DNA of 64,000 nt from Anaeromyxobacteraceae bacterium (GTDB lineage: Bacteria > Myxococcota > Myxococcia > Myxococcales > Anaeromyxobacteraceae): the NCBI GenBank assembly GCA_047602405.1, contig JASGHJ010000001.1, positions 960,001 to 1,024,000 of the forward strand, written 5' to 3'. Below are positions 1-64,000 of the stretch, in pieces. The position numbers and the translations under genes are program-made. How positions within the stretch are numbered: position 1 is the first letter of the stretch; the number at the start of each line of letters is the position of its first letter. A model generated the notes under the pieces. That model worked only from the letters and a program-made list of their open reading frames with translations. It was not told the origin of the DNA and did no database searches.

Positions 1-353
1 CCGCGCGAGGGGACGTCCATCTTGCCCTTGCGCAGCGTGCGGGAGACCGGGTCGTACGTCGCGCCGCGCACCGCGCGCTTCACCGGCGCCGCCTTCTCGG
101 GCGAGAGCCGGGTGACGAGGAGTGGGCCCTTCGCCGCGAGCTTCCTCGCGATCGCGGCGACCTGCGCGCCGGTCTTCCGCTCCGCGAGCACGACCTCCGG
201 CATCCCGACCCGCAGCATGCGGTGGTGGTCGACGGTCGCGACGTCCCCGAGGCGCTCGAACGGCGCGCCCTTCAGCTTCGAGATGGCCTCGTCCACCGAG
301 GTGCGGTCCGCTCGCACGGCGGAGAGGAGCGCCCGGAGCGCGTGCTCGTCCAT
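1..353 (-). CDS. larB: Nickel-pincer cofactor biosynthesis protein LarB (PurE-like); 5' part only, runs off the window
   Basis: Own translation from ATG at 353: MDEHALRALLSAVRADRTSVDEAISKLKGAPFERLGDVATVDHHRMLRVGMPEVVLAERKT. The DHHRxLRxGxPEVV...KT motif is typical of the LarB N-terminus. Absent from the ORF track because there is no stop in the window. Confidence 0.8.
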   Translation of the reverse strand, partial: MDEHALRALLSAVRADRTSVDEAISKLKGAPFERLGDVATVDHHRMLRVGMPEVVLAERKTGAQVAAIARKLAAKGPLLVTRLSPEKAAPVKRAVRGATYDPVSRTLRKGKMDVPSR

Positions 354-365
354 GGGGGGAGAGGT

Positions 366-680
366 TTACCGCCGACCCGACCGGTCTCGCCAGTACCCAG
401 GGCGTCGCCGGACGTGTGCCACGGCGAGGACGAGGATGCCGTCACCGTCCACGACGTACGCGAGGCCGAACGGGAATCGGGGAAGGAGGAACCTCCGCAC
501 GCCGGAGGCCTCGCCCAGCCCAGGCCAGAGCGGCCATGCCACAGGACGCTCCGACACCGCTTCCAGCGCTCGCCCCACCTCGTCCAAGAGATCGACCCCG
601 AGACCCGACAGCTGCGCGTCGTACCAGTCACCGGCTTCGCTGAGCTCGGCGACCGCCGCGGGGTGGAATCGAACGCGCAC
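366..680 (-). CDS. Type II toxin, RelE/ParE family
   Basis: 104 aa: MRVRFHPAAVAELSEAGDWY...RRFLLPRFPFGLAY...ILVLAVAHVRRRPGYW, a typical ParE-like signature; directly downstream of a small antitoxin gene. Confidence 0.88.
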   Translation of the reverse strand: MRVRFHPAAVAELSEAGDWYDAQLSGLGVDLLDEVGRALEAVSERPVAWPLWPGLGEASGVRRFLLPRFPFGLAYVVDGDGILVLAVAHVRRRPGYWRDRSGRR

Positions 681-683
681 GCG

Positions 684-920
684 CTAACGGCGACTCCAAC
701 GATCGCTGAGCCGGTCGCGGATGGCCGACCAGTCTTCCGGCGCCACCGCCCCCGCGCGTGCTTCCGTGGAACGCAGCTCGAGCTCGGCGACCCACGCATC
801 TGCGGCGTCCGCGTCCGTCGCCTGGTCGAGGCTCGTGAGCAGTTCGTGCGCCAGGCGGGCGCGTTCACGCGGCGGAAGGGCCAGCGCACTGGAAAGGAGG
901 TCGGAGGGCACCGAAGCCAT
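684..920 (-). CDS. Addiction-module antitoxin component
   Basis: MASVPSDLLSSALALPPRERARLAHELLTSLD...AWVAELELR...W pattern; ATG at 920 chosen because TATACT lies 7 nt upstream. Confidence 0.82.
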   Translation of the reverse strand: MASVPSDLLSSALALPPRERARLAHELLTSLDQATDADAADAWVAELELRSTEARAGAVAPEDWSAIRDRLSDRWSRR

Positions 921-927
921 ACCTGGG

Positions 928-933
928 AGTATA
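928..933 (-). promoter_or_regulatory. -10 box (TATACT) of a probably leaderless TA transcript
   Basis: Minus strand reads TATACT-cccaggt-ATG with no Shine-Dalgarno. Confidence 0.55.
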
Positions 934-980
934 GCGAGCCCCCGCGACACGTGCCCACGTGCCCCTGCTGGGCGTGAGGC

Positions 981-1553
981 TCACTGCCCGCCAGCCTCTC
1001 CAGCCCTGGCCTGGGCCGCGTCCATCACCCGCTGCAGGCGCTCGAGGAGTACCTGCACCGGTCCGGTGGCCTTCTCGTACACGGCCAGGCGCCTCTCCCG
1101 GGCCCCACGCCTCACGATGAGGAAGTAGCAGTCCCCATCCCAGGCCGGAAACGACGCGTCGCCACGCACCAAAGGCCCCTCCACCTCGAGCCCGGCGAGC
1201 AACGCCCTCGGGCGCGCATCCTCGGTCACCACGACGCGCACGCGCCCGGAGGCGTCGCCGACCTTTGCTCCGCCGTCGTCGACCACCGCGAACTCGTACT
1301 CGGGGAACCCGGAGTTGGTCACCTCGAAGAGGACCGCGTCCTTCCCTGCCGCGGCCCACGCCTCCATCGCTCGCGCTCGCTGCGGCTCCGTCGCCAGGCT
1401 CTCCTCACACGACGCGAGGAATTCACGCCCGTCGGAGTCGCCGGTCACCGCCGACGCAATCGCGTCGGCGTAGCGCGGTCGAACCGAGGCACAAGCGAGG
1501 CCAGCCAGAAATGTGGCAGCCACGCACGCGCCCCTGAGCCCGCGGCCGGTCAC
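981..1553 (-). CDS. Hypothetical lipoprotein
   Basis: Signal peptide ending in a lipobox-like FLAGLA-C; starts 6 nt after the cheC stop; no recognised domain. Confidence 0.6.
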   Translation of the reverse strand: MTGRGLRGACVAATFLAGLACASVRPRYADAIASAVTGDSDGREFLASCEESLATEPQRARAMEAWAAAGKDAVLFEVTNSGFPEYEFAVVDDGGAKVGDASGRVRVVVTEDARPRALLAGLEVEGPLVRGDASFPAWDGDCYFLIVRRGARERRLAVYEKATGPVQVLLERLQRVMDAAQARAGEAGGQ

Positions 1554-1559
1554 CGGCCC

Positions 1560-2168
1560 TCACCTCAACTTCAGATGCCCGAGGAGCCGCGCGATCCGGT
1601 CCGGCTCCGGCATCACCAGGATCAGCCCCTCGAGCGCGCCCTGCGGGCCGGCCCAGGTGAACCGCGTCGCGAGCGCGACCGAGCCCTCGTGCGAGACGAG
1701 CCGCTCGACGCAAGCCTTGCCGCTGCCGCGGGAGAAGGTCGGGACCGAGAGGAGCAGCTTCTCGTTCACGAGCGTGCCGACGGCGGACACGAACGCGGAG
1801 CCGACGATGTTGCCCGACTCCATGAGCGCGCTCTCGCTCATGCCGCCCCAGTCGCCCGCGCCGTCCGGCGGGAAGCCGAGGATCTTCGCGAGCGTCTCGG
1901 CGTCCTTCTCCGGGAGCGCGAGCAACAGGTCGCCGGTCAGCGGCCCCTCGAGCTTCACGCCGACGGCGACGAGGTCCTGGCCGAGCGAGCCGAGGAACTC
2001 GGCGATGGCGCCGGGGCCGGTGCCGATCCAGGCCTCCGGCACGTCCATCTCGAGCTGCTTCTGCGTGAGCTTCCCGAGCGCGCTGATGGCGCGGCCGCAG
2101 CCGATGGAGGCGAGCTCCTGGAGCGCGTCCACCTCGCGGGCGCCGAAGGTGTCGCGGAGGTCCGCCAC
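1560..2168 (-). CDS. cheC: CheC-family phosphatase (DifG-like)
   Basis: DALQELASIGCGRAISAL and SALMESGNIVGSAF repeats (ExxN-type motifs); last gene of the che operon. Confidence 0.88.
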   Translation of the reverse strand: MADLRDTFGAREVDALQELASIGCGRAISALGKLTQKQLEMDVPEAWIGTGPGAIAEFLGSLGQDLVAVGVKLEGPLTGDLLLALPEKDAETLAKILGFPPDGAGDWGGMSESALMESGNIVGSAFVSAVGTLVNEKLLLSVPTFSRGSGKACVERLVSHEGSVALATRFTWAGPQGALEGLILVMPEPDRIARLLGHLKLR

Positions 2169-2169
2169 G

Positions 2170-4215
2170 TCAGGCCGCTCCGAGGTGAGGCACGTCGAGG
2201 ATGAACACCGGCCGGCCGGAGCCGAGCACGGTGACCGCCGAGAGCCCGGGCACGAGGTCGAGCGGCTGCGAGAGCGGCTTCAGCACGGCCTCCTGCTGGC
2301 CGAGGAGCCCGTCCACCGCGAGGCCGATGCGCCCGTCGGCGCCCTCGGTGATCACCACCGCGCGCGCGTCCTTGCCGTCGCCGGGCAGGCCGAGGAGCCG
2401 GGTCAGGTCCTGCACCGGCACGAGCTCCCCCGCGTACGGGAACACCGGCTCGCCGCGGGTGCGGTCGAGCTTCGAGAGCTGCACCTCGACCGCGCCGTGC
2501 ACCTTCGCGATGGGGAGGCCCAGCACCTCCTCGCCCACCCGCACGAGCAGCACCGGCTGCACCGCCACCGTGAGCGGCAGGCGGAACGTCACCCGCGAGC
2601 CCGCGCCGCGCACGCTGTCGAGCTCGATCGTGCCGCCGATGGTCTCGATCGACTTCTTCACCGCGTCGAGCCCGACGCCGCGGCCCGAGACGTCGGTCAC
2701 GGTCTCGGCGGTCGAGACGCCCGGCAGGCACGCGAGCATGAGCGCCTCGCGGTCGCTCAGGTTGGCGGCCTGGTCCGGCGAGAGCGTGCCGCGCGCGACG
2801 GCGGCGGCGCGGAGCTTCCCGGGGTCCATGCCCTTCCCGTCGTCGTCGACCTCGATGATCACGCGGTCGCGGTCGCGGCGGGCGTGCACCTGGATCTTCC
2901 CGGTCGCGGACTTCCCGGAGAGGAGGCGCAGGTGCGGCGGCTCGACGCCGTGGTCGATGGCGTTCCGGAGCACGTGCAGGAGCGGGTCGGAGAGCTCCTC
3001 GAGGATGGCCCGGTCCATCTCGATCTCGGACCCCTTCACGTCGACGTCGACCTGCTTGCCGAGCTTGCGGGCCACGTCGCGCGCCGTGCGCGGCAGCCGC
3101 TCGGTGACGAGCGCGAGCGGGGTCATGCGGACGGCCATGACCTTGTCGTGCAGGTCCTTCACGATCGCGTGCAGCCGGTCGACGCTCTCCTCGAGCACCG
3201 GCTTCGCGTCCTCGGGGACGATCTTCCCGACCTCGCGGATGCGCGCGGTCGCGAGGATGAGCTCGCCGACCGTGTCGAGGAAGCCGTCGAGGATCTCGGT
3301 GCGGACGCGCACCGTGCGCGCGGCGTCGGCGTCCGGCTTCGCGGCGGGCCCGCCCGCGGCGGCGGCGGGCGCCGGGGCGGCCGGGGCCGGGGCGGGCGGC
3401 TCGGCGGCGGAGAGCGTGACCCCGGCGATGTCGGAGATCTGCGAGAGCGCGCGCTCGATCGTCTGCAGCGCCTCGGAGGTCTCGAGCTCGACCTCGAGCG
3501 CCTTCTGCGGGATGCGGCCCGCGCGGAGGTCGTCGGCGGTGGGGCTCGACGCGAGGACGGTGCCGAGCGACGAGAGCTTCTTGAGGACGAGGAAGGCGCG
3601 GACCGCGGGCACCGGCGAGTGCCCGGCGATCTGGACGACGGCGGTGACCTTGCGACGCGAGCCGCCCTCGGCGGCCCGGGCGGAGGTCGCGGGCGGGGCG
3701 GGCGGCGGTGGCGGCGCCGCCGGCGCGGGCGGCGCGGCGGCGCGCACCGGGTCGGGGTCGGCCTTCGGGGCGTCCCTCGTCTCCGGCCCGCTTCGCGGGC
3801 CTGCGCTCGGGATGGACGGGGCAGAGAGGTTCTTCAGCGCCTCGGTCAGCCGCCTCAGCAGGTCCTCGTCGGGGGCCGGGTTCTGGCCGGCCGCGGCGGC
3901 GCCGATCATCGCCTGGAGCGCGTCGCCGGAGGCGAGCAGGAGGTCGAACGCCCCGGTGTCGAGCCGGGAGGGCTCCTTCCGGAACACGTCCACGAGGTCC
4001 TCGACCCGGTGGGCGACCCGCGCGATGCCGTCGAGCTGCATGGAGCCGCTCATGCCCTTCACGCTGTGGGCATGGCGGAACAGCGAGTCGATCGCCTCGG
4101 TGGGGGACCCGCCCTCTCCGGCCAGCTTCTCGAGCCGGACGAGATCCCGCGAGAAGCCGGCGAGGTGCTCGCTCGACTCCGCGACGAACAGGGTCAGGTA
4201 CTTCGAGAGATCCAT
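2170..4215 (-). CDS. cheA: Chemosensory histidine kinase CheA (DifE-like)
   Basis: Hpt FRHAHSVKG, P2-like segment, HVLRNAIDHG N-box, DDGKG, SGRGVGLDAV, C-terminal CheW domain. Confidence 0.95.
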   Translation of the reverse strand: MDLSKYLTLFVAESSEHLAGFSRDLVRLEKLAGEGGSPTEAIDSLFRHAHSVKGMSGSMQLDGIARVAHRVEDLVDVFRKEPSRLDTGAFDLLLASGDALQAMIGAAAAGQNPAPDEDLLRRLTEALKNLSAPSIPSAGPRSGPETRDAPKADPDPVRAAAPPAPAAPPPPPAPPATSARAAEGGSRRKVTAVVQIAGHSPVPAVRAFLVLKKLSSLGTVLASSPTADDLRAGRIPQKALEVELETSEALQTIERALSQISDIAGVTLSAAEPPAPAPAAPAPAAAAGGPAAKPDADAARTVRVRTEILDGFLDTVGELILATARIREVGKIVPEDAKPVLEESVDRLHAIVKDLHDKVMAVRMTPLALVTERLPRTARDVARKLGKQVDVDVKGSEIEMDRAILEELSDPLLHVLRNAIDHGVEPPHLRLLSGKSATGKIQVHARRDRDRVIIEVDDDGKGMDPGKLRAAAVARGTLSPDQAANLSDREALMLACLPGVSTAETVTDVSGRGVGLDAVKKSIETIGGTIELDSVRGAGSRVTFRLPLTVAVQPVLLVRVGEEVLGLPIAKVHGAVEVQLSKLDRTRGEPVFPYAGELVPVQDLTRLLGLPGDGKDARAVVITEGADGRIGLAVDGLLGQQEAVLKPLSQPLDLVPGLSAVTVLGSGRPVFILDVPHLGAA

Positions 4216-4275
4216 GGCCTCGACCGCCTACCGCGGGCCCTGCCTCTGAGAAGGCGAGCCCGCGCGAACACGGCC

Positions 4276-4644
4276 TCAGGCGTCGCCCAGCACCTTCTTC
4301 ACGACCGACAGCACGTCCTCGGACTTGAACGGCTTCACGATGAAGTCGCTCGCGCCGGCCTCGATGGCCTCCATGACGAGCGACTCCTGGCCGAGGGCGC
4401 TGCACATCACGATGACGGCCTTGGCGTCCGACTTGATGATCTCGCGGGTCGCCTCGATGCCGCTCTTGAACGGCATCACGATGTCCATCGTGGTGAGGTC
4501 GGGCTTGAGCTCCTTGAACTTCTCGACCGCCTCGAGGCCGTTCGCCGCCTCGCCGACGACCTCGAAGCCGGACCCGGAGAAGATGTCCTTGATCATGTTG
4601 CGCATGAAGATCGCGTCGTCGACGATCAGGACTCGCTTCGCCAT
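4276..4644 (-). CDS. cheY: Response regulator CheY (DifD-like)
   Basis: VLIVDD, TMDIVMP, CSALGQ, FIVKPF; 122-aa single receiver domain. Confidence 0.95.
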   Translation of the reverse strand: MAKRVLIVDDAIFMRNMIKDIFSGSGFEVVGEAANGLEAVEKFKELKPDLTTMDIVMPFKSGIEATREIIKSDAKAVIVMCSALGQESLVMEAIEAGASDFIVKPFKSEDVLSVVKKVLGDA

Positions 4645-4751
4645 GGTTCCGATATCCCTCCGAAAGGCGCCCCGAAGCTACCACCGCTTTCACGACCCGG
4701 ACAACCCGCCTGCGCACCAGATGTGTGCGGGGCGGGCGCACCGGGGCCAAA

Positions 4752-5171
4752 TCACCCCGACCCGAAAAGGCGCGTCGCCTCTTCCACCACCGGTCCGGCG
4801 GCGAGCAGGGTGACCGCACCGGTCCGGGACGGCGCCACGCCCACCACGAGCCCGTGTGCCGGACCGTCCACGTCCGCTGCGAGCGCCTCGACCCCCACCA
4901 CCCCGCCGATGAGGAGCCCGAGCGCGCGCTTGCCGTGGTCGAGGATGAGCACCTGCGAGGTGCCGGCCACGAGCTTCTGCTCGGGCAGCCCGACGAGCCG
5001 GGCGAGATCCACGACCGCGACGACGCGCCCCCTGAGGTTCATCGCCCCGCGCACCGCGTCCGGGCAGCGCGGCACGCGCGCGAACGGCGGCTGCGGCAGC
5101 ACGACCTCGCGCACCGCCTCGAGGGGCAGCGCGTAGCGTTCGGCGCCGACGCGGAAGACGACGTGCCTCAG
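4752..5171 (-). CDS. cheW: CheW coupling protein (DifC-like); probable CTG start
   Basis: The frame extends upstream of the track ORF as (L)RHVVFRVGAERYALPLEAVREV..., then RVPRCPDAVRGAMNLRGRVVAVVDL; AGGAG lies 6 nt before the CTG at 5171. Confidence 0.85.
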   Translation of the reverse strand: MRHVVFRVGAERYALPLEAVREVVLPQPPFARVPRCPDAVRGAMNLRGRVVAVVDLARLVGLPEQKLVAGTSQVLILDHGKRALGLLIGGVVGVEALAADVDGPAHGLVVGVAPSRTGAVTLLAAGPVVEEATRLFGSG

Positions 5172-5180
5172 GGGCGGCTC

Positions 5181-6575
5181 CTACAGCTTGAACCGGCTCA
5201 CCACCGTCTGGAGCTCGAGGGACAGGTTCGTGAGCTCCTGCGCCGCGCTCGCCATGCCGGCGACGGCGGCGGTCTGCTCGCTGATGACCTTGCGGACGCT
5301 CTCGGTGGAGCTCGCGTTCGAGGAGGCCACGTCGGAGATGTGGTCCATCGCCTGGACCATGTCGGCCGAGCCCTGCAGCTGATCGCGGGCGGCCTGCGAG
5401 ATCACGCCCACCTTCTCGGCGCCCGCGGCGGCGATCTTCGCGATGTCGCCGAGGGTGCGGATGATGGCGTTGAGGTCCTCGCGCCCGTCGCCGAGCTCGG
5501 AGACCGACTCCTTCATGGTCTCGACCACCTTCGCGGCGCGGCCGGAGATGTCCGCGGCGAGCGACGAGATCTGCTCGGCGGAGCGGCCGGCGGACTCGGC
5601 GAGCTTGCGGACCTCCTCGGCGACCACCGCGAAGCCGCGGCCGTACTCGCCCGCGCGGGCGGCCTCGATGGTGGCGTTGAGCGCGAGGAGGTTCGTCTGG
5701 TTCGCCACCTGGGTGATGGCCTCGACGATCTTCGAGATCTCCTTCGTGCGCTCGCCGAAGGCGAACACCTGCTCGCTCGCCGCCTCGATGCGCGCGAACA
5801 CCTTCTTCACCTTCTCGCCGGCGAGCCGGGCGGCCTCGCCGCCGGAGGTCGCGGCGGAGGACGTCTCGGCGGAGGTGCGGGCGGCCTCCTCGGCGGAGGA
5901 CGCGGTCCGCTCGATGGAGGAGGCGATGTCGCCGATGACCTTGGAGGTGCGCTCGACGAGGTCGGACTGCTGCCCGGCGCCCGCCGAGATCTTCTCCATC
6001 GAGACCGCCACCTCGTCGGTGGAGGCGTTCACCTCCTCGGCGGAGGTCTGCAGCTCGTTCGCGGAGTCGGCGACCGACTGCGCGGTGCGCTGGATGCGGG
6101 AGACGAGGTCGCGCAGGTTCTCCTGCATCGTCCGGATCGCCTCGGTGAGGTCGTCGAGCTCGTCGTGGAAGGCCTTCTGCTCCTCCGACACGACCGCGCG
6201 GGAGAGATCGCCGCGGGAGACCTCGACCGCGCTCTCCTTGAGGCGCCCGACGCGCGAGGTGCGGGCGATCGCGATGGTGAGCCCCTGGCCCATGGCGACG
6301 GTGAGGAGCAGCACGAGGAGCCCGCCGAGCACCGGGTTCTGCGACTTCTCGAGGATGTACGGCACCGCGAAGAGCAGCACCGCGCCCACGATGACGTAGC
6401 CGGTCAGGATCTTCGTCTGGAGCTTGAAGGTGAAGCCGGGCGGGCTCGCGGGCGGGCGCGACGCGGGCTGCTCGCCCCCGGAGCGGCCGCGCAGCGCCAC
6501 GAGGTGCGGGGCGTCCTGCCAGCGCGCGCTGGGGCGGGTGGACTGAAGTCGCTCGTCTCTGCTCGGTCGCGCCAC
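5181..6575 (-). CDS. Methyl-accepting chemoreceptor without a periplasmic domain (DifA-like)
   Basis: Two TM helices joined by a very short loop (YILEKSQNP), HAMP, hairpin tip [40 protein letters not shown] before the GTG start. Confidence 0.93.
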
Positions 6576-6622
6576 GGTTCCTCTGGGTCAGCATTGCCCC
6601 GGCGGAACGCAGGGCCGCGCCG

Positions 6623-6650
6623 ATCCTAGACCCCCGGGGCCTGTTGTCAA
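6623..6650 (-). promoter_or_regulatory. Sigma70-type promoter of the Dif-like operon
   Basis: Minus strand TTGACA-N16-TAGGAT, about 50 nt upstream of the MCP start. Confidence 0.65.
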
Positions 6651-6761
6651 AACGGGGTCATGTGGGCGGAGCACCCCTGCCACGGTGCCTGCACGCCCGC
6701 CCGCTCCCCTTGCCCTGCGCGTCGGGCGTCCCCACCCGTTGAGGCCAGCGAGGAGGACGCC

Positions 6762-6938
6762 ATGGCGTTCAAGGATCTCGGGAAGGGCAACCGGCCGAAG
6801 GAGACGCCCGAGCAGGCGGAGGCGCGCGCGCGGGCCACCGCCGAGCGCAGGGCGAAGGACGACGCGAGGTCGTCGCGGAAGGCCAGCGACGACGCGGACC
6901 ACGGCCGCAGCGCGCCGCGCACGGACGAGGAGAAGTAG
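6762..6938 (+). CDS. Small, highly charged hypothetical protein (58 aa)
   Basis: Strong SD (GAGGAGG) before ATG; MAFKDLGKGNRPKETPEQAEARARATAERRAKDD...; high-GC codon usage. Confidence 0.65.
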   Translation: MAFKDLGKGNRPKETPEQAEARARATAERRAKDDARSSRKASDDADHGRSAPRTDEEK

Positions 6939-6950
6939 GCGCCGGCCCGC

Positions 6951-7913
6951 TCACGCCAGGTGATCGTGCCCGCCGGGCACGGACACCTCGAGCCCGTCCG
7001 CGTCCCGGACGGTGACCGCCGCCCGTCCGGCACCGCCGCGGACGAACCGGCCGATCACGGCGAGCGGCACGCCCGCGCGCACGGCCGCGGCGCGGGCCCG
7101 TGGCAGCCGCGCGGGCGGGATCGCGAGCACGAGCTCGTAGTCCTCGCCGCCGGCGAGCGCGGCGGCCCAGGGATCCACGGCGCCGCGGACCGCCCGGCGG
7201 TAGGCGGCCGAGCGGGGGATCGCCTCGAGGTCGAGGGCGGCCCGGACGCCGGAGGCGCGGCACACGTGGCCGAGGTCGCGCACGAGGCCGTCCGAGACGT
7301 CGATGCCGGCGTGCGCGAGCGGCGCGAGGGCGCGGCCCGCGGCGAGGCGCGGGGAGGGCCTGCGCTGGCGACGGGCGAGCGCGGGGGCGGCGCGCGGCGC
7401 GAGGCCCAGCGCGGCGTCGCCGAGCGTGCCGGTCACGCAGACGAGATCGCCGGGGCGCGCGCCCGCGCGGAGCAGGGCCTTGCCGCGCGGCACCGCGCCG
7501 ACCACGGTCACGCCGAGCGAGAGCGCCCGCGCGCGGGAGACGTTGCCGCCGACGACCGCGATCCCGTGGGCGCGGGCGCAGGCGCCGAGGCCCCGCGCGA
7601 TCCCGGGGGCGCGCGCGGCGTCGCGCGCCGGGAGCGCGAGCGCGACGAGCGCCCAGAGCGGCCGCGCGCCCATGGCCGCGAGGTCCGAGAGGTTGACCGC
7701 GAGCGCCTTCCAGCCGACGTCGAACGGGGTGAAGCGCCGGTCGAAGTGGACGCCCGCGACCACCTCGTCGACGGTGGCGACGAGCTCCTCGCCGCGCGGG
7801 GGCACGAGCACCGCCGCGTCGTCACCCACGGAGACGCGCACGCCCTCCCCGTGGAGCGGGAGGCGGGAGGTGAAGGCGGAGATGAGGGCGAGCTCGCCCC
7901 GCTTCCGCGCCAT
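6951..7913 (-). CDS. thiL: Thiamine-monophosphate kinase
   Basis: GELALI, VGDDAAV, GVHFD, AVNLSDLAAMGARP, IDVSDGL, GGEDYELV motifs. Confidence 0.95.
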   Translation of the reverse strand: MARKRGELALISAFTSRLPLHGEGVRVSVGDDAAVLVPPRGEELVATVDEVVAGVHFDRRFTPFDVGWKALAVNLSDLAAMGARPLWALVALALPARDAARAPGIARGLGACARAHGIAVVGGNVSRARALSLGVTVVGAVPRGKALLRAGARPGDLVCVTGTLGDAALGLAPRAAPALARRQRRPSPRLAAGRALAPLAHAGIDVSDGLVRDLGHVCRASGVRAALDLEAIPRSAAYRRAVRGAVDPWAAALAGGEDYELVLAIPPARLPRARAAAVRAGVPLAVIGRFVRGGAGRAAVTVRDADGLEVSVPGGHDHLA

Positions 7914-7920
7914 CGGGACC

Positions 7921-9306
7921 CTACCGCCTCGCCCCCGGCCCCGGGATCGGGGTCATGGTGGGGGCGAGCACGCCGCGGATCGGAAGGTGGAGCGAGAACG
8001 TGGACCCCCGCCCCGGCTCGGAGCGGACCTTCACGTCGCCGCCGTGCGCCTCGGCGAAGCTCTTCACGATCGCGAGGCCGAGGCCGGCGCCGCCGTACTC
8101 GCGGGTCGAGCTGCCGTCCACCTGGTAGAAGACGTCGAACACGCGGGAGATGTGCTCCTCCGCGATGCCGATGCCGGTGTCGGTCACGTGGATGGCGAGC
8201 GTCTCCGGCGGGAGCAGCTGCGCGGTCACGGTGATGGCCCCGCCCGGCGGCGTGAACTTCACCGCGTTCGAGGCGAGGTTCACGAGGCTCTGGCGGATCT
8301 TGTCGCGGTCGGCCTGGATGCGCGGCAGTTCGCCGGGCTCGCAGGCGACCTTGAGCCCCTTCTTGCGGGCGAGCGGCAGGATGGTCGCGACGGCGTCGCG
8401 CATCAGCTGGCCGGGATCGACCTCGCTGAGCACGAGCCGCACGCGGCCGGCCTCGATCTTCGAGATGTCGAGGATCGAGGTGATGAGCTGGAGGAGGTTC
8501 TCGCCCTTCTCCATGATGATGCCGAGGTACTCGCGCTGCTCGGCGGTGAGTGGCCCGCCGAGGCCCTCGAGCATCATCTCGGAGTAGCCGATGACGCTCG
8601 TGAGCGGCGTGCGGAGCTCGTGGCTCATGGTGGCGAGGAAGTTCGACTTGAGGCGGTCGAGCTCCTTCAGCTTCGCGTAGCTGTCCTCGAGGGCCCGGTT
8701 CTTGTCCTGCAGTTCCTTGTAGGAGAGCGAGATCGCCTCGATGTGCAGCTTCGCGGCGATGAGGTTCTTGTGGCCCGTGAACACCATCACGTCCACGAGA
8801 TCCATGAAGTGCTTCAGGATCTTCTCGGCGGTGCCCATCGGCACGCGCCGGATCTTCTGGACGTACTGGTCGGCGAGGCGGGCGTCGAAGTCCGCCGAGA
8901 TGCCGGTGAGGCTCGCGGGCAGGTTGACGAGGTCCTCGGGCACGAACGGGCCGAAGACCACCCGGCCCATCGCGTCGCCCTCGTACAGGATCGGCTGGGC
9001 GAGGTAGCGGCAGCCGGAGAAGCACTGGAACGGGACCGCCGCCGGGTCCTCGGGGATCGCCTCGGACTTCACCTTGCCGACCGTGGCGATGCACTGCTCG
9101 CGGCCCGCGGGCTTCGTCCAGATGTAGCCGCAGAAGTCGGCGTTGCCGACCTTCACGTCCACGATCTTGTTGCCCGCCTCGTCGAACACCTTGAGGCCGA
9201 CGCGGTAGAGCTCCGCGAACGACTGGCACACGTCGGCGAACGCGCGCAGGTCGAGGAGGTCCTGGAGCGGGAGGCGCTGCTGCAGGAAGGACGGGGAGAG
9301 GCTCAT
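7921..9306 (-). CDS. Cytoplasmic sensor histidine kinase with a PocR-like N-terminal domain
   Basis: C-terminal part of track ORF 7921..11613, from MSLSPSFLQQ; Cys-containing sensor (DFC...C...FQCFSG); FLATMSHELRTPL, NLASNAVKFT, DTGIGI, GAGLGLAIVK; ATGA overlap with the GTPase stop. Confidence 0.9.
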   Translation of the reverse strand: MSLSPSFLQQRLPLQDLLDLRAFADVCQSFAELYRVGLKVFDEAGNKIVDVKVGNADFCGYIWTKPAGREQCIATVGKVKSEAIPEDPAAVPFQCFSGCRYLAQPILYEGDAMGRVVFGPFVPEDLVNLPASLTGISADFDARLADQYVQKIRRVPMGTAEKILKHFMDLVDVMVFTGHKNLIAAKLHIEAISLSYKELQDKNRALEDSYAKLKELDRLKSNFLATMSHELRTPLTSVIGYSEMMLEGLGGPLTAEQREYLGIIMEKGENLLQLITSILDISKIEAGRVRLVLSEVDPGQLMRDAVATILPLARKKGLKVACEPGELPRIQADRDKIRQSLVNLASNAVKFTPPGGAITVTAQLLPPETLAIHVTDTGIGIAEEHISRVFDVFYQVDGSSTREYGGAGLGLAIVKSFAEAHGGDVKVRSEPGRGSTFSLHLPIRGVLAPTMTPIPGPGARR

Positions 9307-9992
9307 CGCGGCTGAGCCTCCCGCGGGCTGAACCCGCGCATGTCGACGTGGGCGAAGATCTTGTCGAGGAACTCGCGCTCGGAGATCTGCCACTTCTGCT
9401 CGAGGCCGAACTGCTTGTCGATCGAGCGGTAGCAGCGCTGCACGAGCGTGTAGAGCGTCTCGACCACGCCCTCGCCGCGGATCGCGACCGCGCCGACGAC
9501 CGGCGGCTTCACGAGCTCGGTGAGGTCCTGGAGCTCGTGGTCGCCGCGGGCGTCCTCGAGGTCGCGCTTGTTCATCTGGATGACGATCGGGAGCGTGCGC
9601 GGATCGAGCCCGTTCGCCTCCAGGTTCTTCAGCATGTTGTTCCAGTACGCGAGCGTCGCCGCGGCCTCGCTGCGCCGCGAGTCGGCGACGAACGCCACCG
9701 CGTCCGAGCCCTGCAGCACGATGCGCCGGGTCGACTCGTGCATGACCTGGCCCGGCACCGTGTAGAGCTTCAGCTTCACCTTCACGCCGGCCCGGGTCTT
9801 GAAGAAGACCGGCATCATGTCGAAGAAGAGGGTGCGATCGTCCTTCGTGTCGAGCGTCATGAGGCGCCCGCGCACCTTTCCGTCGATGCGCTGGTAGAGC
9901 GCCTGCATGTTGGTCGTCTTCCCGCTGAGCGCGGGGCCGTAGTAGACGACCTTGATGGCGATTTCGCGGGTGACCGCGTTGAACTGGACCAT
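9303..9992 (-). CDS. MglA-family small GTPase (orphan paralogue, SofG-like)
   Basis: KVVYYGPALSGKTTN P-loop, DRTLFFD, YTVPGQV, NKRDL; no adjacent mglB/roadblock gene. Confidence 0.88.
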   Translation of the reverse strand: MVQFNAVTREIAIKVVYYGPALSGKTTNMQALYQRIDGKVRGRLMTLDTKDDRTLFFDMMPVFFKTRAGVKVKLKLYTVPGQVMHESTRRIVLQGSDAVAFVADSRRSEAAATLAYWNNMLKNLEANGLDPRTLPIVIQMNKRDLEDARGDHELQDLTELVKPPVVGAVAIRGEGVVETLYTLVQRCYRSIDKQFGLEQKWQISEREFLDKIFAHVDMRGFSPREAQPR

Positions 9993-10076
9993 GCTGTCGG
10001 GGAGGCATCGTACCCCAACCCCCCCGAGATCCAGAGCGGATCACCGCGCGGCGCGGGCTCACATTCCCCGACCCCC

Positions 10077-12155
10077 CTAGTAGGGGTCGGCCTGGTTCCA
10101 CCAGGCGCGCGCGTCCTCGACGTTCCGCAGCACCCGGGTGCGCGGGAGCGTGGTGAGGAAGGCCTGACCGTACCGTTTCGTCACGATGCGCCGGTCGAGC
10201 ACGGCGACGAGCCCCCGGTCGCTCGCCGTGCGCACGAGCCGGCCGAAGCCCTGCCGCAGGGCGAGCGCGGCGGCGGGGACCGACAGCTCGTTGAAGCCGT
10301 CCCCACCGTTCACCTCGATCGCGTGCAGCCGCGCCGCCACCAGCGGGTCGCCCGGCGGCGCGAACGGGAGCCGGTCGATGATGACGAGCGAGAGGGCGTC
10401 GCCCGGCACGTCGACGCCCTCCCAGAAGCTCGCCGTCGCGAAGAGCACGCTCGGCTCCTCGCGGAACCGCTCGATGAGCTTCCCCTTCGGCGACTCGCCC
10501 TGGAGCAGCACCTGCCACGGCAGGTCCGCGCACGCGCGGTGGAGCGCGTTCATGTTGCGGGTCGAGGTGCAGAGCACGAACGCGCGCCCCTCGGTCACCG
10601 CCGTGAGCTGGCGGACCGCCTGGATCGCCGCCTCGAGGAAGCGTGGGTCGTTCGGCTCGGGCATGTGGTCCGGGAGGACCAGCGCCGCCTGCTTCTCGAA
10701 GTCGAACGGGCCGGGGTAGCGCGCCTCGGCCACGTCGAACTCGGGCGCGAGGCCGATCTGCCGGCGGAAGAACTGGAAGCTCCCCTGCGCGGCGAGCGTG
10801 GCGGAGGTGAAGACGACGGTGTCGGCACGGCGGAAGAGGCGCGCCTGCAGCTCCTCCGAGACGTCGATGGGCGCCGCGCGCAGGAAGACGCCGCGCCCGC
10901 GCGCCTCGGCGAAGTAGACGCGGGACGGCTCCTTCATCGCGGTCACCGCGGCGAGCTCGACCCGGAGCTCCCCCGCGCGCCGCGCGATCTGGGCGAGCTG
11001 CGGCGAGTCGGCGCCCGCGAGCGGCTCGCGCAGGGCCTCGAGCGCGAAGGTGAGGCGCTCGAGGTCGCGCTCGAGCGGCTCGAGCACGTCGCGCTGGAGC
11101 GGCGCGCGGACCGACTCCTCCTCCCTCGACTCCGCGGCGGCATTCGCCGCCGCTGCGCTCGGGCCGTACGGACGGCGCGAGGAGAGGCTCCGGCCGCGCC
11201 CGCCCGCGCCGTACCGGGAGGTGCCGCCCGCGGCGCCTGCGCGCTGGCTGCCCCGCAGGCCCGTCGCGACGCCCTGGAAGAAGCGCTCGCCCGACTTCCT
11301 GAGCTCGCCCGTGATCTCCTTCATCATCGAGGCGAGATCGGGCCGGTCGGCGACCGACCTGAGCGCGTCGCGGACGAGCTCCTCGACCCGGTAGGAGGAG
11401 ACCTGCAGTCCGAAGTACTCGGTCGCGACCTCCTCGAGGGCGTGCGCCTCGTCGAAGACGATGACGTCGTGCTCGGGCAGCACCTCGACCCCCGCGCGCG
11501 AGGTGCGCAGCGCGAGGTCGGCGAAGAAGAGGTGGTGGTTGACGAGCAGGACGTCTGCCGCCGCGGCGCGGGCGCGGGCCTGCGTGACGAAGCAGGTGTC
11601 GTGGAGCGCGCACTCGCGGCCCGTGCAGCTCTCGCTCGTCGCGGAGAGGTCCTTCCAGGTGCCGTAGCGATCCGGCAGGTCGAGCTCGGAGCGGTCGCCG
11701 GTCTGGGTCGAGGCGGCCCAGGCCTGGATGCGCGGCCAGAACGCGGCGTCCTCGCGCGCCGCGAAGGTCGGCGCGCGCGAGAACTCCTCGCCGCGGGCGA
11801 GGCAGAAGTAGTTCGACCGGCCCTTGAGGTAGGCGGCCTCGAAGGGCAGCCCGAGCGTCTCGCGCAGGAGCGGGATGTCCCGCGTCCAGATCTGCTCCTG
11901 GAGCGTCTTCGTGGCGGTCGAGATCGTGACCTTCCGCCCGGAGAGGATCGCGGGCACGAGGTACGCGAGGGTCTTGCCCGTGCCGGTGCCGGCCTCGGCG
12001 ACGAGGTAGCCGCGGTCGCGGATCGCGCGCTCGACCGCGTGGGCCATCGCGAGCTGGTCGTCGCGGTGCTCGAAGCCCGGCAGCGCGCGGGCGAGGAGCC
12101 CGCCCGCCCCGAGCACGCCGTCGAGGGTTGGCGGTACGTTGCCCTCGGGGATCAT
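10077..12155 (-). CDS. DinG/YoaA-family ATP-dependent Fe-S helicase
   Basis: From MIPEGNVPP: EAGTGTGKT, LKGRSNYFC and CTGREC...C cysteines, FDEAH, TSATL, FWEGVDVPG, QGFGRLVR. Confidence 0.93.
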   Translation of the reverse strand: MIPEGNVPPTLDGVLGAGGLLARALPGFEHRDDQLAMAHAVERAIRDRGYLVAEAGTGTGKTLAYLVPAILSGRKVTISTATKTLQEQIWTRDIPLLRETLGLPFEAAYLKGRSNYFCLARGEEFSRAPTFAAREDAAFWPRIQAWAASTQTGDRSELDLPDRYGTWKDLSATSESCTGRECALHDTCFVTQARARAAAADVLLVNHHLFFADLALRTSRAGVEVLPEHDVIVFDEAHALEEVATEYFGLQVSSYRVEELVRDALRSVADRPDLASMMKEITGELRKSGERFFQGVATGLRGSQRAGAAGGTSRYGAGGRGRSLSSRRPYGPSAAAANAAAESREEESVRAPLQRDVLEPLERDLERLTFALEALREPLAGADSPQLAQIARRAGELRVELAAVTAMKEPSRVYFAEARGRGVFLRAAPIDVSEELQARLFRRADTVVFTSATLAAQGSFQFFRRQIGLAPEFDVAEARYPGPFDFEKQAALVLPDHMPEPNDPRFLEAAIQAVRQLTAVTEGRAFVLCTSTRNMNALHRACADLPWQVLLQGESPKGKLIERFREEPSVLFATASFWEGVDVPGDALSLVIIDRLPFAPPGDPLVAARLHAIEVNGGDGFNELSVPAAALALRQGFGRLVRTASDRGLVAVLDRRIVTKRYGQAFLTTLPRTRVLRNVEDARAWWNQADPY

Positions 12156-12550
12156 CAGAGCGCCGGGCCTCGCGAGAGCAGCTCGAACAGCTTCCAGGCC
12201 GCCCACGCGCCGAGCGAGGCGAGCAACGAGTAGGCGGCGGCCTTCACCCACCGGGGCAGCGCGGCCGGCGGGGCGGTGCGCGGCAGCATGGCGAGCCCCT
12301 GCACGGTCGCCCGCTTCACGATCTCGTCGCGCCAGCGCGCGGCGATCGCGTCCGCCGGGCGCTCGGCGATCACCGCGCGGTAACGCTGCCCGGCGCGGGT
12401 GAGGCCGTCGAGGTCGGAGAACCGGTTCAGGTACCCGCGGTGCGCCGCGTCGTCCTCCCAGGCGGCCAGGACCGCCGCCCAGGCGCGCGCCTCCTCCGGC
12501 GCGTCGGACGCGTCGGGGGAAATGCCGGGGCTGTCGAGGTCGGGGGCCAC
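12155..12550 (-). CDS. Hypothetical protein with a C-terminal TM helix
   Basis: AWAAVLAAWEDDAAHRGYL...AGQRYR; TGATG coupling to the helicase; GTG start at 12550 is inferred. Confidence 0.65.
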   Translation of the reverse strand: MAPDLDSPGISPDASDAPEEARAWAAVLAAWEDDAAHRGYLNRFSDLDGLTRAGQRYRAVIAERPADAIAARWRDEIVKRATVQGLAMLPRTAPPAALPRWVKAAAYSLLASLGAWAAWKLFELLSRGPAL

Positions 12551-12744
12551 GCGGACCGCGCAGTGTATCCGAACGGGCTCGGGTGGTGCGAGGCACCTCG
12601 CGCGGGGCCCGGATCGCCTGCAGCCGGGCGTCTCCCTGCCGGCGACCGGTCCTCGCCTGGTGGGCCCGGACCCACCCGGGCGCCGGAACGCCTCGCGCGA
12701 GGGTGGCACCGGGAGTGGGGGTTCCTGGCCCCGCGGAGGCCCGC

Positions 12745-14202
12745 ATGACGAAGGCACGGGTGTACCCTGTCGTTTCACGCGCGGTGTGGCTCGCGCTCGC
12801 GGTCGCGGGCGTCGCCGCCTGCGGTGCCGCGGACGCGCCCGCGGACGCGGCCGAGGTGGCCACCACCGCCGCCGCCGGCCGCTCCGGCGACGGGGACGGC
12901 GCGTCCCTGCGCTGGATCCCGAACGGCTCCGGCGTGTCGCTCACGCTCCGCGCCGACGGCGGACCGCTCGACGACCGCGCGAACCCGTTCTTCCTCTCGC
13001 TCGGCACGAACGGCCGCGCCTGCTCGAGCTGCCACGTCCCCGAGGCCGGGATGACGATCACCCCGGCGGTGGCCCAGCGGGCCTTCGCGCGCACCGGCGG
13101 CCGTGATCCCATGTTCCGGACGAACGACGGCGCCGTGTCGCCGCTCGCCGACGTCTCGACCGTGCGCGCCCGGCGGAAGGCCTACGCGCTCCTCCTCGAC
13201 CGCGCGGTCATCCGCGTGGGGATCGGCGTCCCCGCGGGCGCCGAGTTCGAGCTCCTCTCGACCGCCGACCCGCACGCCTTCGCGAGCGCGGCGGAGCTCT
13301 CGCTCTTCCGCCGCCCGCTCCCCACCGCGAACCTCCGCTTCCTCTCGACGGTCATGTGGGACGGCCGGGAGACGTTCAGGGACACCTCCGAGCCGACCGG
13401 GTTCGCCACGATCCCCTTCGACCTCGCGCACCAAGCGAACGGCGCCACGGTGGGCCACGCCCAGGCCGCCGCGCCGCTCGACGACGCGCAGCGGTCCGCG
13501 ATCGTCGCGTACGAGAGCCAGCTCTTCACCGCGCAGGCGTGGGATGCGGACGCCGGGTGGCTCGACGCCCGCGGCGCGCGGGGTGGCCCGCGCGCGCTCT
13601 CCGGGGAGCCGTTCCACTTCGGCATCAACGACACGCTCGGGAACGACCCCGCCGGCCTGCCGTTCGACCCGGTCGCGATGACGCTCTTCGACGGCTGGGC
13701 CGGCGCGTCCGGCGCCCGCGCGGCGATCGCACGCGGCCAGGCCCTCTTAAATTCGCGCACCTTCGACATCGCCGGCGTGGGTGGCCTCAACGACGACCTC
13801 GGCATTCCCACGCTCCGCGGCACCTGCACGACCTGCCACAACGCGCCGAACGCCGGCGACCACACCGTGCCGATGCCGCTGCGGATCGGGATTGACGCGC
13901 CGGTCCCGGCCGGCGGCGCCCTCGACACGCGCGGGCTCCCCCGCTACGTGCTGCGCAACCTCGCCACGGGCGAGACGATCGAGACGACCGACCCCGGCCG
14001 CGCGCTCGTCACCGGACGGTGGAAGGACGTGGGCCGCTTCAAGGGCCCCGTGCTCCGCGGCCTCGCCTCGCGCCCGCCGTACTTCCACAACGGCTCGGCG
14101 GCGACGCTCGAGGACGCGGTGCGGTTCTACGACGCCCGCTTCTCGATTGGCCTCACCGACGCGGAGGTGGCGGACCTCGTGGCGTTCCTCGCGGCGCTCT
14201 GA
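12745..14202 (+). CDS. Exported di-heme cytochrome c peroxidase/MauG-superfamily lipoprotein
   Basis: GGAGG then MTKARVY...VAAC lipobox; two CxxCH (CSSCH, CTTCH); MWDGRE; FKGPVLRGLASRPPYFHNGS. Confidence 0.85.
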   Translation: MTKARVYPVVSRAVWLALAVAGVAACGAADAPADAAEVATTAAAGRSGDGDGASLRWIPNGSGVSLTLRADGGPLDDRANPFFLSLGTNGRACSSCHVPEAGMTITPAVAQRAFARTGGRDPMFRTNDGAVSPLADVSTVRARRKAYALLLDRAVIRVGIGVPAGAEFELLSTADPHAFASAAELSLFRRPLPTANLRFLSTVMWDGRETFRDTSEPTGFATIPFDLAHQANGATVGHAQAAAPLDDAQRSAIVAYESQLFTAQAWDADAGWLDARGARGGPRALSGEPFHFGINDTLGNDPAGLPFDPVAMTLFDGWAGASGARAAIARGQALLNSRTFDIAGVGGLNDDLGIPTLRGTCTTCHNAPNAGDHTVPMPLRIGIDAPVPAGGALDTRGLPRYVLRNLATGETIETTDPGRALVTGRWKDVGRFKGPVLRGLASRPPYFHNGSAATLEDAVRFYDARFSIGLTDAEVADLVAFLAAL

Positions 14203-14206
14203 CGGC

Positions 14207-15790
14207 TCAGGCCTTCAGGCGGGCGAGGATCGCCTGGAACCTGGGCTCGTCGCGCAGCGAGGCGACGTCGGGGTCGTGCGTGATCCACGCCCGTGAGCCC
14301 TCGCCCTTCGCGGCGGCGCGCTCGAGCAGGTCGAGCGCGCGCGACCGGTCGCCGGCGCGGGCGAAGTAGCAGGCGACGTTGTACAGCACGGTGAAGTCGT
14401 CGCCGCCGAGGGCCAGCGCCCGCTCTGCCCATGCGGCCGCGCGCCTGCGCCCCCCCACCTGCCAGTCCAGGGCCGCGCCGAAGTAGAGCGCCCGCACGTC
14501 GTCGGGCGCGATCGCGAGGCGGCGCTCGGTGGCTGCGAGCCCGAGCACGCTCGCCCTGCGCGCCGCCTCGAGGTCGCCCGCGTTCTGCAGGGCATTCTCC
14601 AGCATGGCGAGGGCGGCGTAGTCGTCCGGATCGCGCCGCACCGCCTCCTCGAAGGCCGCGACCGCCTCGCGGGCTCGGCCCATCGCGTGGAGCGCGCGGC
14701 CGTGGAAGTACGGCGCGTCCGCCCAGCCTGGCGCGAGCGCCTCGGCGCTGCGGAAGTCGGCCTCCGCCTCCTCGGCTCGGCCGAGCAGGGTGAGCACGTT
14801 CGCGTGCGCGAGGCGCGCCTCGGCCAGCTCCGGCGCGAGCCGGAGCGCCTCCGCGGCGGCGGCGAGCGCCTCCCCGCGCAGGTCGCCGGCCCCGGGCACC
14901 GTGAAGTTCCAGGTGGCCGCCATCACGGCGACGTCCGCCAGCGCGGCGTGGGCGTGCGCGAAGCCCGGGTCGAGCGCGATCGCCGCCTTCGCCGCGTCCC
15001 GGGCCTCGGCGAGGCCGGCGGGGCTGTGCCCCATGAGCGCGTGTCGCGCGCGCAGGTAGAGGTCGTAGGCGCGCGGCTCCCTCGTCGCGCGGCTCGCCCC
15101 GGACGCCCGGAGCCGGCCCTCCTCGTCCCCGCCCACCCGCAGCCGGAGCGCCCGCACGACCGCGAGCGCGATCTCCTCCTGCACCGCGAAGGTGTCCTCG
15201 AGGGCGCGGTCGAACGACTCGCTCCAGAGGTCCACGCCCGCCCGCGCGTCGACGATGCGCGCCGCGACCCGCACCCGGCCCCCCGCGCGCCGGACGCTCC
15301 CCTCGAGCAGGGTCGTCGCGCCGAGCGCGCGGCCCACCTCCCGCGCGTCCATGTCCTTGCCCCGGAACTGGAAGGAGGAGGAGCGCGAGATCACCCGCAG
15401 ACCCGGCACGCAGCAGAGCGCCCCGAGCATCTCCTCGGCCACCCCGTCGCAGAACCACGCGTGGTCCCCTCCGGGGGAGAGGTCGGAGAACGGGAGCACG
15501 GCGACGGAGGGCGGACCCTCCGGACCGGCCTGCGGGTGGTTCCCCGCAGCAGGCGCGGTCCGTTCGAGTCCGCGGGGGGTCAGGTCGTAGATCCACGAGA
15601 GGATCGCCGCGGCCGGGAAGCCCGCCGCGAGGCCGAGGACCACGAGCCGCATCGCGCCCTCGCCCAGGCCGAGCGCGTGCAGGATGGGCTCGGCGACCTG
15701 CAGCACGCCGAACGCGACCACGCCGTAGGCGAGCAGCACCCGCACCACGCGGCGGCGCCGGAGCTCCTCGTAGAAGGACGCGAGACCCAC
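14207..15790 (-). CDS. Membrane-anchored TolB-N-like + TPR protein
   Basis: From (V)GLASFYEELRRRRVVR: two TM helices, PSVAVLPFSDLSP...DGVAEE, LEGSVRRAGGRVRV, then TPR repeats. Confidence 0.82.
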   Translation of the reverse strand: MGLASFYEELRRRRVVRVLLAYGVVAFGVLQVAEPILHALGLGEGAMRLVVLGLAAGFPAAAILSWIYDLTPRGLERTAPAAGNHPQAGPEGPPSVAVLPFSDLSPGGDHAWFCDGVAEEMLGALCCVPGLRVISRSSSFQFRGKDMDAREVGRALGATTLLEGSVRRAGGRVRVAARIVDARAGVDLWSESFDRALEDTFAVQEEIALAVVRALRLRVGGDEEGRLRASGASRATREPRAYDLYLRARHALMGHSPAGLAEARDAAKAAIALDPGFAHAHAALADVAVMAATWNFTVPGAGDLRGEALAAAAEALRLAPELAEARLAHANVLTLLGRAEEAEADFRSAEALAPGWADAPYFHGRALHAMGRAREAVAAFEEAVRRDPDDYAALAMLENALQNAGDLEAARRASVLGLAATERRLAIAPDDVRALYFGAALDWQVGGRRRAAAWAERALALGGDDFTVLYNVACYFARAGDRSRALDLLERAAAKGEGSRAWITHDPDVASLRDEPRFQAILARLKA

Positions 15791-15901
15791 GATGTCCGCA
15801 GCGTACCAGACCGGCTGCCCGCCATCCGGGAGAGGAACGGCGGGGGTCACACGCCGATGGACACCGTGTGAACACCCGGGAGGCGGTAGGCTGGGTCGCC
15901 C

Positions 15902-16819
15902 GTGAGCAGCGACCCCGCCGCCCCCGCGCCGCCGCCCCGCGGCCTCCTCGTGCTCGCGTTCGCGGCGATCTTCGTCGTGTGGGGCACGACGTTCCTCGCG
16001 ATCCGCTACGCGGTCGAGACCCTCCCGCCACTCGTCACGGCGGGCGTGCGCCACGCCACGGCGGGGACCATCCTCTTCGCGCTCGCCTGGGCCCGCGGCT
16101 ACCGCCCGCGCCGCTCCGACTGGCTCGCGGGGAGCGTGCTCGGCGCGCTGTTCTTCCTCGCGGGCCACGGCCTGCTCCACTGGGCCGAGCAGCACATCGC
16201 CTCGGGGCTCGCGGCGCTCCTCATCGCGACCGAGCCGCTCGTGATCCTCGGGCTCGGCGTGGCCCTGGGCCGCCAGCGGCTCAACCGGTGGAACTCGGTC
16301 GGCCTCCTCGTGGGCCTCGCGGGCGTGGCGCTCCTCACGGTGCCGGAGCTCGGCGAGCTCCCGGTCATCGACCGGGCGATCTTCGCGACCCTGCTGAGCT
16401 CGCTCGCGTGGTCGGTCGGCGTCGTCGTCGGCCCGCTGCTCCGCCTGCCGGCGCACCCGCTCGGCCGCGCCGCGGTCACGACCCTCACCGGCGGTGCGAT
16501 GTTGCTCGTGCTCGCGGCGCTCACCGGCGAGCTCGCCGCGTTCGATCCGGGCGCGGTCTCGCTCCGCTCCTGGCTCGGGCTCCTGTACCTCATCACCTTC
16601 GGCTCGGTCGTCGCGTTCTCGGCGTACTCGTGGCTCCTGCAGCACGTCTCGCCGACGCTCGTCTCGACGCACACGTTCGTGAACCCGGTGGTCGCCGTGC
16701 TCGCGGGCTGGCTCTGGGCGGGCGAGCCGCTCGGCGGCGGGCTCGCGCTCGCCGCGGCGGCGATCGTGATCGCGGTGGTGCTCGTGCAGCGGGGGGAGCG
16801 GGCGGCGAGCGCCGGCTGA
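15902..16819 (+). CDS. EamA/DMT-family transporter
   Basis: About 10 TM helices; VWGTTFLAIR, YLITFGSVVAFSAYSWLL, FVNPVVAV. Confidence 0.92.
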   Translation: MSSDPAAPAPPPRGLLVLAFAAIFVVWGTTFLAIRYAVETLPPLVTAGVRHATAGTILFALAWARGYRPRRSDWLAGSVLGALFFLAGHGLLHWAEQHIASGLAALLIATEPLVILGLGVALGRQRLNRWNSVGLLVGLAGVALLTVPELGELPVIDRAIFATLLSSLAWSVGVVVGPLLRLPAHPLGRAAVTTLTGGAMLLVLAALTGELAAFDPGAVSLRSWLGLLYLITFGSVVAFSAYSWLLQHVSPTLVSTHTFVNPVVAVLAGWLWAGEPLGGGLALAAAAIVIAVVLVQRGERAASAG

Positions 16820-16825
16820 GGGCTG

Positions 16826-17362
16826 TCAGACGCCGGAGAGGTGGTCGATGACCTCGCAGGTGAGCGAGTCGATCCAGACGCCGTGGCCGCTGCCGCCGAT
16901 CGGGATCGTGAGGGTGATGCCAGCTCCGGGACTGGGCGTGACGGTGCTGTTCCTGCCCGGGTATCGGAGCCCCACGTAATAGAACGATCTGTCGCCGACC
17001 GCGGCGCGCTGCTCGTCATACCCTGTCGCGTAGTAGGGCACGGCCTCCACGAAGCGCTCCCAGGTGGTCGGGCCCACGAGCCTGGACACGTGCATGCGCT
17101 CCAGGGAGAAGCGCTGCGCACGTGCGCTCTCGCGTGCGACTTCGGTCGCCCGCGTTTCGTTGCAGAGGGGCCTGGCGGACCCGGCACCCGCGTGCGCGCA
17201 GGAGGCCGACATCAGCGCGAGCAGCGAGATGGCCTTCGTGACCTGTCGCAGCGGCGACCCGATCTCGAACGCTCCCGCTGGAGACGCTGGAGGGAGTTCC
17301 GGGGCCAGCTCGACCCGCGCCGGACGCGACGACGCGCGCCGCTCGCCCCTCGCCGCGCTCAC
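16826..17362 (-). CDS. Hypothetical protein, possibly exported
   Basis: GTGA overlap with the pyc stop; internal hydrophobic stretch AISLLALMSASC; start uncertain. Confidence 0.5.
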   Translation of the reverse strand: MSAARGERRASSRPARVELAPELPPASPAGAFEIGSPLRQVTKAISLLALMSASCAHAGAGSARPLCNETRATEVARESARAQRFSLERMHVSRLVGPTTWERFVEAVPYYATGYDEQRAAVGDRSFYYVGLRYPGRNSTVTPSPGAGITLTIPIGGSGHGVWIDSLTCEVIDHLSGV

Positions 17363-20300
17363 GACAGCACGAGCACGAGGTCGTCCTTCTCGACCTTGTC
17401 ACCCTCCTTGAACCGCACCTCGGCGACGGTGCCCTCGGCCTTCGACTTCACGCTCGTCTCCATCTTCATCGCCTCGGAGACGAAGAGTACCTGGCCGACG
17501 GTGACGGGGTTCCCCACCTTCACCGCGAGCTTCACGAGCTTCCCGGGCATCGGGGCGCCGACGTGCTTTCCGTTGCCCTTGTCGGCCTTCGGGCGCGCGG
17601 TGCCGTCCTTCGCGGCGGAGGCGTCCTTCACGGTGACCGCGCGCGACTCCCCGTTGAGCTCGAAGTAGACCTCGCGCGTGCCGTCCTTTTGGAGCGGGCC
17701 GACGTTCGCGAGGCGCACGATGAGCGTCTTCCCGGGCGAGATCTCGATCAGCACCTCCTGGCCGAGCTCGAGGCCGTAGAAGAACTGCGGCGTCGGGATG
17801 ACCGAGGTGTCCGAGAACTCCTGCTGGTGGCGCAGGAGGTCGGCGGTGACCGAGGGGTAGAGCACCCAGGACGTGAGCGCGGTGTCGGAGATCGGCTGGC
17901 CGGCCCGCTCGGCGGCCTGGGCGCGGAGCTTCTCGAAGTCGACCGGATCGAGGAGCTCGCCGGGGCGGTGGGTGATGGGCTTCTCGCCCTTCAGGATCGC
18001 CTCCTGCACGTCCTTCGGCCACCCGCCGTGGGGTTGCCCGAGCATGCCCTTCATCATCCCGACCACCGACTCCGGGAAGACGAGGTCCTTCGCCCTCTTC
18101 ACGACGTCCTCGGGCTCGAGGTCGTTCTTCACGAGGAACATCGCCATGTCGCCGACGACCTTCGAGCTCGGCGTCACCTTCACGACGTCGCCGAACAGGA
18201 GGTTCACCTTCCGGTACATGTCCTTGCACTCCTCCCAGCGGTCGAGCAGCCCGAGCCCGGCCACCTGCGGCTTGAAGTTCGAGTACTGGCCGCCGGGGAT
18301 TTCGTGCGCGTACACCTCGGCGGTGCCGCTGCGCAGCCCGGACTCGAAGGGGGCGTACCACTCCCGCACCGTCTCCCAGTAGGCCGCGAGCTGCTGCAGG
18401 CCGTCCTGATCCAGGCCGGTGTCGCGCTCGTGGCCGGCGAGGCAGGCGACGAGGGTGTTGAGGTTCGCCTGCGAGGTGAGGCCGGAGAGCGGCGCGATGG
18501 CCGCGTCCACGACGTCGACGCCCGCCTGCGCGGCCTCCAGCAGCGTCGCGCCGGCGAAGCCGGAGGTGTCGTGCGTGTGGAGGTGGACCGGGATCCCGAC
18601 CGCCTCCTTGAGCGCCTTCACGAGCTTGCGGGCCGCGAAGGGCTTGAGGAGCCCCGCCATGTCCTTCACGCCCAGGAAGTGGGCGCCCATCCGCTCGAGC
18701 TCCTTCGCGAGCGAGACGTAGTAGTCGAGCGGGTACTTGTCCCGCTTCGGGTCGGTGATGTCGCCCGTGTAGCAGACGGCGGCTTCGCAGACCTTGCCGG
18801 ACTTCCGCACGGCCTCCATCGCGACGGCCATGCCCTTCGTCCAGTTGAGCGCGTCGAACACGCGGAACACGTCGACGCCGCGCGCGGCGGCCTCCTCCAC
18901 GAACCGCTCGACGACGTTGTCGGGGTAGTTCGTGTAGCCGACCGCGTTCGAGCCGCGGAGCAGCATCTGGAGGAGGAGGTTCGGCACCGCGGCGCGGAGG
19001 TCCGTGAGGCGCCGCCACGGGTCCTCCTTCAGGAACCGCTGGCAGACGTCGAACGTCGCGCCGCCCCAGGCCTCGAGCGAGAAGAGCCCGGAGGCGAGGC
19101 GCGCGGTCGCGGGCGCCACGCGCAGCAGGTCGTAGCTCCGCACGCGGGTCGCGAGCACCGACTGGTGCGCGTCGCGCCAGGTGGTGTCGGTGAGGAGGAG
19201 CCGCTTCTGCGCGAGCACCCACCGGGCGAGCGCCTCGGGCCCTTCGGCGTCGAGGAGCTGCTTCGTGCCCTTCGGCGGCGCCTCGAGGTGGTCGTAGACC
19301 GGCATCCGCGGCTCGCGGCAGGCGGTGGCCTTGAGCGGGTTCGCGACGCCCGGCGAGCCGTTCACGATGACCTCGCCCAGGTAGGCGAGGAGCTTCGTGC
19401 CGCGGTCCTGCTTCACCGGCATCCGGAGCAGCTCCGGGTGCGCGTCGATGAAGGTCGTGTCGCACTGGCCGCTCGTGAAGAGCGGGTGCTCGATGACGTT
19501 CTCGAGGAACCCGATGTTGGTCTTCACCCCGCGGATGCGGAACTCCTGCAGGCAGCGGTCCATGACCCGCGCCGCCTGCGCGAAGTCGAGCCCCCAGGTC
19601 GAGACCTTCACGAGGAGCGAGTCGTAGTGCGGCGTGATCACCGCGCCGCCGAACGCGCTGCCGGCGTCGAGGCGCACGCCCGCGCCGCCCGGGCTGCGGT
19701 ACGCCTTCACGACGCCGATGTCCGGCGCGAAGCCGTTCTGCGGGTCCTCGGTGGTGACGCGGCACTGGATGGCGTGGCCGCGCATCTGGATGTCGGCCTG
19801 GCTCCCCATGCCGAGCTCGGCGAGCGTCGCGCCCTCCGCGATGCGGAGCTGGGCCTGCACGAGGTTCCGCCCGGTGATCATCTCGGTCACCGTGTGCTCG
19901 ACCTGGATGCGCGGGTTCATCTCGATGAAGTAGAAGCGGCCGTCGCGATCGAGGAGGAACTCGCAGGTGCCGGCGCTGCGGTACTGCACCGAGCCGGCGA
20001 TCTTCAGGGCGGCGGCGCAGATGGCCTCGCGCTTCGCCGGATCGAGCGCGAGCGCGGGGGCGAACTCGACGACCTTCTGGTGGCGCCGCTGGATGGAGCA
20101 GTCGCGCTCGAAGAGGTGGACGAGGTTGCCGTGCCCGTCGCCCAGCACCTGCACCTCGATGTGCTTCGGCCCCTCGAGGTAGCGCTCCAGGAAGACGGTC
20201 GGGTTGCCGAACGACGCCTGCGCCTCGCGGCGCGCCGCCGCGAGTCCCGTGACGAGCTCCTCGCGGGTGCGGGCGACGCGCATGCCGCGCCCGCCGCCGC

Positions 20301-20805
20301 CGGCGGCCGCCTTGATGATGAGCGGGTAGCCCGCATCCTTGGCGAAGAGGAGCGCCTCCTCGTCGGTCTCGATGGGCTCGGGCGTGCCGGGCACGACCGG
20401 CACGTTCACGGCGATCGCGGCCTTGCGGCCCGCGACCTTGTCGCCGAGGCGGCGCTGCTGCTCGGCGGTCGGGCCGACGAAGAGGATGCCGGCCCGGTCG
20501 CAGGCCTCGGCGAAGTCCGGGTTCTCGGAGAGGAAGCCGTAGCCCGGGTGGATCGCGTCGACGCCCTTCTCCTTCGCGAGCGCGATGATCTCGTCGATCG
20601 CGAGGTAGGCCTCGATCGGCCCCTTGCCCTTGCCGACCTGGTAGGCCTCGTCCGCCTTGTACCGGTGCAGCGAGAAGCGATCCTCGTGCGAGTAGAGGGC
20701 GACCGTGCGGATGTCGAGCTCGGTCGCGGCGCGGAAGATGCGGATGGCGATCTCGCCGCGGTTCGCGGCCAGGATCTTCTGGATCTTGCGGGGAGGCGTC
20801 GGCAC
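17359..20805 (-). CDS. pyc: Pyruvate carboxylase
   Basis: Biotin carboxylase (ANRGEIAIR, HPGYGFLSEN, RDCSIQRRHQK), carboxyltransferase (RDAHQS, WGGATFD, HLHTHDT) and biotin carrier EAMKM; AAGGAG before GTG at 20805. Confidence 0.97.
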   Translation of the reverse strand: MPTPPRKIQKILAANRGEIAIRIFRAATELDIRTVALYSHEDRFSLHRYKADEAYQVGKGKGPIEAYLAIDEIIALAKEKGVDAIHPGYGFLSENPDFAEACDRAGILFVGPTAEQQRRLGDKVAGRKAAIAVNVPVVPGTPEPIETDEEALLFAKDAGYPLIIKAAAGGGGRGMRVARTREELVTGLAAARREAQASFGNPTVFLERYLEGPKHIEVQVLGDGHGNLVHLFERDCSIQRRHQKVVEFAPALALDPAKREAICAAALKIAGSVQYRSAGTCEFLLDRDGRFYFIEMNPRIQVEHTVTEMITGRNLVQAQLRIAEGATLAELGMGSQADIQMRGHAIQCRVTTEDPQNGFAPDIGVVKAYRSPGGAGVRLDAGSAFGGAVITPHYDSLLVKVSTWGLDFAQAARVMDRCLQEFRIRGVKTNIGFLENVIEHPLFTSGQCDTTFIDAHPELLRMPVKQDRGTKLLAYLGEVIVNGSPGVANPLKATACREPRMPVYDHLEAPPKGTKQLLDAEGPEALARWVLAQKRLLLTDTTWRDAHQSVLATRVRSYDLLRVAPATARLASGLFSLEAWGGATFDVCQRFLKEDPWRRLTDLRAAVPNLLLQMLLRGSNAVGYTNYPDNVVERFVEEAAARGVDVFRVFDALNWTKGMAVAMEAVRKSGKVCEAAVCYTGDITDPKRDKYPLDYYVSLAKELERMGAHFLGVKDMAGLLKPFAARKLVKALKEAVGIPVHLHTHDTSGFAGATLLEAAQAGVDVVDAAIAPLSGLTSQANLNTLVACLAGHERDTGLDQDGLQQLAAYWETVREWYAPFESGLRSGTAEVYAHEIPGGQYSNFKPQVAGLGLLDRWEECKDMYRKVNLLFGDVVKVTPSSKVVGDMAMFLVKNDLEPEDVVKRAKDLVFPESVVGMMKGMLGQPHGGWPKDVQEAILKGEKPITHRPGELLDPVDFEKLRAQAAERAGQPISDTALTSWVLYPSVTADLLRHQQEFSDTSVIPTPQFFYGLELGQEVLIEISPGKTLIVRLANVGPLQKDGTREVYFELNGESRAVTVKDASAAKDGTARPKADKGNGKHVGAPMPGKLVKLAVKVGNPVTVGQVLFVSEAMKMETSVKSKAEGTVAEVRFKEGDKVEKDDLVLVLS

Positions 20806-21103
20806 GGCGGCGCTCCTTGGTCGGGCTCGGGTGGGCCGACGAGGAGAGCACGCGCGATCTGGGCTGTCCACGCCCGCGAGGTCGCGAGCGAGGAGCAGGG
20901 CGGCGGACCCCGGCGCCCCTGGTCATGGCCGGGGCCCGCCGCGCCGGATCACCGGCCGATCCGATGAACGCCCCATGGATGCCTCGAAGGCCGGAGGGCG
21001 GACAGGTGCAGTCGGCGAAAGTCGCCTGGGCCACCCGGACGGTCCCCGTCGCGGCCCGCGTGGGCTCGCTAGGCTTCGGTTCCCCCTGGGGAAAGCGTTC
21101 CCC

Positions 21104-22639
21104 GTGTCGCGTCTCGGCCCCCTCGCAGCGCTCCTCCCGCTCGCCCTCGCGGCCTGCGTCTCCAACCCCTACTCCGGCACCGCCGTCGCGCCGGGCTCCA
21201 CCGCCGCCTCGTTCGCCGGCTTCCAGCTCCGGTCGTTTGCCGGCGAGACCATCCGCGTCGAGGTCGAGCGGCCCTCCGGCGCCTGGACCCTGCTCGGCGA
21301 GGCCCCGGTGGATCGGTTCAATGGCTGGTTCGCGACCGTCGCGGTGCCGGACGACGCCTGGCGGCTCCCGCCCTGCGGCGCCGCACGGTTCCGGTTCACC
21401 GACGCGCCCTCCGGCTACGCCCTCGCCGGCCTGTCCGCCGCCTGCATGGATCCGCTGGGCCCGAGCCCGAGCCTCGGCCAGGCCGCGGCCTGCCTCGTGC
21501 CGACGGTCGAGCTCTTCCGCGGCCAGGTCCACGCCGGCAACCTCGTCGTGGACGGCCAGGCGGACGCCGACGCCCACGCCTGCGTCACGGTCGTGCAGGG
21601 CGACCTCACGGTCGTGGGCGACCGCCAGCCCGGGCCGCAGGGGACCTACGCGCCCGGCGTCACCTTCACGATGACGAACCTCGCCGAGGTCACCGGCAGC
21701 CTCACCGTGGACGGCGGGCGCACCACCGCGTTCCGGCTCCCGCGCCTCGCGCGCGTGGGCGGCGACCTCACGATGCTCTCCACCCAGTTCATCACGCTGA
21801 CGACGCCCTCCACCGGGCAGACGCAGGCGGACACCACGGCGACCCGGTTCGACCTCCAGCGCCTCGCGGCGGTGGGCGGGAGCGTGTCGCTCCGGGACGC
21901 GAAGGACGGCTCCCTCGCTGGCAGCGCGCCCGACCACGACTTCGGTCTCGACGGCCTGTGGCAGCTCGGCGGCGACCTCCGGATCGAGGTGCCGGTCTTC
22001 CCCTCGCGCGTCGTGGGCCTGCGCGGCCTCGCGGAGGCGCCGCGCGACGTCGTCCTCGATCTCGGCGCGACGGACGTGAACGCCCCGACGCTCCTGCCCG
22101 ACCTCGCCCGGGTGAAGGGCGCCCTCTCGCTCACGGTGAACCCGCGCGCGCAGGCCATCCTCCCGGCGCTCGGGCGGGTCGACGGCAGCGTCACCATCAC
22201 CCCGCAGTCGAGCGCGATGACGATCTTTCCGGGGTTCCTGCCCTTGCTCGCGGAGGTGGGCGGGGAGGTGCGCATCACCGGGACCACGCAACCCTGCGGG
22301 CAAGCCTGGCTCCCCGCGCTCCGTGCGGTGGGCGGCATGCTCCGGCTCACCGGTGGCTCGCCCGAGGGCGCGGTCGGCGCGACCGGGGCCACGCCGCTCG
22401 TGCTCGGGGGGCTCCTCGTGTCCGGCACCGACGCCGCCGTCGTGCCCGTGCACCCGGACGTGCAGGTGACCGGGAAGGGGCCGGTGATCTTCACGACGAA
22501 CCCGCGGCTCTGCCCGTGCCTGTCCCTGACCCTCGGCGCGAGCCTCGCCTCGCGCGGGTGGACGGGCGTCGTGCAGGAGGGCGGAAACGGCGCCGCCGCC
22601 TCCTGCGCCGGGCTGTGTCCGGCGCTGACCTGCCCCTAG
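21104..22639 (+). CDS. Lipoprotein with receptor-L-domain-like leucine-rich solenoid repeats
   Basis: (V)SRLGPLAALLPLALAAC lipobox; repeated LxxLxxVxGxLxI units; capped by ACVTVVQGDLTV and TTNPRLCPC. Confidence 0.7.
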   Translation: MSRLGPLAALLPLALAACVSNPYSGTAVAPGSTAASFAGFQLRSFAGETIRVEVERPSGAWTLLGEAPVDRFNGWFATVAVPDDAWRLPPCGAARFRFTDAPSGYALAGLSAACMDPLGPSPSLGQAAACLVPTVELFRGQVHAGNLVVDGQADADAHACVTVVQGDLTVVGDRQPGPQGTYAPGVTFTMTNLAEVTGSLTVDGGRTTAFRLPRLARVGGDLTMLSTQFITLTTPSTGQTQADTTATRFDLQRLAAVGGSVSLRDAKDGSLAGSAPDHDFGLDGLWQLGGDLRIEVPVFPSRVVGLRGLAEAPRDVVLDLGATDVNAPTLLPDLARVKGALSLTVNPRAQAILPALGRVDGSVTITPQSSAMTIFPGFLPLLAEVGGEVRITGTTQPCGQAWLPALRAVGGMLRLTGGSPEGAVGATGATPLVLGGLLVSGTDAAVVPVHPDVQVTGKGPVIFTTNPRLCPCLSLTLGASLASRGWTGVVQEGGNGAAASCAGLCPALTCP

Positions 22640-23487
22640 GGACGGAGCGCCGCGAGCACGGCCTCCGCGAGCCGGTCCGCCTCCTCCTCGCCGAGGAACA
22701 GCTCTGGCTCGAGCACCTCGAGCTCCATCAGCACGGGCCCGCGCGCGGTCTCGACGAGGTCCACCCGCGCGAACGCCGGGGCCACCGGCGCGAGCGCGAG
22801 CACGCGCGTTGCGAAGGAGACGGTCTCCGCGGGCGGCACCTGCCGGGCCCAGGTGCCGCCGAGCTCCTTCTGGACGCGGAAGTCGCCGGCGGCGGGGCGC
22901 TTCACGACGGCGTGGCTGAACGCGCCGCCGAGGAACACGAGCGAGCGCTCGCCGGCGCTCCGGATCTCCGGCACGAGCGCCTGCAGCATCGCGGGGCCCT
23001 CGACCTCACCGGAGGTCACGAGCTCGGTCCGGTGCGCGCTCGCCGAGACGAGCGGCTTCGCCACGGCCGCGGCCCAGCCGCGGACGCGCAGGACCTCCGC
23101 CACGCCGGCGCGCTCGCCCGGCCCGAGCCAGACCGTGTCCGGCACCGCCACCCCGGCCTCGGCGAGCCCGCGGAGGTAGCGCTTGTCGAGGTTCCAGCGC
23201 AGGAGCGCCGAGGGGTTCACGCACGGCACTCCGGCGACGTCGAGCCGGTCGAGCCAGGCGAGGAACTCGGCGCCGCGCAGGTGGTAGTCCCAGGTCGAGC
23301 GCACGACGACGCCGTCGAGCCCCGGCCAGGCGGCCGAGGCGTCGCTCCACGCGACCTGCTCGACCGCGCAGCCCCGCGCCTCGAGCGCACGCCGGAGCAG
23401 CACGTCGCCCTCGGGCGCGCCGGCGCCGGTGCCGGGCGCGTGGGTGGCGATCGCGAGCCGCACGGGCCTGCCGGGCACGGGGAGCAC
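22636..23487 (-). CDS. ATP-grasp ligase (RimK/glutathione-synthetase-like)
   Basis: VRSTWDYH, WNLDKRYL, KPLVSASA, GDFRVQ..GG, ARVDL, MELEVLEPELF. Confidence 0.85.
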   Translation of the reverse strand: MLPVPGRPVRLAIATHAPGTGAGAPEGDVLLRRALEARGCAVEQVAWSDASAAWPGLDGVVVRSTWDYHLRGAEFLAWLDRLDVAGVPCVNPSALLRWNLDKRYLRGLAEAGVAVPDTVWLGPGERAGVAEVLRVRGWAAAVAKPLVSASAHRTELVTSGEVEGPAMLQALVPEIRSAGERSLVFLGGAFSHAVVKRPAAGDFRVQKELGGTWARQVPPAETVSFATRVLALAPVAPAFARVDLVETARGPVLMELEVLEPELFLGEEEADRLAEAVLAALRP

Positions 23488-23493
23488 CGGGGC

Positions 23494-25590
23494 TCAGGCG
23501 GCGGCGGGGGCCGGGGAGGCCGGCTCGGCCGCCGGCCCGACCTCGACGAACGCGTCGTAGAAGCCGCTCCCCTCGCCCCAGTCGGTCGGCTCCTCCGGCG
23601 TGAGCGCGTTCGCGCTGCGGCGGACGCCGTCCGCGTCGTGGGCGCCGCCGTAGGGCAGGAACGCCACCCCCGGGCGCACCCGGTCGGAGACGCGGCAGAT
23701 CGCGACGAGCTCGCCGAGCCCGTTCCACACGCGCACGCGCTGGCCGTCGGCGAGCCCGAGGCGGCGGGCGTCCGCCGGGGCGAGCTCGACCTCGAGCGGC
23801 CCCTCGCGCCGGCGGTGGTGATCGAGGTCGGCGTAGGTGGCGTTCAGGAAGTGGAGCGTCTTCGCCGTGAGGAGCTGCAGCGTGCCCTCCGGGGCCGCCC
23901 TCGGCGCGCCGTGGTGCGGGACGGGATCGATGCCGAGCACGGCGAGCGAGGGCGCGACGAGCTCGGCCTTCCCGGACGGCGTCGCGAAGCCGCCCTCGGC
24001 GTACGGCCGGTAGTCGTCCGGCACCGCGAGGGGCGCGAAGCCCTCGTCGAGGAGCCGGTCGAGGGTGACGCCGCGGAGCCACGGGTGGTCGCTCGTGAGC
24101 GCGGTCTGCACGAGCGCCTCGTCGGACTCGAAGAGGAAGGGCTCGGTGCGGCCGAGGGCTGCGGCGAGGCGGCGGAAGAGCTCGGTGTTCGAGACCGCCT
24201 CCCCGCGCGGCGCGATGGCGGGGCGGTTGAGGCCGAGGACCATGTGGCCCCACGCCGGGACCACGTCGAGGTGCTCGATCTGGCTCGTCGCCGGGAGCAG
24301 GTAGTCGGCGTAGCGGGCCGTGTCGGTGGGCATCAGGTCGTGCACGACCGTGAAGAGGTCCTCGCGGGCGAGCCCGCGGCGGATCGCGTTCTGGTTGGGC
24401 ACCGACGCGGCGGGGTTCGCGTTCCAGACGAAGAGCGCGCGGATGGGCGGCGCGAGCGTCGTGGAGCAGAGGTCACGGCCGAGGTCGCGCATGTTGAGCG
24501 ACCTCACCCCCGGCTTCCAGACCTCCTCCATCGCGAGCCGCGCGCCGCCGAGGGCCTGGCCCTGCATCGAGCCGGTCGAGCGGAAGATGCCGCCGCCGAG
24601 GTCCCTCCAGGCGCCGGTGAGCACCGGGAGGCACGCGAGCGTCCGGTAGGTCATCGCACCGTTCACGTGGTGCTCGAGGCCGATGAGCGGGCGCAGCGTC
24701 GCGGGCCGCGTGGTCGCGTACTCGCGCGCGAGCCGCTCGACGTCGGCGGCGGCGAGCCCGGTGAGCGCCGCGACGCGCTCCGGCGGGTACTCCGAGAGGC
24801 GCTCCACGAGCGCCTCGTACCCGGTCGCGTACCGGGCCACGTAGTCGTGGTCGACGAGCCCGTCGCGCACGATGACGTGCATCATCCCGAGCGCGAGCGC
24901 GGCGTCGGTGCCCGGGCGCGGCGCGAGGTGCCAGTCGGCCTGGGCCGCCGTGCGGGTCCGCACCGGATCGATGCACACGAGCTTCGCGCCGCGCCGCCGC
25001 GCCTCATCGAGCGTGGCCCACAGGTGCATGTTCGTGACGAGGGTGTTCGTGCCCCAGAGCACGATGTACCGGCTGTGCACGAGCGTGGCGGGGTCGAGGC
25101 CGCGACCCGTGCCGTTCGTCGCCGACATGCCGATGCCCGGCACCTCGCCGCAGATGTTCCGGACGAGCCGGCTCGCGCCGAGCACGCCGAACAGGCGCCG
25201 ATCGAGCGACGCCATCTGGATCATCCCCTGGGTGCCCGCGCTCGAGTACGGGAGGATCGCCTCCGCGCCGGACTCCGCCACGATCGCCTGGAGGCGCCGC
25301 GCGATGTCGGCGAGGGCCTCGTCCCAGGACACGCGCTCGAAGCGCGCCTCGCCCTTCGGCCCCACCCGGCGCAGCGGGTGGAGCACGCGGCGGGGGTGGT
25401 GGACGAGGTCGAGGTAGCGGTTCACCTTCGCGCAGAGCGCGCCCTTCGTGTACGGGTGCTCCTTCGCCCCGCGCATCGCCACCGCGCGGCCGCCCTCGAC
25501 GGTCACCTCCCACGCGCACGAGTCCGGGCAGTCGTGCCCGCAGGTCCCGCGCACCACGCCGTCGCTCGCCAGCACCGGAAGGTTCGCCAT
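23494..25590 (-). CDS. Cytoplasmic molybdopterin (bis-MGD) oxidoreductase with an N-terminal Fe-S motif
   Basis: CGHDCPDSC...LCAK, RVSWDEAL, PGTDAALALG, TARYADYLLPA, C-terminal dinucleotide-binding domain; no Tat signal. Confidence 0.9.
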   Translation of the reverse strand: MANLPVLASDGVVRGTCGHDCPDSCAWEVTVEGGRAVAMRGAKEHPYTKGALCAKVNRYLDLVHHPRRVLHPLRRVGPKGEARFERVSWDEALADIARRLQAIVAESGAEAILPYSSAGTQGMIQMASLDRRLFGVLGASRLVRNICGEVPGIGMSATNGTGRGLDPATLVHSRYIVLWGTNTLVTNMHLWATLDEARRRGAKLVCIDPVRTRTAAQADWHLAPRPGTDAALALGMMHVIVRDGLVDHDYVARYATGYEALVERLSEYPPERVAALTGLAAADVERLAREYATTRPATLRPLIGLEHHVNGAMTYRTLACLPVLTGAWRDLGGGIFRSTGSMQGQALGGARLAMEEVWKPGVRSLNMRDLGRDLCSTTLAPPIRALFVWNANPAASVPNQNAIRRGLAREDLFTVVHDLMPTDTARYADYLLPATSQIEHLDVVPAWGHMVLGLNRPAIAPRGEAVSNTELFRRLAAALGRTEPFLFESDEALVQTALTSDHPWLRGVTLDRLLDEGFAPLAVPDDYRPYAEGGFATPSGKAELVAPSLAVLGIDPVPHHGAPRAAPEGTLQLLTAKTLHFLNATYADLDHHRRREGPLEVELAPADARRLGLADGQRVRVWNGLGELVAICRVSDRVRPGVAFLPYGGAHDADGVRRSANALTPEEPTDWGEGSGFYDAFVEVGPAAEPASPAPAAA

Positions 25591-25611
25591 GGTCACCTTC
25601 TAGCGGGGCCG

Positions 25612-25656
25612 CTGGCACCCTTGAAGCGCCAGTTCCCACGAGTACGATGGTGCCAG
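25612..25656. promoter_or_regulatory. Putative MocR-type operator (direct and inverted repeats) in the divergent intergenic region
   Basis: CTGGCACC (25612-25619), GCGCCAG (25626-25632), GGTGCCAG (25649-25656), flanking a TACGAT -10-like box. Confidence 0.55.
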
Positions 25657-25672
25657 AGGAGACGCCCCTTCC

Positions 25673-27106
25673 GTGGCCCGCCATCCGCTCGCCGCCCTCG
25701 CGCTCTCGCGCGGCAAGGGCGCCCCGCTGCAGCGCCAGCTCGTCGCGGGCGTGAAGGCGCTCGTGCAGCGCGGCGCCATCCGCCCCGGCGACGCCCTGCC
25801 CTCGACGCGTGACCTCGCCGCCGAGCTCCGCGTCTCGCGCAACACCACCTCCGCCGCCTACGACCAGCTCGTCTCGGAGGGCTACCTCGAGGCGCGCCCG
25901 CGCTCCGGCGTGTTCGTCTCCGGCGCACTCGCCGGCCGGCTGCGCGGCTCCGGCGCCACGGGGCCGGCCCGGAGCCACCTCCCGGAGGCGCCTCCCCTGC
26001 CGCCCCTCGCCTCGCCGGTGGCGTTCCGGCCCTGCTACCCCGACGTGCGGCTCTTCCCGCTGGCGCTCTGGAACCGCTGCCGCGCGCGGGCGCTGCGCGA
26101 GCACGGCCCGGCGCTGCTCCACTACCAGCCGCACCCGCTGGGGCTCCCCGCGCTGCGTCGCTCGCTCGCCGAGTACCTCGGCGCCAGCCGCGGCGTGCGG
26201 TGCAGCTGGGAGCAGATCGCGATCACCACGGGCTCGCAGCAGGCGCTCTACCTCCTCGCGCGGGTGCTCCTCGGACCCGGGAGGCCCGCGCTCATCGAGG
26301 ATCCCGGCTACCCGGGCGCGCGCGAGGCCTTCCGCTCGACCGGCGCCGACCTCCGGCCCATCCCGGTGGACGGCGACGGCCTCGTGCCGCCCGCGCGCCT
26401 CCCGCGCGGCGCGGTCGTCTACACGACGCCCTCGCGCCAGTTCCCGACCGGCGCGCCGCTCCCGGTCGCCCGCCGCCTCGCGCTCCTCGCCGCCGCCGAG
26501 GCCGCCGGCGCCTGGATCGTCGAGGACGACTACGACTCCGAGTTCCGCTACGCGCGTGCGCCGCTGCCGAGCCTCCACGGCCTCGACGAGGCCGGGCGCG
26601 TCGTCTACGTCGGCACGACCTCCAAGGTCCTCGCCCCGGCGCTCCGCATCGGCTACGTCGTGCTCCCGCCGGCGCTCGTGGAGCGCTTCTCCGCGGTGCG
26701 CACGGTCGTGGACGAGCACGGCCCGCTCCTCGACCAGGCGACGCTCGCCGCGTTCCTCGACGCGGGCGCGTTCTACGGTCACCTCCGCCGCTGCCGGCGC
26801 GAGTACGCCGGGCGCCTCGACGCCTTCCTCTCGGTCGCGCGCGAGGTCGGCGCGCCCCTCGAGTTCCGCCACGCCGACAGCGGCATGAACCTCCTCGGCC
26901 GCTTCACCGCGCCGCCCCGCGATCCGGCCGCGCAGCGCCGCCGGCTCGCGGAGGCCGGCTTCGCCGTGCCCGGCCTCGAGCCGTACCTGCTGGAGCCGGG
27001 CGGCCGGCCCGCTCACCACGCCGCGCTCTTCTTCGGCTTCAGCGCTTTTACCGCGGGTGCGCTCCGTCAGGCCTGGCGGCGGCTCGGGCCGCTCCTCGCG
27101 AGGTGA
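25673..27106 (+). CDS. MocR/GabR-family regulator (GntR HTH + PLP aminotransferase fold)
   Basis: LPSTRDLAAELRVSRNT, EDPGY, EDDYDSEFRY, GTTSKVLAPALRIGY with the PLP Lys retained. Confidence 0.94.
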   Translation: MARHPLAALALSRGKGAPLQRQLVAGVKALVQRGAIRPGDALPSTRDLAAELRVSRNTTSAAYDQLVSEGYLEARPRSGVFVSGALAGRLRGSGATGPARSHLPEAPPLPPLASPVAFRPCYPDVRLFPLALWNRCRARALREHGPALLHYQPHPLGLPALRRSLAEYLGASRGVRCSWEQIAITTGSQQALYLLARVLLGPGRPALIEDPGYPGAREAFRSTGADLRPIPVDGDGLVPPARLPRGAVVYTTPSRQFPTGAPLPVARRLALLAAAEAAGAWIVEDDYDSEFRYARAPLPSLHGLDEAGRVVYVGTTSKVLAPALRIGYVVLPPALVERFSAVRTVVDEHGPLLDQATLAAFLDAGAFYGHLRRCRREYAGRLDAFLSVAREVGAPLEFRHADSGMNLLGRFTAPPRDPAAQRRRLAEAGFAVPGLEPYLLEPGGRPAHHAALFFGFSAFTAGALRQAWRRLGPLLAR

Positions 27107-27339
27107 CGCGGAGTGACGCGGCGCGACGCGCCCGCCGGTGGCGACCCGTTCCGTACATCCGCGCACGTACCCGGCGCACGTGCTCGCCCTCCGGCGGATC
27201 GGTGACGTCCACGCGCCCGCGCCGGTCACCGCTCCTGTCGATCGTGCCGCCGGTACGGGTCGCCGGGGCCACGGGTTCGGCGTTCCTCGCGACCACGTGC
27301 CGCATCGGAGGATCGCGCCGGTTGGGCGAGTTTCGTCAG

Positions 27340-28680
27340 GTGAAGGACGCCCTCTCCCTCCCGTCGCTCGCCGTGCCCCTGCGCCGGGCGTTCCTCCGGG
27401 CCGCGCTCTGGCTCGTGCCCGGGGTCGCGCTGCAGGTGGCCGTCGCGCTCGTCACCGACCTCGCGAACGGCCCCTGGTCCCCGGTCCTCCTCGTCGGGCT
27501 CGCGCTCGTCGCCCTGCTCGGCGGCGCCGCGTGGAGGTACCGCGAGCGCGCCGAGCTGGCGGCCCCGTTCCTGATCGTGCTCGTCGCGTCGATCACGCTC
27601 GTCGGCACGGCCCGCTACGGGCCGCTCGCGGCGAGCGGTGCCTACCTCGTCGTCGCGAGCGTGCTCGCGCCCGCCCTGCTCCCGCGCCGGCTCGGGCTCG
27701 CGCTCGCCGCCGCGGCGGTGCTCGCCTTCGTCGCGCTCGGCGCGGCGATGACCGCCGGCCTCGTGCCCGTCCCGTCCCCTGCGCTCTCCGACCTGCGCAG
27801 CGGGCTCGTCTGGACCCGCGTGGTCGTGGCGCTGACCATCGCGGTCGTCTTCGTCGGGTTCGTGTTCCAGGTGGCCGAGCGCCACCTCCTCGAGGCGCTC
27901 GCCGGCGCCGCCGAGGACCGCGCCCGGGCCCTCGCCGCGGAGCGGGAGCGGGCGCAGTCGGAGGCCGCGCTCGCGATGGCGCAGCGGGTGGCGTCGATCG
28001 GCTTCCTCGCGGGAGGCTTCGCCCACGACGTGAAGAACGCGCTCGCGGTCGTGCAGGCCGGCGCGCAGGCGCTCCGCACGCACCCCGCGGAGGCGCAGGA
28101 GGTCGTCGGCGAGCTCGAGCTCGCGGCCTCGAGCTGCGCCGAGGCCGCGCAGCACCTGCTCGCGCTCGCCCGGGACCCCGAGGAGTCGGGCCGCTGCCGC
28201 CCGCGCGACGTGCTCGCCGGGCTCGCCCGCATGCTGAAGCCGGTGCTGCCCCAGGGCGTGGCGCTCGAGGTCGACGCGCCGGTGGACGCCGAGGTCCCGG
28301 TCGCCGAGGGCACCCTCACCCAGGCGCTCCTCAACGTCGTCCTGAACGCCCGCGACGCCATGCCGGACGGCGGCCGCCTGGCCCTGCGCGCGCGGCTCGA
28401 TCCCCGCGACGGCGTGGTGATCGAGGTGGAGGACTCCGGTCTCGGCATGGACCCCGACACGCTCGCGCGGGTCTTCGACCCGTTCTTCACGACCAAGCCC
28501 GCCGGCGCCGGCACCGGGCTCGGGCTCCCCATGGTGAAGCGCACCATCGAGCGCGCCGGTGGCACCGTGCGGCTCGCCTCGGTGCGCGCGAGGGGCACCA
28601 CCGTGCGGATCGCGCTGCCCGTCGCGGCCTCCCGCGGGAAGCACGCGCGGCGCAAGGAGCGGGGCCTGCCCCTCGCCTGA
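27340..28680 (+). CDS. Multi-TM sensor histidine kinase (orphan)
   Basis: Several TM helices, then LAGGFAHDVKNAL, LNVVLNARDAM, DSGLGM, FDPFFTTK, GTGLGL; GTG start at 27340 is inferred. Confidence 0.85.
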   Translation: MKDALSLPSLAVPLRRAFLRAALWLVPGVALQVAVALVTDLANGPWSPVLLVGLALVALLGGAAWRYRERAELAAPFLIVLVASITLVGTARYGPLAASGAYLVVASVLAPALLPRRLGLALAAAAVLAFVALGAAMTAGLVPVPSPALSDLRSGLVWTRVVVALTIAVVFVGFVFQVAERHLLEALAGAAEDRARALAAERERAQSEAALAMAQRVASIGFLAGGFAHDVKNALAVVQAGAQALRTHPAEAQEVVGELELAASSCAEAAQHLLALARDPEESGRCRPRDVLAGLARMLKPVLPQGVALEVDAPVDAEVPVAEGTLTQALLNVVLNARDAMPDGGRLALRARLDPRDGVVIEVEDSGLGMDPDTLARVFDPFFTTKPAGAGTGLGLPMVKRTIERAGGTVRLASVRARGTTVRIALPVAASRGKHARRKERGLPLA

Positions 28681-28709
28681 GGCGGCGGACCGCCGGGCCG
28701 GAGCCCGCG

Positions 28710-30926
28710 TTAGATCCGCACGCCCACCGCGAAGCCCGGGAAGAGCCGGACGTCGCGCTTCGCGCCCTCGTGCAGGCTCACCGACCCGAGGAACTTCACG
28801 TCCTCGTGCTGGCCGGCGTCGACGGTGAAGACGTTCACCGCCGGCGCCGCGAAGACGGCGAACCGCGGCGCGAGCTGCCAGGCGAAGCTCGCGCGCAGGG
28901 TCGACAGCTCACGCGTCCCGGTGTCGGTCGCGGGCCCGTACTGCACGCTGCCGGACAGGGCGTCGACGTCGAGCGACAGCCGGGGCAGGAGCTCGGTGTG
29001 CACGCCGACGCCGAAGCTCGGCAACCACCGTACCTCGCCCGCGTGCTTCCCCGCGTCGAGGCCGATCGCGAGGATGGTGTGGAACCAGCGGTTCCCGAGC
29101 TTCAGGGCGACGTTGCCGCCCGGGTTCGTCTCGGTCGCGTAGACCTCGAGGACCTGCCGGCCTTCCTTCACGATGTTGATGACGCCGATGGGGAGGTCGA
29201 CGTCGTCGGAGAAGTTGATGACGCCGATCTGCGCGCCGCTCACCTTCCCGCCCACGTTCACGACGCCCACCTGGAGGCCCGAGACGCCGCCGGTCACGAC
29301 GTTCACCGGGGAGACCTGGAGCCCCCGCAGCGCGCCCGCGTAGGCGACCGCGCCCGACACCTGCACGCCCTCGAGCCGCCCGGCCACGCTCGCGACGGCG
29401 CCCGCCACCTGGATCGCCTGGGCGTCGCCGCCGGCGATCCCGGCGACCGCGCCCGCGACCTGGATGGCCTCGCTCGTCCCGCTCGCCCAGGCGACCGCGC
29501 CCGAGACCTGCACGCCCTCGAGCGGGCCCGCGCCGGTGAACGCGCCGGCGACCTGGATCGCCTTCGTCGGCCCGCCCATCCAGACCGCCGCGCCGCCCAC
29601 CTGCACGCCGCCGCCCGCCGAGGCCGAGTGGCCGATCCCGCCGACCGCGATGCCGTCGAGGACGTCGGAGTGGCTCCAGAGGAGGCCGAGTGCGAGCTTG
29701 TTGCGCGCCGGACGCCCGGCGGCGTCGTTGACCGAGAGCGGCGGCACGAGCGCGACGTCGAAGAGCACGTCCCGCGACGGCGGGCGGCCCGTCGTGTCGA
29801 CGACCGAGACCGTCGGCGCGATGGAGGCCGCGGGCTCGCCGCCGGCCGCGGCGACGTCGCCCCGCACCGCGTTCACCTCGGCCACCGCCGCGGCGAGCTT
29901 CTCCTGCACGACCACCACCCGCCCGTTGCCCGGCACCGCGAACGTGCCCGCGTCCACGCGGTCGCCGCGGGCGATGCGCACCTGGTAGTCGCCCGGCGGG
30001 AGCGCGAGCTCCACCGGGGTACCCTTCACCTTGCGGAGCTCCGCCATCAGGACGCCGCCCGCGTCGCGGACGAACACCCGCCCCTCGAGCACCTCCGGGA
30101 GCACGAGCGCCGCGCCCGCGAGGCGCAGGTCGGTGAGCACGACGTCGCCGGAGCCGACGAGCCCGATGTCGTAGGTCGCGTGCTGGGGGCCGGCCCGGGT
30201 GCCCTCGGTCTGCGCGAGGGTCTCGTGGAACGCGAACTGGTAGGCCTCGTTGAGGGTGACCCGCCCGTCGCCGTTCGCGTCGGCGGCGCCGCGCATGCCG
30301 GTGAGGAGCGCGTGCGTGAAGAACGAGGCCTTGATCTTGTCGGACTCCTGCGAGGCCTCGTCGGCGGCGCTGGAGGTCAGGAACGCGTGGCCGCGCAGCC
30401 GCTGCGAGGCGTCGAGCAGGAACGGCGGCCGGTGCACGCCGCCCTTCTCTCGGGTGAACGCCCCGGAAGCGCAGGAGTCGAGGATCGCGACGCGGACCTC
30501 GGCGGGCGTCCGGTCGAGCTCGCCGCGGAGGTCCTTGTAGGGCAGCCGCTCGTTGCCGAGGAGCAGCCCCTCCGCGTCGGAGTGGCCCGAGTAGTAGAGG
30601 AAGAGCTCGCTCCGCCCGCCGCGGGCCTTCACCTCGGCGGCGGTCCGCGACACCGTCGCGATCGCGGCGCGCAGCGCGGCGGGGCTCGGGTCCTCGAGGA
30701 GCGCCACGTCGGCCGGCGCCACGCCGCCGAGGGCGCGCAGCACCTGCGAGACCTCGCGCGCGTCGGTCGTCGAGTAGCGGAGCGCGGTGCGGCCGGGGCC
30801 GCCCTCGCGGGCGCCGGCGACGATGGCGAAGCGGCGCGTCGGCTCCGCGGCCCGGGCGGCGGTGGGGGCGGCGAGGGCGGCGGCCGCGGTGAGGAGGCAC
30901 AGCGCCAGGACGGCCGGGGTCTTCAT
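28710..30926 (-). CDS. Exported caspase-fold (peptidase C14) protease with C-terminal Gly-rich repeats and a beta-rich tail
   Basis: From MKTPAVLALC: signal peptide; LFLYYSGHS and ILDSCASG (His/Cys dyad); SFFTHALLTGMRGAADANGDGRVTLNEAY; ATGA overlap with the upstream gene. Confidence 0.88.
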   Translation of the reverse strand: MKTPAVLALCLLTAAAALAAPTAARAAEPTRRFAIVAGAREGGPGRTALRYSTTDAREVSQVLRALGGVAPADVALLEDPSPAALRAAIATVSRTAAEVKARGGRSELFLYYSGHSDAEGLLLGNERLPYKDLRGELDRTPAEVRVAILDSCASGAFTREKGGVHRPPFLLDASQRLRGHAFLTSSAADEASQESDKIKASFFTHALLTGMRGAADANGDGRVTLNEAYQFAFHETLAQTEGTRAGPQHATYDIGLVGSGDVVLTDLRLAGAALVLPEVLEGRVFVRDAGGVLMAELRKVKGTPVELALPPGDYQVRIARGDRVDAGTFAVPGNGRVVVVQEKLAAAVAEVNAVRGDVAAAGGEPAASIAPTVSVVDTTGRPPSRDVLFDVALVPPLSVNDAAGRPARNKLALGLLWSHSDVLDGIAVGGIGHSASAGGGVQVGGAAVWMGGPTKAIQVAGAFTGAGPLEGVQVSGAVAWASGTSEAIQVAGAVAGIAGGDAQAIQVAGAVASVAGRLEGVQVSGAVAYAGALRGLQVSPVNVVTGGVSGLQVGVVNVGGKVSGAQIGVINFSDDVDLPIGVINIVKEGRQVLEVYATETNPGGNVALKLGNRWFHTILAIGLDAGKHAGEVRWLPSFGVGVHTELLPRLSLDVDALSGSVQYGPATDTGTRELSTLRASFAWQLAPRFAVFAAPAVNVFTVDAGQHEDVKFLGSVSLHEGAKRDVRLFPGFAVGVRI

Positions 30927-31699
30927 GGGGTCACCTTGGGGAGGAGCGCGCTCGACTGCGCGAGCCCCTTCGGAAGCGGGAGGAGGGCCTGCCCGGCGTC
31001 GCCGCGCGCCGCGACGTCGCGGGCCGCGCCGAGCACGGGGGCGAGGCCGAACGGCTCCTTGCCGGTCACGAGCACGAAGCGCTCGAAGCCGGGGGCGTCG
31101 TCGAGGCGGAAGGACTCGGGCAGGAGCACCTCGCGCCCCGCGTCGAGCGGCGCGGCGGTCTCGCCGTCGAGCGGCCAGTGGCGGGTCACGTTGCCGGCGC
31201 CGTCGATCGACACGATGGCGCCGTAGGCCGCGCCGGCGGAGACGTAGCCGACCTGGATGAGGTCGCCGCCGCGGGCGCGCGCACCGGGGCCGAGCACCTC
31301 GGCGCCGTCGGCGGTGCGGCGGTGGAGCACCAGCGTCGCGGAGAGGCCCTTCGTCCGCTCGGCGTCGACGCCCACGTCGCCGCCCGGGTGCGGCGCGCGC
31401 AGCGCGAGCGGGACCGCCACGAGCACCGCGGCGGCGGCCGCGAGCCACGGCGCGAACGCGAGGAGCGGCCGGCGCGGCGCGGGGCGGAGGTCGGAGCGGC
31501 GGTGGACCTCGGCGGCGACGACGCGGGCGGGGTGGCGGAGCAGGAGCTCGGCGTCGGAGGCGCGCAGGGCGCGGATCCGCTCCTCGCCGCCAGGCTCGGC
31601 GGCGAGCCGGGCGCGCAGCGCCGCGGCCTCGGTGGGCGGGAGGTCGTCCGCGGCGAGGCGCTCGAGCAGGTAGTCGGGGATCCGGTTCTCAGGCTGCAT
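30923..31699 (-). CDS. Putative single-TM anti-sigma factor with a DUF4384-like periplasmic domain
   Basis: N-terminal helical domain, TM helix, ERTKG, then GDLIQVGY...IVSIDGAGNVTRHWP...LPESFRLDDAPGFERFVLV; overlaps the sigma factor stop. Confidence 0.75.
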   Translation of the reverse strand: MQPENRIPDYLLERLAADDLPPTEAAALRARLAAEPGGEERIRALRASDAELLLRHPARVVAAEVHRRSDLRPAPRRPLLAFAPWLAAAAAVLVAVPLALRAPHPGGDVGVDAERTKGLSATLVLHRRTADGAEVLGPGARARGGDLIQVGYVSAGAAYGAIVSIDGAGNVTRHWPLDGETAAPLDAGREVLLPESFRLDDAPGFERFVLVTGKEPFGLAPVLGAARDVAARGDAGQALLPLPKGLAQSSALLPKVTP

Positions 31700-32171
31700 C
31701 GGCGGCCTCCAGCTTCTCCATGCGCTCCTTCAGCGTGCGGAGGCGCTTCCTCACCCCGCTGACCGACAGCCCGACCTCGGCCGCGACCTCCTCGTGCGTG
31801 AGGCCGTCCACGAGGTGCAGCACCGCGATGACCGGCGTGGAGGCGAGCTCGTCGCGGAACGCGCGCCCGAGCTGGAAGCGTGCGAGCCACGCGGCCTCGG
31901 GCGACTCGGCGCGGGCGATCGCGAGGACCTGCGCGTCGACGGGGTCGGTGGCGCGGCGCTTCTGGTTGCGCAGCCGGTTCAGGCAGAGGTGGGTGGCGAT
32001 CCTGAGGAGCAGGGACGCCGGCGCGCGGTCGTCGAGGTCGTGCTGGTGCTCGAGCAGTCTGACGAAGGTGTCGTGCATGACGTCCAGGGCCGCCTCCGGG
32101 TCGCGCAGGAGCGACCGGCATCGCCGGAGGACCATCGGTCCGAACTGCTGGTAGTGGGCTTCGACGTCCAA
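31689..32171 (-). CDS. ECF sigma factor
   Basis: Region 2 (YQQFGPMVLRRCRSLLRDPEAALDVMHDTF...IATHLCLNRLR) and region 4 HTH (DGLTHEEVAAEVGLSVSGVRKRL). Confidence 0.9.
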   Translation of the reverse strand: MDVEAHYQQFGPMVLRRCRSLLRDPEAALDVMHDTFVRLLEHQHDLDDRAPASLLLRIATHLCLNRLRNQKRRATDPVDAQVLAIARAESPEAAWLARFQLGRAFRDELASTPVIAVLHLVDGLTHEEVAAEVGLSVSGVRKRLRTLKERMEKLEAADAA

Positions 32172-32312
32172 GGGGCGTCACTCGCTCCTGTCGGTTAGAG
32201 GAACCCCGTACCCCGGTCGAACTGTCACCCGCCCTGCATCGCCTGGCACGGACGGCCGGAAAGCTACCTGTTTGCGCAGGCTTCTTGAAGAAACCCTCCA
32301 CGGGAATCCGCC

Positions 32313-34457
32313 ATGAACCTCGCCGCCGCCACCGCCGCGCTCCTGCTCGCCGCACCCCCGTCGCCGCCTCCCGCCCCCGTGGCGCGCGTCGAGGCCGCCT
32401 CCGAGGTCCACCACGGCGTCGGCGTGCCCGACCCCTACCGCTGGCTCGAGAAGGCCGCCGACCCCGAGGTGAAGGCCTGGACCCGAGGCCAGGACGCCCA
32501 CACGCGCGCGGTGCTCGCCGCGTTCCCGCAGTCGAAGGGCATGTACGCGCGGGTGAAGGAGATCAGGTCGGCGGCGTACCCGGCCTGGTGGGGCCTCCAC
32601 GAGGAGGGGGGCACGCTCTTCGCGATCGTCTTCCGGCCGCCCGAGCAGCAGCCGCGCCTCGCCGTGCTGGCCTCGCTCGACGACCCGCGCGAGCGGACGA
32701 TCGTCGACCCGAACGCGATCGACCGGTCGGGCAAGACGGCCATCGACTTCTTCGAGCCGTCCCACGACGGCACCCGGGTCGCCGTGTCGCTGTCGGTGAA
32801 CGGGACCGAGGACGGGACCGTGCACGTGTACGACGTCGCGACCGGGAAGGCGCTGCCGGACGTCCTGCCCCGCGTGAACGGCGGCACCGCCGGCGGCAGC
32901 GTCGCGTGGGCGGCGGACGGCTCGGGCTTCTGGTACACGCGCTACCCCGCGCCGGGTGAGCGGCCCGAGGCGGACCTCCCGTTCTTCCAGCAGGTCGCGT
33001 TCCACGCGCTCGGCACCCCGGTCGCGCAGGACGAGGTGGAGCTCGGCGCGGAGTTCACCGACCCCAGGATCGCGCAGGTGGTCCTCCAGGCCTCCCCGGA
33101 CGGCAAGCTCGCGACCGCGCGGGTCGCGCGCGGCGACGGCGGTGACTTCGAGTGGTTCGTCCGGCGCGGCGGGGCGTGGACGCGCCTCGCGCGCTTCGAG
33201 GACCGGCTCGTGGACGGCCGGTTCGGGCCCGACGGCGCGCTCTGGCTCGTGTCGCGCAAGGACGCCCCGCGGGGCAAGGTGCTCCGCCTCCCGCCCGGCG
33301 CACCCGCGGGGGCCGCGCCCGCGCTCGTCGTGCCCGAGGGCGACGGCTCCATCGAGGAGCTCGCCGTGACGTCCTCCCGGCTCTACCTCGTCGAGCAGGT
33401 GGGCGGGCCGACCCGCCTGCGCGCGTTCGGCCTCGACGGCAAGCTCGTGGGCGTGCTCCCCACGCCGCCGGTCTCCTCCGTCGGCGGGCTCGAGCGCGCC
33501 GGCGCGGGGGTCGCGTTCCGGGTGAGCACCTTCCTCACGCCGGCCGCGTGGTGGCGGGCGGACGACGCGAGCGGCCAGTCCGCGCGCACCGCCCTCGTCG
33601 GCCAGTCCTCGGTCTCCTTCGACGACTGCGAGGTCGTGCGCGACGAGGCCGTCTCCGCGGACGGCACGAGGGTGCCGGTCACGCTCCTCATGAAGAAGGG
33701 CACGCGGCCCGACGGCCAGAACCCGCTCATGCTGTACGGCTACGGCGGCTTCAACATCTCCGAGACGCCCTCCTTCTCGGCCGTCCGCCGCGCGTGGCTC
33801 GAGCAGGGCGGCATCTGGGCCCTCGCGAACATCCGCGGGGGCGCGGAGTTCGGCGAGGCGTGGCACCGCGCGGGCGCGCTCGACAGGAAGCAGAACGTCT
33901 TCGAGGACTTCGCCGCGGCCGCGCGGCTCGTCGTCGCGAGGAGGTGGACGCGGCCGGAGCGGCTCGTGCTGCACGGCGGCTCGAACGGCGGCCTCCTCAT
34001 GGGGGCGATGATCACGCAGTTCCCCTCGCTCGCCCGGGCGGTCGTGGCCGAGGTCGGCATCTTCGACTCGCTCCGCGTGGAGCTCACGCCGAACGGCACG
34101 CACAACGTGACCGAGTACGGCACGGTGCAGGACCCCGCGCAGTTCCACGCGCTGCGGGCCTACTCGCCCTACCACCGGGTGATGGACGGGGTGCCCTACC
34201 CCTCGGTGCTGCTCACCGCGGGCGAGAGCGATCCGCGCGTCGACGCCTACCACGCGAAGAAGTTCGCGGCGCGGCTGCAGGCGGCGACGTCCTCCGGGCG
34301 GCCGGTGCTCCTCCGGATCTCCGGCGGCGGCCACGGCATCGGCGCGGGCCTCGACGAGGGCATCGCGCGCGTCGCCGACGTCTACGCCTTCGCGATGCAC
34401 GAGCTCGGGATGACGTTCAGGCCGCCGCCGCGGCCGGCGGTGCCGGCGAGGAAGTAG
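32313..34457 (+). CDS. Prolyl oligopeptidase (S9A), exported
   Basis: DPYRWLE, YGYGGF, GGSNGG nucleophile, DPRV Asp, GGHG His. Confidence 0.94.
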   Translation: MNLAAATAALLLAAPPSPPPAPVARVEAASEVHHGVGVPDPYRWLEKAADPEVKAWTRGQDAHTRAVLAAFPQSKGMYARVKEIRSAAYPAWWGLHEEGGTLFAIVFRPPEQQPRLAVLASLDDPRERTIVDPNAIDRSGKTAIDFFEPSHDGTRVAVSLSVNGTEDGTVHVYDVATGKALPDVLPRVNGGTAGGSVAWAADGSGFWYTRYPAPGERPEADLPFFQQVAFHALGTPVAQDEVELGAEFTDPRIAQVVLQASPDGKLATARVARGDGGDFEWFVRRGGAWTRLARFEDRLVDGRFGPDGALWLVSRKDAPRGKVLRLPPGAPAGAAPALVVPEGDGSIEELAVTSSRLYLVEQVGGPTRLRAFGLDGKLVGVLPTPPVSSVGGLERAGAGVAFRVSTFLTPAAWWRADDASGQSARTALVGQSSVSFDDCEVVRDEAVSADGTRVPVTLLMKKGTRPDGQNPLMLYGYGGFNISETPSFSAVRRAWLEQGGIWALANIRGGAEFGEAWHRAGALDRKQNVFEDFAAAARLVVARRWTRPERLVLHGGSNGGLLMGAMITQFPSLARAVVAEVGIFDSLRVELTPNGTHNVTEYGTVQDPAQFHALRAYSPYHRVMDGVPYPSVLLTAGESDPRVDAYHAKKFAARLQAATSSGRPVLLRISGGGHGIGAGLDEGIARVADVYAFAMHELGMTFRPPPRPAVPARK

Positions 34458-34474
34458 CGGGCGCCTCGCCCGGA

Positions 34475-35401
34475 CTACATCGCCACCGGCACCGGCACGA
34501 ACGTGCCGACCAGCACCGCGACCGACGCGGCAGCGATCGCCAGGCGCCACCCGCCGAGCGAGGGCTCCTCCACGATCGGCGGCGGGTGCCCGAGGCCGAT
34601 GACCTTCCGCGTGATGAGCCACCACACGAGCCAGCTCCACGAGAGGAACAGCCCGGCGACGAACAGCGCCCACGACGCGACCTCGCCCACGCGGCGCGCG
34701 CGCCGCTCGCCGAGGAGCGCGAACGCGACGTGGCCGCCGTCGAGCTGGCCGACCGGGAGGAGGTTGAGGGTGGTGACGAGGAGCCCCACCCAGGCCGCGA
34801 GCGCGACGGGGTGGATGATCACCTCGCTCCCGTCCGGCACGCGCCCGAGCACGAGCCACTCCGCGCCGCGCATGACGAGGCTGTCGCCGAAGGAGACGAG
34901 CCCGTCGCCCGGCCCGAACACCGGCTCGCCGTGCAGGAACCGCCAGGCCATCCCGAGCGGCGACGGCGAGAGCGCGTGCGCCGTCCCGAGCTCGGCGAGC
35001 GCGTGGACCTCCGAGTGCGCGAGCCCCCACGCGAGGATCGGCAGCGCCACGAGGAAGCCCGCGATGGGGCCCGACGCGCCGATGTCGAGCACGGCGCGGC
35101 GGGTCGGGATGGGGGCCTTCAGCCGGATCACCGCGCCGAGGGTGCCGACCCCGAAGGGCGCCGGGATGAAGTACGGCCAGGTCACGTCCACCCCGTGCAG
35201 CCGGGCGGTCACGAAGTGGCCCATCTCGTGGACGAGCAGGATGGAGAGCAGCGCCCCGGAGAAGCGCAGCCCCTCCCGGACCGGATCGGAGCCCTCCGGG
35301 GTGAGGGCGGTGCCGACGAGGAAGGTGGTCCCGACCGTCGCGAGGAACAGCCCGAGCTGGACCCAGGGGAAGGTGCGGACCGGCCTCGTGACGGCGTCCA
35401 T
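34475..35401 (-). CDS. Site-2 intramembrane metalloprotease (M50)
   Basis: HEMGH and NLLPVGQLDGGH motifs; multiple TM helices. Confidence 0.93.
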   Translation of the reverse strand: MDAVTRPVRTFPWVQLGLFLATVGTTFLVGTALTPEGSDPVREGLRFSGALLSILLVHEMGHFVTARLHGVDVTWPYFIPAPFGVGTLGAVIRLKAPIPTRRAVLDIGASGPIAGFLVALPILAWGLAHSEVHALAELGTAHALSPSPLGMAWRFLHGEPVFGPGDGLVSFGDSLVMRGAEWLVLGRVPDGSEVIIHPVALAAWVGLLVTTLNLLPVGQLDGGHVAFALLGERRARRVGEVASWALFVAGLFLSWSWLVWWLITRKVIGLGHPPPIVEEPSLGGWRLAIAAASVAVLVGTFVPVPVAM

Positions 35402-35504
35402 CGTCAGGGGAACCTAAGCGCGAGGCCGCCGCGCAGCCATCCGGCCTGCCCCCGGCGTTCCGAGGTGCGCCGGCACCGAAGCCGGGGGCACCAGGCCCGG
35501 GACG

Positions 35505-37580
35505 CTACCCCGCGCCGGGGGCGAGGAGCTCCTGCGGCGTCAGCTCGCGGAGGCCGGCCCTGTCGACCGTGAGGTAGAAGAGCGGCTTCTCGGCGGTGCG
35601 CTTCGGCCCGAAGGTGATGTCGCCCGTCGCGCCCGGATAGGCCTTCACGGCGCCGAGCGCGTCCCGGAAGGCCGGGCGGGTCTGCGGGTGGGAGGCGTCG
35701 ATGATCCGGCGCGCCATGCCGGCCGCGTCGTAGGCGTTCGCCTCGATGATGCTCGGGGTCGCGCCCTCGAACTTCTTCTGGAAGGCCTCCACGAACGCCT
35801 TCGTCTGCGGGCGGGTCGAGCCGGCCCAGAAGCCGTCGACGTAGATCGCGCAGCGCACGTGCCGCCCCGCGCCGCCGGGCGAGACGTCGAAGAGGGACGG
35901 GTCGAAGCCCCAGCCGTTCGAGCCGAGGAGCTGCACGGGCACGAGGTCCTCGCGGCCGGTCGTCTTCTTGATGCGGGCGACCTCGTTCGGCTCGCAGGTC
36001 TGGGTGACGATGTCCTCGACCGCGAGGGCGGGCGCGATGAGCTTCACGTTCTGCGCGCCGTCGGGGATGAAGATCGCGTCGAAGTCGGTGACCGGGTCGA
36101 GCTTCTCCCGGGCCTTCTCGATGGCCTTGCGGCGCCGGAAGGGATCGTTCTCCTTCTCGGCGATCTCCTTGACCGTGTCCTTCCAGTCCTGCCGCTCGTC
36201 GAGGTAGAGCTTCCCCACGAGGCTCTGCACGAGCGGCGTGAAGGTGGTGCGGTCGGCCGCGTAGCTCTCCGCCGCCCGGACCTCGCCGCCGCGGGCCTCG
36301 ACCTCGTCCCAGAACGCGTTCGCGAGCTCGGTGCCGTACGGCACCTGCGGCCACATGAGCGCGAACCGCTTCATGCCCCGCCGCGCCATCATGAGCTCGG
36401 CGAGCCCGCGCGCCTGCGCGACCGGGGTGAGCATGTTCTGGAAGACGTTCGGCCCCGCCTCGGTGATGCCGTCCTGGCGCGAGAGCGAGACGAACGGGAC
36501 CTGCAGCTCCTCCGCGGTCGCCGCCGCGCGCTCGGCCTCGGCGGTCGTGACGCCGCCGATGACGAGCATCGCGCCCTCCTGCAGCGCCAGCTGCTCGATG
36601 GCCTGGGCCGCGCCGTCCGGCTCGCCGCGCGAGTCGCGCACCACGAGCTTGAACGCACCGCCGTCGCCGAGCGCGAGCCCGACGCCGTCGAGGACGCGCT
36701 GGCCGAAGGCCTTCTGCGGGCCGGAGAGCGGCACCGCCACGCCGATCACGTTCGGCTTCACGAAGGTGAGCCGGCCGATGCGGTCGACGAGCGCACGCGC
36801 CTCGGCGGCGTAGGGGCCGTCGGGCCAGCGCTGGGTGACCTCGCGCGCGAGCTCCTGCGCCCGGGCGTACTCGCGCAGGTGCAGGTGGATGCGCGCGAGC
36901 TTCATCGTGAGCGCCTCCTGCAGCGGCGCGCCCGCGGGGTACGCCTCGCGGAGCTTCGCGACGTCGAGGAAGGGCAGGCGGTCCACCGCGTCGGCCGCGT
37001 TCGCGATCGCGCGAGCCCGGTCGTCGCCGGTCGTGACCTCCGCGAGCTCGGCCCACCAGCGCACCGCGTCCGCGTCGGCGCCGGCCTTCGAGGCGGCCTC
37101 GGCCGCCCGCGCGGCGGCCTCCGGCTTCGCCTCGGAGGGGAGCTTCCCGTAGAGCGAGCCGAGCGTGGCGAGCCCGTCCTTCGTGCGGCCGGTCTCGAGG
37201 TTCACCACGGCGAGGAGGTACTTCGCCTCCACCGCGCGCCGGTAGAGCGGGTACTCGGTGAGGAGCGTGCCGAGGGCGGCGGCGGCGCGCTCGGGCCTCT
37301 GCGCCTGGCGCCAGCGCTCGGCGGCGCCGTGGAGCGCCTCGGCGGCCGAGGGCGTGCCGCGGTACTTCGCGGCGAAGGCCTCGAGCCGCGCGGCGCCGTC
37401 GGCGGGCGGGAGCGTCGGCACCACGGCCTGCACGTCGGTCCACTCGCGGCGCGCGACGTCCTCGGCCTGGTCGACCGGCATGACCTCGCCGTTCACGACC
37501 GCGGTGCGCTTCGGGCAGCCCAGGGGGCCCGCCACGAGGAGGACGGCCGCCGCGAGCCACCGGACGCGAGGGTTGTGCAT
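35505..37580 (-). CDS. LppC/LpoA-like lipoprotein (TPR-like + type-1 periplasmic binding fold)
   Basis: Lipobox PLG-C; helical repeats; IGVAVPLSG, DAIFIPD, AYDAA, YPGATGDITF. Confidence 0.82.
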   Translation of the reverse strand: MHNPRVRWLAAAVLLVAGPLGCPKRTAVVNGEVMPVDQAEDVARREWTDVQAVVPTLPPADGAARLEAFAAKYRGTPSAAEALHGAAERWRQAQRPERAAAALGTLLTEYPLYRRAVEAKYLLAVVNLETGRTKDGLATLGSLYGKLPSEAKPEAAARAAEAASKAGADADAVRWWAELAEVTTGDDRARAIANAADAVDRLPFLDVAKLREAYPAGAPLQEALTMKLARIHLHLREYARAQELAREVTQRWPDGPYAAEARALVDRIGRLTFVKPNVIGVAVPLSGPQKAFGQRVLDGVGLALGDGGAFKLVVRDSRGEPDGAAQAIEQLALQEGAMLVIGGVTTAEAERAAATAEELQVPFVSLSRQDGITEAGPNVFQNMLTPVAQARGLAELMMARRGMKRFALMWPQVPYGTELANAFWDEVEARGGEVRAAESYAADRTTFTPLVQSLVGKLYLDERQDWKDTVKEIAEKENDPFRRRKAIEKAREKLDPVTDFDAIFIPDGAQNVKLIAPALAVEDIVTQTCEPNEVARIKKTTGREDLVPVQLLGSNGWGFDPSLFDVSPGGAGRHVRCAIYVDGFWAGSTRPQTKAFVEAFQKKFEGATPSIIEANAYDAAGMARRIIDASHPQTRPAFRDALGAVKAYPGATGDITFGPKRTAEKPLFYLTVDRAGLRELTPQELLAPGAG

Positions 37581-37597
37581 GGGTGGGTTCGTCCCGG

Positions 37598-38716
37598 TCA
37601 GTTCGAGTCGAAGAGCTCCGACACCTTACGCCAGAAGCTCTTCGACTGGGGATGCGTGTCCTCGCCGGAGATCTCGGCGAACTTCTCGAGCAGGTCGCGC
37701 TGCTCCTTCGAGAGGTGCGTGGGCGTCTCGACCGTGACGCGGACGTGCTGGTCGCCCCGCCCGGTGCCGGAGAGGCTCTGCACGCCCTTCCCCTTCAGGC
37801 GGAACACCTTCCCGCCCTGCGTCCCGGCGGGGATCTTGAGCTTCGTCGGCCCGTCGAGGGTGGGCACGTCCACCTGGCCGCCGAGCGCCGCCTGCACGAA
37901 GGAGATCGGCATCTCGCAGAGGACCTCGGTGTCCTCGCGCGTGAAGATCGGGTGCTCGCGCACCTGCACGACGACGTAGAGGTCGCCGGGCATCCCGCCG
38001 CTGCCGGGCGCGGGCTCGCCCTCGCCGGAGAGCTTGAGGCGCGTGCCGGTGTCGACGCCGGGCGGGACCTTCACCTCGACCGTGGCCGTGTCGCGCGTCG
38101 CGCCCGCGCCGCCGCAGTCGGAGCACTTGTCCATGACGACGCGGCCCGAGCCGTTGCAGTGGTGGCAGGTCCGCGCGATCGAGAAGAAGCCCTGCGTGAG
38201 CCGGACCTCGCCGGCGCCGCCGCAGGTCGGGCAGGTGCGGGGGCCGGTGCCCGGCTTCGCACCGGAGCCCTTGCAGGTGGTGCACGGCTTCGCGCGCGGG
38301 ATGGTGATGCGCGCGGTGGTGCCGAACGCGGCCTCCTCGAAGGAGATCTCGAGGTGGTAGCGGAGGTCGGTGCCGCGCGCGCGGCCGCGGCCGCGCTGGC
38401 GCTGCTGGCCGAACATCTCGCCGAAGATGTCGCCGAAGATGTCGTTGATGGAGGCGCCGCCGCCGAACGGGAAGTCGCCCGGCATCCCGGCGCCGCCGTT
38501 CACGTGGCCGAAGCGGTCGTAGCGGGCGCGCTTCTCCTGGTCGGAGAGGACCGCGTACGCCTCGGAGGCCTCCTTGAACTTCTCCTCGGCCTCCTTGTTC
38601 CCGGGGTTCTTGTCGGGGTGGTACTGGTGGGCGAGCTTGCGGTAGGCCGACTTGATGGCCGACCCGTCCGCGTCGCGGCCCACGCCCAGCACCTCGTAGT
38701 AGTCGCGCTTGTCCAA
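37598..38716 (-). CDS. dnaJ: Chaperone DnaJ
   Basis: [15 protein letters not shown] region, four CxxCxGxG repeats; TTG start at 38716 is inferred. Confidence 0.96.
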
Positions 38717-38769
38717 GAAATCCCAGGGGTTACGTTGGCCGGCCGGCGGGGGGACCCCGGGCCCGAGCC

Positions 38770-38797
38770 AACATAACGCACCGGAAGCGCTTGGCAA
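38770..38797 (-). promoter_or_regulatory. Sigma70-like promoter upstream of dnaJ
   Basis: Minus strand TTGCCA-N16-TATGTT. Confidence 0.5.
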
Positions 38798-38956
38798 TCC
38801 GGCGGGCGCAGGAGTCCGTCACCGACGCCGGCCGGAGGTACCACATGCCGACCCCGCGTTCCCCGGAGCGCGACCGGCGGGCAGATCAGCGCACCGCGCA
38901 GAATTCACTGGATGTCACGACCCCGGGGCGTGAGGCTGCGCGCGGGGGGAGACACC

Positions 38957-40303
38957 ATGCACGTGCACCGTTCTCTGGCCGCGGTCTGTGTCGCGTTCTT
39001 CGTCGCTGCCTGCGGAGGGGGAGGCACCGGGGAGCAGGGCGGTACGGTACCGCCCACCGGTGCGGCGAGGGCCGTCGCGCCCGGCGACACCGGCGTGCCG
39101 CTCGATGCGCCGCTCGTCTTCACGCTGCCGGCGGACGTGGACCCGTCGAGCTTCTCGGCCGCGAACGTCACGCTGCGGGGGCAGGTGAACGACGGCCCGC
39201 AAGCCTGGGCGCTCGACACCTCGCTCGACACGACGACGCGCAAGCTCACGGTCTCGCCGCACCGGGTGCTCGCGGCCGGCACGTTCTACACGCTCACCCT
39301 GCAGGACCTGAAGACCACGGCGGGCGCCGCCCACGCCGTCGAGCTCGGCTTCCGCTCGATGCTCAACCCGGTGCTCCGCGAGTACCGGCCCCACGACGGA
39401 CCTCCTCCCGGCTTCGTTCTGGAGCTGGGCTGGCGGATCGAGTGGGCCCGCGACGCCGCCGGCGGCGCGCTGGGCTCGACGCGCTTCTACTCGAAGGGAG
39501 CGGACGGGCGCTGGGTCACCGGCGACGACCCGGTGGTCGGCTACTCGACCGTGAGCGGCGGGACGGGACCCGGCGCGACGACGCTGGAGGAGCTCTTCGA
39601 CGGCGCCGGGGCCGACCTCACCTGGCACACGCCGGACGACATCCTCCGGGAGCGGGTCACCTCCGTTCGCGACGCCCACGGGCACGTGCTCCGGCAGCTC
39701 ACCCAGTCGCGCGGCAACGACCACGTGCTCGACACGGCGGACGACCTCTTCGCCTGCGTCGCACGCGTCGAGGATGCCCAGGGGCGCCTCACCGCGGAGG
39801 GCGTGTGTAGTCCCGGGCCGGACGAGACCTACTTCACCGCGGACGACACGCTCGCCGTCAACACGCGCTGGATCCGCGACGCGAACGACGAGGTCAGCGA
39901 GCAGCGGTTCTACGTCGCCGGCCCCGACGGGATCCAGGGTACGGCCGACGATCAGCTCTACTCGGTCCACACGTACACGCGGACGCCCGGCAAGGTCCTC
40001 GACAGGTTCTGGGGCGCCGGCGCAGACGGGATCTTCCCGAGCGCGGACGACCTCCCGCAGGCCTGGGACACCGACGAGCTCGACGCTCGGGGGCGAGTGC
40101 TCCGGTCGTCCGGGTACATCGGCAAGGGACCGGACGGCAAGGTCGGCACCGACGACGACGACGTCTACTACCGGACGAACTTCAAGTACGACACCAGCGG
40201 CGCGCGGACGTGGTCTCGGTTCGCTCATCGGGGTGCGGATGGGAAGATCGACACCTGGGACGACGACGTGGAGTACGAGCGCGAGTACCTGACCGATCGG
40301 TGA
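38957..40303 (+). CDS. Lipoprotein: Ig-like (Big_5-type) domain plus eight GxD(G)-x5-DD repeats
   Basis: FFVAA-C lipobox; PGDTGVPLDAPLVFT...LAAGTFYTLT; repeats such as GPDGIQGTADD and GPDGKVGTDDD. Confidence 0.75.
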   Translation: MHVHRSLAAVCVAFFVAACGGGGTGEQGGTVPPTGAARAVAPGDTGVPLDAPLVFTLPADVDPSSFSAANVTLRGQVNDGPQAWALDTSLDTTTRKLTVSPHRVLAAGTFYTLTLQDLKTTAGAAHAVELGFRSMLNPVLREYRPHDGPPPGFVLELGWRIEWARDAAGGALGSTRFYSKGADGRWVTGDDPVVGYSTVSGGTGPGATTLEELFDGAGADLTWHTPDDILRERVTSVRDAHGHVLRQLTQSRGNDHVLDTADDLFACVARVEDAQGRLTAEGVCSPGPDETYFTADDTLAVNTRWIRDANDEVSEQRFYVAGPDGIQGTADDQLYSVHTYTRTPGKVLDRFWGAGADGIFPSADDLPQAWDTDELDARGRVLRSSGYIGKGPDGKVGTDDDDVYYRTNFKYDTSGARTWSRFAHRGADGKIDTWDDDVEYEREYLTDR

Positions 40304-40323
40304 AGAGCGGGGAGAGGCCTGAG

Positions 40324-41232
40324 GTGACGACGAGAGCCACGCCGACCGGACCCCTGGACGGCCTCGCGCCGGGGACGGTCGAGACCCGGTCCGGGCCCTT
40401 CGAGTGCGCCGTCCTGGGCGAGGGGCCCGCGGTCCTCTCTCTGCACGGCGCGATGGGCGGCTGGGATCAGGGCGCGCTGCTCGCGCTCACCGCGGGCGTG
40501 CCCGGCTACCGCTACCTCTGTCCGTCGCGCCCCGGCTACCTCGGCACGCCGCTCGCCGACGCGCGGACGCCCGCCGCGCAGGCGCGCCGCTACGCCGACC
40601 TCCTCGACGCGCTCGGCGTCGAGCGCGCGGCGGTGATGGCCATCTCCGGCGGAGGCCCGTCGGCGCTTCGGTTCGCGGTCGACTTCCCGGACCGTTGTTC
40701 CGGTGCGGTGATCTTCTCCTCGGTCGTGCGCCGGCAGGACCAGCGCCTCCCGCTCGCCTGGTGGGTGCTCCGCGTCGCGCTCCGGTTTCCACCGCTCGCG
40801 GAGGCGATGCGCAAGCGTGCGTCGCGTGATCCCGACGCTGCCGCGACCCGGTCCATCCCGGAGCCCGACGTCCGCGCCCGCACGCTCGCGCACCCGGAGG
40901 CGGGCCCGTTGCTCCGCGCGCTCTTCGCGAGCACGAGCCGCCGGATGGCGGAGCGGCTCGACGGCACCGAGAACGACGTGGCCGTCACGCGCGGCGCGCT
41001 CGACCTCCCGCTGGAACGGCTCCAGGTGCCGGTGCTCGCGGTGCACGGGACCGCGGACGAGCTCGCGCCGTTCGAGAACGCCAGGGAGCTCGTCGCGCGG
41101 GCGCCCGGCGCGGAGCTCCTGGCGCTCGACGGTGGACGCCACGTGGCGATCTACACGCACCTCGAGGAGGTGCGGCCGGCCGTCGGGCGCTTCCTCGCGA
41201 GCCACGCCGGCGCGGCGTCAGCCGTGCCCTAG
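40324..41232 (+). CDS. Alpha/beta-fold hydrolase
   Basis: LHGAMGG, SRPGY, AISGGG nucleophile elbow, HGTADELAP, GGRH; alternative GTG start at 40300. Confidence 0.88.
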   Translation: MTTRATPTGPLDGLAPGTVETRSGPFECAVLGEGPAVLSLHGAMGGWDQGALLALTAGVPGYRYLCPSRPGYLGTPLADARTPAAQARRYADLLDALGVERAAVMAISGGGPSALRFAVDFPDRCSGAVIFSSVVRRQDQRLPLAWWVLRVALRFPPLAEAMRKRASRDPDAAATRSIPEPDVRARTLAHPEAGPLLRALFASTSRRMAERLDGTENDVAVTRGALDLPLERLQVPVLAVHGTADELAPFENARELVARAPGAELLALDGGRHVAIYTHLEEVRPAVGRFLASHAGAASAVP

Positions 41233-41415
41233 GCGCCGCTCGGCCCGGCGGGCCTGCATACCCTGCCACGCCCACCAGCACGCGTAGACGCAGAGGCCCA
41301 CGGCGAGCGCGCTCCGCGACTCTCGGGCGGTCCACGGGATGACGCGCGCGAGGAGCGCGGCGACGAAGAGGGCGGCGGTCAGCCGGAAGCAGCGCGCGGC
41401 GGTCAGGGCGGGCAT
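41218..41415 (-). CDS. Small two-TM hypothetical protein
   Basis: 65 aa with two hydrophobic segments; overlaps the hydrolase 3' end by 15 nt. Confidence 0.4.
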   Translation of the reverse strand: MPALTAARCFRLTAALFVAALLARVIPWTARESRSALAVGLCVYACWWAWQGMQARRAERRLGHG

Positions 41416-41542
41416 GGTGCAGGACGAATCTTGCCCATCTCGCCGCTGCCCGTCGCCCGGCGTGAGGAGCCTTCCGGACGTTCGTGGGCCTGCCAGACCT
41501 CGGTGACGTCGACCGCCCGGCCGCTGCGCTGGCCGGCTCGCT

Positions 41543-41944
41543 TCACCCGCGGCTCCGCTCCTTCACGGCCGCGTACGCCGCCGCGATCAGCGCCTCGAGC
41601 GCGCCCCCGTTCTCGGCCTGGCCGGGCCGGAGCTTCACGTGGCGCATCCGCTTCCCGCTGCCCTCCAGCAACCCGGCGGGATCCGGGAGCAGCGCGCCCA
41701 GGAAGAAGCCGACGTTCACGTGGTCCCGCCACGCGGCGACGTACGCGAACGCGGCGTCGCCCACGCAGGCGGTCGGCGCGCCGTCGTGCATGAGCTCGCG
41801 CACGTCGGGACCGCAGGCGCGCATCCGAGCGAACCACGGCTCGAGCATGGGGCGCAGGTCGGCGCGCTGCGCGCGCAGCCAGGCGTCGATCGCGGGGTCA
41901 CGCCGGACCGCATCAGGAAAGCGCAGGAGGTCGCTGGAGCTCAT
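41543..41944 (-). CDS. DUF1801-family protein
   Basis: HVNVGFFLGALLPDPAGLLEGSGKRMRHVKL motif; GGAGAG before ATG. Confidence 0.82.
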   Translation of the reverse strand: MSSSDLLRFPDAVRRDPAIDAWLRAQRADLRPMLEPWFARMRACGPDVRELMHDGAPTACVGDAAFAYVAAWRDHVNVGFFLGALLPDPAGLLEGSGKRMRHVKLRPGQAENGGALEALIAAAYAAVKERSRG

Positions 41945-42162
41945 CGTCTCTCCCCACCGAGCTCACGATCTCGATTCAACCCGGACGCGGACGACGTGAG
42001 AGCCGGTTCTGGTCACAGCCCATGCGAAGCGACGCCCCGCCGCGCGCGCTGTTGCGACCCGTTCGCAAACACTTCCGCGGAGGAAGTCCTGGGGCGACGA
42101 CGACCCGCCCCGCGACGACGCCGCGATGCCCGCGCAGACGTCTGCGCCGCGAGTGCCGCGCC

Positions 42163-43983
42163 CTACGTCCCGCCCTGCTGCGCGTAGATCGCGTCGGCGA
42201 TCCGGTACGCGGAGCCCTCGAGCCTCGTGAGGGCCTCCTTGATCGCGGCGACGTCCTCGCCCTTCAGCTGGCTCTTCAGCACCTCGAGGTCGGCCTTGAT
42301 CTCCTGGAGGTCCTCCGGCTTCAGCGCGGAGGCGTACTCCTCGAGGCTCTTCTCGGTCGTGTAGATGAGCCCCTCGGCGTTGTTCTTGAGGTCCGCGAGC
42401 TCCTTCTTCTTCGCGTCGTCCTGCTTGTTCGCGTCGGCGTCCTTGATCATCCGCTGGATCTCCTCCTCGGTGAGGCCGGAGGAGGCGGTGATGCGGATCT
42501 GCTGGACCTTGCCGGTGCCGAGGTCCTTCGCGGACACGTGCACGATGCCGTTCGCGTCGATCTCGAACGTCACCTCGATCTGCGGGACGCCGCGCGGCGC
42601 GGGCGGGATGCCGACGAGCTCGAAGCGGGCGAGCGTCTTGTTGTCGCCCGCCATCTCGCGCTCGCCCTGCAGGACGTGCACCGACACGAGCGGCTGGTTG
42701 TCGACCGCGGTCGAGAAGACGTTCGACTTCTTGCACGGCACGGTCGTGTTCTTGTCGATGATCTTCGTGAACACGCCGCCGGCGGTCTCGACGCCGAGCG
42801 AGAGCGGGGTGACGTCGAGGAGGAGGACGTCCTTCACCTCGCCCTTCATCACGCCGCCCTGGATGGCGGCGCCCACCGCGACGACCTCGTCCGGGTTGAC
42901 GCCCTTGTGCGGCTCCTTGCCGAAGAACCGCTTCACGACCTCCTGGACCTTCGGCATGCGCGTCATGCCGCCGACCAGGATCACCGTGTCGAGCTGCCCG
43001 ACCGTGACGCCGGCGTCCTTGAGCGCGGTCTTGCACGGCTCGATCGTCTTCTCGACGAGGTCGCCGACGAGCTCCTCCAGCGTCACGCGGTCGATCGTCT
43101 CGGCGAGGTGCTTCGGGCCGGTGGCGTCGGCGGTGATGAAGGGGAGGTTGACCTCGGTCTCCGCGGCGGAGCTGAGCTCGTGCTTCGCGCGCTCGGCGGC
43201 TTCCTTGAGCCGCTGCAGCGCCATGCGGTCCTTCTTGAGGTCGATGCCGTTCGCCTCCTTGAAGCGCTTCGCGAGCCAGTCGATGATCCGCTGGTCGAAG
43301 TCCTCGCCGCCGAGGAAGGTGTCACCGTTCGTGGCCTTCACCTCGAACACGCCCTGGTTGAGCTCGAGGATCGTGATGTCGAACGTGCCGCCGCCGAGGT
43401 CGTAGACGGCGACCTTCTCGCTCTTGCCCTGGGTCTTGTCGATGCCGTAGGCGAGCGCGGCCGCGGTGGGCTCGTTGATGATGCGCAGGACGTTGAGCCC
43501 CGCGATGCGGCCGGCGTCCTTCGTGGCCTGGCGCTGGGCGTCGTTGAAGTAGGCGGGGCAGGTGACGATCGCCTCGGTGACCGGCTCGCCGAGGTAGTCC
43601 TCCGCCGTCTGCTTCATCTTCGCGAGGATCATCGCGGAGACCTCGGAGGGCGAGTACTTCTTCGCCTCCACCTCGACCCACGCGTCGCCGTTGTCCGCCT
43701 GCGCGATGTGGTACGGCACGAGGCCGAGGGTGCGCTTCACCTCCGGGTCCTCGAACTTGCGGCCGATGAGCCGCTTCACGACGTAGACCGTGGACTCCGG
43801 GTTGGTGATCGCCTGGCGCTTCGCGATCTGGCCGACGAGCCGCTCTCCACCCTCCGTGAATGCGACCATCGACGGCGTGGTGCGCGAGCCCTCGGAGTTC
43901 GGGACGACGACCGCGTCGCCGCCCTCCATCACCGACACGCAGGAGTTCGTGGTGCCGAGATCGATGCCGATGACCTTGCCCAT
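42163..43983 (-). CDS. dnaK: Chaperone DnaK (Hsp70)
   Basis: [53 protein letters not shown]. Confidence 0.98.
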
Positions 43984-43986
43984 CGC

Positions 43987-44676
43987 CTAGCCCCCCTGCT
44001 CCTCGCCACCGGACGGCGCGGCCACCGACACGCCCACCATCGCCGGCCTGAGCAGCCGGTCGTTCAGCGTCCAGCCGCGGGCGTGCTCGAGCACCACCGT
44101 GCCCGGGGCGTGCTCCGCGGTGGGCACCTGCATGAGCGCCTCGTGCCGGGCGGGGTCGAACGGCTGGCCCATGGCCGAGAAGCCCTTCACGCCGTGCTTC
44201 GCGAGCGCCTGCTCGAGCGAGGCGCGCACGAGCTTCACGCCCTCGGTCAGCTTGTCGCCGGCCGGCGCGGCCGCGAGCGCGCGGTCGAGGTTGTCGACGG
44301 CCGGGAGGATGTCCTTGAGCATCCGCTCGTTGCCGAACTTCTGGATCTCGTCCTTCTCCTTCAGCGCCCGCTTCTTGTAGTTCTCGAGGTCGGCCGCGGC
44401 GCGGAGCATCTTGTCGTGCTCGTCCTTGAGCTTCTCCATGAGCTCGCGGCCCTTCGCCTGCGAGAGCTCGAGCTGCGCCTTCAGGCTCGCGACCTCGGCG
44501 GGGTCGGCGCCCTCGCCACCGACCTCGACCGGGAGGCCCTCGTTGAGCTCGGACGCCGTCGCGGGATCACCGCCGCCGCTCTCGCGGGCGACGCGCTCGA
44601 CGGAGCGCAGGGCCTCGTCGATGGCGGCCTGCGCGATGTCCGCCTGGAGGGAGCTCTTCTCGGGCTGATCGGCCAT
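43987..44676 (-). CDS. grpE: Nucleotide exchange factor GrpE
   Basis: From [51 protein letters not shown]. Confidence 0.96.
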
Positions 44677-44899
44677 GTCGGTGTGCGGGTGAAACGGGGG
44701 TCGGGCCCTTCGTCCAGGAGGGACGGGGCTAGACCCGGAACCGTCATGATGACACGGCGCAGCCTCGCGGAACAAGGCGAGTTTTACGGCCCGGGAAGGG
44801 GGCCGTGGGCGGTCCTTCGACGCCTTGCGGCGCGCACGACGAGTCCGTCAGAAATGCCGCGCCGTCAGGCCGTCCCCGCCGACGGGCCCGGGTCCGGCC

Positions 44900-47491
44900 T
44901 TACCGGTTCGAGAAGGCCGTCGTCTGGAGCCCGTACCCGCGCACGAACACCGGGTCCGCGCCGTCGCCCGCCACGTCGGGGAGCTGGGCCGCCGCGGCGG
45001 CGTCGCTCGCGGGGAGCGCGAAGGGCAGCTTCCCGGTGCCAGCAAGGATGCCGAAGGCGACGTCCAGCGCGGTCTTGTCGCCGTACGGGTTCCCGGGGAG
45101 CGCCCCCGAGAAGTCGAGGTAGAGCGCGCTCACCTTGTAGGTGTCGGACAGCAGTTCCCCGACGACCGACGGACGCCAGGCGTCCACGATGACGACGAGC
45201 TGGGCCCTCGAGCCGGGCATGGCGTCGATGGCCGCCCGGGCGGCGGCGACGGGCGCGAGGATCTCGGCGTCGGTCGCAGCGTACGAGAGCGAGCCCGTCG
45301 GCAGCCCGAGCGCGCCCGCGTCCGGGTCGAGCGTCCAGGGCGCCTTCACGCGGACGAAGACGTAGTCGGAGCAGGCCATCCGCTCGGCGTCGGTGGTGAC
45401 CGGCGTGCTGGACCAGCCGCAGACTCGAGCGCCGTTCATCATCGAGGTGTAGCCGGACGAGACCGAGTTCACGTACTCGAGATCGAAGTCGCCCGCGAAG
45501 TAGGCGAAGTTCGAGAGCAGGAGGTACGCGGTCCCGGGCGGCGCCGGCAGCACCTTCAGCGTGCCGTTGCCGGCGTTGAAGGGGTCGTTCGTTTGCGTGC
45601 CGTTGCCGCCGCCGTTCAGGAACCCGGCGGGCTTCTGGACGTTCCGGAGGAGCACCATCCCGCCCCACATCGCGTACAGGCTCTGCTGGTACATCTCGGC
45701 GGTGTGGGTCGGCCCCCCGATGGTGCCGGGCGTCGTCGCGTCGACGTAGGGGTCCTCGAACAGTCCGAGCCGGAACGCGAGCGTAAGGAGCCGCATGGCG
45801 GAGGCCGTGACCCGCGCGTCGTCGAGGCCCGCCGCGGCGAGCGCGTCGAGGTCGCCGAGGCCGACGAAGAGGTCCACGCCCGCGCCGACGGCCTTCGCGA
45901 TGCGCGCTGGCCTCGTGAGCCCCTCGACCCCCCACGGCGTGCCGAGCGGCGCGAGCCCCGCGTCCTCGAGCACCCCCGCGGGGGCGACCACGAGCCCGCC
46001 GAAGCCGAGCCGATCACGCAGGAGGCCCGAGACGAGCGTCGCGTTGAAGGAGGCGCCCACCTGCTCGAGCGTCGCACCGTTCACGGCGCCGATGAACGCG
46101 TTCCAGGGCCCGGCCTCCGGGATGGCCCGGGCCGTCGAGACGCCCGCGACGCCGGCCGCGAGCGCGCCGTCGAACGCGCGCGCGTGCTCCTCGAAGCGGC
46201 CGCCGGGGTAGCTCGTGTACTTGCCCTTCGCGAGCCGCGCGTCGAAGCCACCCTTCGCGGCGCCGGCGCCCGGCCACTCCCCGAGGACGACCGCGACGCC
46301 GTTCCTGCCGAGCGCCGCACCCTGCGCGCCCTTCACGAACGCGGCCGCCATCGCCGAGGCCGTCGCGGAGTCCTCGCCGAAGGTCCACGGCGCGCCCGGC
46401 CACCGCGGATCGGTCGCGAGGTTCGCCGAAGGCTGGAGCACCATCCGGATGCCGAGCGCCCGATACTCTTGGGCCGCGAGCCGGCCCCAGGTCTCCACAC
46501 GGGCGAGGTCGCGCCCCGCGCCGAAGGCCACCTCGGGCGGCCAGTACGTGAGCCCGTTCGCGTGCGTACGCCCCGGCCCCTCGGTGTGCGCGGGCTCCGT
46601 GGAGAGGAGGAACGGTACGCCGAGCGGCGAGCCCTCGCAGCGCGCCTGGAGCGCGTTCGACCAACCCGCGAGCGACCGCAGGGCGCCGCCGGAATTCGTG
46701 GTGGTGGAGGGCCACCACGTGGTGGAGCCGGAGCGGACACCGGCGTCGAGGAGCGCAGCGGTCGCGGGGGCGAGGCCGGTCGCGCCGGCCGCGTGCACGT
46801 CGGCGAGCGCGGGGTGGGCGAGCAGCGCGCGGCGGCCCGCGGCGCCGAGGCGCGTGGCGAGGTCGGCCGCGCGCAGGGCGGGCGACAGCGTCCAGTCCTC
46901 GTACGGCGTGAGGGCGCCGTCGCCGTCGAGGTCCTTGAACCTGAGCGACACGTCGCAGGGGAAGGAGAGCCCGAGGTGCGTCCCCTGGAACTGCTTCGTG
47001 AACTCGCGAACGGCCTTGCCCGACGACGGATGCACCGTCACGTCCGGCGCGGCGGCCTGCAGCGCCGTGCGGAGCGCGACGTTCTCCGGGAGGTCGCACC
47101 AGGACAGGCACGTGCCTCCCCAGCAGGCCTCCTTCGAGCCGCAGTCCTCGTCCTTCCCGCACGCGGGGTAGACGAGCGGGACGCACACCTGCGAGACGCA
47201 GCCCTGGCCCGCCGGGCACTCCGGCGCGCCACGGCAGGGGATGAAGTAGTGGCAGTGGTCGTCCACGCAGTCGGCGCCGCCGCCCGGGAGCGGATTGCAG
47301 TCACCGACCTTGCGGCAGGCCCCGGCCTCGAGCGGAAGGCAGGCGCCGTCCGCGCAGTAGAGCTTCGCCGAGCAGTCCTCGTGGACCGTGCAGACCGGGC
47401 CGGGCTCGGGATCCGGCTTCGCGGGGTCGCTGCACGCGGCGAGCGCGGCGAGGAGTGCGGCGGCGAGGAAGAACGTGAGCCTGCGGTCCAT
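44900..47491 (-). CDS. Lipoprotein: Cys-rich repeats + glycoside hydrolase family 3 fold with degenerate catalytic motifs (copy A)
   Basis: From MDRRLTFFLAAALLAALAAC; FKDLDGDGALTPYEDW, EYRALGI, TDPRW, TFGED, PWGVEGL, LGLFEDPYVD, GKLPFALP. Confidence 0.82.
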   Translation of the reverse strand: MDRRLTFFLAAALLAALAACSDPAKPDPEPGPVCTVHEDCSAKLYCADGACLPLEAGACRKVGDCNPLPGGGADCVDDHCHYFIPCRGAPECPAGQGCVSQVCVPLVYPACGKDEDCGSKEACWGGTCLSWCDLPENVALRTALQAAAPDVTVHPSSGKAVREFTKQFQGTHLGLSFPCDVSLRFKDLDGDGALTPYEDWTLSPALRAADLATRLGAAGRRALLAHPALADVHAAGATGLAPATAALLDAGVRSGSTTWWPSTTTNSGGALRSLAGWSNALQARCEGSPLGVPFLLSTEPAHTEGPGRTHANGLTYWPPEVAFGAGRDLARVETWGRLAAQEYRALGIRMVLQPSANLATDPRWPGAPWTFGEDSATASAMAAAFVKGAQGAALGRNGVAVVLGEWPGAGAAKGGFDARLAKGKYTSYPGGRFEEHARAFDGALAAGVAGVSTARAIPEAGPWNAFIGAVNGATLEQVGASFNATLVSGLLRDRLGFGGLVVAPAGVLEDAGLAPLGTPWGVEGLTRPARIAKAVGAGVDLFVGLGDLDALAAAGLDDARVTASAMRLLTLAFRLGLFEDPYVDATTPGTIGGPTHTAEMYQQSLYAMWGGMVLLRNVQKPAGFLNGGGNGTQTNDPFNAGNGTLKVLPAPPGTAYLLLSNFAYFAGDFDLEYVNSVSSGYTSMMNGARVCGWSSTPVTTDAERMACSDYVFVRVKAPWTLDPDAGALGLPTGSLSYAATDAEILAPVAAARAAIDAMPGSRAQLVVIVDAWRPSVVGELLSDTYKVSALYLDFSGALPGNPYGDKTALDVAFGILAGTGKLPFALPASDAAAAAQLPDVAGDGADPVFVRGYGLQTTAFSNR

Positions 47492-47502
47492 GGTGTCGCC
47501 TC

Positions 47503-49920
47503 TCAGAAGTGCTGCGTCTCGAGCCCGTAGCCGCGCACGAAGGTCGCGTCCGCGCCGTCGCCGGGGACGTCCGAAAGCTGCGCCGCCGCGGCCTCGTCGC
47601 TCGCGGGCAGCGCGACCGGCAGCTTCCCGGTGCCGGACACGACCCCGAAGATCACGTCGAGCGCGGCCTTGTCGCCGTCCGGGTTGGCGGGCCGCGCGCC
47701 GGACCAGCTCACGTAGAGCGCGCTCGGGGCGTACGCGAGCACCTCGCTCACGACCGGCGGGCGGCCGGCGTCCACGATGACGACGAGCTGCGCCTTCGAG
47801 TCCGGGTGCGCGTCGAGCGCGGCCCGCGCCGCCGCCACCGGCGCGAGCCAAGAGGGGTCGGTGCCCGCATAGGTGAGCGAAGGGGTGGGCAGCGCGAAGG
47901 GCCCCGAGTCGGGGTCGAGCGCCCACGGCGCGCGGATCCGGACGAGCACGTAGTCGGAGGCCGCCATCTTCTCGGCCTCGGTCAGCGACGCGAGCGTCGG
48001 CACGCGGTTCACGAGCACGCCGTAGCCGGCGGAGACCGAGTCGACCCAGTCGAGGTCGAAGTCGCCGGCCACGTAGAACCACGTCGGCCGGCCCGTCCCC
48101 ATGTACTCCATGCCGACGGGCGCCGGCAGCACGCGCAGGGTGCCGTTGCCGGCGTTCCGGTGGTCGCCGGTCTGCGTGCCGTCGCCGCCTCCGTTCAACC
48201 ACCCGGCGGGCTTCGGAACGTTCCGGAGCAGCACCATGCCGCCGTACATCGCCCGCAGCGCCTCCTCGCGCGCGGCGTAGCTCCCGATCCAGGCGTCGGG
48301 GTCCGCGTACGGAACCTCGAAGAGCCCGAGCTGGAACATGAGCCGCAGCACCTTTCGCGCGGCGCCAGCGACCTGGGCCTCCGAGAGGTGCGCGTCGTCG
48401 ATCGCCGTCAGGCTCGCGAGCCCGAGGAACTGGTCGACGCCCGCGCCCACCGCCTGCGCGATCCGCTGCGGGCGCGTGAGCGCCTCCACGCCCCACGGCG
48501 CGCCGAAGGGCGCGAGCCCGGCGTCCTCGATCGCGCCCGGCGGGGCGAGGACGAGCCCGGAGTGGCGGCCGAGGAGCTGCGCGTTGAACGACGCGCCCGC
48601 CTGCTGGATCTTCTGCCCGAGGAGCGGGTCGGCGAGGGTGCCCCACGTGCCGTACGCGGGGATGGCGTAGCCGGGCATGAGCCCGGCGGCGCCGGTGCAG
48701 AACGCGGCCGCGTGGGCCTCGAAGCGGTTGCCGTCGTAGGCGGTGTACCGCCCCTTCGAGAGCCGCGCGTCGAGGCCTCCCCTCGCGGCCCCCGCGCCGC
48801 GGTAGCCAGCGAGCACGACCGCGAGGCTCGTCCTCCCGAGCGTCGTCCCTTGCGCGCCCTCAACGTACGCCCCGGCGAACCCGGTGGTGGTCGCGAGGTC
48901 CTCGCCGAAGGTCCACGGCACGCCCGGCCAGCGCGGGTCGGTCGCGAGGTTGCCCGCGTGCGAGACGACGAGGCGCACGCCGATCGCGCGGAGCTCGAGC
49001 GCGGTGTACTTCCCGAAGGCGGAGGCCCGGCCCTGGTCGAAGCTGGCGGCGATGGCGAGCTCGGGCGGCCAGGCGGTGAAGCCCGGCGAGCGGACCCGGC
49101 CCTCGCCGTCGACGTGCGCCGGCGCCGAGGAGAGCAGGAAGGGCACGCCGAGCGGCGCGGCCTCGCAGCGGGCCTGGAGGTAGTTCGCCCAGCTCCTCCG
49201 CGAGAACGGGGTCGAGGAGGTCGCGGCCGTCTGGCCCGCGCGGACGCCCGCGTCGACGAGCGCGCGCGTGGCCTCGTTCGGGAGGAGCGACGACGAGCTG
49301 GGCACGTCGGAGAGGACCGGGTGCGCGAGGAGCGCGCGCAGGCCGGAGGGGCCGAGCCGCGAGGCGAGGTCGGTGACGCGCTCGTCGGTGGTGAGCGTCC
49401 AGTCCTCGTAGGGCTGGAGCGCGCCGTCGCCGGAGAGGTCCTTGAACTTCAGGCCCACGCCGCACAGGACCGCCGGGTTCCCGGCCTCGCTCGCGAAGGT
49501 CCTCCGGACCGTGATGACCGTCTTGCCGGATCCCGGGTCCACGACGAGCGCGGGCTGGGCCGACGCGAGCTCGGAGACCCGCACCAGGTTCGGCGCGAGG
49601 TCGCACTCCGGCACGCAGCGCAGCTCGAGGCAGGGCCCCTCGGTGGTCCCCCCGCAGGCCTGCTCGACGCACTGCTCGTCGGCGGCGCAGTCCGCGGCGC
49701 GCTCGCACCGGCCGGCCGGAAGCGGCGCGCACAGCCCGGTCTCGCAGCCGAAGCCCGCCGGGCAGTCCCCGTGGTCCACGCAGACCGTCTCACACGCCTC
49801 ATCGCCCGGGCAGCGGGGGTGCGCGGGGCCGTGCCGCCCAGGGCCGTCGCAGGCGGCGAGCGCCGCGCCCAGGGCGAAGAGCAAGAGGAGCCTGGAGGTG
49901 GCGCGGGGCGGGCGTGGCAT
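47503..49920 (-). CDS. Lipoprotein: Cys-rich repeats + glycoside hydrolase family 3 fold with degenerate catalytic motifs (copy B)
   Basis: ALAA-C lipobox; FKDLSGDGALQPYEDW, TDPRW, TFGED, PWGVEAL, GKLPVALP; collinear paralogue of copy A. Confidence 0.82.
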   Translation of the reverse strand: MPRPPRATSRLLLLFALGAALAACDGPGRHGPAHPRCPGDEACETVCVDHGDCPAGFGCETGLCAPLPAGRCERAADCAADEQCVEQACGGTTEGPCLELRCVPECDLAPNLVRVSELASAQPALVVDPGSGKTVITVRRTFASEAGNPAVLCGVGLKFKDLSGDGALQPYEDWTLTTDERVTDLASRLGPSGLRALLAHPVLSDVPSSSSLLPNEATRALVDAGVRAGQTAATSSTPFSRRSWANYLQARCEAAPLGVPFLLSSAPAHVDGEGRVRSPGFTAWPPELAIAASFDQGRASAFGKYTALELRAIGVRLVVSHAGNLATDPRWPGVPWTFGEDLATTTGFAGAYVEGAQGTTLGRTSLAVVLAGYRGAGAARGGLDARLSKGRYTAYDGNRFEAHAAAFCTGAAGLMPGYAIPAYGTWGTLADPLLGQKIQQAGASFNAQLLGRHSGLVLAPPGAIEDAGLAPFGAPWGVEALTRPQRIAQAVGAGVDQFLGLASLTAIDDAHLSEAQVAGAARKVLRLMFQLGLFEVPYADPDAWIGSYAAREEALRAMYGGMVLLRNVPKPAGWLNGGGDGTQTGDHRNAGNGTLRVLPAPVGMEYMGTGRPTWFYVAGDFDLDWVDSVSAGYGVLVNRVPTLASLTEAEKMAASDYVLVRIRAPWALDPDSGPFALPTPSLTYAGTDPSWLAPVAAARAALDAHPDSKAQLVVIVDAGRPPVVSEVLAYAPSALYVSWSGARPANPDGDKAALDVIFGVVSGTGKLPVALPASDEAAAAQLSDVPGDGADATFVRGYGLETQHF

Positions 49921-50033
49921 CGGAAAGATCCCCGGGCCGCGGGGCGGAAGTGCCCCGGCGGCCCAATGCCCGGACCTGCATCATCTCCGGAACGCGCGCG
50001 GGCGCAACGCTGCCGTTCGCCGCACCCGTACCC

Positions 50034-50074
50034 CGGGTGAGAGCCCGGGCGGCGACGCCTGGGGCTTCTCGCCC
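50034..50074 (-). terminator. GC-rich hairpin downstream of the CheA-like gene
   Basis: cgggtgaga-gccc ... gggc-t-tctcgcccg arms with an inner stem; no clear U tract. Confidence 0.35.
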
Positions 50075-50114
50075 GCGAGCTCCTGCGCGCAGCCCGCCCG
50101 GTCCCCGCTGCGGC

Positions 50115-51953
50115 TCAGGCTGCGGCGGCCTGCACGAGCGCCCGGACGTTCAGGATCAGGCCGACCTGTCCGGCCCCGTGGATGCCCGCGCCGCCGAACA
50201 GCTCGACGTGCTCGAGCCCGGACCCCAGGCTCTTCACGACGACCTGCTGCTGCGCGAGGACGTCGTCGACGAGCAGCCCGAACCGTCGCTCCTCCGACTC
50301 GAGCACCATCACGAGCGCCTCGGCGGGGTCGTGGTGTGCGTCGGGGATCTCGAGGAGATTCCCGAGCCGCACGAGCGGGAGGATCCGCCCACGCATCGAG
50401 AGCGCCTCGTGCCCGCCTGCGCGGGTCTTCACCATGTCGGGGGCCGGGCGGATCGACTCCACGACCGCGAGGGTCGGGACGAGGAAGCGCTCCTTGCCGC
50501 AGGCGATCAGCATGGCGTCGACCGTCGTCAGCGTGAGCGGCATCACGAGCCGCACGGTCGTGCCGGCCCCGGGCGTCGTGGTGGCGTGCACGCGGCCGCG
50601 CAGCCCCTCGAGCCGCAGCTTGATCGCGTCGAGCGACGGCAGCGGGCCGCCGCCGTCCGGGTCGCCGGGGGGCGGCCACGCGCCGGGCGCGAGGAGGAGC
50701 GCGTCCATCGCCTCGTCGTCCGCCGGGGCCTGGCCGGCGGCGCGGAGCCGCTCGACGACCGCCGCGCGGTCGATCCCCGCCCCGTCGTCCGACACCTCCA
50801 CGACCACCTGGCCGGCCTCGGTCCGCGCCGAGATCCGCACGGTGCCGCGGCTGGGCTTCCCGGCGGCCTCGCGGTCGGCGCGCGGCTCGATGCAGTGGGC
50901 GATCGCGGCGCGCACGAGCGCGAGCAGCAGGTCGGCGAGGTTGTCCACGATGAGCCGGTCGAGCTCGGTGGCGTCACCGAGGGTGACGATCCGGACCTGC
51001 TTGCCCGCGCGCCGCGCGAGATCGCGGGCGCCGCGGGAGACCCGCTGGAAGAGCTCGCTCGCGTGATCCATCCGGAGGCGGGTCCCGGCGTCGGTGAGAT
51101 CGCGGGTGACCTTGGCCAGCTGGCCCATCAGCCTGCGGCCGGCCTCCGAGGCGGCGCCCCGGAACTCCGGCACGCTCCGCAGGGCCGACTCCACCACCAC
51201 GAGCTCGCCGATGGCCTCCATGAGCAGGTCGAGCCGCGCCTGCTCGACGCGGGTGAGGACGTTTCGCTGGCCGCCGACGGGGCCGTCGGCCCCCCGCGCG
51301 TGGCGCGCCTGCGCGCGGAGCGCCCGGCCCACGAGCGCCGCGTCCACGAGGTGGGAGGCCACGAGCTCCTCACCCAGGCGCCGGCCGCTCTTCACCTGCG
51401 CCTCGAGCGCGCGGTCGATCACCGCCTGCGGCACGTCGAAGGGTGGGCCCGCGAGGAGCTCGCCCAGCCGCTCGCCGCCGCGCACCTCGGGCAGCGGCGC
51501 CTCGTCCACGTCCGCGCCCGCCCGGAGCGCCGCCAGCCGCTCCACCACGGGCGCGGCCTCGGTCCCGTCCGGCAGCGCCGTGCCTGCGTCGAGGTGGACG
51601 AAGATCTCGTCGAGGTAGGTCCGGACGATGCCGCCCGTGTCGTAGAGCGCGTCGAGCCCGGCGCCGCCGATCGCCCGGTTCCGCTCGCGGCTCCAGCGCA
51701 GGAGCGCGTGCGCCCCGGCCGTCAACGGCGCGATGCCGTCGAGCCGCAGCGCCGCGGCCCGGGTGGCGAGCGTCATGTACCCGTCGTCGAGCGCCTGCAG
51801 GTTGAAGAGGTGCGGGTCGCGCTCGGCGAGGAGCAGCTGCTCGTCCAGGCCGTCGAGCACCTCGGCGGTCTCGGCGGCGAACTGGACGAGCTGCTCGGCG
51901 CGCGAGGTGGCCTCCTCGGCGCCGGTGGGGCCGGGATTCGAGCTGGGGTCCAT
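50115..51953 (-). CDS. Degenerate CheA-like protein (pseudokinase) with a tandem MshEN-like motif
   Basis: CheA domain order (Hpt-like, dimerisation RLDLLMEAIGELVV, HATPase, CheW), but the Hpt His site reads YMTLAT and the N-box reads ALVRAAIAHC. Confidence 0.82.
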   Translation of the reverse strand: MDPSSNPGPTGAEEATSRAEQLVQFAAETAEVLDGLDEQLLLAERDPHLFNLQALDDGYMTLATRAAALRLDGIAPLTAGAHALLRWSRERNRAIGGAGLDALYDTGGIVRTYLDEIFVHLDAGTALPDGTEAAPVVERLAALRAGADVDEAPLPEVRGGERLGELLAGPPFDVPQAVIDRALEAQVKSGRRLGEELVASHLVDAALVGRALRAQARHARGADGPVGGQRNVLTRVEQARLDLLMEAIGELVVVESALRSVPEFRGAASEAGRRLMGQLAKVTRDLTDAGTRLRMDHASELFQRVSRGARDLARRAGKQVRIVTLGDATELDRLIVDNLADLLLALVRAAIAHCIEPRADREAAGKPSRGTVRISARTEAGQVVVEVSDDGAGIDRAAVVERLRAAGQAPADDEAMDALLLAPGAWPPPGDPDGGGPLPSLDAIKLRLEGLRGRVHATTTPGAGTTVRLVMPLTLTTVDAMLIACGKERFLVPTLAVVESIRPAPDMVKTRAGGHEALSMRGRILPLVRLGNLLEIPDAHHDPAEALVMVLESEERRFGLLVDDVLAQQQVVVKSLGSGLEHVELFGGAGIHGAGQVGLILNVRALVQAAAA

Positions 51954-51974
51954 GTCTCTCCCGGGCGGCCGCGC

Positions 51975-52508
51975 TCAGGCGCGCGCGGTCGCGGCCTCCG
52001 GGCGAGCGGCCGCCTGGGCGACCACCGCGGCGGTCGAGGCGAGGTCCGCCTCGGAGCTCGCGAGCACCCGGTCGATGTCGAGCAGGATGATGAAGCCCTT
52101 GCCGGCCTTGCCCATGCCGGTGATGTGCTCGAGGCGCATCCCGGTGCCGAACGAGGGCGCGGGCTCGATGTCGGCGGGCCCGAGGTCGACGACCTCGCTG
52201 ACCGCGTCGGCGATGACACCCAGGGTGAGCACCTCGTCACCGGAGCGGGTCTCCACGACGAGCACGCAGGTGCGCTTCGTGGTGGGCACCTCCTGGCGGC
52301 CGAACTTCACCGCGAGGTCCACGACCGGCACCACCGAGCCGCGCACGTTGATGACGCCGCGGATGCTGGTGGGCGTGCCCGGCACGCGGGTGACCTCCTC
52401 GTACTGCAGGATCTCCTTCACCTTGAGGATCGGCATCCCGAAGTCGGTGCCGCCCACCACGAACGAGAGGAACTGCTTCACCTGCTCCGCGGCTTCGGTG
52501 GCGCTCAC
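51975..52508 (-). CDS. cheW: CheW
   Basis: From (V)SATEAAEQ: QFLSFVVG, ILKVKEI, VTRVPGTPTSIRGVINVRGSVVPVVDL; GGAGG upstream. Confidence 0.93.
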   Translation of the reverse strand: MSATEAAEQVKQFLSFVVGGTDFGMPILKVKEILQYEEVTRVPGTPTSIRGVINVRGSVVPVVDLAVKFGRQEVPTTKRTCVLVVETRSGDEVLTLGVIADAVSEVVDLGPADIEPAPSFGTGMRLEHITGMGKAGKGFIILLDIDRVLASSEADLASTAAVVAQAAARPEAATARA

Positions 52509-52522
52509 GAGGTCACCTCCCC

Positions 52523-54181
52523 CTAGAACCGCTGGAAGCCGCCCTCGGCGTGCGTCCCGTTCTTCTGCGCGGGCGGCGGCAGCACCGGGTGCTCGGGGGC
52601 CGCGGCCGGGGCGTGGGCGGCGGCGAGGCGGGCCGCGGGCTTGCGGACCGCGGCGGTGTGCCCGCCGCCGTTGGCGAACTGGAAGAAGGACACCGTCTGG
52701 AGCAGCGCCTCGGCCTGGCCGGACATCTCCTCGGCGGTGGAGGAGAGCTCCTCGGCGGCGGACGAGTTCCGCTGCGTGACCTGGTCGACCGTGGTCATCG
52801 CCTTGGAGACCTGGCTGACGCCCGTGCTCTGCTCCTTCGAGGCCGCCGCGACCTCCTGGACGAGGTCGGCGGTCTTGCGGATGGCCGGCACGAGCTCGGC
52901 GATCAGCGCGCCCGACCGCTGCGCCACCTTCACCGACGAGCCGGCGAGCTCGGAGATCTCCTTCGCGGCCTTCTGCGAGCGCTCGGCGAGCTTGCGGACC
53001 TCGGTCGCGACGACGGCGAAGCCCTTGCCGTGCTCGCCGGCGCGGGCGGCCTCGATCGCCGCGTTCAGGGCGAGGAGGTTCGTCTGGTAGGCGATCTCCT
53101 CGATGATCGAGATCTTCTCGGCGATCGAGTTCATCGCGTCGACCGTCTGCTCGACCGACTTGCCGCTGTCGGCGGCGTTGCGCGCGCCCTCGTTCGCCAT
53201 CTTCTCGGTCTGGCGGGAGTTCTCGGCGTTCTGGTTGATCGAGGCGCTCATCTCCTCGAGCGAGGAGGTCGTCTCCTCGACGCTCGCGGCCTGCTCGCCG
53301 GTGCCCTGGGAGAGGGCCTGCGACGTCGCGGCCACCTGGGTGGCGGCGCTCGTCAGCGCCTCGGCGCCGCCACGCACCTCGCCGACGACCTCGCGGAGCT
53401 TCTCCACCATCGTGTTGAGCGCGGCGGCGAGCTTGCCGACCTCGTCGGCGCTGTGGACGTTGACCGACTTCGAGAGGTCGCCCGCGGCGACCGCGGCGGC
53501 GAGCTCGAGCCCCTGGACGAGCGGCCCGGCGATCGCCCTCGAGACCACCACGCCGAACAGCGCCGCGACCCCGAGGCCCGCGAGGACCAGGATGATCATC
53601 AGCCGGGTGGCGTCCGAGGCGAGCTCGGCGTTGACCTTCGCCTTCTCCTCGGCCTGCTTGATCTTGAGCTCGGCGAGCTCGTTCAGCGCGGCGTCCGCCT
53701 CCTTGGCGAGCTCCACGGAGTTCTTGTCCCGGAGCAGCGCGGTCGCCTCGGCGTTCTTGCGCTCGAGCGCGAGCTTGATCACGGGATCCTTCACCGCCGT
53801 CCCGTAACGGTGGCTCGCCTCGCTGAACCTCTCGAAGATCTTGCGGACCTCCGGGGCGCGGATCGACTTCCCGAACTCCTCGGTGTTGTCGCCGAGGGTC
53901 TTCTCGATCCCCGCGATCCGGGCCTCGTACTCCTTCATCTTGCCCATGTCCTCCTCGATGATGATGTCGCGGAGGTTCACGCGGACGCGCTGGAACGCGG
54001 TCGCGATGGTGACGAGGTCGCCGAGGGGCTTCGTGTTGACCTCGGCCATGTCGTCGGCGCGCTCGTCCAGCTCGCGCAGGTTCTTGATGCCCCAGAACCC
54101 GACGGCACCGGTGATGAGCGCGAGCGAGAGGAAGCTGACGAGGAGCTTCGTGGCGACGCGGAGATCGGCGAACCACTTCAT
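52523..54181 (-). CDS. Transmembrane MCP with a four-helix-bundle sensor and C-terminal pentapeptide
   Basis: From [13 protein letters not shown]: two TMs, [34 protein letters not shown]; ends in a flexible linker then GFQRF. Confidence 0.94.
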
Positions 54182-54251
54182 GGAGGTCGTCCTCGCGCGG
54201 GCGCTGGGGAGGCCGCCGGGGGCCGCGCGGGCCCGGCGTGGAGCGCGGCAG

Positions 54252-54267
54252 TGCGAGCCCCGTACCA
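54252..54267 (-). promoter_or_regulatory. Sigma54-type -24/-12 promoter for mcp-cheW-cheA*
   Basis: Minus strand TGGTACGGGGCTCGCA = GG-N10-GC. Confidence 0.5.
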
Positions 54268-54271
54268 CCGG

Positions 54272-54325
54272 CCCGATCCGCAATGATTCGTGGGGGTGTC
54301 CACACGAATCGCCCATCGGATCGGG
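54272..54325. repeat. Nested inverted repeat in the divergent che intergenic region
   Basis: CCCGATCCG/CGGATCGGG outer arms and GATTCGTG/CACGAATC inner arms. Confidence 0.7.
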
Positions 54326-54535
54326 TTGGGTTCGACCCTGCGACAGGGCGTGCGGGCTCGGGAGGGGCGCTCCGGATTTCGAGCGGAGCGCGAGGGAAGA
54401 TCGCTTCCAGACGGCCGGTTCGTACCGTTTCGAACGCCCCACTTGACGAACCGTTCACGCCCTCCTCTCGCCCCACGGTCGCACCCACGGGTCGGCGGAG
54501 TCCGCGGGTTTCCCCCGCTCACGCGCCGTAAAGGG

Positions 54536-54552
54536 CTGGTGCCGGGCTTGCA
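54536..54552 (+). promoter_or_regulatory. Sigma54-type -24/-12 promoter for the RR-GAF-cheDARB operon
   Basis: CTGGTGCCGGGCTTGCA = GG-N10-GC with TTGCA. Confidence 0.6.
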
Positions 54553-54596
54553 GTGGGGGCGGGGACGCGGCGGAGCCACGCGCCCGGAAGGTGACC

Positions 54597-54968
54597 ATGT
54601 CGAAGAAGAAGATCCTGCTGGTGGACGACTCGTCGACCGTCCTCCTCATGGAGAAGATGATCCTGGCGAAGAACCAGTACGACGTCGTCGAGGCGCGCGA
54701 CGGGCAGGAGGGCGTCGCGAAGGCGCTCGCCGAGAAGCCCGACCTCATCCTCATGGACGTCGTGATGCCGAAGATGGACGGCTTCGAGGCCGTCAAGCGG
54801 CTGCGCGCCGAGGAGCCGACGCGCGCGACCCCCATCATCATGGTGACCACGCGCGGCGAGCTCGAGAGCGTCGAGTCCGGCTATGCGTCCGGCTGCACCG
54901 ACTACGTGACCAAGCCCATCAACGGGCTCGATCTCCTCACCAAGGTGAAGAGCTGCCTCGGGCAGTGA
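54597..54968 (+). CDS. Single-domain response regulator (CheY-like)
   Basis: ILLVDDS, LMDVVMP, VTT, YVTKPI. Confidence 0.92.
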   Translation: MSKKKILLVDDSSTVLLMEKMILAKNQYDVVEARDGQEGVAKALAEKPDLILMDVVMPKMDGFEAVKRLRAEEPTRATPIIMVTTRGELESVESGYASGCTDYVTKPINGLDLLTKVKSCLGQ

Positions 54969-54975
54969 GGTGACC

Positions 54976-55557
54976 ATGGCGCACCTTGCGGTGGTGGTCG
55001 ACGGCGAGGAGATGGACCTGCGCGATCGGATCGCGGCCCTCGAGGAGGAGCTGCGCCGGACCTCCGACGCCTGGGTCGACTCGGCCGACCGGGTCAGCGA
55101 GTTCGTGCTGCTGCACGCGGCGGTGCGGCAGATCCACGCGGCCCGCGGCCGCGAGGAGCTCCTGCAGGCCCTGCAGGAGATCGTGATCAACGTGCTCGGC
55201 TCGGAGGAGCTCGTGATCTTCACGCGGGAGGGCGACGAGCTCCGCCTGGCCCGCGCGTTCGGCGTCCCGGAGGAGCCCGTGCGCGTGCTGCGGCTCGGCG
55301 AGGGGCCCATCGGCGCGACCACCGCGGCCGGCGTCTTCCGGGTGGCCGCGTGGGACGGGCCCTTCGTGGGCGATCCGAAGCTCACCGCCTGCGTGCCGCT
55401 CGTGGCGGGCGGCGAGGTCGAGGGCGCGATCGCGTTCTGGACCATGCTCGGCCACAAGCCCGAGCTGCTCGATCCGGACCGCGAGGTGATGGACATGCTC
55501 TCCCACCACGCCGGGCAGGCCATGCGCCTGCTCCGCCTCACCGGCCGGATCGCATGA
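54976..55557 (+). CDS. Coiled-coil + GAF-domain protein
   Basis: LQEIVINVLGSEE, GEGPIG, TACVPL...GAIA; no output domain. Confidence 0.78.
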   Translation: MAHLAVVVDGEEMDLRDRIAALEEELRRTSDAWVDSADRVSEFVLLHAAVRQIHAARGREELLQALQEIVINVLGSEELVIFTREGDELRLARAFGVPEEPVRVLRLGEGPIGATTAAGVFRVAAWDGPFVGDPKLTACVPLVAGGEVEGAIAFWTMLGHKPELLDPDREVMDMLSHHAGQAMRLLRLTGRIA

Positions 55558-56057
55558 GACCGGCCGGGCAGCTCGACCCGCCAGCGGCGGAGCACGGCGC
55601 GCCCGACCCCGAGGGCCGCGCCCGCGTGTACCTGCACGCCGGGCAGCTCTCGGCGCCGGCGTGGCCGGCCCAGATCACCACCGTCCTCGGCTCGTGCGTC
55701 GCGGTCTGCCTCTTCGACGCCGGCGTGAAGGTCGGCGGGATGAACCACTACCTGCTCGCGCAGCCCGTGAACGGCGAGCACACCCCCCGCTTCGGCGCGG
55801 TGGCGGTGCCCGCCCTCATCGACGCGGTCGTCGCGGGCGGCGGGCGGCGCGGCGCCCTGCAGGCGAAGGTCTTCGGCGGGGCCGCGGTCACGAGCGCGAG
55901 CGGGCGCCGCTCGCTCGGCGCGGAGAACGCGGCGCTGGCCCTGCACCTCCTCACCACCGCCGGGATCCCGGTCCTGCAGACCGACCTCGGCGGGCAGCGC
56001 GGGCGCAAGCTCATCTTCCACACCGACGACGGCTCGGCGTGGGTGCGGCAGCTCTAG
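55554..56057 (+). CDS. cheD: Chemoreceptor glutamine deamidase CheD
   Basis: TTVLGSCVAVCLFD, GGMNHY, KVFGGA, DLGGQRGRK; ATGA overlap with the GAF gene. Confidence 0.93.
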   Translation: MRPAGQLDPPAAEHGAPDPEGRARVYLHAGQLSAPAWPAQITTVLGSCVAVCLFDAGVKVGGMNHYLLAQPVNGEHTPRFGAVAVPALIDAVVAGGGRRGALQAKVFGGAAVTSASGRRSLGAENAALALHLLTTAGIPVLQTDLGGQRGRKLIFHTDDGSAWVRQL

Positions 56058-56066
56058 GAGCGGGCG

Positions 56067-57746
56067 ATGGAAGAGTTCGAGATCGACAGAGAGGCGCTGC
56101 TCGGTGCGTTCCTCGCGGAGTCGGAGGAGGTCCTCGCGCGGATGGAGCAGCAGCTCGTCGCGCTCGAGGCCGCGCCCGGTGACGAGGAGGCCCTGAACGC
56201 GGTCTTCCGCGACGCGCACACGATGAAGGGCGGGTCGTCCCTCGTCGGCTTCGACGCGGTGAAGGAGCTCGCCCACGACATCGAGCAGGTGCTCGAGCGG
56301 CTGCGCAAGCACGAGCTCGTCGCGACGAACGCGGTGGTGACCCTGCTCCTCCGCTCGGTCGACGTGCTCCGCGCCGCGCTCACCGACGCCACCGCCGGCA
56401 AGACCGCCCCCTCCGAGGCCACCCTCGCCTTCCGCCGCAGCCTCGCCGAGGCCGCCGCCGACGAGCCCACGCCGGGCGCGGCCCCCGCCCAGGCCGGCGC
56501 CGCGGCCCCCGCGGAGACGGGCGCCGCGCCCGCCGCCGCCGCACCGGGCCAGGCGCACGCCCAGGCCCGCACGCTCCGCGTCGACGTGAACCGCCTCGAC
56601 CGCATGCTCGACCTCTCCGGCGAGATCGCGATCGCCCGGGGCCGGCTCACCGAGCTCCTCGAGCGCGGCGAGGCGAGCGGCGAGGAGGTCCTCGCGGCGC
56701 ACCGCGAGACCGACCGGCTCTACCTGGATCTCCAGGAGCTCATCATGAAGGCCCGGATGGTGCCGATCGGGCCGGTGTTCTACCCGCACGCGCGCACGGT
56801 GCGGGACCTCTCCACGGCCCAGGGCAAGCACGCCCGCCTCGTGGTGGAGGGCGCCGACGTCGAGGTGGACACCTCGGTGGTCGAGCAGATCCGCGACCCG
56901 ATCCTCCACATGGTCCGCAACGCCCTCGACCACGGCGTCGAGACCCCGGACGCGCGCCGCGCCGCCGGCAAGGACCCGATGGCCACGGTCACCCTGCGCG
57001 CCTTCCAGGAGGCGGGCTCGATGGTGATCGAGGTGCAGGACGACGGCGGCGGCCTCGACCGCGCCCGCATCGCCGCGAAGGCCGCCGCGAAGGGCATCCT
57101 CGAGGACCCCGCCCGGGCGAGCGACGAGGAGATCGCCCGGGCGATCTTCGAGCCGGGCTTCTCCACGAACGACGTGGTCACCGACGTCTCGGGCCGCGGC
57201 GTCGGAATGGACGTCGTGCGCCGCAACGTGGAGGCGCTGCGCGGCTCGGTCGGCGTGTCGAGCGCCCCCGGCAAGGGCACGACCATCTCGATGCGCGTGC
57301 CGCTCACCCTCGCCATCATCCAGGGCTTCCGCGTCCGCATCTCCGACCAGACCTACATCCTGCCGCTCGACACGGTCGTCGAGTGCCTGGAGCTGCCCGT
57401 CGGCGGCGACGCGAACGCGGTCACCGGCGTCATGAACGTGCGCGGCAAGCCGCTCGCCTACCTGCGCCTGCGCGCGATGTTCGGCCTGCCGGCCCGCGCC
57501 GGCGCGCGGGAGAACATCGTGGTGATCCGGCACGGCGGGCACACCGCCGGGCTCGCGGTCGACGCCCTGCTCGGCGAGTCGAGCACGGTCATCAAGCCGC
57601 TCGGCGCGATGTTCCGGAACCTCCCCGGCGTCGCGGGCTCCTCCATCCTGGGCGACGGGCGGGTGGCGCTGATCCTGGACGTCGGCGGGCTCGTCCGCGA
57701 GACGCTCAAGCGCACGGCGTCCGAGCTCGAGGCGCGGGCGGCCTGA
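56067..57746 (+). CDS. cheA: CheA, catalytically intact, no P2 domain
   Basis: FRDAHTMKG, HMVRNALDHG, DDGGG, FEPGFST, SGRGVGMDVV, CheW domain. Confidence 0.95.
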   Translation: MEEFEIDREALLGAFLAESEEVLARMEQQLVALEAAPGDEEALNAVFRDAHTMKGGSSLVGFDAVKELAHDIEQVLERLRKHELVATNAVVTLLLRSVDVLRAALTDATAGKTAPSEATLAFRRSLAEAAADEPTPGAAPAQAGAAAPAETGAAPAAAAPGQAHAQARTLRVDVNRLDRMLDLSGEIAIARGRLTELLERGEASGEEVLAAHRETDRLYLDLQELIMKARMVPIGPVFYPHARTVRDLSTAQGKHARLVVEGADVEVDTSVVEQIRDPILHMVRNALDHGVETPDARRAAGKDPMATVTLRAFQEAGSMVIEVQDDGGGLDRARIAAKAAAKGILEDPARASDEEIARAIFEPGFSTNDVVTDVSGRGVGMDVVRRNVEALRGSVGVSSAPGKGTTISMRVPLTLAIIQGFRVRISDQTYILPLDTVVECLELPVGGDANAVTGVMNVRGKPLAYLRLRAMFGLPARAGARENIVVIRHGGHTAGLAVDALLGESSTVIKPLGAMFRNLPGVAGSSILGDGRVALILDVGGLVRETLKRTASELEARAA

Positions 57747-57748
57747 CG

Positions 57749-58645
57749 ATGGCCGAGGCCGCCGCGAGATCCCTCGTCGAGCGGGACGCCCCCGCCGCCA
57801 TCCGCGAACCCTCCGACGCGGACTTCGCGCGCTACCAGGTGTTCGTGAAGCGCGAGGCGGGCATCCACCTCACGCCGGTGAAGAAGGCGTTGCTGGTCGG
57901 CCGGCTCGCGCGCCGCCTGCGCGAGCTGAAGCTCGACTGGCGCGGGTACCTCGAGCTAGCGAAGGTCGACGAGCCCGAGCGCATCCGGATGCTCGACAGC
58001 ATCGCGACCAACGAGACCCACTTCTTCCGCGAGGCGGCGCACTGGGAGTACCTGACCCAGGACCTCTTCCCGCGCTGGCAGGCGGAGGCCGACGCCGGAA
58101 AGCGTCCGAGGCGCGTGCGGGTCTGGAGCGCGGCCTGCTCCACCGGCGAGGAGCCCTACACGCTCGCGATGGTGCTCCTCGCGTCCTTCCCGACCGGGTG
58201 GGCGCTCGAGATCTTCGCCTCCGACCTCTCGACGAAGGTGCTCGACCGCGCCCGGAACGCGACCTGGCCGCTCGAGAAGTCGGCGGAGATCCCGCGGGCG
58301 TACCTCGAGGCGTACATGCTGCGCGGCACCGGCGAGCAGGGCGGGCTCATGCGCGCCGGGCCGGAGCTCCGGGCGCTCTGCACCTTCCGCCGGGTGAACC
58401 TCCTCTGCGGCCCGTTCCCGGAGGGCGACTTCGACCTCGTCTTCTGCCGGAACGTGCTCATCTACTTCGACCACGAGACGAAGACCGCGGTGGTCGACCA
58501 CCTGGTGAGCCGCCTCGCCCGCGGCGGCAACCTGTTCATCGGCCACGCCGAGACCCTGGCCGGGCTCTGCCCGCGCGTCCGGCAGGTCCGGCCCACCGTG
58601 TACGGCCACGTCGGCGAGGACGGCGGCCGCGGGGGCGGCCGGTGA
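57749..58645 (+). CDS. cheR: Chemoreceptor methyltransferase CheR
   Basis: From MAEAAARS: TNETHFFRE, WSAACSTGEEPYTLAM, FCRNVLIYFD, GHAE. Confidence 0.95.
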   Translation: MAEAAARSLVERDAPAAIREPSDADFARYQVFVKREAGIHLTPVKKALLVGRLARRLRELKLDWRGYLELAKVDEPERIRMLDSIATNETHFFREAAHWEYLTQDLFPRWQAEADAGKRPRRVRVWSAACSTGEEPYTLAMVLLASFPTGWALEIFASDLSTKVLDRARNATWPLEKSAEIPRAYLEAYMLRGTGEQGGLMRAGPELRALCTFRRVNLLCGPFPEGDFDLVFCRNVLIYFDHETKTAVVDHLVSRLARGGNLFIGHAETLAGLCPRVRQVRPTVYGHVGEDGGRGGGR

Positions 58646-59709
58646 AGACCCCGCTGCGCGTGCTCGTGGTCGACGACTCCGCCGTCGTGCGGCAGGTGTT
58701 GACCTCGATCCTCACGCAGGCGGGCATGGAGGTCGCGACCGCGCCCGACCCGGTGATCGCGCTCCAGAAGATCGAGCGGTCCCGGCCGGACGTGGTGACG
58801 CTCGACATCGAGATGCCGCGGATGGACGGCCTCACCTTCCTCCGCCGCGTGATGTCGGAGCAGCCGCTCCCGGTGGTGGTCTGCTCCGGGCTCGCGGAGT
58901 CCGGCTCGGAGGTCGCCCTGCGCGCGCTGGAGGAGGGCGCGCTCGACGTCATCGAGAAGCCGAAGGTGGGCCTGAAGGGCTTCCTCGAGGACTCGGCCGC
59001 CCGGCTGGTTCACGTGGTCCGCGCCGCCGCCGCGGCCGACCTCTCGCGCAGCGTGCGGCGCCGCGCCCCGGGCGCGCCCGCCACGGCGCCGGGCCGCCCC
59101 GCCGCGCCGCCCGAGCCCGCCTCGTCGGCCATCAAGGCGACGACGCACAAGGTCGCCGTCATCGGCGCCTCCACCGGCGGCACCGAGGCGCTCCGGGTCG
59201 TGCTCGAGGCGCTCCCGCCCGACGCACCGGGCATCGCGATCGTGCAGCACATGCCGGAGTACTTCACCGGCCAGTTCGCGAAGCGGCTCGACCAGTCGTG
59301 CCGGATCGAGGTGAAGGAGGCCGCGCCGGGCGACCGGCTCGTCCCCGGCCGCGCGCTCATCGCGCCGGGCAACCGGCACCTCGTGGTCCGCCGCACCGGC
59401 GCGCTCTACGTGACCGACCTCGTGGACGGCGAGCGGGTGGGCCACCACCGCCCGAGCGTGGACGTGCTCTTCCACTCCGCGGCGGAGGCGTGCGGCCGGA
59501 ACGTCATGGGCGTCATCCTCACCGGGATGGGCGCCGACGGCGCCGACGGCATGCTCGCGATGCGGCAGGCGGGCGCCTTCAACGTCGCGCAGGACGAGGC
59601 GACCTCGGTCGTGTTCGGCATGCCGAAGGAGGCGATCGCCGCGGGCGGGGTGGACGAGGTCCTTCCGCTCGAGCGGATCGCCTCGGCGATCGTGCGCTGG
59701 GCGAGGTAG
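58642..59709 (+). CDS. cheB: Methylesterase CheB
   Basis: Receiver (VVDDS, LDIEMP) plus GASTGG, VQHM, HRPSVDVLF, TGMGADG; GTGA overlap with cheR. Confidence 0.95.
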   Translation: MKTPLRVLVVDDSAVVRQVLTSILTQAGMEVATAPDPVIALQKIERSRPDVVTLDIEMPRMDGLTFLRRVMSEQPLPVVVCSGLAESGSEVALRALEEGALDVIEKPKVGLKGFLEDSAARLVHVVRAAAAADLSRSVRRRAPGAPATAPGRPAAPPEPASSAIKATTHKVAVIGASTGGTEALRVVLEALPPDAPGIAIVQHMPEYFTGQFAKRLDQSCRIEVKEAAPGDRLVPGRALIAPGNRHLVVRRTGALYVTDLVDGERVGHHRPSVDVLFHSAAEACGRNVMGVILTGMGADGADGMLAMRQAGAFNVAQDEATSVVFGMPKEAIAAGGVDEVLPLERIASAIVRWAR

Positions 59710-59804
59710 CCCGCAGCTCGCAGCGAGCGCGGGTCGCTGCCGCATCGGAGGACGCCCCGTCCGGCGCGGGCGCAGGGCGTGGCCCCGCGGCATGACCTCC
59801 CGCC

Positions 59805-60221
59805 ATGCCCGTCACCCAGGCCCAGGTCCGCGCCGTCGCCCGCGCGCTCGACGGCGTCACCGCCTCGCGCGAGGGCTTCTCGTTCTCGGTGAAGCGCGGC
59901 GCGAAGGACGTGGGCATCGCGTGGGCGTGGCGCGAGCGGATCCACCCGCGGAAAGCGCGCGTGCCGAGCACCGAGGTGATGGCGGTGCGGGTCGCGGACC
60001 TCGAGGAGAAGGAGAGCCTCCTCGCGCTCGACCCGGGGAAGTACTTCACGGAGCCCCACTACGACGGCTACCCCGCCGTGCTCGTGCGGCTGGGCGCGGT
60101 GACGCGGGCCGAGGTGCGCCGCCTGCTCCTGGAGGCGGTGCGGGCGGCACTGCCGGTGAAGCCGGCGCGCAAGGTCACCGCGCGCCCGGCCCGGCGGAAG
60201 CGGGCCGCGCGGGATCGCTGA
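59805..60221 (+). CDS. MmcQ/YjbR-family protein
   Basis: EKESLL...FTEPHYDGYPAVLVRL motif. Confidence 0.8.
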   Translation: MPVTQAQVRAVARALDGVTASREGFSFSVKRGAKDVGIAWAWRERIHPRKARVPSTEVMAVRVADLEEKESLLALDPGKYFTEPHYDGYPAVLVRLGAVTRAEVRRLLLEAVRAALPVKPARKVTARPARRKRAARDR

Positions 60222-60249
60222 ACTCCTCCACAGGTGAAGAGAAACCCCA

Positions 60250-60286
60250 CGTCGGCGGAGCCTCGCTCCGCCGACGCGTTTCTTTC
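60250..60286 (+). terminator. Intrinsic terminator-like hairpin
   Basis: GTCGGCGGAG-cctcg-CTCCGCCGAC followed by gcgTTTCTTTC. Confidence 0.6.
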
Positions 60287-60336
60287 AGATGGTTGACATG
60301 ACGGGCCTTTTCCGGTGCCGGACACGCCCGGTCTGG

Positions 60337-60353
60337 TTGGCCCGGCACACGCA
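60337..60353 (+). promoter_or_regulatory. Possible sigma54 promoter, with an IHF-like site at 60283-60295
   Basis: TTGGCCCGGCACACGCA = GG-N10-GC (non-consensus -14/-15); TTTCAGATGGTTG upstream resembles WATCARNNNNTTR. Confidence 0.4.
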
Positions 60354-60406
60354 ACAGGTGGCCTCAGGAAGTACGCAGGTCACCCGAACCGAAGCAGGAG
60401 CCCGCC

Positions 60407-60481
60407 ATGATGTTCGCCTTCGTCGCCGCCATGTTCTCCGTCGCCTTCGTCTCGACCCTCAACCACCTCGCCGTGCGCTAA
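60407..60481 (+). CDS. 24-aa hydrophobic small protein
   Basis: AGGAG 6 nt before ATG; MMFAFVAAMFSVAFVSTLNHLAVR*; every sense codon ends in G or C. Confidence 0.55.
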   Translation: MMFAFVAAMFSVAFVSTLNHLAVR

Positions 60482-60515
60482 CCCCGCCCGCCCCACATCC
60501 GAGAGCGAGATCGCC

Positions 60516-61250
60516 ATGGGCCACGAGTTCCTCAGCATCTACCCCGCGAAGGCCGCCGAGTACCTCCTCGCCGTCAGCTACCTCCTCCTCTTCATCCCCT
60601 TCTGGCGCTACGTCCAGGGCGCCCGCCGCGCCGAGGTTCCTGCGACCGCCGAGGTCGCGATCCCCGCCGCCGCCCAGCTCGCCGTCGCCGCCGCGAAGCC
60701 CGCCCCGGCCGCGAGGAAGCCCGCGCCGAGCCCCGCCGCCGGCTGGTTCCAGGTCCCCTCCGACGTCTACCTGCACCCGGGCCACACCTGGGCGAAGCTC
60801 CTCGCCGACGGCACGGTCGCGGTCGGCCTCGACGACCTCGCCCACCGGCTCGTCGCCGCGGAGCGCACCTCGGTCCCGAGCGTCGGCGCCCACGTGTTCC
60901 AGGGCGACGCCGCCATCGACCTCACCGCGACCGGGAAGCGCGTCTCCGCGCTCTCGCCCATCGACGGCACCGTCGTCGCCGTGAACACGAACCGTGACGA
61001 CGCCGACGCCTACGGCGCGGGCTGGCTCTTCAAGGTGAAGCCGTCGCGCCTCGCCGCGAACCTCCGCCAGCTGCACCAGGGCGCCGAGGCCCGGCTGCTC
61101 GTCGACGACGCCGCCGCCATCCTCGCGCGCCGCGCGAACCCCGAGATGGCGCAGGTCCTCCAGGACGGCGGCGCCCCGGTCCACGGCATCGCCGCCGCGC
61201 TCGCCGGCGACGACTGGGACGCGCTCGCCCGCGAGATCCTCCGCAGCTGA
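60516..61250 (+). CDS. Membrane-anchored glycine-cleavage-H-like protein lacking the lipoyl motif
   Basis: N-terminal TM, then YLHPGHTWAK...VAVGLDD...SPIDGTVVAVN...DAYGAGWLFKV; no ESVK motif. Confidence 0.8.
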   Translation: MGHEFLSIYPAKAAEYLLAVSYLLLFIPFWRYVQGARRAEVPATAEVAIPAAAQLAVAAAKPAPAARKPAPSPAAGWFQVPSDVYLHPGHTWAKLLADGTVAVGLDDLAHRLVAAERTSVPSVGAHVFQGDAAIDLTATGKRVSALSPIDGTVVAVNTNRDDADAYGAGWLFKVKPSRLAANLRQLHQGAEARLLVDDAAAILARRANPEMAQVLQDGGAPVHGIAAALAGDDWDALAREILRS

Positions 61251-61278
61251 GCGCCACGCCGGAACCGAAGGCCCATCA

Positions 61279-61322
61279 CCGCGGCGGGTTCCCGAGGAGG
61301 GAGCCCGCCGCGGTTCGTCTTT
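61279..61322 (+). terminator. Intrinsic terminator-like hairpin
   Basis: CCGCGGCGGGTTCCC-gagga-GGGAGCCCGCCGCGG followed by TTCGTCTTT. Confidence 0.6.
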
Positions 61323-61347
61323 CCGGTCGCTCACGCCTCCGGAGGAT

Positions 61348-61398
61348 CCGTTCGTCCCGAGCGTAGCCACCGCGAAGCGGTGGCGGAGACGAGGGGCG
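61348..61398 (+). repeat. REP-like palindromic element (single copy in window)
   Basis: CCGTTCGTCCCGAGCGTA-GCCACCGC-GAA-GCGGTGGC-GGAGACGAGGGGCG; perfect 8-bp stem with a GAA loop. Confidence 0.4.
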
Positions 61399-61521
61399 CG
61401 CCGGACGAGCTCACGCGCATGTGAACCCCGCGCACGCCCACCGTCGCGCCAACCCCGCGAGATTCCCACCGCCGCACCCTCGGCCCACCCCGTGCATTTC
61501 ACGCGCGGCGGAGGTGGGCAC

Positions 61522-61810
61522 ATGTCCTTCGCTCGCACGCTCGTGTTCGCGCTCGCCGCGACCGCGCTGGGGACCGGCTGCGCCATCGACGCCTGCGAGG
61601 AGTGGTCGCTCCTCGGCCGCAACGGCTACTGCACGCAGTCGTACCGCCCGCCTCTTCACCGAGGAGGACGCGGGCCCCGACGGCTCGACGACTTACTGCG
61701 CCGGTACCCTGTACGAGAACACGAGCTGCGCCGACCTCGGCTACACGTTCTCGTGCGACTGGAGCGATCGCCATGTCCGTCCCGAGGACGAGCGGAGCTG
61801 CCCGTGGTGA
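61522..61810 (+). pseudogene. Small Cys-rich lipoprotein, frameshifted near 61651
   Basis: MSFARTLVFALAATALGTGC...CTQSYRP in one frame continues as LFTEEDAGPDG...CPW* in the +1 frame; the joined product parallels the next gene. Confidence 0.7.
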
Positions 61811-62094
61811 TCCGCGCGATGGCCTTCGCCGCGGCCCTCTCCGCGCTCCCCGGCTGCTGGAGCGTCGCGTGCGTCGAGCCCACCGGCGGCGCCGCGATGC
61901 GCTGCTGGGAGACGGTCGACGGGATCCTCTTCCAGGAGGAGCGCGACCTCGACGGCGACGGCTACGCCGACCTCCCCGCGTGCACCGGCGAGCGGAACGA
62001 CTTCTCCACCTGCGGCGGCCTCGGCTTCACCGTGAACTGCCCCGACAGCGAGTACTACGCGCGCCCGGGCGAGGCGACGTACGCGTGTCCGTGA
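61807..62094 (+). CDS. Small Cys-rich lipoprotein with a DxDxDG motif
   Basis: (V)IRAMAFAAALSALPG-C lipobox; DLDGDGYAD; GTGA overlap with the upstream paralogue. Confidence 0.68.
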   Translation: MIRAMAFAAALSALPGCWSVACVEPTGGAAMRCWETVDGILFQEERDLDGDGYADLPACTGERNDFSTCGGLGFTVNCPDSEYYARPGEATYACP

Positions 62095-62268
62095 AGGCGG
62101 GGCGAGGCTGCGGAACCTGGTTCAGCCGGCTGAACTGCAGCGGAAATTCGAGCAATGTCTCGTGATGTCGGCGACTTGCGGGCGAAAATTGGTGCCTTCT
62201 ACCGGTAGAAACGCCGGGGCACGAGAGCGCCCGCACCGCTGACCGACGCGGCTGATAGATTCTCCTCG

Positions 62269-62478
62269 ATGGCGGACGAACACAGCTCGCCCCCGGACCG
62301 CGATGACGGGATCGTCTTCGACCAGACGCTCTTCGACGAACTCGCGCGGATGACGCCCGAGGAGCGCCTGCGCCACAACGACCGCATGGTCGCCACCTTG
62401 CGGGAGCTCCGCGATGCCTTCGCAGCGACCGGAAAGCCTGACGACGCTGCTCGCCCGGCTGGCGGCGAGCGGGACTGA
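62269..62478 (+). CDS. Small protein, putative antitoxin/partner of the nucleotidyltransferase
   Basis: 69 aa, DGIVFDQTL...LARMTPEERLR; extended -10 TGaTAGATT 7 nt before ATG. Confidence 0.6.
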   Translation: MADEHSSPPDRDDGIVFDQTLFDELARMTPEERLRHNDRMVATLRELRDAFAATGKPDDAARPAGGERD

Positions 62479-62911
62479 CTTCCTCCTGGTCGGCGGCCTC
62501 GCGGCGGCGGCCCAGGGAGCGGCGCTGACCACGGTCGACGTCGACGTGGTCCATCGCCGGGATGCGGAGAACGTCCGCCGGCTCCTCGCGTTCCTCGACT
62601 CCGTCGGCGCCCGCTACCGCGGGCGTCCGCCGGGCCAGGTGCTCCGTCCCACGGAGGCCCTGCTCCTGGGCGACGGGCACCAGCTCCTGTCGACCGATCT
62701 CGGCCAGCTGGACGTGCTCGGCGCGATCGAAGGTGGCCGCGACTACGCGAGCCTCTTGCCCGAGTCGGTCGAACTGACGGTGGAGGGTCAGAAGGTTCGC
62801 GTCGTCAGGCTCGAGACCCTCGCCGAGCTCAAGCGCGGCTCCCGGAGCCCGAAGGATCAGCTGGTCGTCGCGATGATCGAGCAGGCGCTCAGGACCCGCG
62901 ACCGGCGCTGA
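62414..62911 (+). CDS. Pol-beta-superfamily nucleotidyltransferase (TA-like)
   Basis: FLLVGGLAAAAQG...TxDVDVV, LDVL, C-terminal LAELKRGSRSPKD. Confidence 0.78.
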   Translation: MPSQRPESLTTLLARLAASGTDFLLVGGLAAAAQGAALTTVDVDVVHRRDAENVRRLLAFLDSVGARYRGRPPGQVLRPTEALLLGDGHQLLSTDLGQLDVLGAIEGGRDYASLLPESVELTVEGQKVRVVRLETLAELKRGSRSPKDQLVVAMIEQALRTRDRR

Positions 62912-62922
62912 TGGGTGCGATC

Positions 62923-63000
62923 GGTGGAGAAGAGCGCCTTCAGGAAGGACGCGGTGCCGAGCTCGAACGCCCTGCCGCCTGCCTCGACGTGCACGCCCAT
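62923..63000 (-). pseudogene. 5' remnant of an Imm70-like immunity gene
   Basis: Own translation MGVHVEAGGRAFELGTASFLKALFST; the frame then runs antisense into the NTase gene and stops at 62857. Confidence 0.45.
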
Positions 63001-63045
63001 CGTTCCACCCCCGGACGCTGCACCCGGATCGCGCTCCCGCCCGCC

Positions 63046-64000
63046 CTACTCCCGCCCCAGCGCCCGCGAGATCTCCCGCGCGGTGAAGTCCACGAGCGGG
63101 ATCACCCGCGCGTAGTTCATCCGCGTGGGGCCGACGACGGCGAGCGTGCCGAGCACGTGCCCGCTCCGGCCGTACGGCGCGGCGACGACCGACACGTCCT
63201 CGACGGAGGCGAACTCGCTCTCGGCGCCGATGAAGATCTGCACCTCGCTCGCGCGCAGCACGCGGTCGAGCACGCGCAGGATCCGGTCCTTCTCGGCGAA
63301 CGCGCGGAGCAGGGCGCGCGCCTTGCGGACGTTGCCGAACTCGGGCGCGTCGAGGAAGCTCTCCTCGCCGCCGACGAGCACGCGGCCCTCGCTCGCCGGC
63401 GCGGCCTCGAACGTCTGCTCGGCGAGCGCGAGCGCCTTCGCGAGGAGGTCCTGCAGCGCGCTCTGGTCGGCGCGCATGTCGCCGAGGATGCCCTCGCGGA
63501 TGGAGGCGAGGTCGCGGGCGGTCGGCTGGGAGGCGCCGAGCTTCTCGGTGAGGTAGTGCGCGGCGCGCTCGAGCTCGGAGGGCTCCATCGGGAACTCGAG
63601 CTGGACGAGCTTGTTCGTGACGATCCCGGCCTCGGAGACGAAGACCGCCAGCACCCGGTTCTCGCGCAGGCGCACGAACTCGATCTGGCGCACCGGGTCC
63701 GCGGCGGGCGTGGGCGTCGTGACGACGCCGGCGTGGTGCGAGAGCGAGTGGAGCAGGTCCTTCGTGCCCTCGAGGAGCTGGCCGACGTCGCTCGCCTCCT
63801 GGGCGAGCTTCTCGATGCGCTCGCGGTCGCTCGGCGCGGGCGGGCGAACCTTGAGCAGCGAGTCGACGTAGAGCCGGTAGCCGCGCTCGGTCGGGATGCG
63901 GCCGGAGGACGCGTGCGGCTTCTCGAGGAAGCCGAGCGCCTCGAGGTCGGCCATCACGCTGCGGACGGTGGCAGGCGAGACCTCGAGCTCGTGGCGCGCG
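63046..64000 (-). CDS. hrcA: Heat-inducible transcription repressor HrcA (5' end outside the window)
   Basis: [41 protein letters not shown]-terminal [13 protein letters not shown]. Confidence 0.96.

What the first reader, a model, noticed from the sequence alone, without database searches (positions are those of the whole stretch)
28710..32171. ECF sigma / anti-sigma / exported caspase operon: candidate protease-triggered trans-envelope signalling system
Seen: three overlapping, co-oriented genes. They encode an ECF sigma, a single-TM protein with a periplasmic DUF4384-like domain, and a signal-peptide caspase-fold protease with an intact His/Cys dyad (YYSGHS, LDSCASG). The anti-sigma has an exposed RTKG just after its TM (31346-31357), and the protease has a similar VRG in the linker before its repeat region (29859-29867). 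The anti-sigma N-terminus looks like a zinc-finger anti-sigma helix pair with the His/Cys ligands replaced. Established: meta- and orthocaspases cut after Arg/Lys, and a caspase-fold protease releasing a sigma factor from its anti-sigma is known in type III-E CRISPR (Csx29/Csx30). Inference: this protease senses a surface cue, may self-process, and cuts the anti-sigma at K/R-G as site-1 cleavage, activating the sigma. I know of no characterised mechanism for this triad.
Basis: partly seen in the sequence, partly recalled or inferred. Interest (0 to 1): 0.78.

Follow-up and report, generated by a model that had tools for sequence, protein, structure and literature searches.

The report
Outer-membrane caspase sigma-factor switch
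A three-gene cassette widespread in myxobacteria pairs a sigma factor and its membrane-bound inhibitor with a caspase-like protease predicted to hang from the outer membrane; the protease likely cuts itself free and then cuts the inhibitor at a shared Lys-Gly site, which would switch on nutrient-uptake and exported-enzyme genes and give a bacterial caspase a signalling job.

Summary
The triad is widespread: six copies in this genome, intact in 73 of 86 genomic and 47 of 49 metagenomic loci. The anti-sigma K-G is kept in 77 of 77 and 64 of 66 caspase-linked loci (shuffle about 8 of 77), but in only 9 of 30 homologues with no adjacent caspase gene. All three basic-Gly sites border predicted disorder, and the substrate pocket is acidic. 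A promoter-like motif, GTGACA-N14-CGGTGTT, precedes the sigma gene and, elsewhere, exbB-exbD-tonB-receptor operons and exported hydrolases. Best model (0.62): self-cleavage frees the protease, which makes the site-1 cut in the anti-sigma. The sigma-metacaspase linkage was noted in 2012; nine literature searches found no mechanism.

The parts
32202..32228 (-). Promoter-like motif GTGACA-N14-CGGGGTT (family consensus GTGACA-N14-CGGTGTT), 30 nt above the sigma start; predicted autoregulatory promoter
   Evidence: held-out 28 of 48 loci; control genomes
31689..32171 (-). ECF sigma factor, 160 aa, regions 2 and 4 only
30923..31699 (-). Single-pass predicted anti-sigma factor, 258 aa
31487..31675 (-). 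Four-helix cytoplasmic anti-sigma domain (res 9-71); zinc ligands of the paralogues replaced
   Evidence: model; alignment; profile hits to DdvA, ChrR, RsiW
31400..31453 (-). Transmembrane helix (res 83-100)
31346..31357 (-). R115-T-K117-G118, predicted site-1 cleavage site at the end of a disordered linker (res 101-116)
30932..31336 (-). DUF4384-like beta-sandwich (res 122-256), predicted periplasmic
28710..30926 (-). Caspase-fold protease, 738 aa: signal peptide, C14 domain, beta-sandwich, linker, beta-helix, 8-stranded barrel
30117..30845 (-). Caspase domain (res 28-270) with H115/C152 dyad and invariant D55, D150, E194 (predicted acidic S1 pocket)
30441..30452 (-).
29886..30113 (-). All-beta (Ig-like) domain, res 272-347
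   Evidence: secondary structure of the model; not separately fold-searched
29859..29867 (-). V354-R355-G356, predicted release site between the soluble protease and its membrane tether
29169..29774 (-). Predicted beta-helix (res 385-586) with LA_2272-type repeats
28713..29159 (-). Predicted 8-stranded OmpA/OprF-type outer-membrane barrel (res 590-738)

Best explanation
The cassette encodes an ECF sigma, a single-pass inhibitor and a caspase-fold protease with a predicted outer-membrane barrel; the protease likely cuts itself at two basic-Gly sites and then likely cuts the inhibitor after Lys117, which would free the sigma to transcribe its own operon and predicted TonB-uptake and exported-enzyme genes. 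Steps: (1) shown: gene order, domains, intact dyad, three conserved [K/R]-G sites. (2) Predicted from models: the catalytic domain is periplasmic and tethered to the outer membrane; all three sites border disordered segments. (3) Inferred: an unknown ligand acting on the beta-helix or barrel (in the short subtype, on a partner lipoprotein) activates the protease, perhaps by dimerisation as in MALT1. (4) Inferred: a cut at K161 matures it and a cut at R355 releases a fragment of about 330 residues that can reach the inner membrane. (5) Inferred: the cut at K117-G118 removes the DUF4384 cap, which probably also gives pairing specificity among six paralogues. (6) Inferred from canonical regulated intramembrane proteolysis: an RseP-type protease and cytoplasmic proteases finish the job. 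(7) Predicted: the sigma recognises GTGACA-N14-CGG(T/G)GTT.
For: Triad in order in 73 of 86 genomic loci and 47 of 49 assessable metagenomic loci. His and Cys 86 of 86; loop K-G 86 of 86 with R at P3 in 82; junction R or K 86 of 86 followed by G in 85. Held-out loop R-x-K-G 77 of 80. Anti-sigma K-G 77 of 77, the most conserved columns of that protein, and 64 of 66 held-out. Natural control: among 30 homologues with no adjacent caspase and at least 1.4 kb of downstream DNA, 9 keep K-G, 5 have R-G, 1 is ambiguous and 15 have neither, although the DUF4384 domain remains. Three caspase-less repeat/barrel proteins lack the junction R-G. D55 and D150 align with the metacaspase Asp residues. D55, D150 and E194 are 86 of 86 and match by position MALT1 Asp365/Asp462/Glu500, its Arg-specificity residues (PMC4357240 passages). 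The only runs below pLDDT 50 in the protease model are 161-174 and 353-378; in the anti-sigma, 1-3 and 101-116. Barrel matches OprF-N (Z 14.7, rmsd 3.1, 124 aligned) and OmpA (Z 14.2). Promoter motif in 32 of 39 long-type loci, 0 in shuffles and 28 of 48 held-out. Genome-wide: 129 matches against 24 reversed-pattern controls in 30 genomes with the long type, and 19 against 29 in 32 genomes without it. The first gene after the motif is exbB in 9 of 42 sites, from 9 genomes in 4 families. The own genome has four M50 matches, two in long frames.
Against: No cleavage, activity, localisation, binding or expression data. Conservation of K-G fits a non-cleaved docking or inhibitory motif equally well. 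Nine of 30 caspase-less homologues keep K-G; one is in a genome with no caspase match (G238, 84% complete). The 15 losses come from about six lineages, not 15 events. All six paralogous systems of this genome share nearly the same site, so specificity needs an extra mechanism. MALT1 is not cut in the equivalent loop. Anti-sigma profile hits are weak (E 0.019-0.21), and the profile of the window's own clade hit no anti-sigma. The promoter pattern was drawn by eye from the same 39 loci, and about one match per genome is the sigma promoter itself. The own genome has only three strict matches, and its exbB site is a weaker variant (score 13.1). P1 identity does not strictly covary between sites: junction R with anti-sigma K in the long type.
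Confidence: 0.62

Rival explanations
1. The K-G motifs are bound but not productively cut. The anti-sigma motif sits in the caspase pocket as a docking arm or inhibitor, and the signal passes by contact or release, as between TonB-dependent transducers and their anti-sigmas, with another protease making the site-1 cut.
For: AtMC4 Lys225 sits uncut in the active site until calcium arrives (bioRxiv 2020.03.09.983940 passages). PCi both inhibits and is cut by PCaspase (bioRxiv 2023.06.23.546230). Motif loss without the caspase fits binding as well as cutting.
Against: The dyad is intact in 86 of 86 loci. Gly at P1' is nearly invariant at all three sites. The anti-sigma site lies only 6-29 residues from the TM helix, likely out of reach of a short-type protease still attached to the outer membrane.
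Confidence: 0.15
2. The caspase cuts the anti-sigma constitutively as a maturation step, or acts as feedback; the fragments stay together and the signal is sensed elsewhere (DUF4384 or a lipoprotein).
For: Constitutive self-cleavage with retained products is described for other anti-sigmas (PMC11506125 Discussion). Stand-alone caspases lie at the end of motif-led exbB-exbD-tonB-receptor operons, so some caspases look like outputs.
Against: The protease C-terminal region varies (beta-helix, or none plus an overlapping lipoprotein gene) while the anti-sigma fold is constant, which points to input on the protease side.
Confidence: 0.13
3. It is a defence or cell-death module in which the caspase cuts broadly after sensing damage or phage, as with PCaspase, or its passenger region is displayed on the surface.
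For: Myxobacterial caspase-fold proteins next to sigma factors act in defence (DdvA, PCaspase). The beta-helix resembles adhesin and autotransporter passengers.
Against: The genes named after the 42 promoter sites are mostly uptake and envelope genes, with no CRISPR or CBASS family among the 33 proteins scanned (no defence library was scanned). The barrel has 8 strands, not the 12 recalled for autotransporters.
Confidence: 0.07
4. The three genes travel together without the protease acting on the anti-sigma.
For: Nine of 86 caspases stand alone, and sigma/anti-sigma pairs without a caspase exist.
Against: Overlapping genes, correlated divergence (Spearman 0.73-0.82 over 73 triads; kin are not independent), and motif decay without the caspase.
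Confidence: 0.03

Closest known systems
Sigma-70/metacaspase operons of Myxococcus xanthus DK1622, Anaeromyxobacter, Haliangium, Sorangium, Ralstonia and Fibrobacter (Asplund-Samuelsson et al. 2012, PMC3501461; section 13 read whole, other passages seen)
   Same: Very probably the same operons: metacaspase genes co-transcribed with a sigma factor in these genera.
   Different: The parts read give no anti-sigma, barrel, cleavage motif, promoter or mechanism. Its supplements were not opened.
DdvS/DdvA of M. xanthus (PMC11506125; abstract and first part of Discussion read)
   Same: ECF sigma, membrane anti-sigma with a zinc-type N-terminal domain (top hit), a periplasmic caspase-fold unit proposed as site-1 protease, then RseP.
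   Different: There the protease is a TPR-CHAT domain inside the anti-sigma with an incomplete site, its cleavage is itself a hypothesis, and the regulon is CBASS/CRISPR. Here it is a separate C14 enzyme on an outer-membrane barrel.
Type III-E CRISPR Csx29/Csx30/RpoE (bioRxiv 2022.08.17.504292, passages)
   Same: A caspase-fold protease cuts a sigma-binding protein in a linker; some Csx30 C-terminal domains are DUF4384.
   Different: Cytoplasmic, CHAT family, triggered by target RNA through Cas7-11, with no barrel.
SAVED-CHAT/PCaspase/PCi/PCc-sigma of Haliangium ochraceum (bioRxiv 2023.06.23.546230, parts 1-2 of 5)
   Same: A myxobacterial C14 protease encoded near a sigma factor and a small partner that it cuts.
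   Different: Activated by a second protease and cyclic oligoadenylate, cuts broadly including the sigma itself, and causes abortive infection.
Cell-surface signalling, FecIRA type (abstract starts in search listing; rest recalled)
   Same: Three components across the envelope: outer-membrane protein, inner-membrane anti-sigma, ECF sigma; output includes TonB-dependent uptake.
   Different: The outer-membrane component there is a TonB-dependent transducer and the proteases are housekeeping ones. Here the outer-membrane component would itself be the protease.
MALT1 paracaspase and plant metacaspase AtMC4 (PMC4357240 and bioRxiv 2020.03.09.983940, passages)
   Same: Fold (Z 20.4 and 22.5), acidic pocket, caspase followed by an all-beta domain (MALT1), self-cleavage at a linker Lys (AtMC4).
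   Different: Cytoplasmic eukaryotic enzymes, 17-19% identity, no sigma partner.

Membership tests
Peptidase C14B (metacaspase/paracaspase type) | Caspase fold with His-Cys dyad | tested here: met
   PF00656 above cut-off; Z 22.5, rmsd 2.6, 208 aligned to AtMC4; dyad 86 of 86
Peptidase C14B (metacaspase/paracaspase type) | Acidic S1 pocket residues | tested here: met
   D55 and D150 align to metacaspase Asp residues; D55, D150, E194 invariant; the E194 equivalence is by position only
Peptidase C14B (metacaspase/paracaspase type) | Measured cleavage after Arg/Lys | not testable with these tools
   needs biochemistry
Paracaspase versus metacaspase | Six-stranded sheet, dimer activation and following Ig domain versus extended sheet and calcium dependence | tested here: inconclusive
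   Similar Z to both groups; an all-beta domain follows the caspase; oligomer state not modelled
ECF sigma factors | Short protein with regions 2 and 4 only | tested here: met
   160 aa; TIGR02937 52.6 bits over a 42.9 cut-off
ECF sigma factors | Assignment to a numbered ECF group | tested here: inconclusive
   The supplement of PMC7826278 was cut when stored; it had no 'caspase' hit and named DUF4384 only under ECF25; no group HMMs were available
Class I (ASD/ZAS) anti-sigma factors | N-terminal helical anti-sigma domain followed by one TM helix | tested here: met
   helices 9-71, TM 83-100; the top five PDB hits of the paralogue profile are DdvA, ChrR (twice), RsiW and a membrane protein recalled as RslA, all weak
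Class I (ASD/ZAS) anti-sigma factors | Zinc ligands H-x3-C-x2-C | tested here: not met
   Absent in the window copy and in 44 of 44 long-type loci; present in all five paralogues and 24 of 33 short-type loci
Class I (ASD/ZAS) anti-sigma factors | Binds and inhibits the cognate sigma | not tested
   no complex was modelled
DdvS/DdvA | TPR-CHAT domain within the anti-sigma | tested here: not met
   The periplasmic part is a 135-residue DUF4384-like sandwich
Cell-surface signalling (FecIRA) | TonB-dependent transducer as the outer-membrane partner and a FecR-type anti-sigma | tested here: not met
   8-stranded barrel; no FecR family hit
Type III-E Csx29/Csx30 | TPR-CHAT protease in a CRISPR effector locus | tested here: not met
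   PF00656, not CHAT; flanking genes are a histidine kinase and a prolyl oligopeptidase
Classical autotransporters | 12-stranded barrel (number recalled) | tested here: not met
   Eight strands in residues 590-737; best barrel matches are OmpA/OprF type
Regulated intramembrane proteolysis | Signal-induced site-1 cut followed by a site-2 cut | not testable with these tools
   M50 genes exist in the genome; the cuts need experiments

The most novel reading that the evidence does not exclude
An outer-membrane receptor that is itself a caspase: on ligand binding it self-activates, cuts itself off its barrel, crosses the periplasm and cuts its anti-sigma at the same R-x-K-G code, switching on a TonB-uptake and exported-hydrolase regulon. 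This would be a new kind of trans-envelope relay, present in up to a dozen variants per myxobacterial genome.
Probability: 0.45. Interest if true: 0.85.

Novelty: new variant of a known kind. Interest (0 to 1): 0.7.

Why it matters
Bacterial caspase homologues are mostly discussed in cell death and phage defence, and the site-1 step is unknown for most membrane anti-sigmas. This family supplies a named protease, three predicted cut sites, a predicted promoter and predicted target genes. The question can be tested with point mutants and a reporter in Myxococcus xanthus, where full-length homologues are on record. If true, it adds caspase-fold enzymes to the site-1 proteases and gives a modular receptor-protease switch.

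Tried and rejected
Complex prediction (caspase 27-360 with anti-sigma 104-258) was not available: the queue was full twice, so there is no verdict on binding. No RNA holder was listed. Single-sequence PDB searches found nothing for the protease or anti-sigma. Foldseek gave no match at E <= 0.001 for the anti-sigma model, and the wide VIA search had not finished when last polled. R-x-K-G in TonB-dependent receptors of the regulon was rejected as a substrate signal: in four of five it appears to lie in a barrel strand. The M50 protease at 34475-35401, the prolyl oligopeptidase and the GntR gene have no close homologue in the other 85 loci (8.5-14 kb each), so they are not counted as parts. The name 'ActD-like protein' on anti-sigma homologues suggested the M. 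xanthus act operon (recalled). This could not be checked: one search found 0 papers, one search had no 'actD' occurrence, and PMC134796 is not held. The top-scoring promoter site in the own genome (C2:507104, before a cytochrome-associated barrel gene) departs from the -35 consensus and was not followed up. Rows left out of the 30-locus control: three at contig ends (L313, L323, L339, all with K-G) and four with an adjacent caspase (L327, L335-L337). The genome-contig scan with one query returned only two loci.
Full report
OBSERVATION. The three genes, overlaps, domains and motifs are at the stated coordinates. The window is 74% GC and the cassette does not stand out. A 93%-identical anti-sigma lies in a record titled Anaeromyxobacter sp..

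ANATOMY OF THE PROTEASE. An AlphaFold2 model from 120 sequences (mean pLDDT 87.9, pTM 0.59) shows a caspase domain (28-270), an all-beta domain (272-347), a beta-helix (385-586) and eight C-terminal barrel strands (590-737). A search of 48,161 chains matched the caspase domain to AtMC4 (Z 22.5, rmsd 2.6, 208 aligned), caspases and MALT1 (Z 20.4); the beta-helix to an ice-binding beta-helix (Z 17.6) and adhesins; and the barrel to OprF-N (Z 14.7) and OmpA (Z 14.2). Because the N-terminus of such barrels faces the periplasm (established knowledge), caspase and beta-helix are predicted periplasmic. The relative placement of domains in the model is uncertain.

ANATOMY OF THE ANTI-SIGMA. The model from 94 sequences (pLDDT 88.4) shows four helices (9-71), a TM helix (83-100), a disordered linker (101-116) and a beta-sandwich (122-256). 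A six-paralogue profile ranks DdvA, ChrR and RsiW domains first in the PDB, weakly. Two paralogues pass the zf-HC2 cut-off and one passes the DUF4384 cut-off.

DISTRIBUTION. The genome holds six triads. The caspase domain matches at E <= 1e-20 in 141 of 201 genomes of the phylum (one of these, G196, is unpublished and no other claim rests on it) and at E <= 1e-15 in 66 of 92 genomes of the family. I fetched 80 of the 150 listed places, chosen for spread over genomes but from the best-scoring part of 445 matches, plus the window and five paralogues. Of these 86, 73 have sigma, anti-sigma and caspase in order, 3 lack the sigma, 1 is cut by a contig end and 9 caspases stand alone. In 80 metagenomic loci (best 80 of 531), 47 of the 49 with enough upstream DNA are full triads.

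TWO SUBTYPES. The long type, as in the window, has the beta-helix and an anti-sigma without zinc ligands (44 of 44). The short type lacks the repeats, mostly keeps the ligands (24 of 33) and is usually followed closely by a lipoprotein gene (one family in 22 loci).

THE CLEAVAGE CODE. Three basic-Gly sites recur. In the caspase loop after C152: K-G 86 of 86, R at P3 82 of 86. At the junction before the tether: R in 57 and K in 29, then G in 85 of 86, in an otherwise variable linker. In the anti-sigma: K-G 77 of 77, R at P3 65 of 77. Held-out figures are 77 of 80 for the loop and 64 of 66 for the anti-sigma; the two exceptions read R-G and K-D. Shuffling the anti-sigma periplasmic part gives K-G in 8.1 of 77 on average, at most 16. 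Each site borders a low-confidence segment of the models. D55 and D150 align with conserved metacaspase aspartates. With E194 they are invariant and match by position the MALT1 residues that bind P1 Arg, so basic P1 specificity is expected.

NATURAL CONTROL. Anti-sigma homologues occur without the caspase gene. Four genomes checked further had no match to this caspase subfamily; two hold a different, about 900-residue C14 protein. Among 30 such homologues with at least 1.4 kb of downstream DNA, 9 keep an in-register K-G, 5 have R-G, 1 is ambiguous and 15 have neither, some through deletion of the linker, while the DUF4384 domain persists (in-register calls made by eye). Eight of the nine that keep K-G are in genomes that encode the caspase elsewhere. 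The losses represent about six lineages, so this is not a statistical test. A divergent subfamily (L307, L335, L336) has R-G in the anti-sigma and an altered caspase loop, one suggestive case of joint change. Three caspase-less repeat/barrel proteins lack the junction R-G.

OUTPUT. Upstream of the sigma gene, GTGACA-N14-CGGTGTT appears in 32 of 39 long-type and 2 of 33 short-type loci, and never in 200 shuffles. The pattern came from these loci, but it recurs in 28 of 48 held-out loci. The window copy reads CGGGGTT at -10. Genome-wide there are 129 matches against 24 reversed-pattern controls in 30 genomes with the long type, and 19 against 29 in 32 genomes without it; sums are mine from the tables. 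I fetched 40 regions around sites other than the already sampled sigma promoters, favouring the strict consensus, which gave 42 sites. The first gene is exbB in 9 (9 genomes, 4 families). Five of these run on through exbD, tonB and a TonB-dependent receptor, and one is seen to end in a stand-alone caspase. Other first genes: DUF2807 proteins 3 (plus 2 second genes), caspase-less repeat/barrel proteins 3, beta-lactamase-family hydrolases 2, esterases 2, an S41 peptidase 1 (plus 1 second gene), a TonB-dependent receptor 1, another sigma 1. Three sites had no gene called, and a few precede apparently unrelated genes (a sigma-54 activator, a desaturase). In the own genome the closest exbB-exbD-tonB-receptor operon (C1:1120736) has GTGACG-N14-GGGGGTT 92 nt upstream, below my scan threshold. 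The regulon is predicted, not shown.

MECHANISM AND RIVALS. The simplest reading is protease-triggered regulated proteolysis with the caspase as site-1 enzyme (0.62). Release at R355 would explain how an outer-membrane-tethered enzyme reaches a site 6-29 residues from the inner membrane. Sequence cannot separate cutting from binding (0.15) or from constitutive maturation (0.13). Defence or surface action (0.07) and no coupling (0.03) fit less well. The signal is unknown; the predicted targets suggest a scavenged macromolecule or an envelope product (inference).

PRIOR KNOWLEDGE. The sigma-metacaspase linkage is in PMC3501461. Caspase-fold release of a sigma factor is shown in part for Csx29/Csx30 and proposed for DdvA. 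PMC8195603 passages describe other caspase systems near ECF genes, and PMC8999054 mentions CHAT proteins near ECF54. Nine searches found no description of the barrel-anchored caspase with a DUF4384 anti-sigma. The library lacks most subscription papers, and the ECF classification supplement was truncated. Earlier notes of this scan describe the cassette, one with the Lys/Arg-Gly idea; I had recorded the three sites before reading them. Look-ups for the promoter and regulon returned nothing.

VERDICT. Real and conserved; a new variant of anti-sigma proteolysis signalling, not a member of the DdvA, Csx30 or FecIRA families. The mechanism is inferred and directly testable. Interest 0.70.

Noticed in passing
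G000 C1:1120617-1125173 (own genome, outside the window): exbB-exbD-tonB-TonB-dependent receptor operon with a variant of the sigma's predicted promoter 92 nt upstream; candidate target of the window's sigma.
   Followed up: partly
L003-L007 (G000 C2): Five paralogous short-type triads with zinc-type anti-sigmas. Four are followed by lipoprotein genes, two of them repeat proteins that look RCC1-like by eye; one triad has a lipoprotein gene on each side.
   Followed up: partly
L150:275-8284, L163, L038, L045 and others: Nine stand-alone long-type caspases, all from one family; at least one is the last gene of a motif-led exbB-exbD-tonB-receptor-lipoprotein operon.
   Followed up: partly
L148:250-2125: A sigma/anti-sigma pair followed by a barrel-only gene (194 aa): a triad whose caspase and repeats are missing, in a genome with five other caspase matches; the anti-sigma keeps R-x-K-G.
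   Followed up: partly
L041, L050, L065: Anti-sigma plus caspase without a sigma gene, yet the promoter motif lies upstream; each is followed by the same conserved small gene.
   Followed up: partly
L307, L335, L336: Divergent caspase subfamily with FVFAGH, loop N-P-R-K-[AP]-G-G and R-G in the anti-sigma; L336 looks frameshifted near the start of the caspase gene.
   Followed up: partly
window 34475-35401 (-): Peptidase M50 (site-2 protease family) gene 2.3 kb upstream of the sigma; not syntenic in 85 other loci.
   Followed up: yes
window 32313-34457 (+) and about 27138-28680 (+): Divergent exported prolyl oligopeptidase and a convergent membrane histidine kinase flank the cassette; the peptidase has no homologue in the other loci.
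   Followed up: partly
G000 C2:507104 (+): Highest-scoring promoter-like site in the genome (GTGAGA-N14-CGGTGTT) precedes an outer-membrane protein, a multiheme cytochrome and a 4Fe-4S protein, divergent from a moaA-like gene.
   Followed up: no
P0145 and an Atlas cluster: Databases name some of these anti-sigmas 'ActD-like protein'; a link to the M. xanthus act operon (recalled) could not be checked.
   Followed up: partly
Atlas rows: Spirochaetota clusters resemble the anti-sigma (TM 0.58) and the caspase (score 0.85, with PEGA and Por_Secre_tail domains); leads only.
   Followed up: no

Follow-up and report, generated by a model that had tools for sequence, protein, structure and literature searches.

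Tandem GH3 lipoproteins without a catalytic nucleophile in an Anaeromyxobacteraceae genome, and the operon in which their relatives are found

Tandem GH3 genes and their active-site residues

The window analysed here is a stretch of 64,000 nucleotides from the genome of an Anaeromyxobacteraceae bacterium (contig JASGHJ010000001.1). Its minus strand carries two co-oriented genes for nucleophile-less GH3 lipoproteins, designated copy B (P0001, 805 aa, 47503..49920) and copy A (P0002, 863 aa, 44900..47491). An 11-nt gap (47492..47502, no strand assigned) lies between the stop codon of B and the start codon (ATG) of A, and the products are 52% identical. Both start with a signal peptide and lipobox, ending at Cys24 in B (49849..49920, minus strand) and at Cys20 in A (47432..47491, minus strand). 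The lipobox Cys is present in 51 of the 54 rows of the clade alignment described below; at position +2, A has Ser and B has Asp. Lipidation is predicted, and an outer-membrane location is putative; for Myxococcus, according to the available part of PMC3222651, a conserved signal for outer-membrane sorting is not known.

Behind the lipobox lies a Cys-rich repeat stalk, which covers residues 37-106 of B (49603..49812, minus strand) and residues 34-128 of A (47108..47392, minus strand; DUF7107-like). Between lipobox and core the two copies contain 14 and 17 Cys. Since other members have Thr/Gly linkers or PF18998 at that place, the stalk is probably a spacer. The remainder has the GH3 fold, a PF00933 barrel and a second alpha/beta domain. 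Both copies exceed the Pfam cut-off for PF00933, and with the AF2 model of A (pLDDT 85.9) the top Foldseek matches, ranks 1-11, were 9UL7 and SN243. Aligned to A, the barrel of B has deletions of 4 and 7 residues. Both reading frames are intact, and neither mark of a pseudogene (a broken frame or a dN/dS near 1) was found. An earlier sequence-only reading of this DNA had described tandem GH3 paralogues 11 nt apart with a lipobox, Cys-rich repeats and short barrel deletions in B; this description was confirmed, and all motifs it quoted are present. The DLxGDG loop that it reported is indeed found in both copies, but it is not distinctive, because the active enzymes 9UL7 and SN243 have the same loop.

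In SN243, Asp415 is the nucleophile, Asp331-His333 form the acid/base dyad, and Arg136, Lys318 and His319 contact the sugar (bioRxiv 2022.04.25.489410, available part). In an alignment to SN243, Asp415 is replaced by Pro in both copies (Pro504 of A, 45980..45982; Pro460 of B, 48541..48543; both minus strand). Lys318-His319, the Lys-His of the KH(F/W)PG motif, has become Gly-Glu in A (Gly404-Glu405, 46277..46282, minus strand) or Ala-Gly in B, and the Arg of the PRWxR motif is Gly in both. The pseudo-glycosidase label given earlier is supported. His333 of the dyad is Arg in both copies; in A the former dyad reads Asp417-x-Arg419 (46235..46243, minus strand). This acid/base dyad of SN243/NagZ-type GH3s and its lost His had gone unmentioned in the sequence-only reading.

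Residues were counted in 54 clade rows and in 22 hand-picked intact relatives. At the nucleophile position the clade has Pro (53 rows) or Ala (1 row) and never Asp, which is present in 22/22 intact relatives. The dyad His is found in 0/54 clade rows (Arg in 50, Lys in 4) versus 22/22, while the dyad Asp is kept in all 54 and all 22. The sugar-binding Lys is retained in 2/54 rows versus 22/22, the pocket His in 25/54 versus 22/22, the pocket Tyr in 43/54 versus 22/22, and the equivalent of SN243 Arg136 in 1/54 versus 20/22. With an unbiased profile search 151 rows were aligned, of which 139 had Asp at the nucleophile position; the exceptions comprised clade members and fragments, besides one row that was misaligned and another with Glu. 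The acids of the VLED/AIED segment, named in the sequence-only reading as possible occupants of the nucleophile position, were considered as a substitute. They align with SN243 Asp421, six residues beyond the nucleophile, and vary over the 54 rows (E37 D13 N3 R1 and D44 N6 E2 T1 A1); they are therefore no replacement for it.

Given the residues lost, both copies are very probably inactive as glycosidases. The pocket was judged from alignments only, and on that basis the old sugar pocket is dismantled. As the -1 subsite has also lost most of its sugar-binding residues, a glycan is unlikely to bind there. A pocket rebuilt for a new ligand (for example an anionic one) or a new reaction (for example a non-Koshland activity) could use Asp417, which is invariant, and Arg308, Arg419, Lys422 and Glu320, whose conservation is new. 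These residues are found in 50-54 of the 54 rows of the clade, intact relatives have others, and the barrel of the operon copy introduced below is under strong purifying selection. We consider such a pocket very improbable, as there is no invariant acid at or near the nucleophile position, Asp417 is ancestral, and two orthologues of B have no barrel.

A nucleophile-less clade and its operon

A homologue search yielded 113 proteins. The best 51 (at least 45% identity to A) all lack the nucleophile; in the other 62, Lys-His and Asp are present. In trees calculated with FastTree and LG+G4, which had midpoint roots only, the nucleophile-less proteins formed one branch with support 99-100. One of these trees was calculated without two proteins that were partial, an ORF with a frameshift and a distant GH3B. 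Copies A and B are nested in the clade as a subclade with long branches (support 100; branch of P0001 0.44-0.48). The loss of catalysis is thus much older than their duplication, an order of events that had been proposed from the pair itself; on these trees the catalytic loss dates to the base of a wide clade. The nearest relatives are the partly degenerate P0225, P0300 and P0339, which group with the clade (support 99), followed by the intact P0224 and P0226. The nucleophile Asp is still present in P0225 and P0300, from which Lys-His and the His of the dyad have disappeared; in P0339 the nucleophile is replaced by Glu. These partly degenerate proteins and the clade have a Pro-Gly-Glu/Ile-Pro-Tyr-type motif in domain 2 in common. 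The graded series of partly degenerate and intact relatives suggests that the catalytic residues were lost stepwise. An origin of the clade as a tandem duplicate of the GH3A gene in the operon described below was rejected, P0224, P0226 and the partly degenerate proteins being closer in the trees.

The named homologues are indicative of Anaeromyxobacteraceae and other Myxococcota, and the source databases label clade members as beta-glucosidase. A genome scan with a generic pattern found at least 4 clade loci among the 80 matches listed. With a generic pattern in metagenomes, no clade member was present among the 80 matches listed (26-40% identity), and plasmids gave no match by tblastn at E 1e-60. 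Clade members were found in 15/401 sampled genomes of the phylum and in 8/92 genomes of the family.

The genome with the window contains a third clade member, P0117, on contig C2. There the gene order is GH3A, GH3A, pseudo-GH3, GH3B, an orphan outer-membrane protein, EIIA-HPr-EI and EIICB; EIICB passes glucose-specific NCBIfam cut-offs. This GH3-porin-glucose-PTS operon, the home of the clade, had not been noticed in the sequence-only reading. We surveyed 18 loci from the 15 clade-bearing genomes. The pseudo-GH3 gene lies directly 5' of GH3B in 15/15 genomes; a start was assigned in 10 of 13 loci, and there the gap measures -4 to 66 nt. Where the contig reaches, GH3B is followed by the outer-membrane protein and EI in 14/14 loci and by EIICB in 13/13. 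GH3A is located upstream in 12/13 loci and is missing in G388; the G055 locus has frameshifts throughout. All motifs are intact in 12/12 GH3A rows. The nucleophile and acid/base motifs of GH3B are present in 12/12 loci, and its KH motif was detected by pattern in 11 of these 12. The operon copy has the setting of a glycan-utilisation locus in 15/15 genomes, and 13 of the 15 showed operon-type copies only; the two window copies lie outside any such locus. No SusC/SusD pair was found in the operon; besides GH3s, its genes encode PTS components and a predicted porin of 16 strands.

This orphan predicted porin is present in 14/401 genomes, all of them within the 15 clade-bearing ones. The model of P0118, the outer-membrane protein on C2 (pLDDT 91), shows a barrel of 16 strands and a long L3, and by Foldseek it resembles OmpT, chitoporin and PorB. 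P0118 had no match in Pfam or NCBIfam; some of its homologues carry PF13609. Since the genomes are related and the operon is probably transferred as one block, co-occurrence partly reflects linkage and does not count as independent evidence that the proteins bind each other.

The fixed gene order could also mean that the dead GH3 is a scaffold or partner subunit, which binds GH3B (as heterodimer, chaperone or allosteric subunit) or docks on the porin, with the domain-2 insert as the interface and with no sugar binding of its own. The loss of most -1 subsite residues, the position directly before GH3B in all 15 genomes and the identical distribution of the porin would fit this, and a displaced, degenerate GH3B paralogue is also present in the genome with the window. 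However, short gaps are common throughout the operon, G073 has displaced clade copies and yet a single GH3B match, and the porin is duplicated in neither of these two genomes. A scaffold is a possible but, on balance, unlikely explanation.

The gene upstream of B is CheA-like, co-oriented and 194 nt away. The sequence-only reading had placed the pair downstream of this pseudo-CheA arm and had suggested adhesion among its roles, and an adhesin or chemosensory accessory co-expressed with the CheA-like gene would be one explanation. A promoter scan gave no result, and a terminator scan found no terminator-like site anywhere in 44600-50300, which is weak evidence of a link since 1.4 sites were expected in shuffles. 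Clade copies located between the CheA-like gene and grpE were seen only in this genome and G073. In G073 a MASE1 histidine kinase intervenes between the CheA-like gene and the clade copies, and in G137, whose genome has no clade member, the CheA-like gene is followed by an unrelated gene. The chemotaxis link is therefore unsupported, being an adjacency in two genomes, and so is adhesion. As most clade-bearing genomes also have operon-type copies only, we regard this explanation as extremely improbable.

Selection, barrel loss and domain 2

ML estimates of dN/dS were 0.05-0.11 for the operon pseudo-GH3 genes and 0.05-0.085 for their intact neighbours. Between A and its G073 orthologue the ML ratio was 0.14 at a dS of 0.98; at similar dS the adjacent CheA-like gene had 0.049, and dnaK had 0.017. 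Domain 2 of B gave 0.10. Ratios by NG86 were higher (A 0.45, B domain 2 0.32), GC3 was 0.96-0.99, and deeper pairs were saturated. Because NG86 far exceeds ML for A and GC3 is so high, the synonymous distances are unreliable. The safe reading is that the window copies are under purifying selection, about three times weaker than that on the CheA-like neighbour. The earlier view that the genes were kept by selection, which was drawn from intact frames, holds up with ML ratios of 0.10-0.14. At clade-conserved columns the window copies depart at 31 and 35 of 231 positions, and P0117 at 14 of 215. Being outside the operon, diverged and faster, the window copies may not have the role of the family; the pair are displaced paralogues that evolve faster, and would be a relaxed and diverging offshoot.

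The clade's best-conserved 20-residue segments correspond to residues 621-660 of A, in domain 2 (0.87-0.88). They lie in a clade-specific domain-2 insert (residues 621-686 of A, 45434..45631, minus strand), which is largely missing from intact relatives. Clade-specific aromatics are located at 624, 656, 663, 669, 673 and 710. It is equally conceivable that these residues belong to the folding core or to an interface with another protein.

Four proteins of the B lineage are known. P0001 and P0421 are full length, P0001 with its two barrel deletions, which remove the otherwise invariant Arg492. P0420 (from G073) and P0262 consist of an in-frame signal peptide and domain 2, without the lipobox Cys and hence without the lipoprotein signal that A and B have; the part that they retain corresponds to residues 552-805 of B (47503..48267, minus strand). 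P0262 is sister to the full-length P0421 (100/99), so the barrel seems to have been lost twice, independently, at one boundary in the copy-B lineage. P0262 comes from one 7.5-kb metagenome contig, and the barrel-less short forms could be decaying. Microhomology as the cause of repeated deletion was rejected: it measures 6 bp in the window copy, and in 70/75 control windows it was equally long.

In comparison with its orthologues, A is 86% and 80% identical in the barrel and 77% and 67% in domain 2; for B the values are 77% in the barrel and 80-82% in domain 2. A thus retains the barrel better than domain 2, and B would be in the course of reduction to domain 2. The dN/dS of A is similar in barrel and domain 2. 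In the operon copies the ML ratios are 0.045-0.046 for the barrel versus 0.035-0.056 for domain 2. Because the barrel is equally constrained there, and the pocket His and Tyr are still kept in many rows, it still matters in the operon copy.

The same data bear on decay, in which the window pair would be surplus duplicates under weak or recently lifted selection and the C2 copy would do the work. The location outside the operon, the long branches, the higher dN/dS of A than of the adjacent gene, the loss of Arg492 from B and the two orthologues without a barrel all point in this direction. Against this, frames are intact in three A-type and four B-type proteins with a domain-2 identity of 61-92%, and the ML dN/dS is still low. 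Moreover, both losses of the whole barrel are in frame, with the signal peptide kept, the same domain boundary and no unusual microhomology in the window copy. Decay is accordingly an improbable account of the pair.

Proposed role and comparison with known systems

The explanation that we tentatively prefer is that the pair are displaced paralogues of a GH3 clade whose operon copy is a non-catalytic accessory that captures beta-glucoside chains via domain 2. At the envelope, the operon would set glucose free from glucans or beta-glucosides, and the sugar would cross the outer membrane through the predicted porin before import by the PTS. The dead GH3 would be an obligatory non-catalytic accessory of this operon. 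Beta-glucoside chains may be captured at the new, aromatic-rich surface of domain 2 and presented to the intact neighbouring GH3 and to the porin. Beta-glucoside as substrate class is suggested by the neighbouring genes. The conservation peak, the clade-specific aromatics and the barrel loss in two orthologues of B speak for domain 2 as the working part; that it would bind sugar, and not protein, is our tentative preference. The glycan binding proposed in the sequence-only reading is thus favoured for domain 2 and doubtful for the -1 subsite.

A further-reaching and distinctly speculative view is that the operon is a TonB-independent counterpart in Myxococcota of the Bacteroides utilisome, a porin-centred, PTS-coupled system for glucoside uptake with the dead GH3 as lid or adaptor. 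The working part would then have moved from the barrel to domain 2, twice freed as an exported barrel-less protein in the B lineage.

These results define a clade of GH3 pseudo-enzymes that can be recognised simply by Pro in the nucleophile position and Asp-x-Arg at the dyad. In place of SusC/D the operon has a predicted porin and a glucose PTS, and it represents an apparently undescribed type of myxobacterial sugar uptake. The graded series of sister proteins and the barrels deleted in nature are ready controls for the change from enzyme to non-catalytic accessory and for the question of which domain carries the new job. No description of an inactive or pseudo-enzyme GH3, or of this operon, was found in the literature within our search, outside which most subscription papers lay; the available parts of PMC5481569 and PMC13450635 do not mention natural inactive GH3s.

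SN243 (PDB 7QE1, a GH3 beta-glucuronidase) and 9UL7 (a GH3 beta-glucosidase) belong, in their available descriptions, to the same subfamily and fold as the pair (phmmer E 1e-43 and 1e-69), and have the N-terminal DLxGDG..YEDW loop and the dyad Asp in common with it. Unlike these enzymes, the clade has Pro for the nucleophile and Arg or Lys for the dyad His, lacks the Lys and both Arg, and adds an N-terminal hairpin subdomain and the domain-2 insert. The operon porin has the same predicted 16-strand barrel and long L3 loop as the Vibrio chitoporin VhChiP and general 16-strand porins (PMC13578368, available part), with 10-17% identity to them.

Inactive glycosidase homologues in uptake loci are already known; the GH3 clade and its operon appear to be new. 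According to the available part of PMC4491172, BACOVA_03431, an inactive GH10 protein of the Bacteroides ovatus PUL-XylL, binds xylan at the surface, and it is a precedent for the proposed role. Like the clade, it is a glycosidase homologue that lacks the nucleophile and has a lipoprotein signal; it is encoded, as is the operon copy, in a glycan-utilisation locus with active enzymes. The clade differs in being GH3 and not GH10, in belonging to Myxococcota and in its setting of a predicted 16-strand porin and a PTS; it would work in a similar way, but because SusC/SusD are lacking, it is not a member of the BACOVA_03431 system. For BACOVA_03431 surface exposure and binding were shown, whereas the pair is known here from its sequence.

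The operon and a displaced paralogue of its GH3B

In the genome that contains the window (G000), the conserved operon GH3A-GH3A-pseudoGH3-GH3B-porin-EIIA/HPr/EI-EIICB lies on the minus strand of contig C2 (bp 2,891,110-2,907,695; 2,111-18,696 of stretch L089). Its EIICB contains two EIIB domains, and searches of Pfam and NCBIfam gave no match for its porin. The porin homologue P0145 carries the label Spirochaetes.

Upstream of the operon, a second glucose-type EIICB gene was present in 4 genomes (stretches L200, L206, L214 and L215); in two of these it was separated from the operon by a gene for a sigma-54 response regulator or by a similar one. At several family-level loci an AraC regulator, HAD hydrolase or phosphofructokinase was found upstream.

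A displaced paralogue of the operon GH3B, 51-56% identical to it, is located on the minus strand of contig C1 (bp 1,261,378-1,263,696; L243:9,378-11,697). Its Lys-His is substituted, the nucleophile position is occupied by Glu and the reading frame is broken near residue 552; this is a second degenerate GH3 lipoprotein of the genome. Beside a transposase-like ORF lie two adjacent genes (L243:6,163-9,359, minus strand), the first encoding a 598 aa protein with what we take to be an HExxH metallopeptidase-like motif, the other a 468 aa protein presumably of metallo-beta-lactamase-like fold.

Partly degenerate GH3 relatives

The proteins P0225, P0300, P0231 and P0339 differ in residue composition and have partly degenerate GH3 active sites. 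The contigs that encode P0225, P0300 and P0231 are of equal length (1,816,914). This group probably consists of several paralogues of one genome.

Genes around copies A and B

In genome G073 the copy B orthologue (L198:8,280-9,119, plus strand; 4 database records) is cut down to a signal peptide and domain 2 (279 aa), and is preceded by a MASE1 histidine kinase, which the window lacks. The corresponding G073 stretch lacks a 463 aa protein inserted in the dnaK-dnaJ region of the window (38,912-40,303, plus strand). The N-terminus of this protein is of the lipoprotein type, and the protein also contains a Big_5 domain and a G-x-D-G motif that is repeated.

The CheA-like protein of the window (50,115-51,953, minus strand) contains CheW, HATPase and dimer domains; unlike the CheA at 56,067-57,746, it gave no match to Hpt. 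Orthologues were present in 3 of the 37 genomes of the genus.

Follow-up and report, generated by a model that had tools for sequence, protein, structure and literature searches.

The window analysed here is a stretch of 64,000 nucleotides from an Anaeromyxobacteraceae bacterium (GCA_047602405.1, JASGHJ010000001.1:960001-1024000; genome G000). On its minus strand, a chemoreceptor (MCP) gene of 552 aa (52523..54181) is the first of a run of three genes that continues with a cheW of 177 aa (51975..52508) and ends with a cheA-like ORF of 612 aa (50115..51953; protein P0002), hereafter pseudo-cheA. The MCP combines a 4HB sensor, a HAMP domain, a short hairpin and a C-terminal xFxxF. Pseudo-cheA has no internal stop, and its ATG lies 21 nt past the cheW stop with a GGAGA directly 5' of it. 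Divergent from this run, an operon on the plus strand (54591..59709) has the order cheY, GAF, cheD, cheA, cheR and cheB, and its cheA (56067-57746) is intact and belongs to another lineage. A scan for promoters and terminators found none.

A sequence-only reading of the window had described pseudo-CheA as catalytically dead, and pairwise alignment to the CheA at 56067 bore out each of the substitutions behind that description. HTMKG of the intact protein aligns to MTLAT (His to M60), HMVRNALDHG to ALVRAAIAHC (Asn to A349), FEPGFST to LAPGAWP and SGRGVGMD to GGGPLPSLD, and the conserved Glu of the third P1 helix is H82. In CheA, the N-box Asn binds Mg and the G2 glycines bind phosphate. Pseudo-CheA is thereby without the phospho-His, the N-box Asn, the F box and the G2 box of an active CheA, while the DxGxG (G1/D) box is kept.

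According to Pfam and the predicted model, the order of parts is that of CheA homologues, namely a P1-like bundle, P3, P4 and P5, all encoded on the minus strand. The P1/Hpt-like five-helix bundle (residues 18-148, 51510..51902) is followed by the P3 dimerisation domain (residues 234-294, 51072..51254; PF02895, 31 bits against a cut-off of 23), the P4 HATPase-fold domain (residues 296-473, 50535..51068) with a rebuilt ATP-lid (residues 423-442, 50628..50687), and the P5 CheW-like domain (residues 474-608, 50130..50534; PF01584, 78.9 bits). The claim of an intact ORF that keeps its dimerisation and CheW domains also held, with H-kinase_dim, HATPase_c and CheW all above their Pfam cut-offs. The profile scan as a whole gave a mixed outcome: HATPase_c and CheW passed, while MshEN stayed below its cut-off and Hpt (PF01627) had no Pfam match in P0002; the CheA at 56067 matches Hpt as well as H-kinase_dim, HATPase_c and CheW. 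An AlphaFold model of pseudo-CheA, built on a 12-row alignment, had a mean pLDDT of 72.5, with P3 at low confidence as a monomer. Its P1-like part (pLDDT 74-94 per 10-residue block) aligned to the P1 of CheA3 (3kyj; Z 17.4, rmsd 2.1, 127 aligned) and its P4 to 1i58 (Z 21.5, rmsd 2.4, 178 aligned; both VIA-align), and a fold search matched P5 to CheW (Z 16.2). Taken together with the aligned substitutions, these model matches predict that the folds of P1, P4 and P5 are retained and the catalytic residues gone.

Four orthologues, P0003 to P0006 (90, 67, 56 and 51% identity; P0003 from genome G010, P0006 from G001), all lack the His, the N-box Asn and G2, and the same four came back both when the N-terminal half was the query (32 proteins) and in a profile search (85 proteins). 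The closest relatives are records named Anaeromyxobacter sp. None of the five dead members, down to 51% identity, has a stop or frameshift, and D389, D390, G391 and G393 of the DxGxG box are invariant among them. The dead form occurs in 3 of the 92 family genomes (G000, G010 and G001), or 3/37 within the genus. In this family survey, 17/92 genomes matched at E <=1e-100, with 14 candidates scored per genome; the other 14 matched genomes kept N-box and G2 throughout, and nine showed the MshEN pattern.

Searching 1.84 billion representatives gave a single cluster for the dead clade (P0003). The best 150 representatives included 148 new proteins, none of which lacked all three motifs; 40 of the 148 were intact CheAs with the MshEN pattern. 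A metagenome pattern scan showed no dead member among the matches listed, and the ESM Atlas returned only matches below 0.9. Four runs of sludge or wastewater, from four studies, yielded contigs that match portions of pseudo-cheA at ~90% identity; one contig spans the end of the MCP gene, cheW and most of pseudo-cheA. These contigs may stem from the G010 species and do not count as independent support.

A tandem MshEN-like motif without its internal Gly had been proposed in the place where P2 would be, and the segment was found there as described (residues 162-215, 51309..51470, minus strand). It consists of two repeats, residues 162-186 (with one extra residue) and 192-215, separated by a spacer of five; both turn glycines are gone, with Pro171 and His201 in their places. 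NCBIfam NF053729 matched pseudo-CheA with E=3.1e-5 and 23.7 bits (27.9 bits in the genome search), which is below the curated cut-off of 38 bits. A profile made from 11 of the genome's own MshEN matches gave P0002 21.3 bits, above chance as judged from 500 shuffled sequences, of which 372 scored and none exceeded 6.7 bits; intact relatives reached 21-44 bits on this profile, most of them more than the 21 bits of P0002. Among 177,635 PDB sequences, MshE (5HTL) was the top match for an 80-aa piece (E=0.0016). This match and the retained ligand-contact residues sustain the proposed MshEN descent, and the segment is best described, from its alignment, as MshEN-like rather than a canonical member, real but degenerate.

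In the 12-sequence model, the segment forms four helices (163-168, 176-189, 193-199 and 205-221; block pLDDT 77-89). A single-sequence model of the isolated motif gave one long helix and was uninformative. 5HTL was not among the matches listed for the fold search with the whole model, where other domains filled the lists.

The 53-residue MshEN motif was defined in PMC5013675, where Supplementary Table 1 reports that mutating L10, G11, L29, Q32, L39, G40, L58 or Q61 weakened c-di-GMP binding in VcMshEN. P0002 retains all eight of these ITC-relevant positions and both Arg (R9 and R38 equivalents); the changes are G18 to Pro, G47 to His, L25 to Ile and L54 to Val. Like VcMshEN (PDB 5HTL), pseudo-CheA has the tandem 24-residue motif, the 5-residue spacer and the contact residues, but it has the one-residue insertion in repeat 1, lacks an MshEN_C subdomain and is fused to a dead CheA instead of an ATPase. 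The genome itself holds seven GG[DE]EF-motif, two HD-GYP-motif and one EAL-motif frames by pattern scan, and 19 NF053729 matches.

Whether the ligand is still bound divides two explanations. The segment could be an inherited four-helix protein-binding surface that has lost c-di-GMP binding, which would make pseudo-CheA a purely structural scaffold or a dominant-negative spacer. The sub-threshold NF053729 score and the loss of both glycines are in keeping with this, given that G18 and G47 are described as needed for the helix turns and that section 12 of the same paper considers binding probably lost in a number of MshEN domains (PMC5013675); His201, moreover, is found in 5/5 dead members where 11/12 intact relatives have Gly. 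The ligand-contact residues, however, are better kept in the dead than in the intact clade (R9 in 5/5 against 3/12, L29 in 5/5 against 7/12), and the six residues lost by the non-binder XpsE (G11, L29, R38, G40, L58 and Q61; PMC5013675) are all still present in pseudo-CheA. A scaffold of this kind is rather improbable, and the preferred reading of a segment that binds c-di-GMP is the better prediction from these residues, more probable than its opposite by a modest degree.

Selection was assessed as dN/dS for a single genome pair, G000 against G010. For pseudo-CheA the ratio was 0.163 (CI 0.11-0.22; p 1e-31 against neutrality) between orthologues of 90% identity. By part, it was 0.39 for the P1-like bundle, the least constrained, 0.044 for the MshEN-like segment, 0.037 for P3 (residues 230-295), 0.19 for P4 and 0.10 for P5. 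Every domain was below neutral, and MshEN, P3 and P5 were tighter than P1 (Fisher p 0.004, 0.0003 and 0.008), while the constraint on the MshEN-like segment showed no significant difference from that on the dead P4 (Fisher p 0.13). The strongest constraint thus lies on P3, the MshEN-like segment and P5. The neighbouring genes for CheA, CheR, CheB, CheD, CheY, CheW and GAF gave 0.08-0.31, the MCP being left out of this range. GC3 was 0.97 in pseudo-CheA and 0.98-0.99 in its neighbours, and as a high GC3 would lower dS, the ratios are if anything too high. A dN/dS of 0.71 for G000 against G001 was set aside because synonymous sites are saturated in this pair (52% identity, GC3 0.97).

Pseudo-CheA is accordingly a pseudokinase as the sequence-only reading had claimed: its catalytic residues are lost and the gene is under purifying selection. 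The alternative of neutral decay, with an incipient pseudogene or a slowly decaying functionless duplicate, could draw on the rarity of the dead form (3/92), the ratio of its P1-like part and the long end branch of the G001 protein (0.89). It is already largely refuted and very improbable, since the overall ratio rejects it, the five members share open frames, losses and a new lid motif, and GC3 resembles that of the neighbours.

To compare conservation between clades, the four dead members other than P0003 were set against 12 intact relatives. Mean identity in the dead and intact groups was 0.41 and 0.64 for P1, 0.70 and 0.83 for P3, 0.56 and 0.77 for P4, 0.58 and 0.88 for the lid, 0.70 and 0.76 for P5, and 0.71 and 0.63 for the MshEN-like segment, which makes the latter the sole region of six that is more conserved in the dead members. 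The His column holds M, L, A, F and E in the five dead proteins. In the lid, W426, P427, P428, D433, G434, L438 and L441 are invariant in 5/5 dead and absent in 12/12 intact members, and two changes in P5, A590G and L592H, are fixed in the dead clade. The free His column together with the seven invariant lid residues reads as a loss of catalysis followed by new constraint. Three histidines in three different domains, H120, H201 and H592, are also invariant in 5/5 dead members, and H201 and H592 replace a conserved Gly and Leu.

An unconventional activity, such as a nucleotide bound in the rebuilt pocket or one of these histidines serving for phosphate or metal, would account for the invariant DxGxG, the kept P4 fold and the histidines themselves. 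Both the Asn that binds Mg and the phosphate-binding glycines of G2 are missing, though, and none of the three histidines is at the Hpt site, so I consider this a long shot.

In a 47-row tree (408 columns with an occupancy of at least 30%; 7/47 rows untrimmed to the core), the five dead CheAs formed a clade (100/100) nested in intact Anaeromyxobacteraceae CheAs (100/100), and the dead clade was recovered with 100/100 in three trees. Together with the absence of His, N-box Asn and G2 from all five members, this indicates that the death of the enzyme is fixed and old. Among the intact CheAs around the dead clade, most carry a pair of Hpt domains together with the MshEN-like motif, while the CheA at 56067 is a distant long branch. 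Pseudo-CheA descends from the intact MshEN-bearing CheAs of the flagellar-cluster CheA lineage. An origin by duplication of the neighbouring CheA was ruled out by the tree and by identities of 23% in P3 and 28% in P5, and an origin of the motif within the dead lineage was ruled out by its presence in the intact double-Hpt relatives. The ancestral loci carry long-hairpin receptors, and the intact MshEN-CheA of G049 lies ~22 kb from fliM. A broad lineage in Myxococcota (P0007-P0039; loci L040-L054 and L074-L083) consists of intact CheAs that are ~900 aa long, most of which combine two Hpt domains with an MshEN-like module.

Two further proteins, P0040 and P0042, have a single His-less Hpt with N-box and G2 glycines intact and the motif present. 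They were sister to the dead clade in the core tree (99/98) and in a P1+MshEN tree (97/98); a tree of P3 and P5 only leaves their position unsettled (forks <80), to which long branches may contribute. With only the His missing, they would mark an intermediate step, and the likely order of loss is the first Hpt and the His, then the ATP site. A search of the 92 family genomes did not find P0040. Both proteins could phosphorylate the Hpt of another CheA in trans, as CheA4 does.

Position ties pseudo-cheA to the neighbouring system, and sequence ties pseudo-CheA to the flagellar CheA. In G000 and G010 the gene order is the same, and in all three genomes carrying it pseudo-cheA is divergent from cheY-GAF-cheD-cheA. 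The CheW of the window is 52-59% identical to CheWs that follow the neighbouring-operon cheA and 41-43% to three flagellar-type CheWs, and the MCP is the only short-hairpin receptor among the 21 MCPs listed (17 long, three unclassified). I take 34H (F8) and 36H (F7) to be the labels for hairpin spacings of 70/104 and 77/111. An xFxxF tail as in the window MCP fits the 34H class as treated in PMC2577667. In 12 other genomes of the genus, cheW follows cheA in 10/12 and another chemosensory cluster is divergent in 12/12, and no dead CheA was found at their neighbouring-operon loci.

The sensor of the MCP (residues 1-200) is 54% identical to that of its G010 orthologue with a dN/dS of 0.92, against 94% and 0.16 for the rest; from the true start, the whole MCP has 0.52. 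This divergence suggests a sensor swap or diversifying selection.

With this gene order, pseudo-CheA might work for the short-hairpin (34H-type) system next to it, where it would act as a scaffold or pair with the CheA at 56067, and c-di-GMP would be an input. Its divergent position in all carriers, and its place behind that system's cheW and the sole short-hairpin MCP in G000 and G010, speak for this. A heterodimer with the neighbouring active CheA, as the sequence-only reading had envisaged, nevertheless found no support: the low P3 and P5 identities, the distant branch of the neighbour and its truncation in G001 all stand against pairing through P3. In G001, pseudo-cheA is intact and directly divergent from cheY, but the match to the neighbouring CheA ends at residue 250 (L035:9648-10382), no cheW, cheR or cheB was found within 20 kb of locus sequence, and the best MCP match has 54% identity compared with 66-72% in G007 and G015. 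The G001 assembly is a bin of 94% completeness, and frameshifts occur near this locus. Outward of its cut-short cheA lie genes that by eye resemble a TetR-type regulator and an RND efflux set. Service to the neighbouring system is on balance unlikely, if still a serious contender.

Compared with the flagellar-cluster CheA of the same genome, pseudo-CheA shows 41% identity in P3 and 48% in P5. For P3, this CheA alone among the genome's other proteins matches with E <0.4 (E 1e-8), and for P5 it is the best match among those listed (E 5e-36); its gene lies ~5 kb from fliM, and it has no MshEN motif. The long hairpin of the ancestral loci is also that of the 17 long receptors among the 21 MCPs listed, which speaks for a flagellar target. 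In G000, the flagellar-cluster cheA (C2:1394946-1396770) carries one extra base where P3 begins. G010 and contigs of two runs (X1 and X3) lack this base, which is hence probably an error of the assembly; a genuine insertion would weaken the lean to the flagellar array. Against a flagellar target also stands the gene order of G000 and G010, in which pseudo-cheA comes after the only short-hairpin MCP gene and a cheW that belongs with the neighbouring system. Weighing position and sequence, the flagellar long-hairpin (36H-type) array would be the somewhat more likely target of the two.

The reading I favour, tentatively and with the chances a little short of even, is that pseudo-CheA is a selected CheA paralogue acting as a non-catalytic array subunit with a predicted c-di-GMP-binding MshEN-like module. 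It would dimerise through P3, either with itself or with the MshEN-less flagellar CheA, and P5 would put it in the CheA places of the CheW-receptor lattice. By filling such places it would, as proposed here, hold the lattice without passing phosphate, and c-di-GMP bound between P1 and P3 would alter how far pseudo-CheA occupies or damps the array. The sub-threshold motif and its lost turn glycines, A590G and L592H in P5, and the presence in only 3/37 genus genomes count against this role, most members of the genus with the same flagellar CheA doing without pseudo-CheA.

A bolder version holds that a CheA was turned stepwise (His, then ATP site) into a stand-alone c-di-GMP receptor in the flagellar array, with second-messenger control supplied in trans; this is speculative and, as a whole, unlikely. 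If it were true, the flagellar CheA without MshEN would get in trans what related genera have in cis, and, with pseudo-CheA encoded alongside a second chemosensory system, that system and c-di-GMP would silence swimming at the level of the array.

Several components of this arrangement are known already, namely CheA-MshEN fusions, CheA paralogues with one dead half, and pseudo-histidine kinases. A fusion of CheA with MshEN_N, the Aeromonas veronii CheA EKB11881, was among the fusions named from sequence in 2016 (PMC5013675). This fusion and the intact double-Hpt Anaeromyxobacteraceae CheAs resemble pseudo-CheA in that a module of the MshEN type separates the Hpt region from the dimerisation domain, and pseudo-CheA is 52% identical to the intact relatives in each of MshEN-like segment, P3 and P5. 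They differ in keeping His, N-box and G2, whereas in pseudo-CheA the single Hpt is without its His, the ATP site is dead and the lid is rebuilt. The MshEN module is thus not peculiar to the dead protein and is inherited from the family's intact CheAs.

The split kinase CheA3/CheA4 of Rhodobacter (Cereibacter) sphaeroides (PMC10782961, PMC6829392) offers a second parallel. CheA3, as described there, shares with pseudo-CheA a degenerate ATPase domain, His-less Hpt copies and a CheW domain, and it localises to the array; however, CheA3 keeps a phosphorylated Hpt and CheA4 a kinase, which work together, while pseudo-CheA has neither. P0040 and P0042, with His lost and ATPase motifs kept, correspond to a CheA4-like state. 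The survey of 13,673 CheA sequences in PMC10782961 records CheA3 domains that are degenerate and additional Hpt copies without the His, and its available text describes no CheA dead at both sites and mentions neither MshE nor c-di-GMP. DivL of Caulobacter (PMC4211667) likewise is presented as a histidine-kinase fold without catalytic output that is reused as a sensing and regulatory module, although DivL is a DHp-CA kinase sensing DivK~P and pseudo-CheA is a CheA-type protein whose P3 and P5 would serve array docking and whose MshEN-like segment is a candidate second-messenger module.

No doubly dead CheA that keeps an MshEN-type module was found in the largely open-access literature searched. 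The clade is small, with five sequences known only as assemblies, and its function is predicted from sequence. If both c-di-GMP binding and a place in the array were true, pseudo-CheA would represent a new second-messenger route via a catalytically silent lattice subunit. Since intact, His-less and fully dead CheAs share the same module, the CheA-MshEN fusion of 2016 becomes directly testable.

Some further features of the surroundings are recorded here. Just downstream of pseudo-cheA, 44900-49920 on the minus strand contains two tandem related long ORFs with Cys-rich N-termini, the second of which has weak GH3 matches, and related genes lie downstream in G010 too. The stand-alone GAF-like protein between cheY and cheD (54970-55557, plus strand) is present in 30/37 genomes of the genus. 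Beyond the divergent operon, a glycine-cleavage-H-like protein (PF01597) with a hydrophobic N-terminus is encoded at 60516-61250 on the plus strand and is 96% identical in G010.
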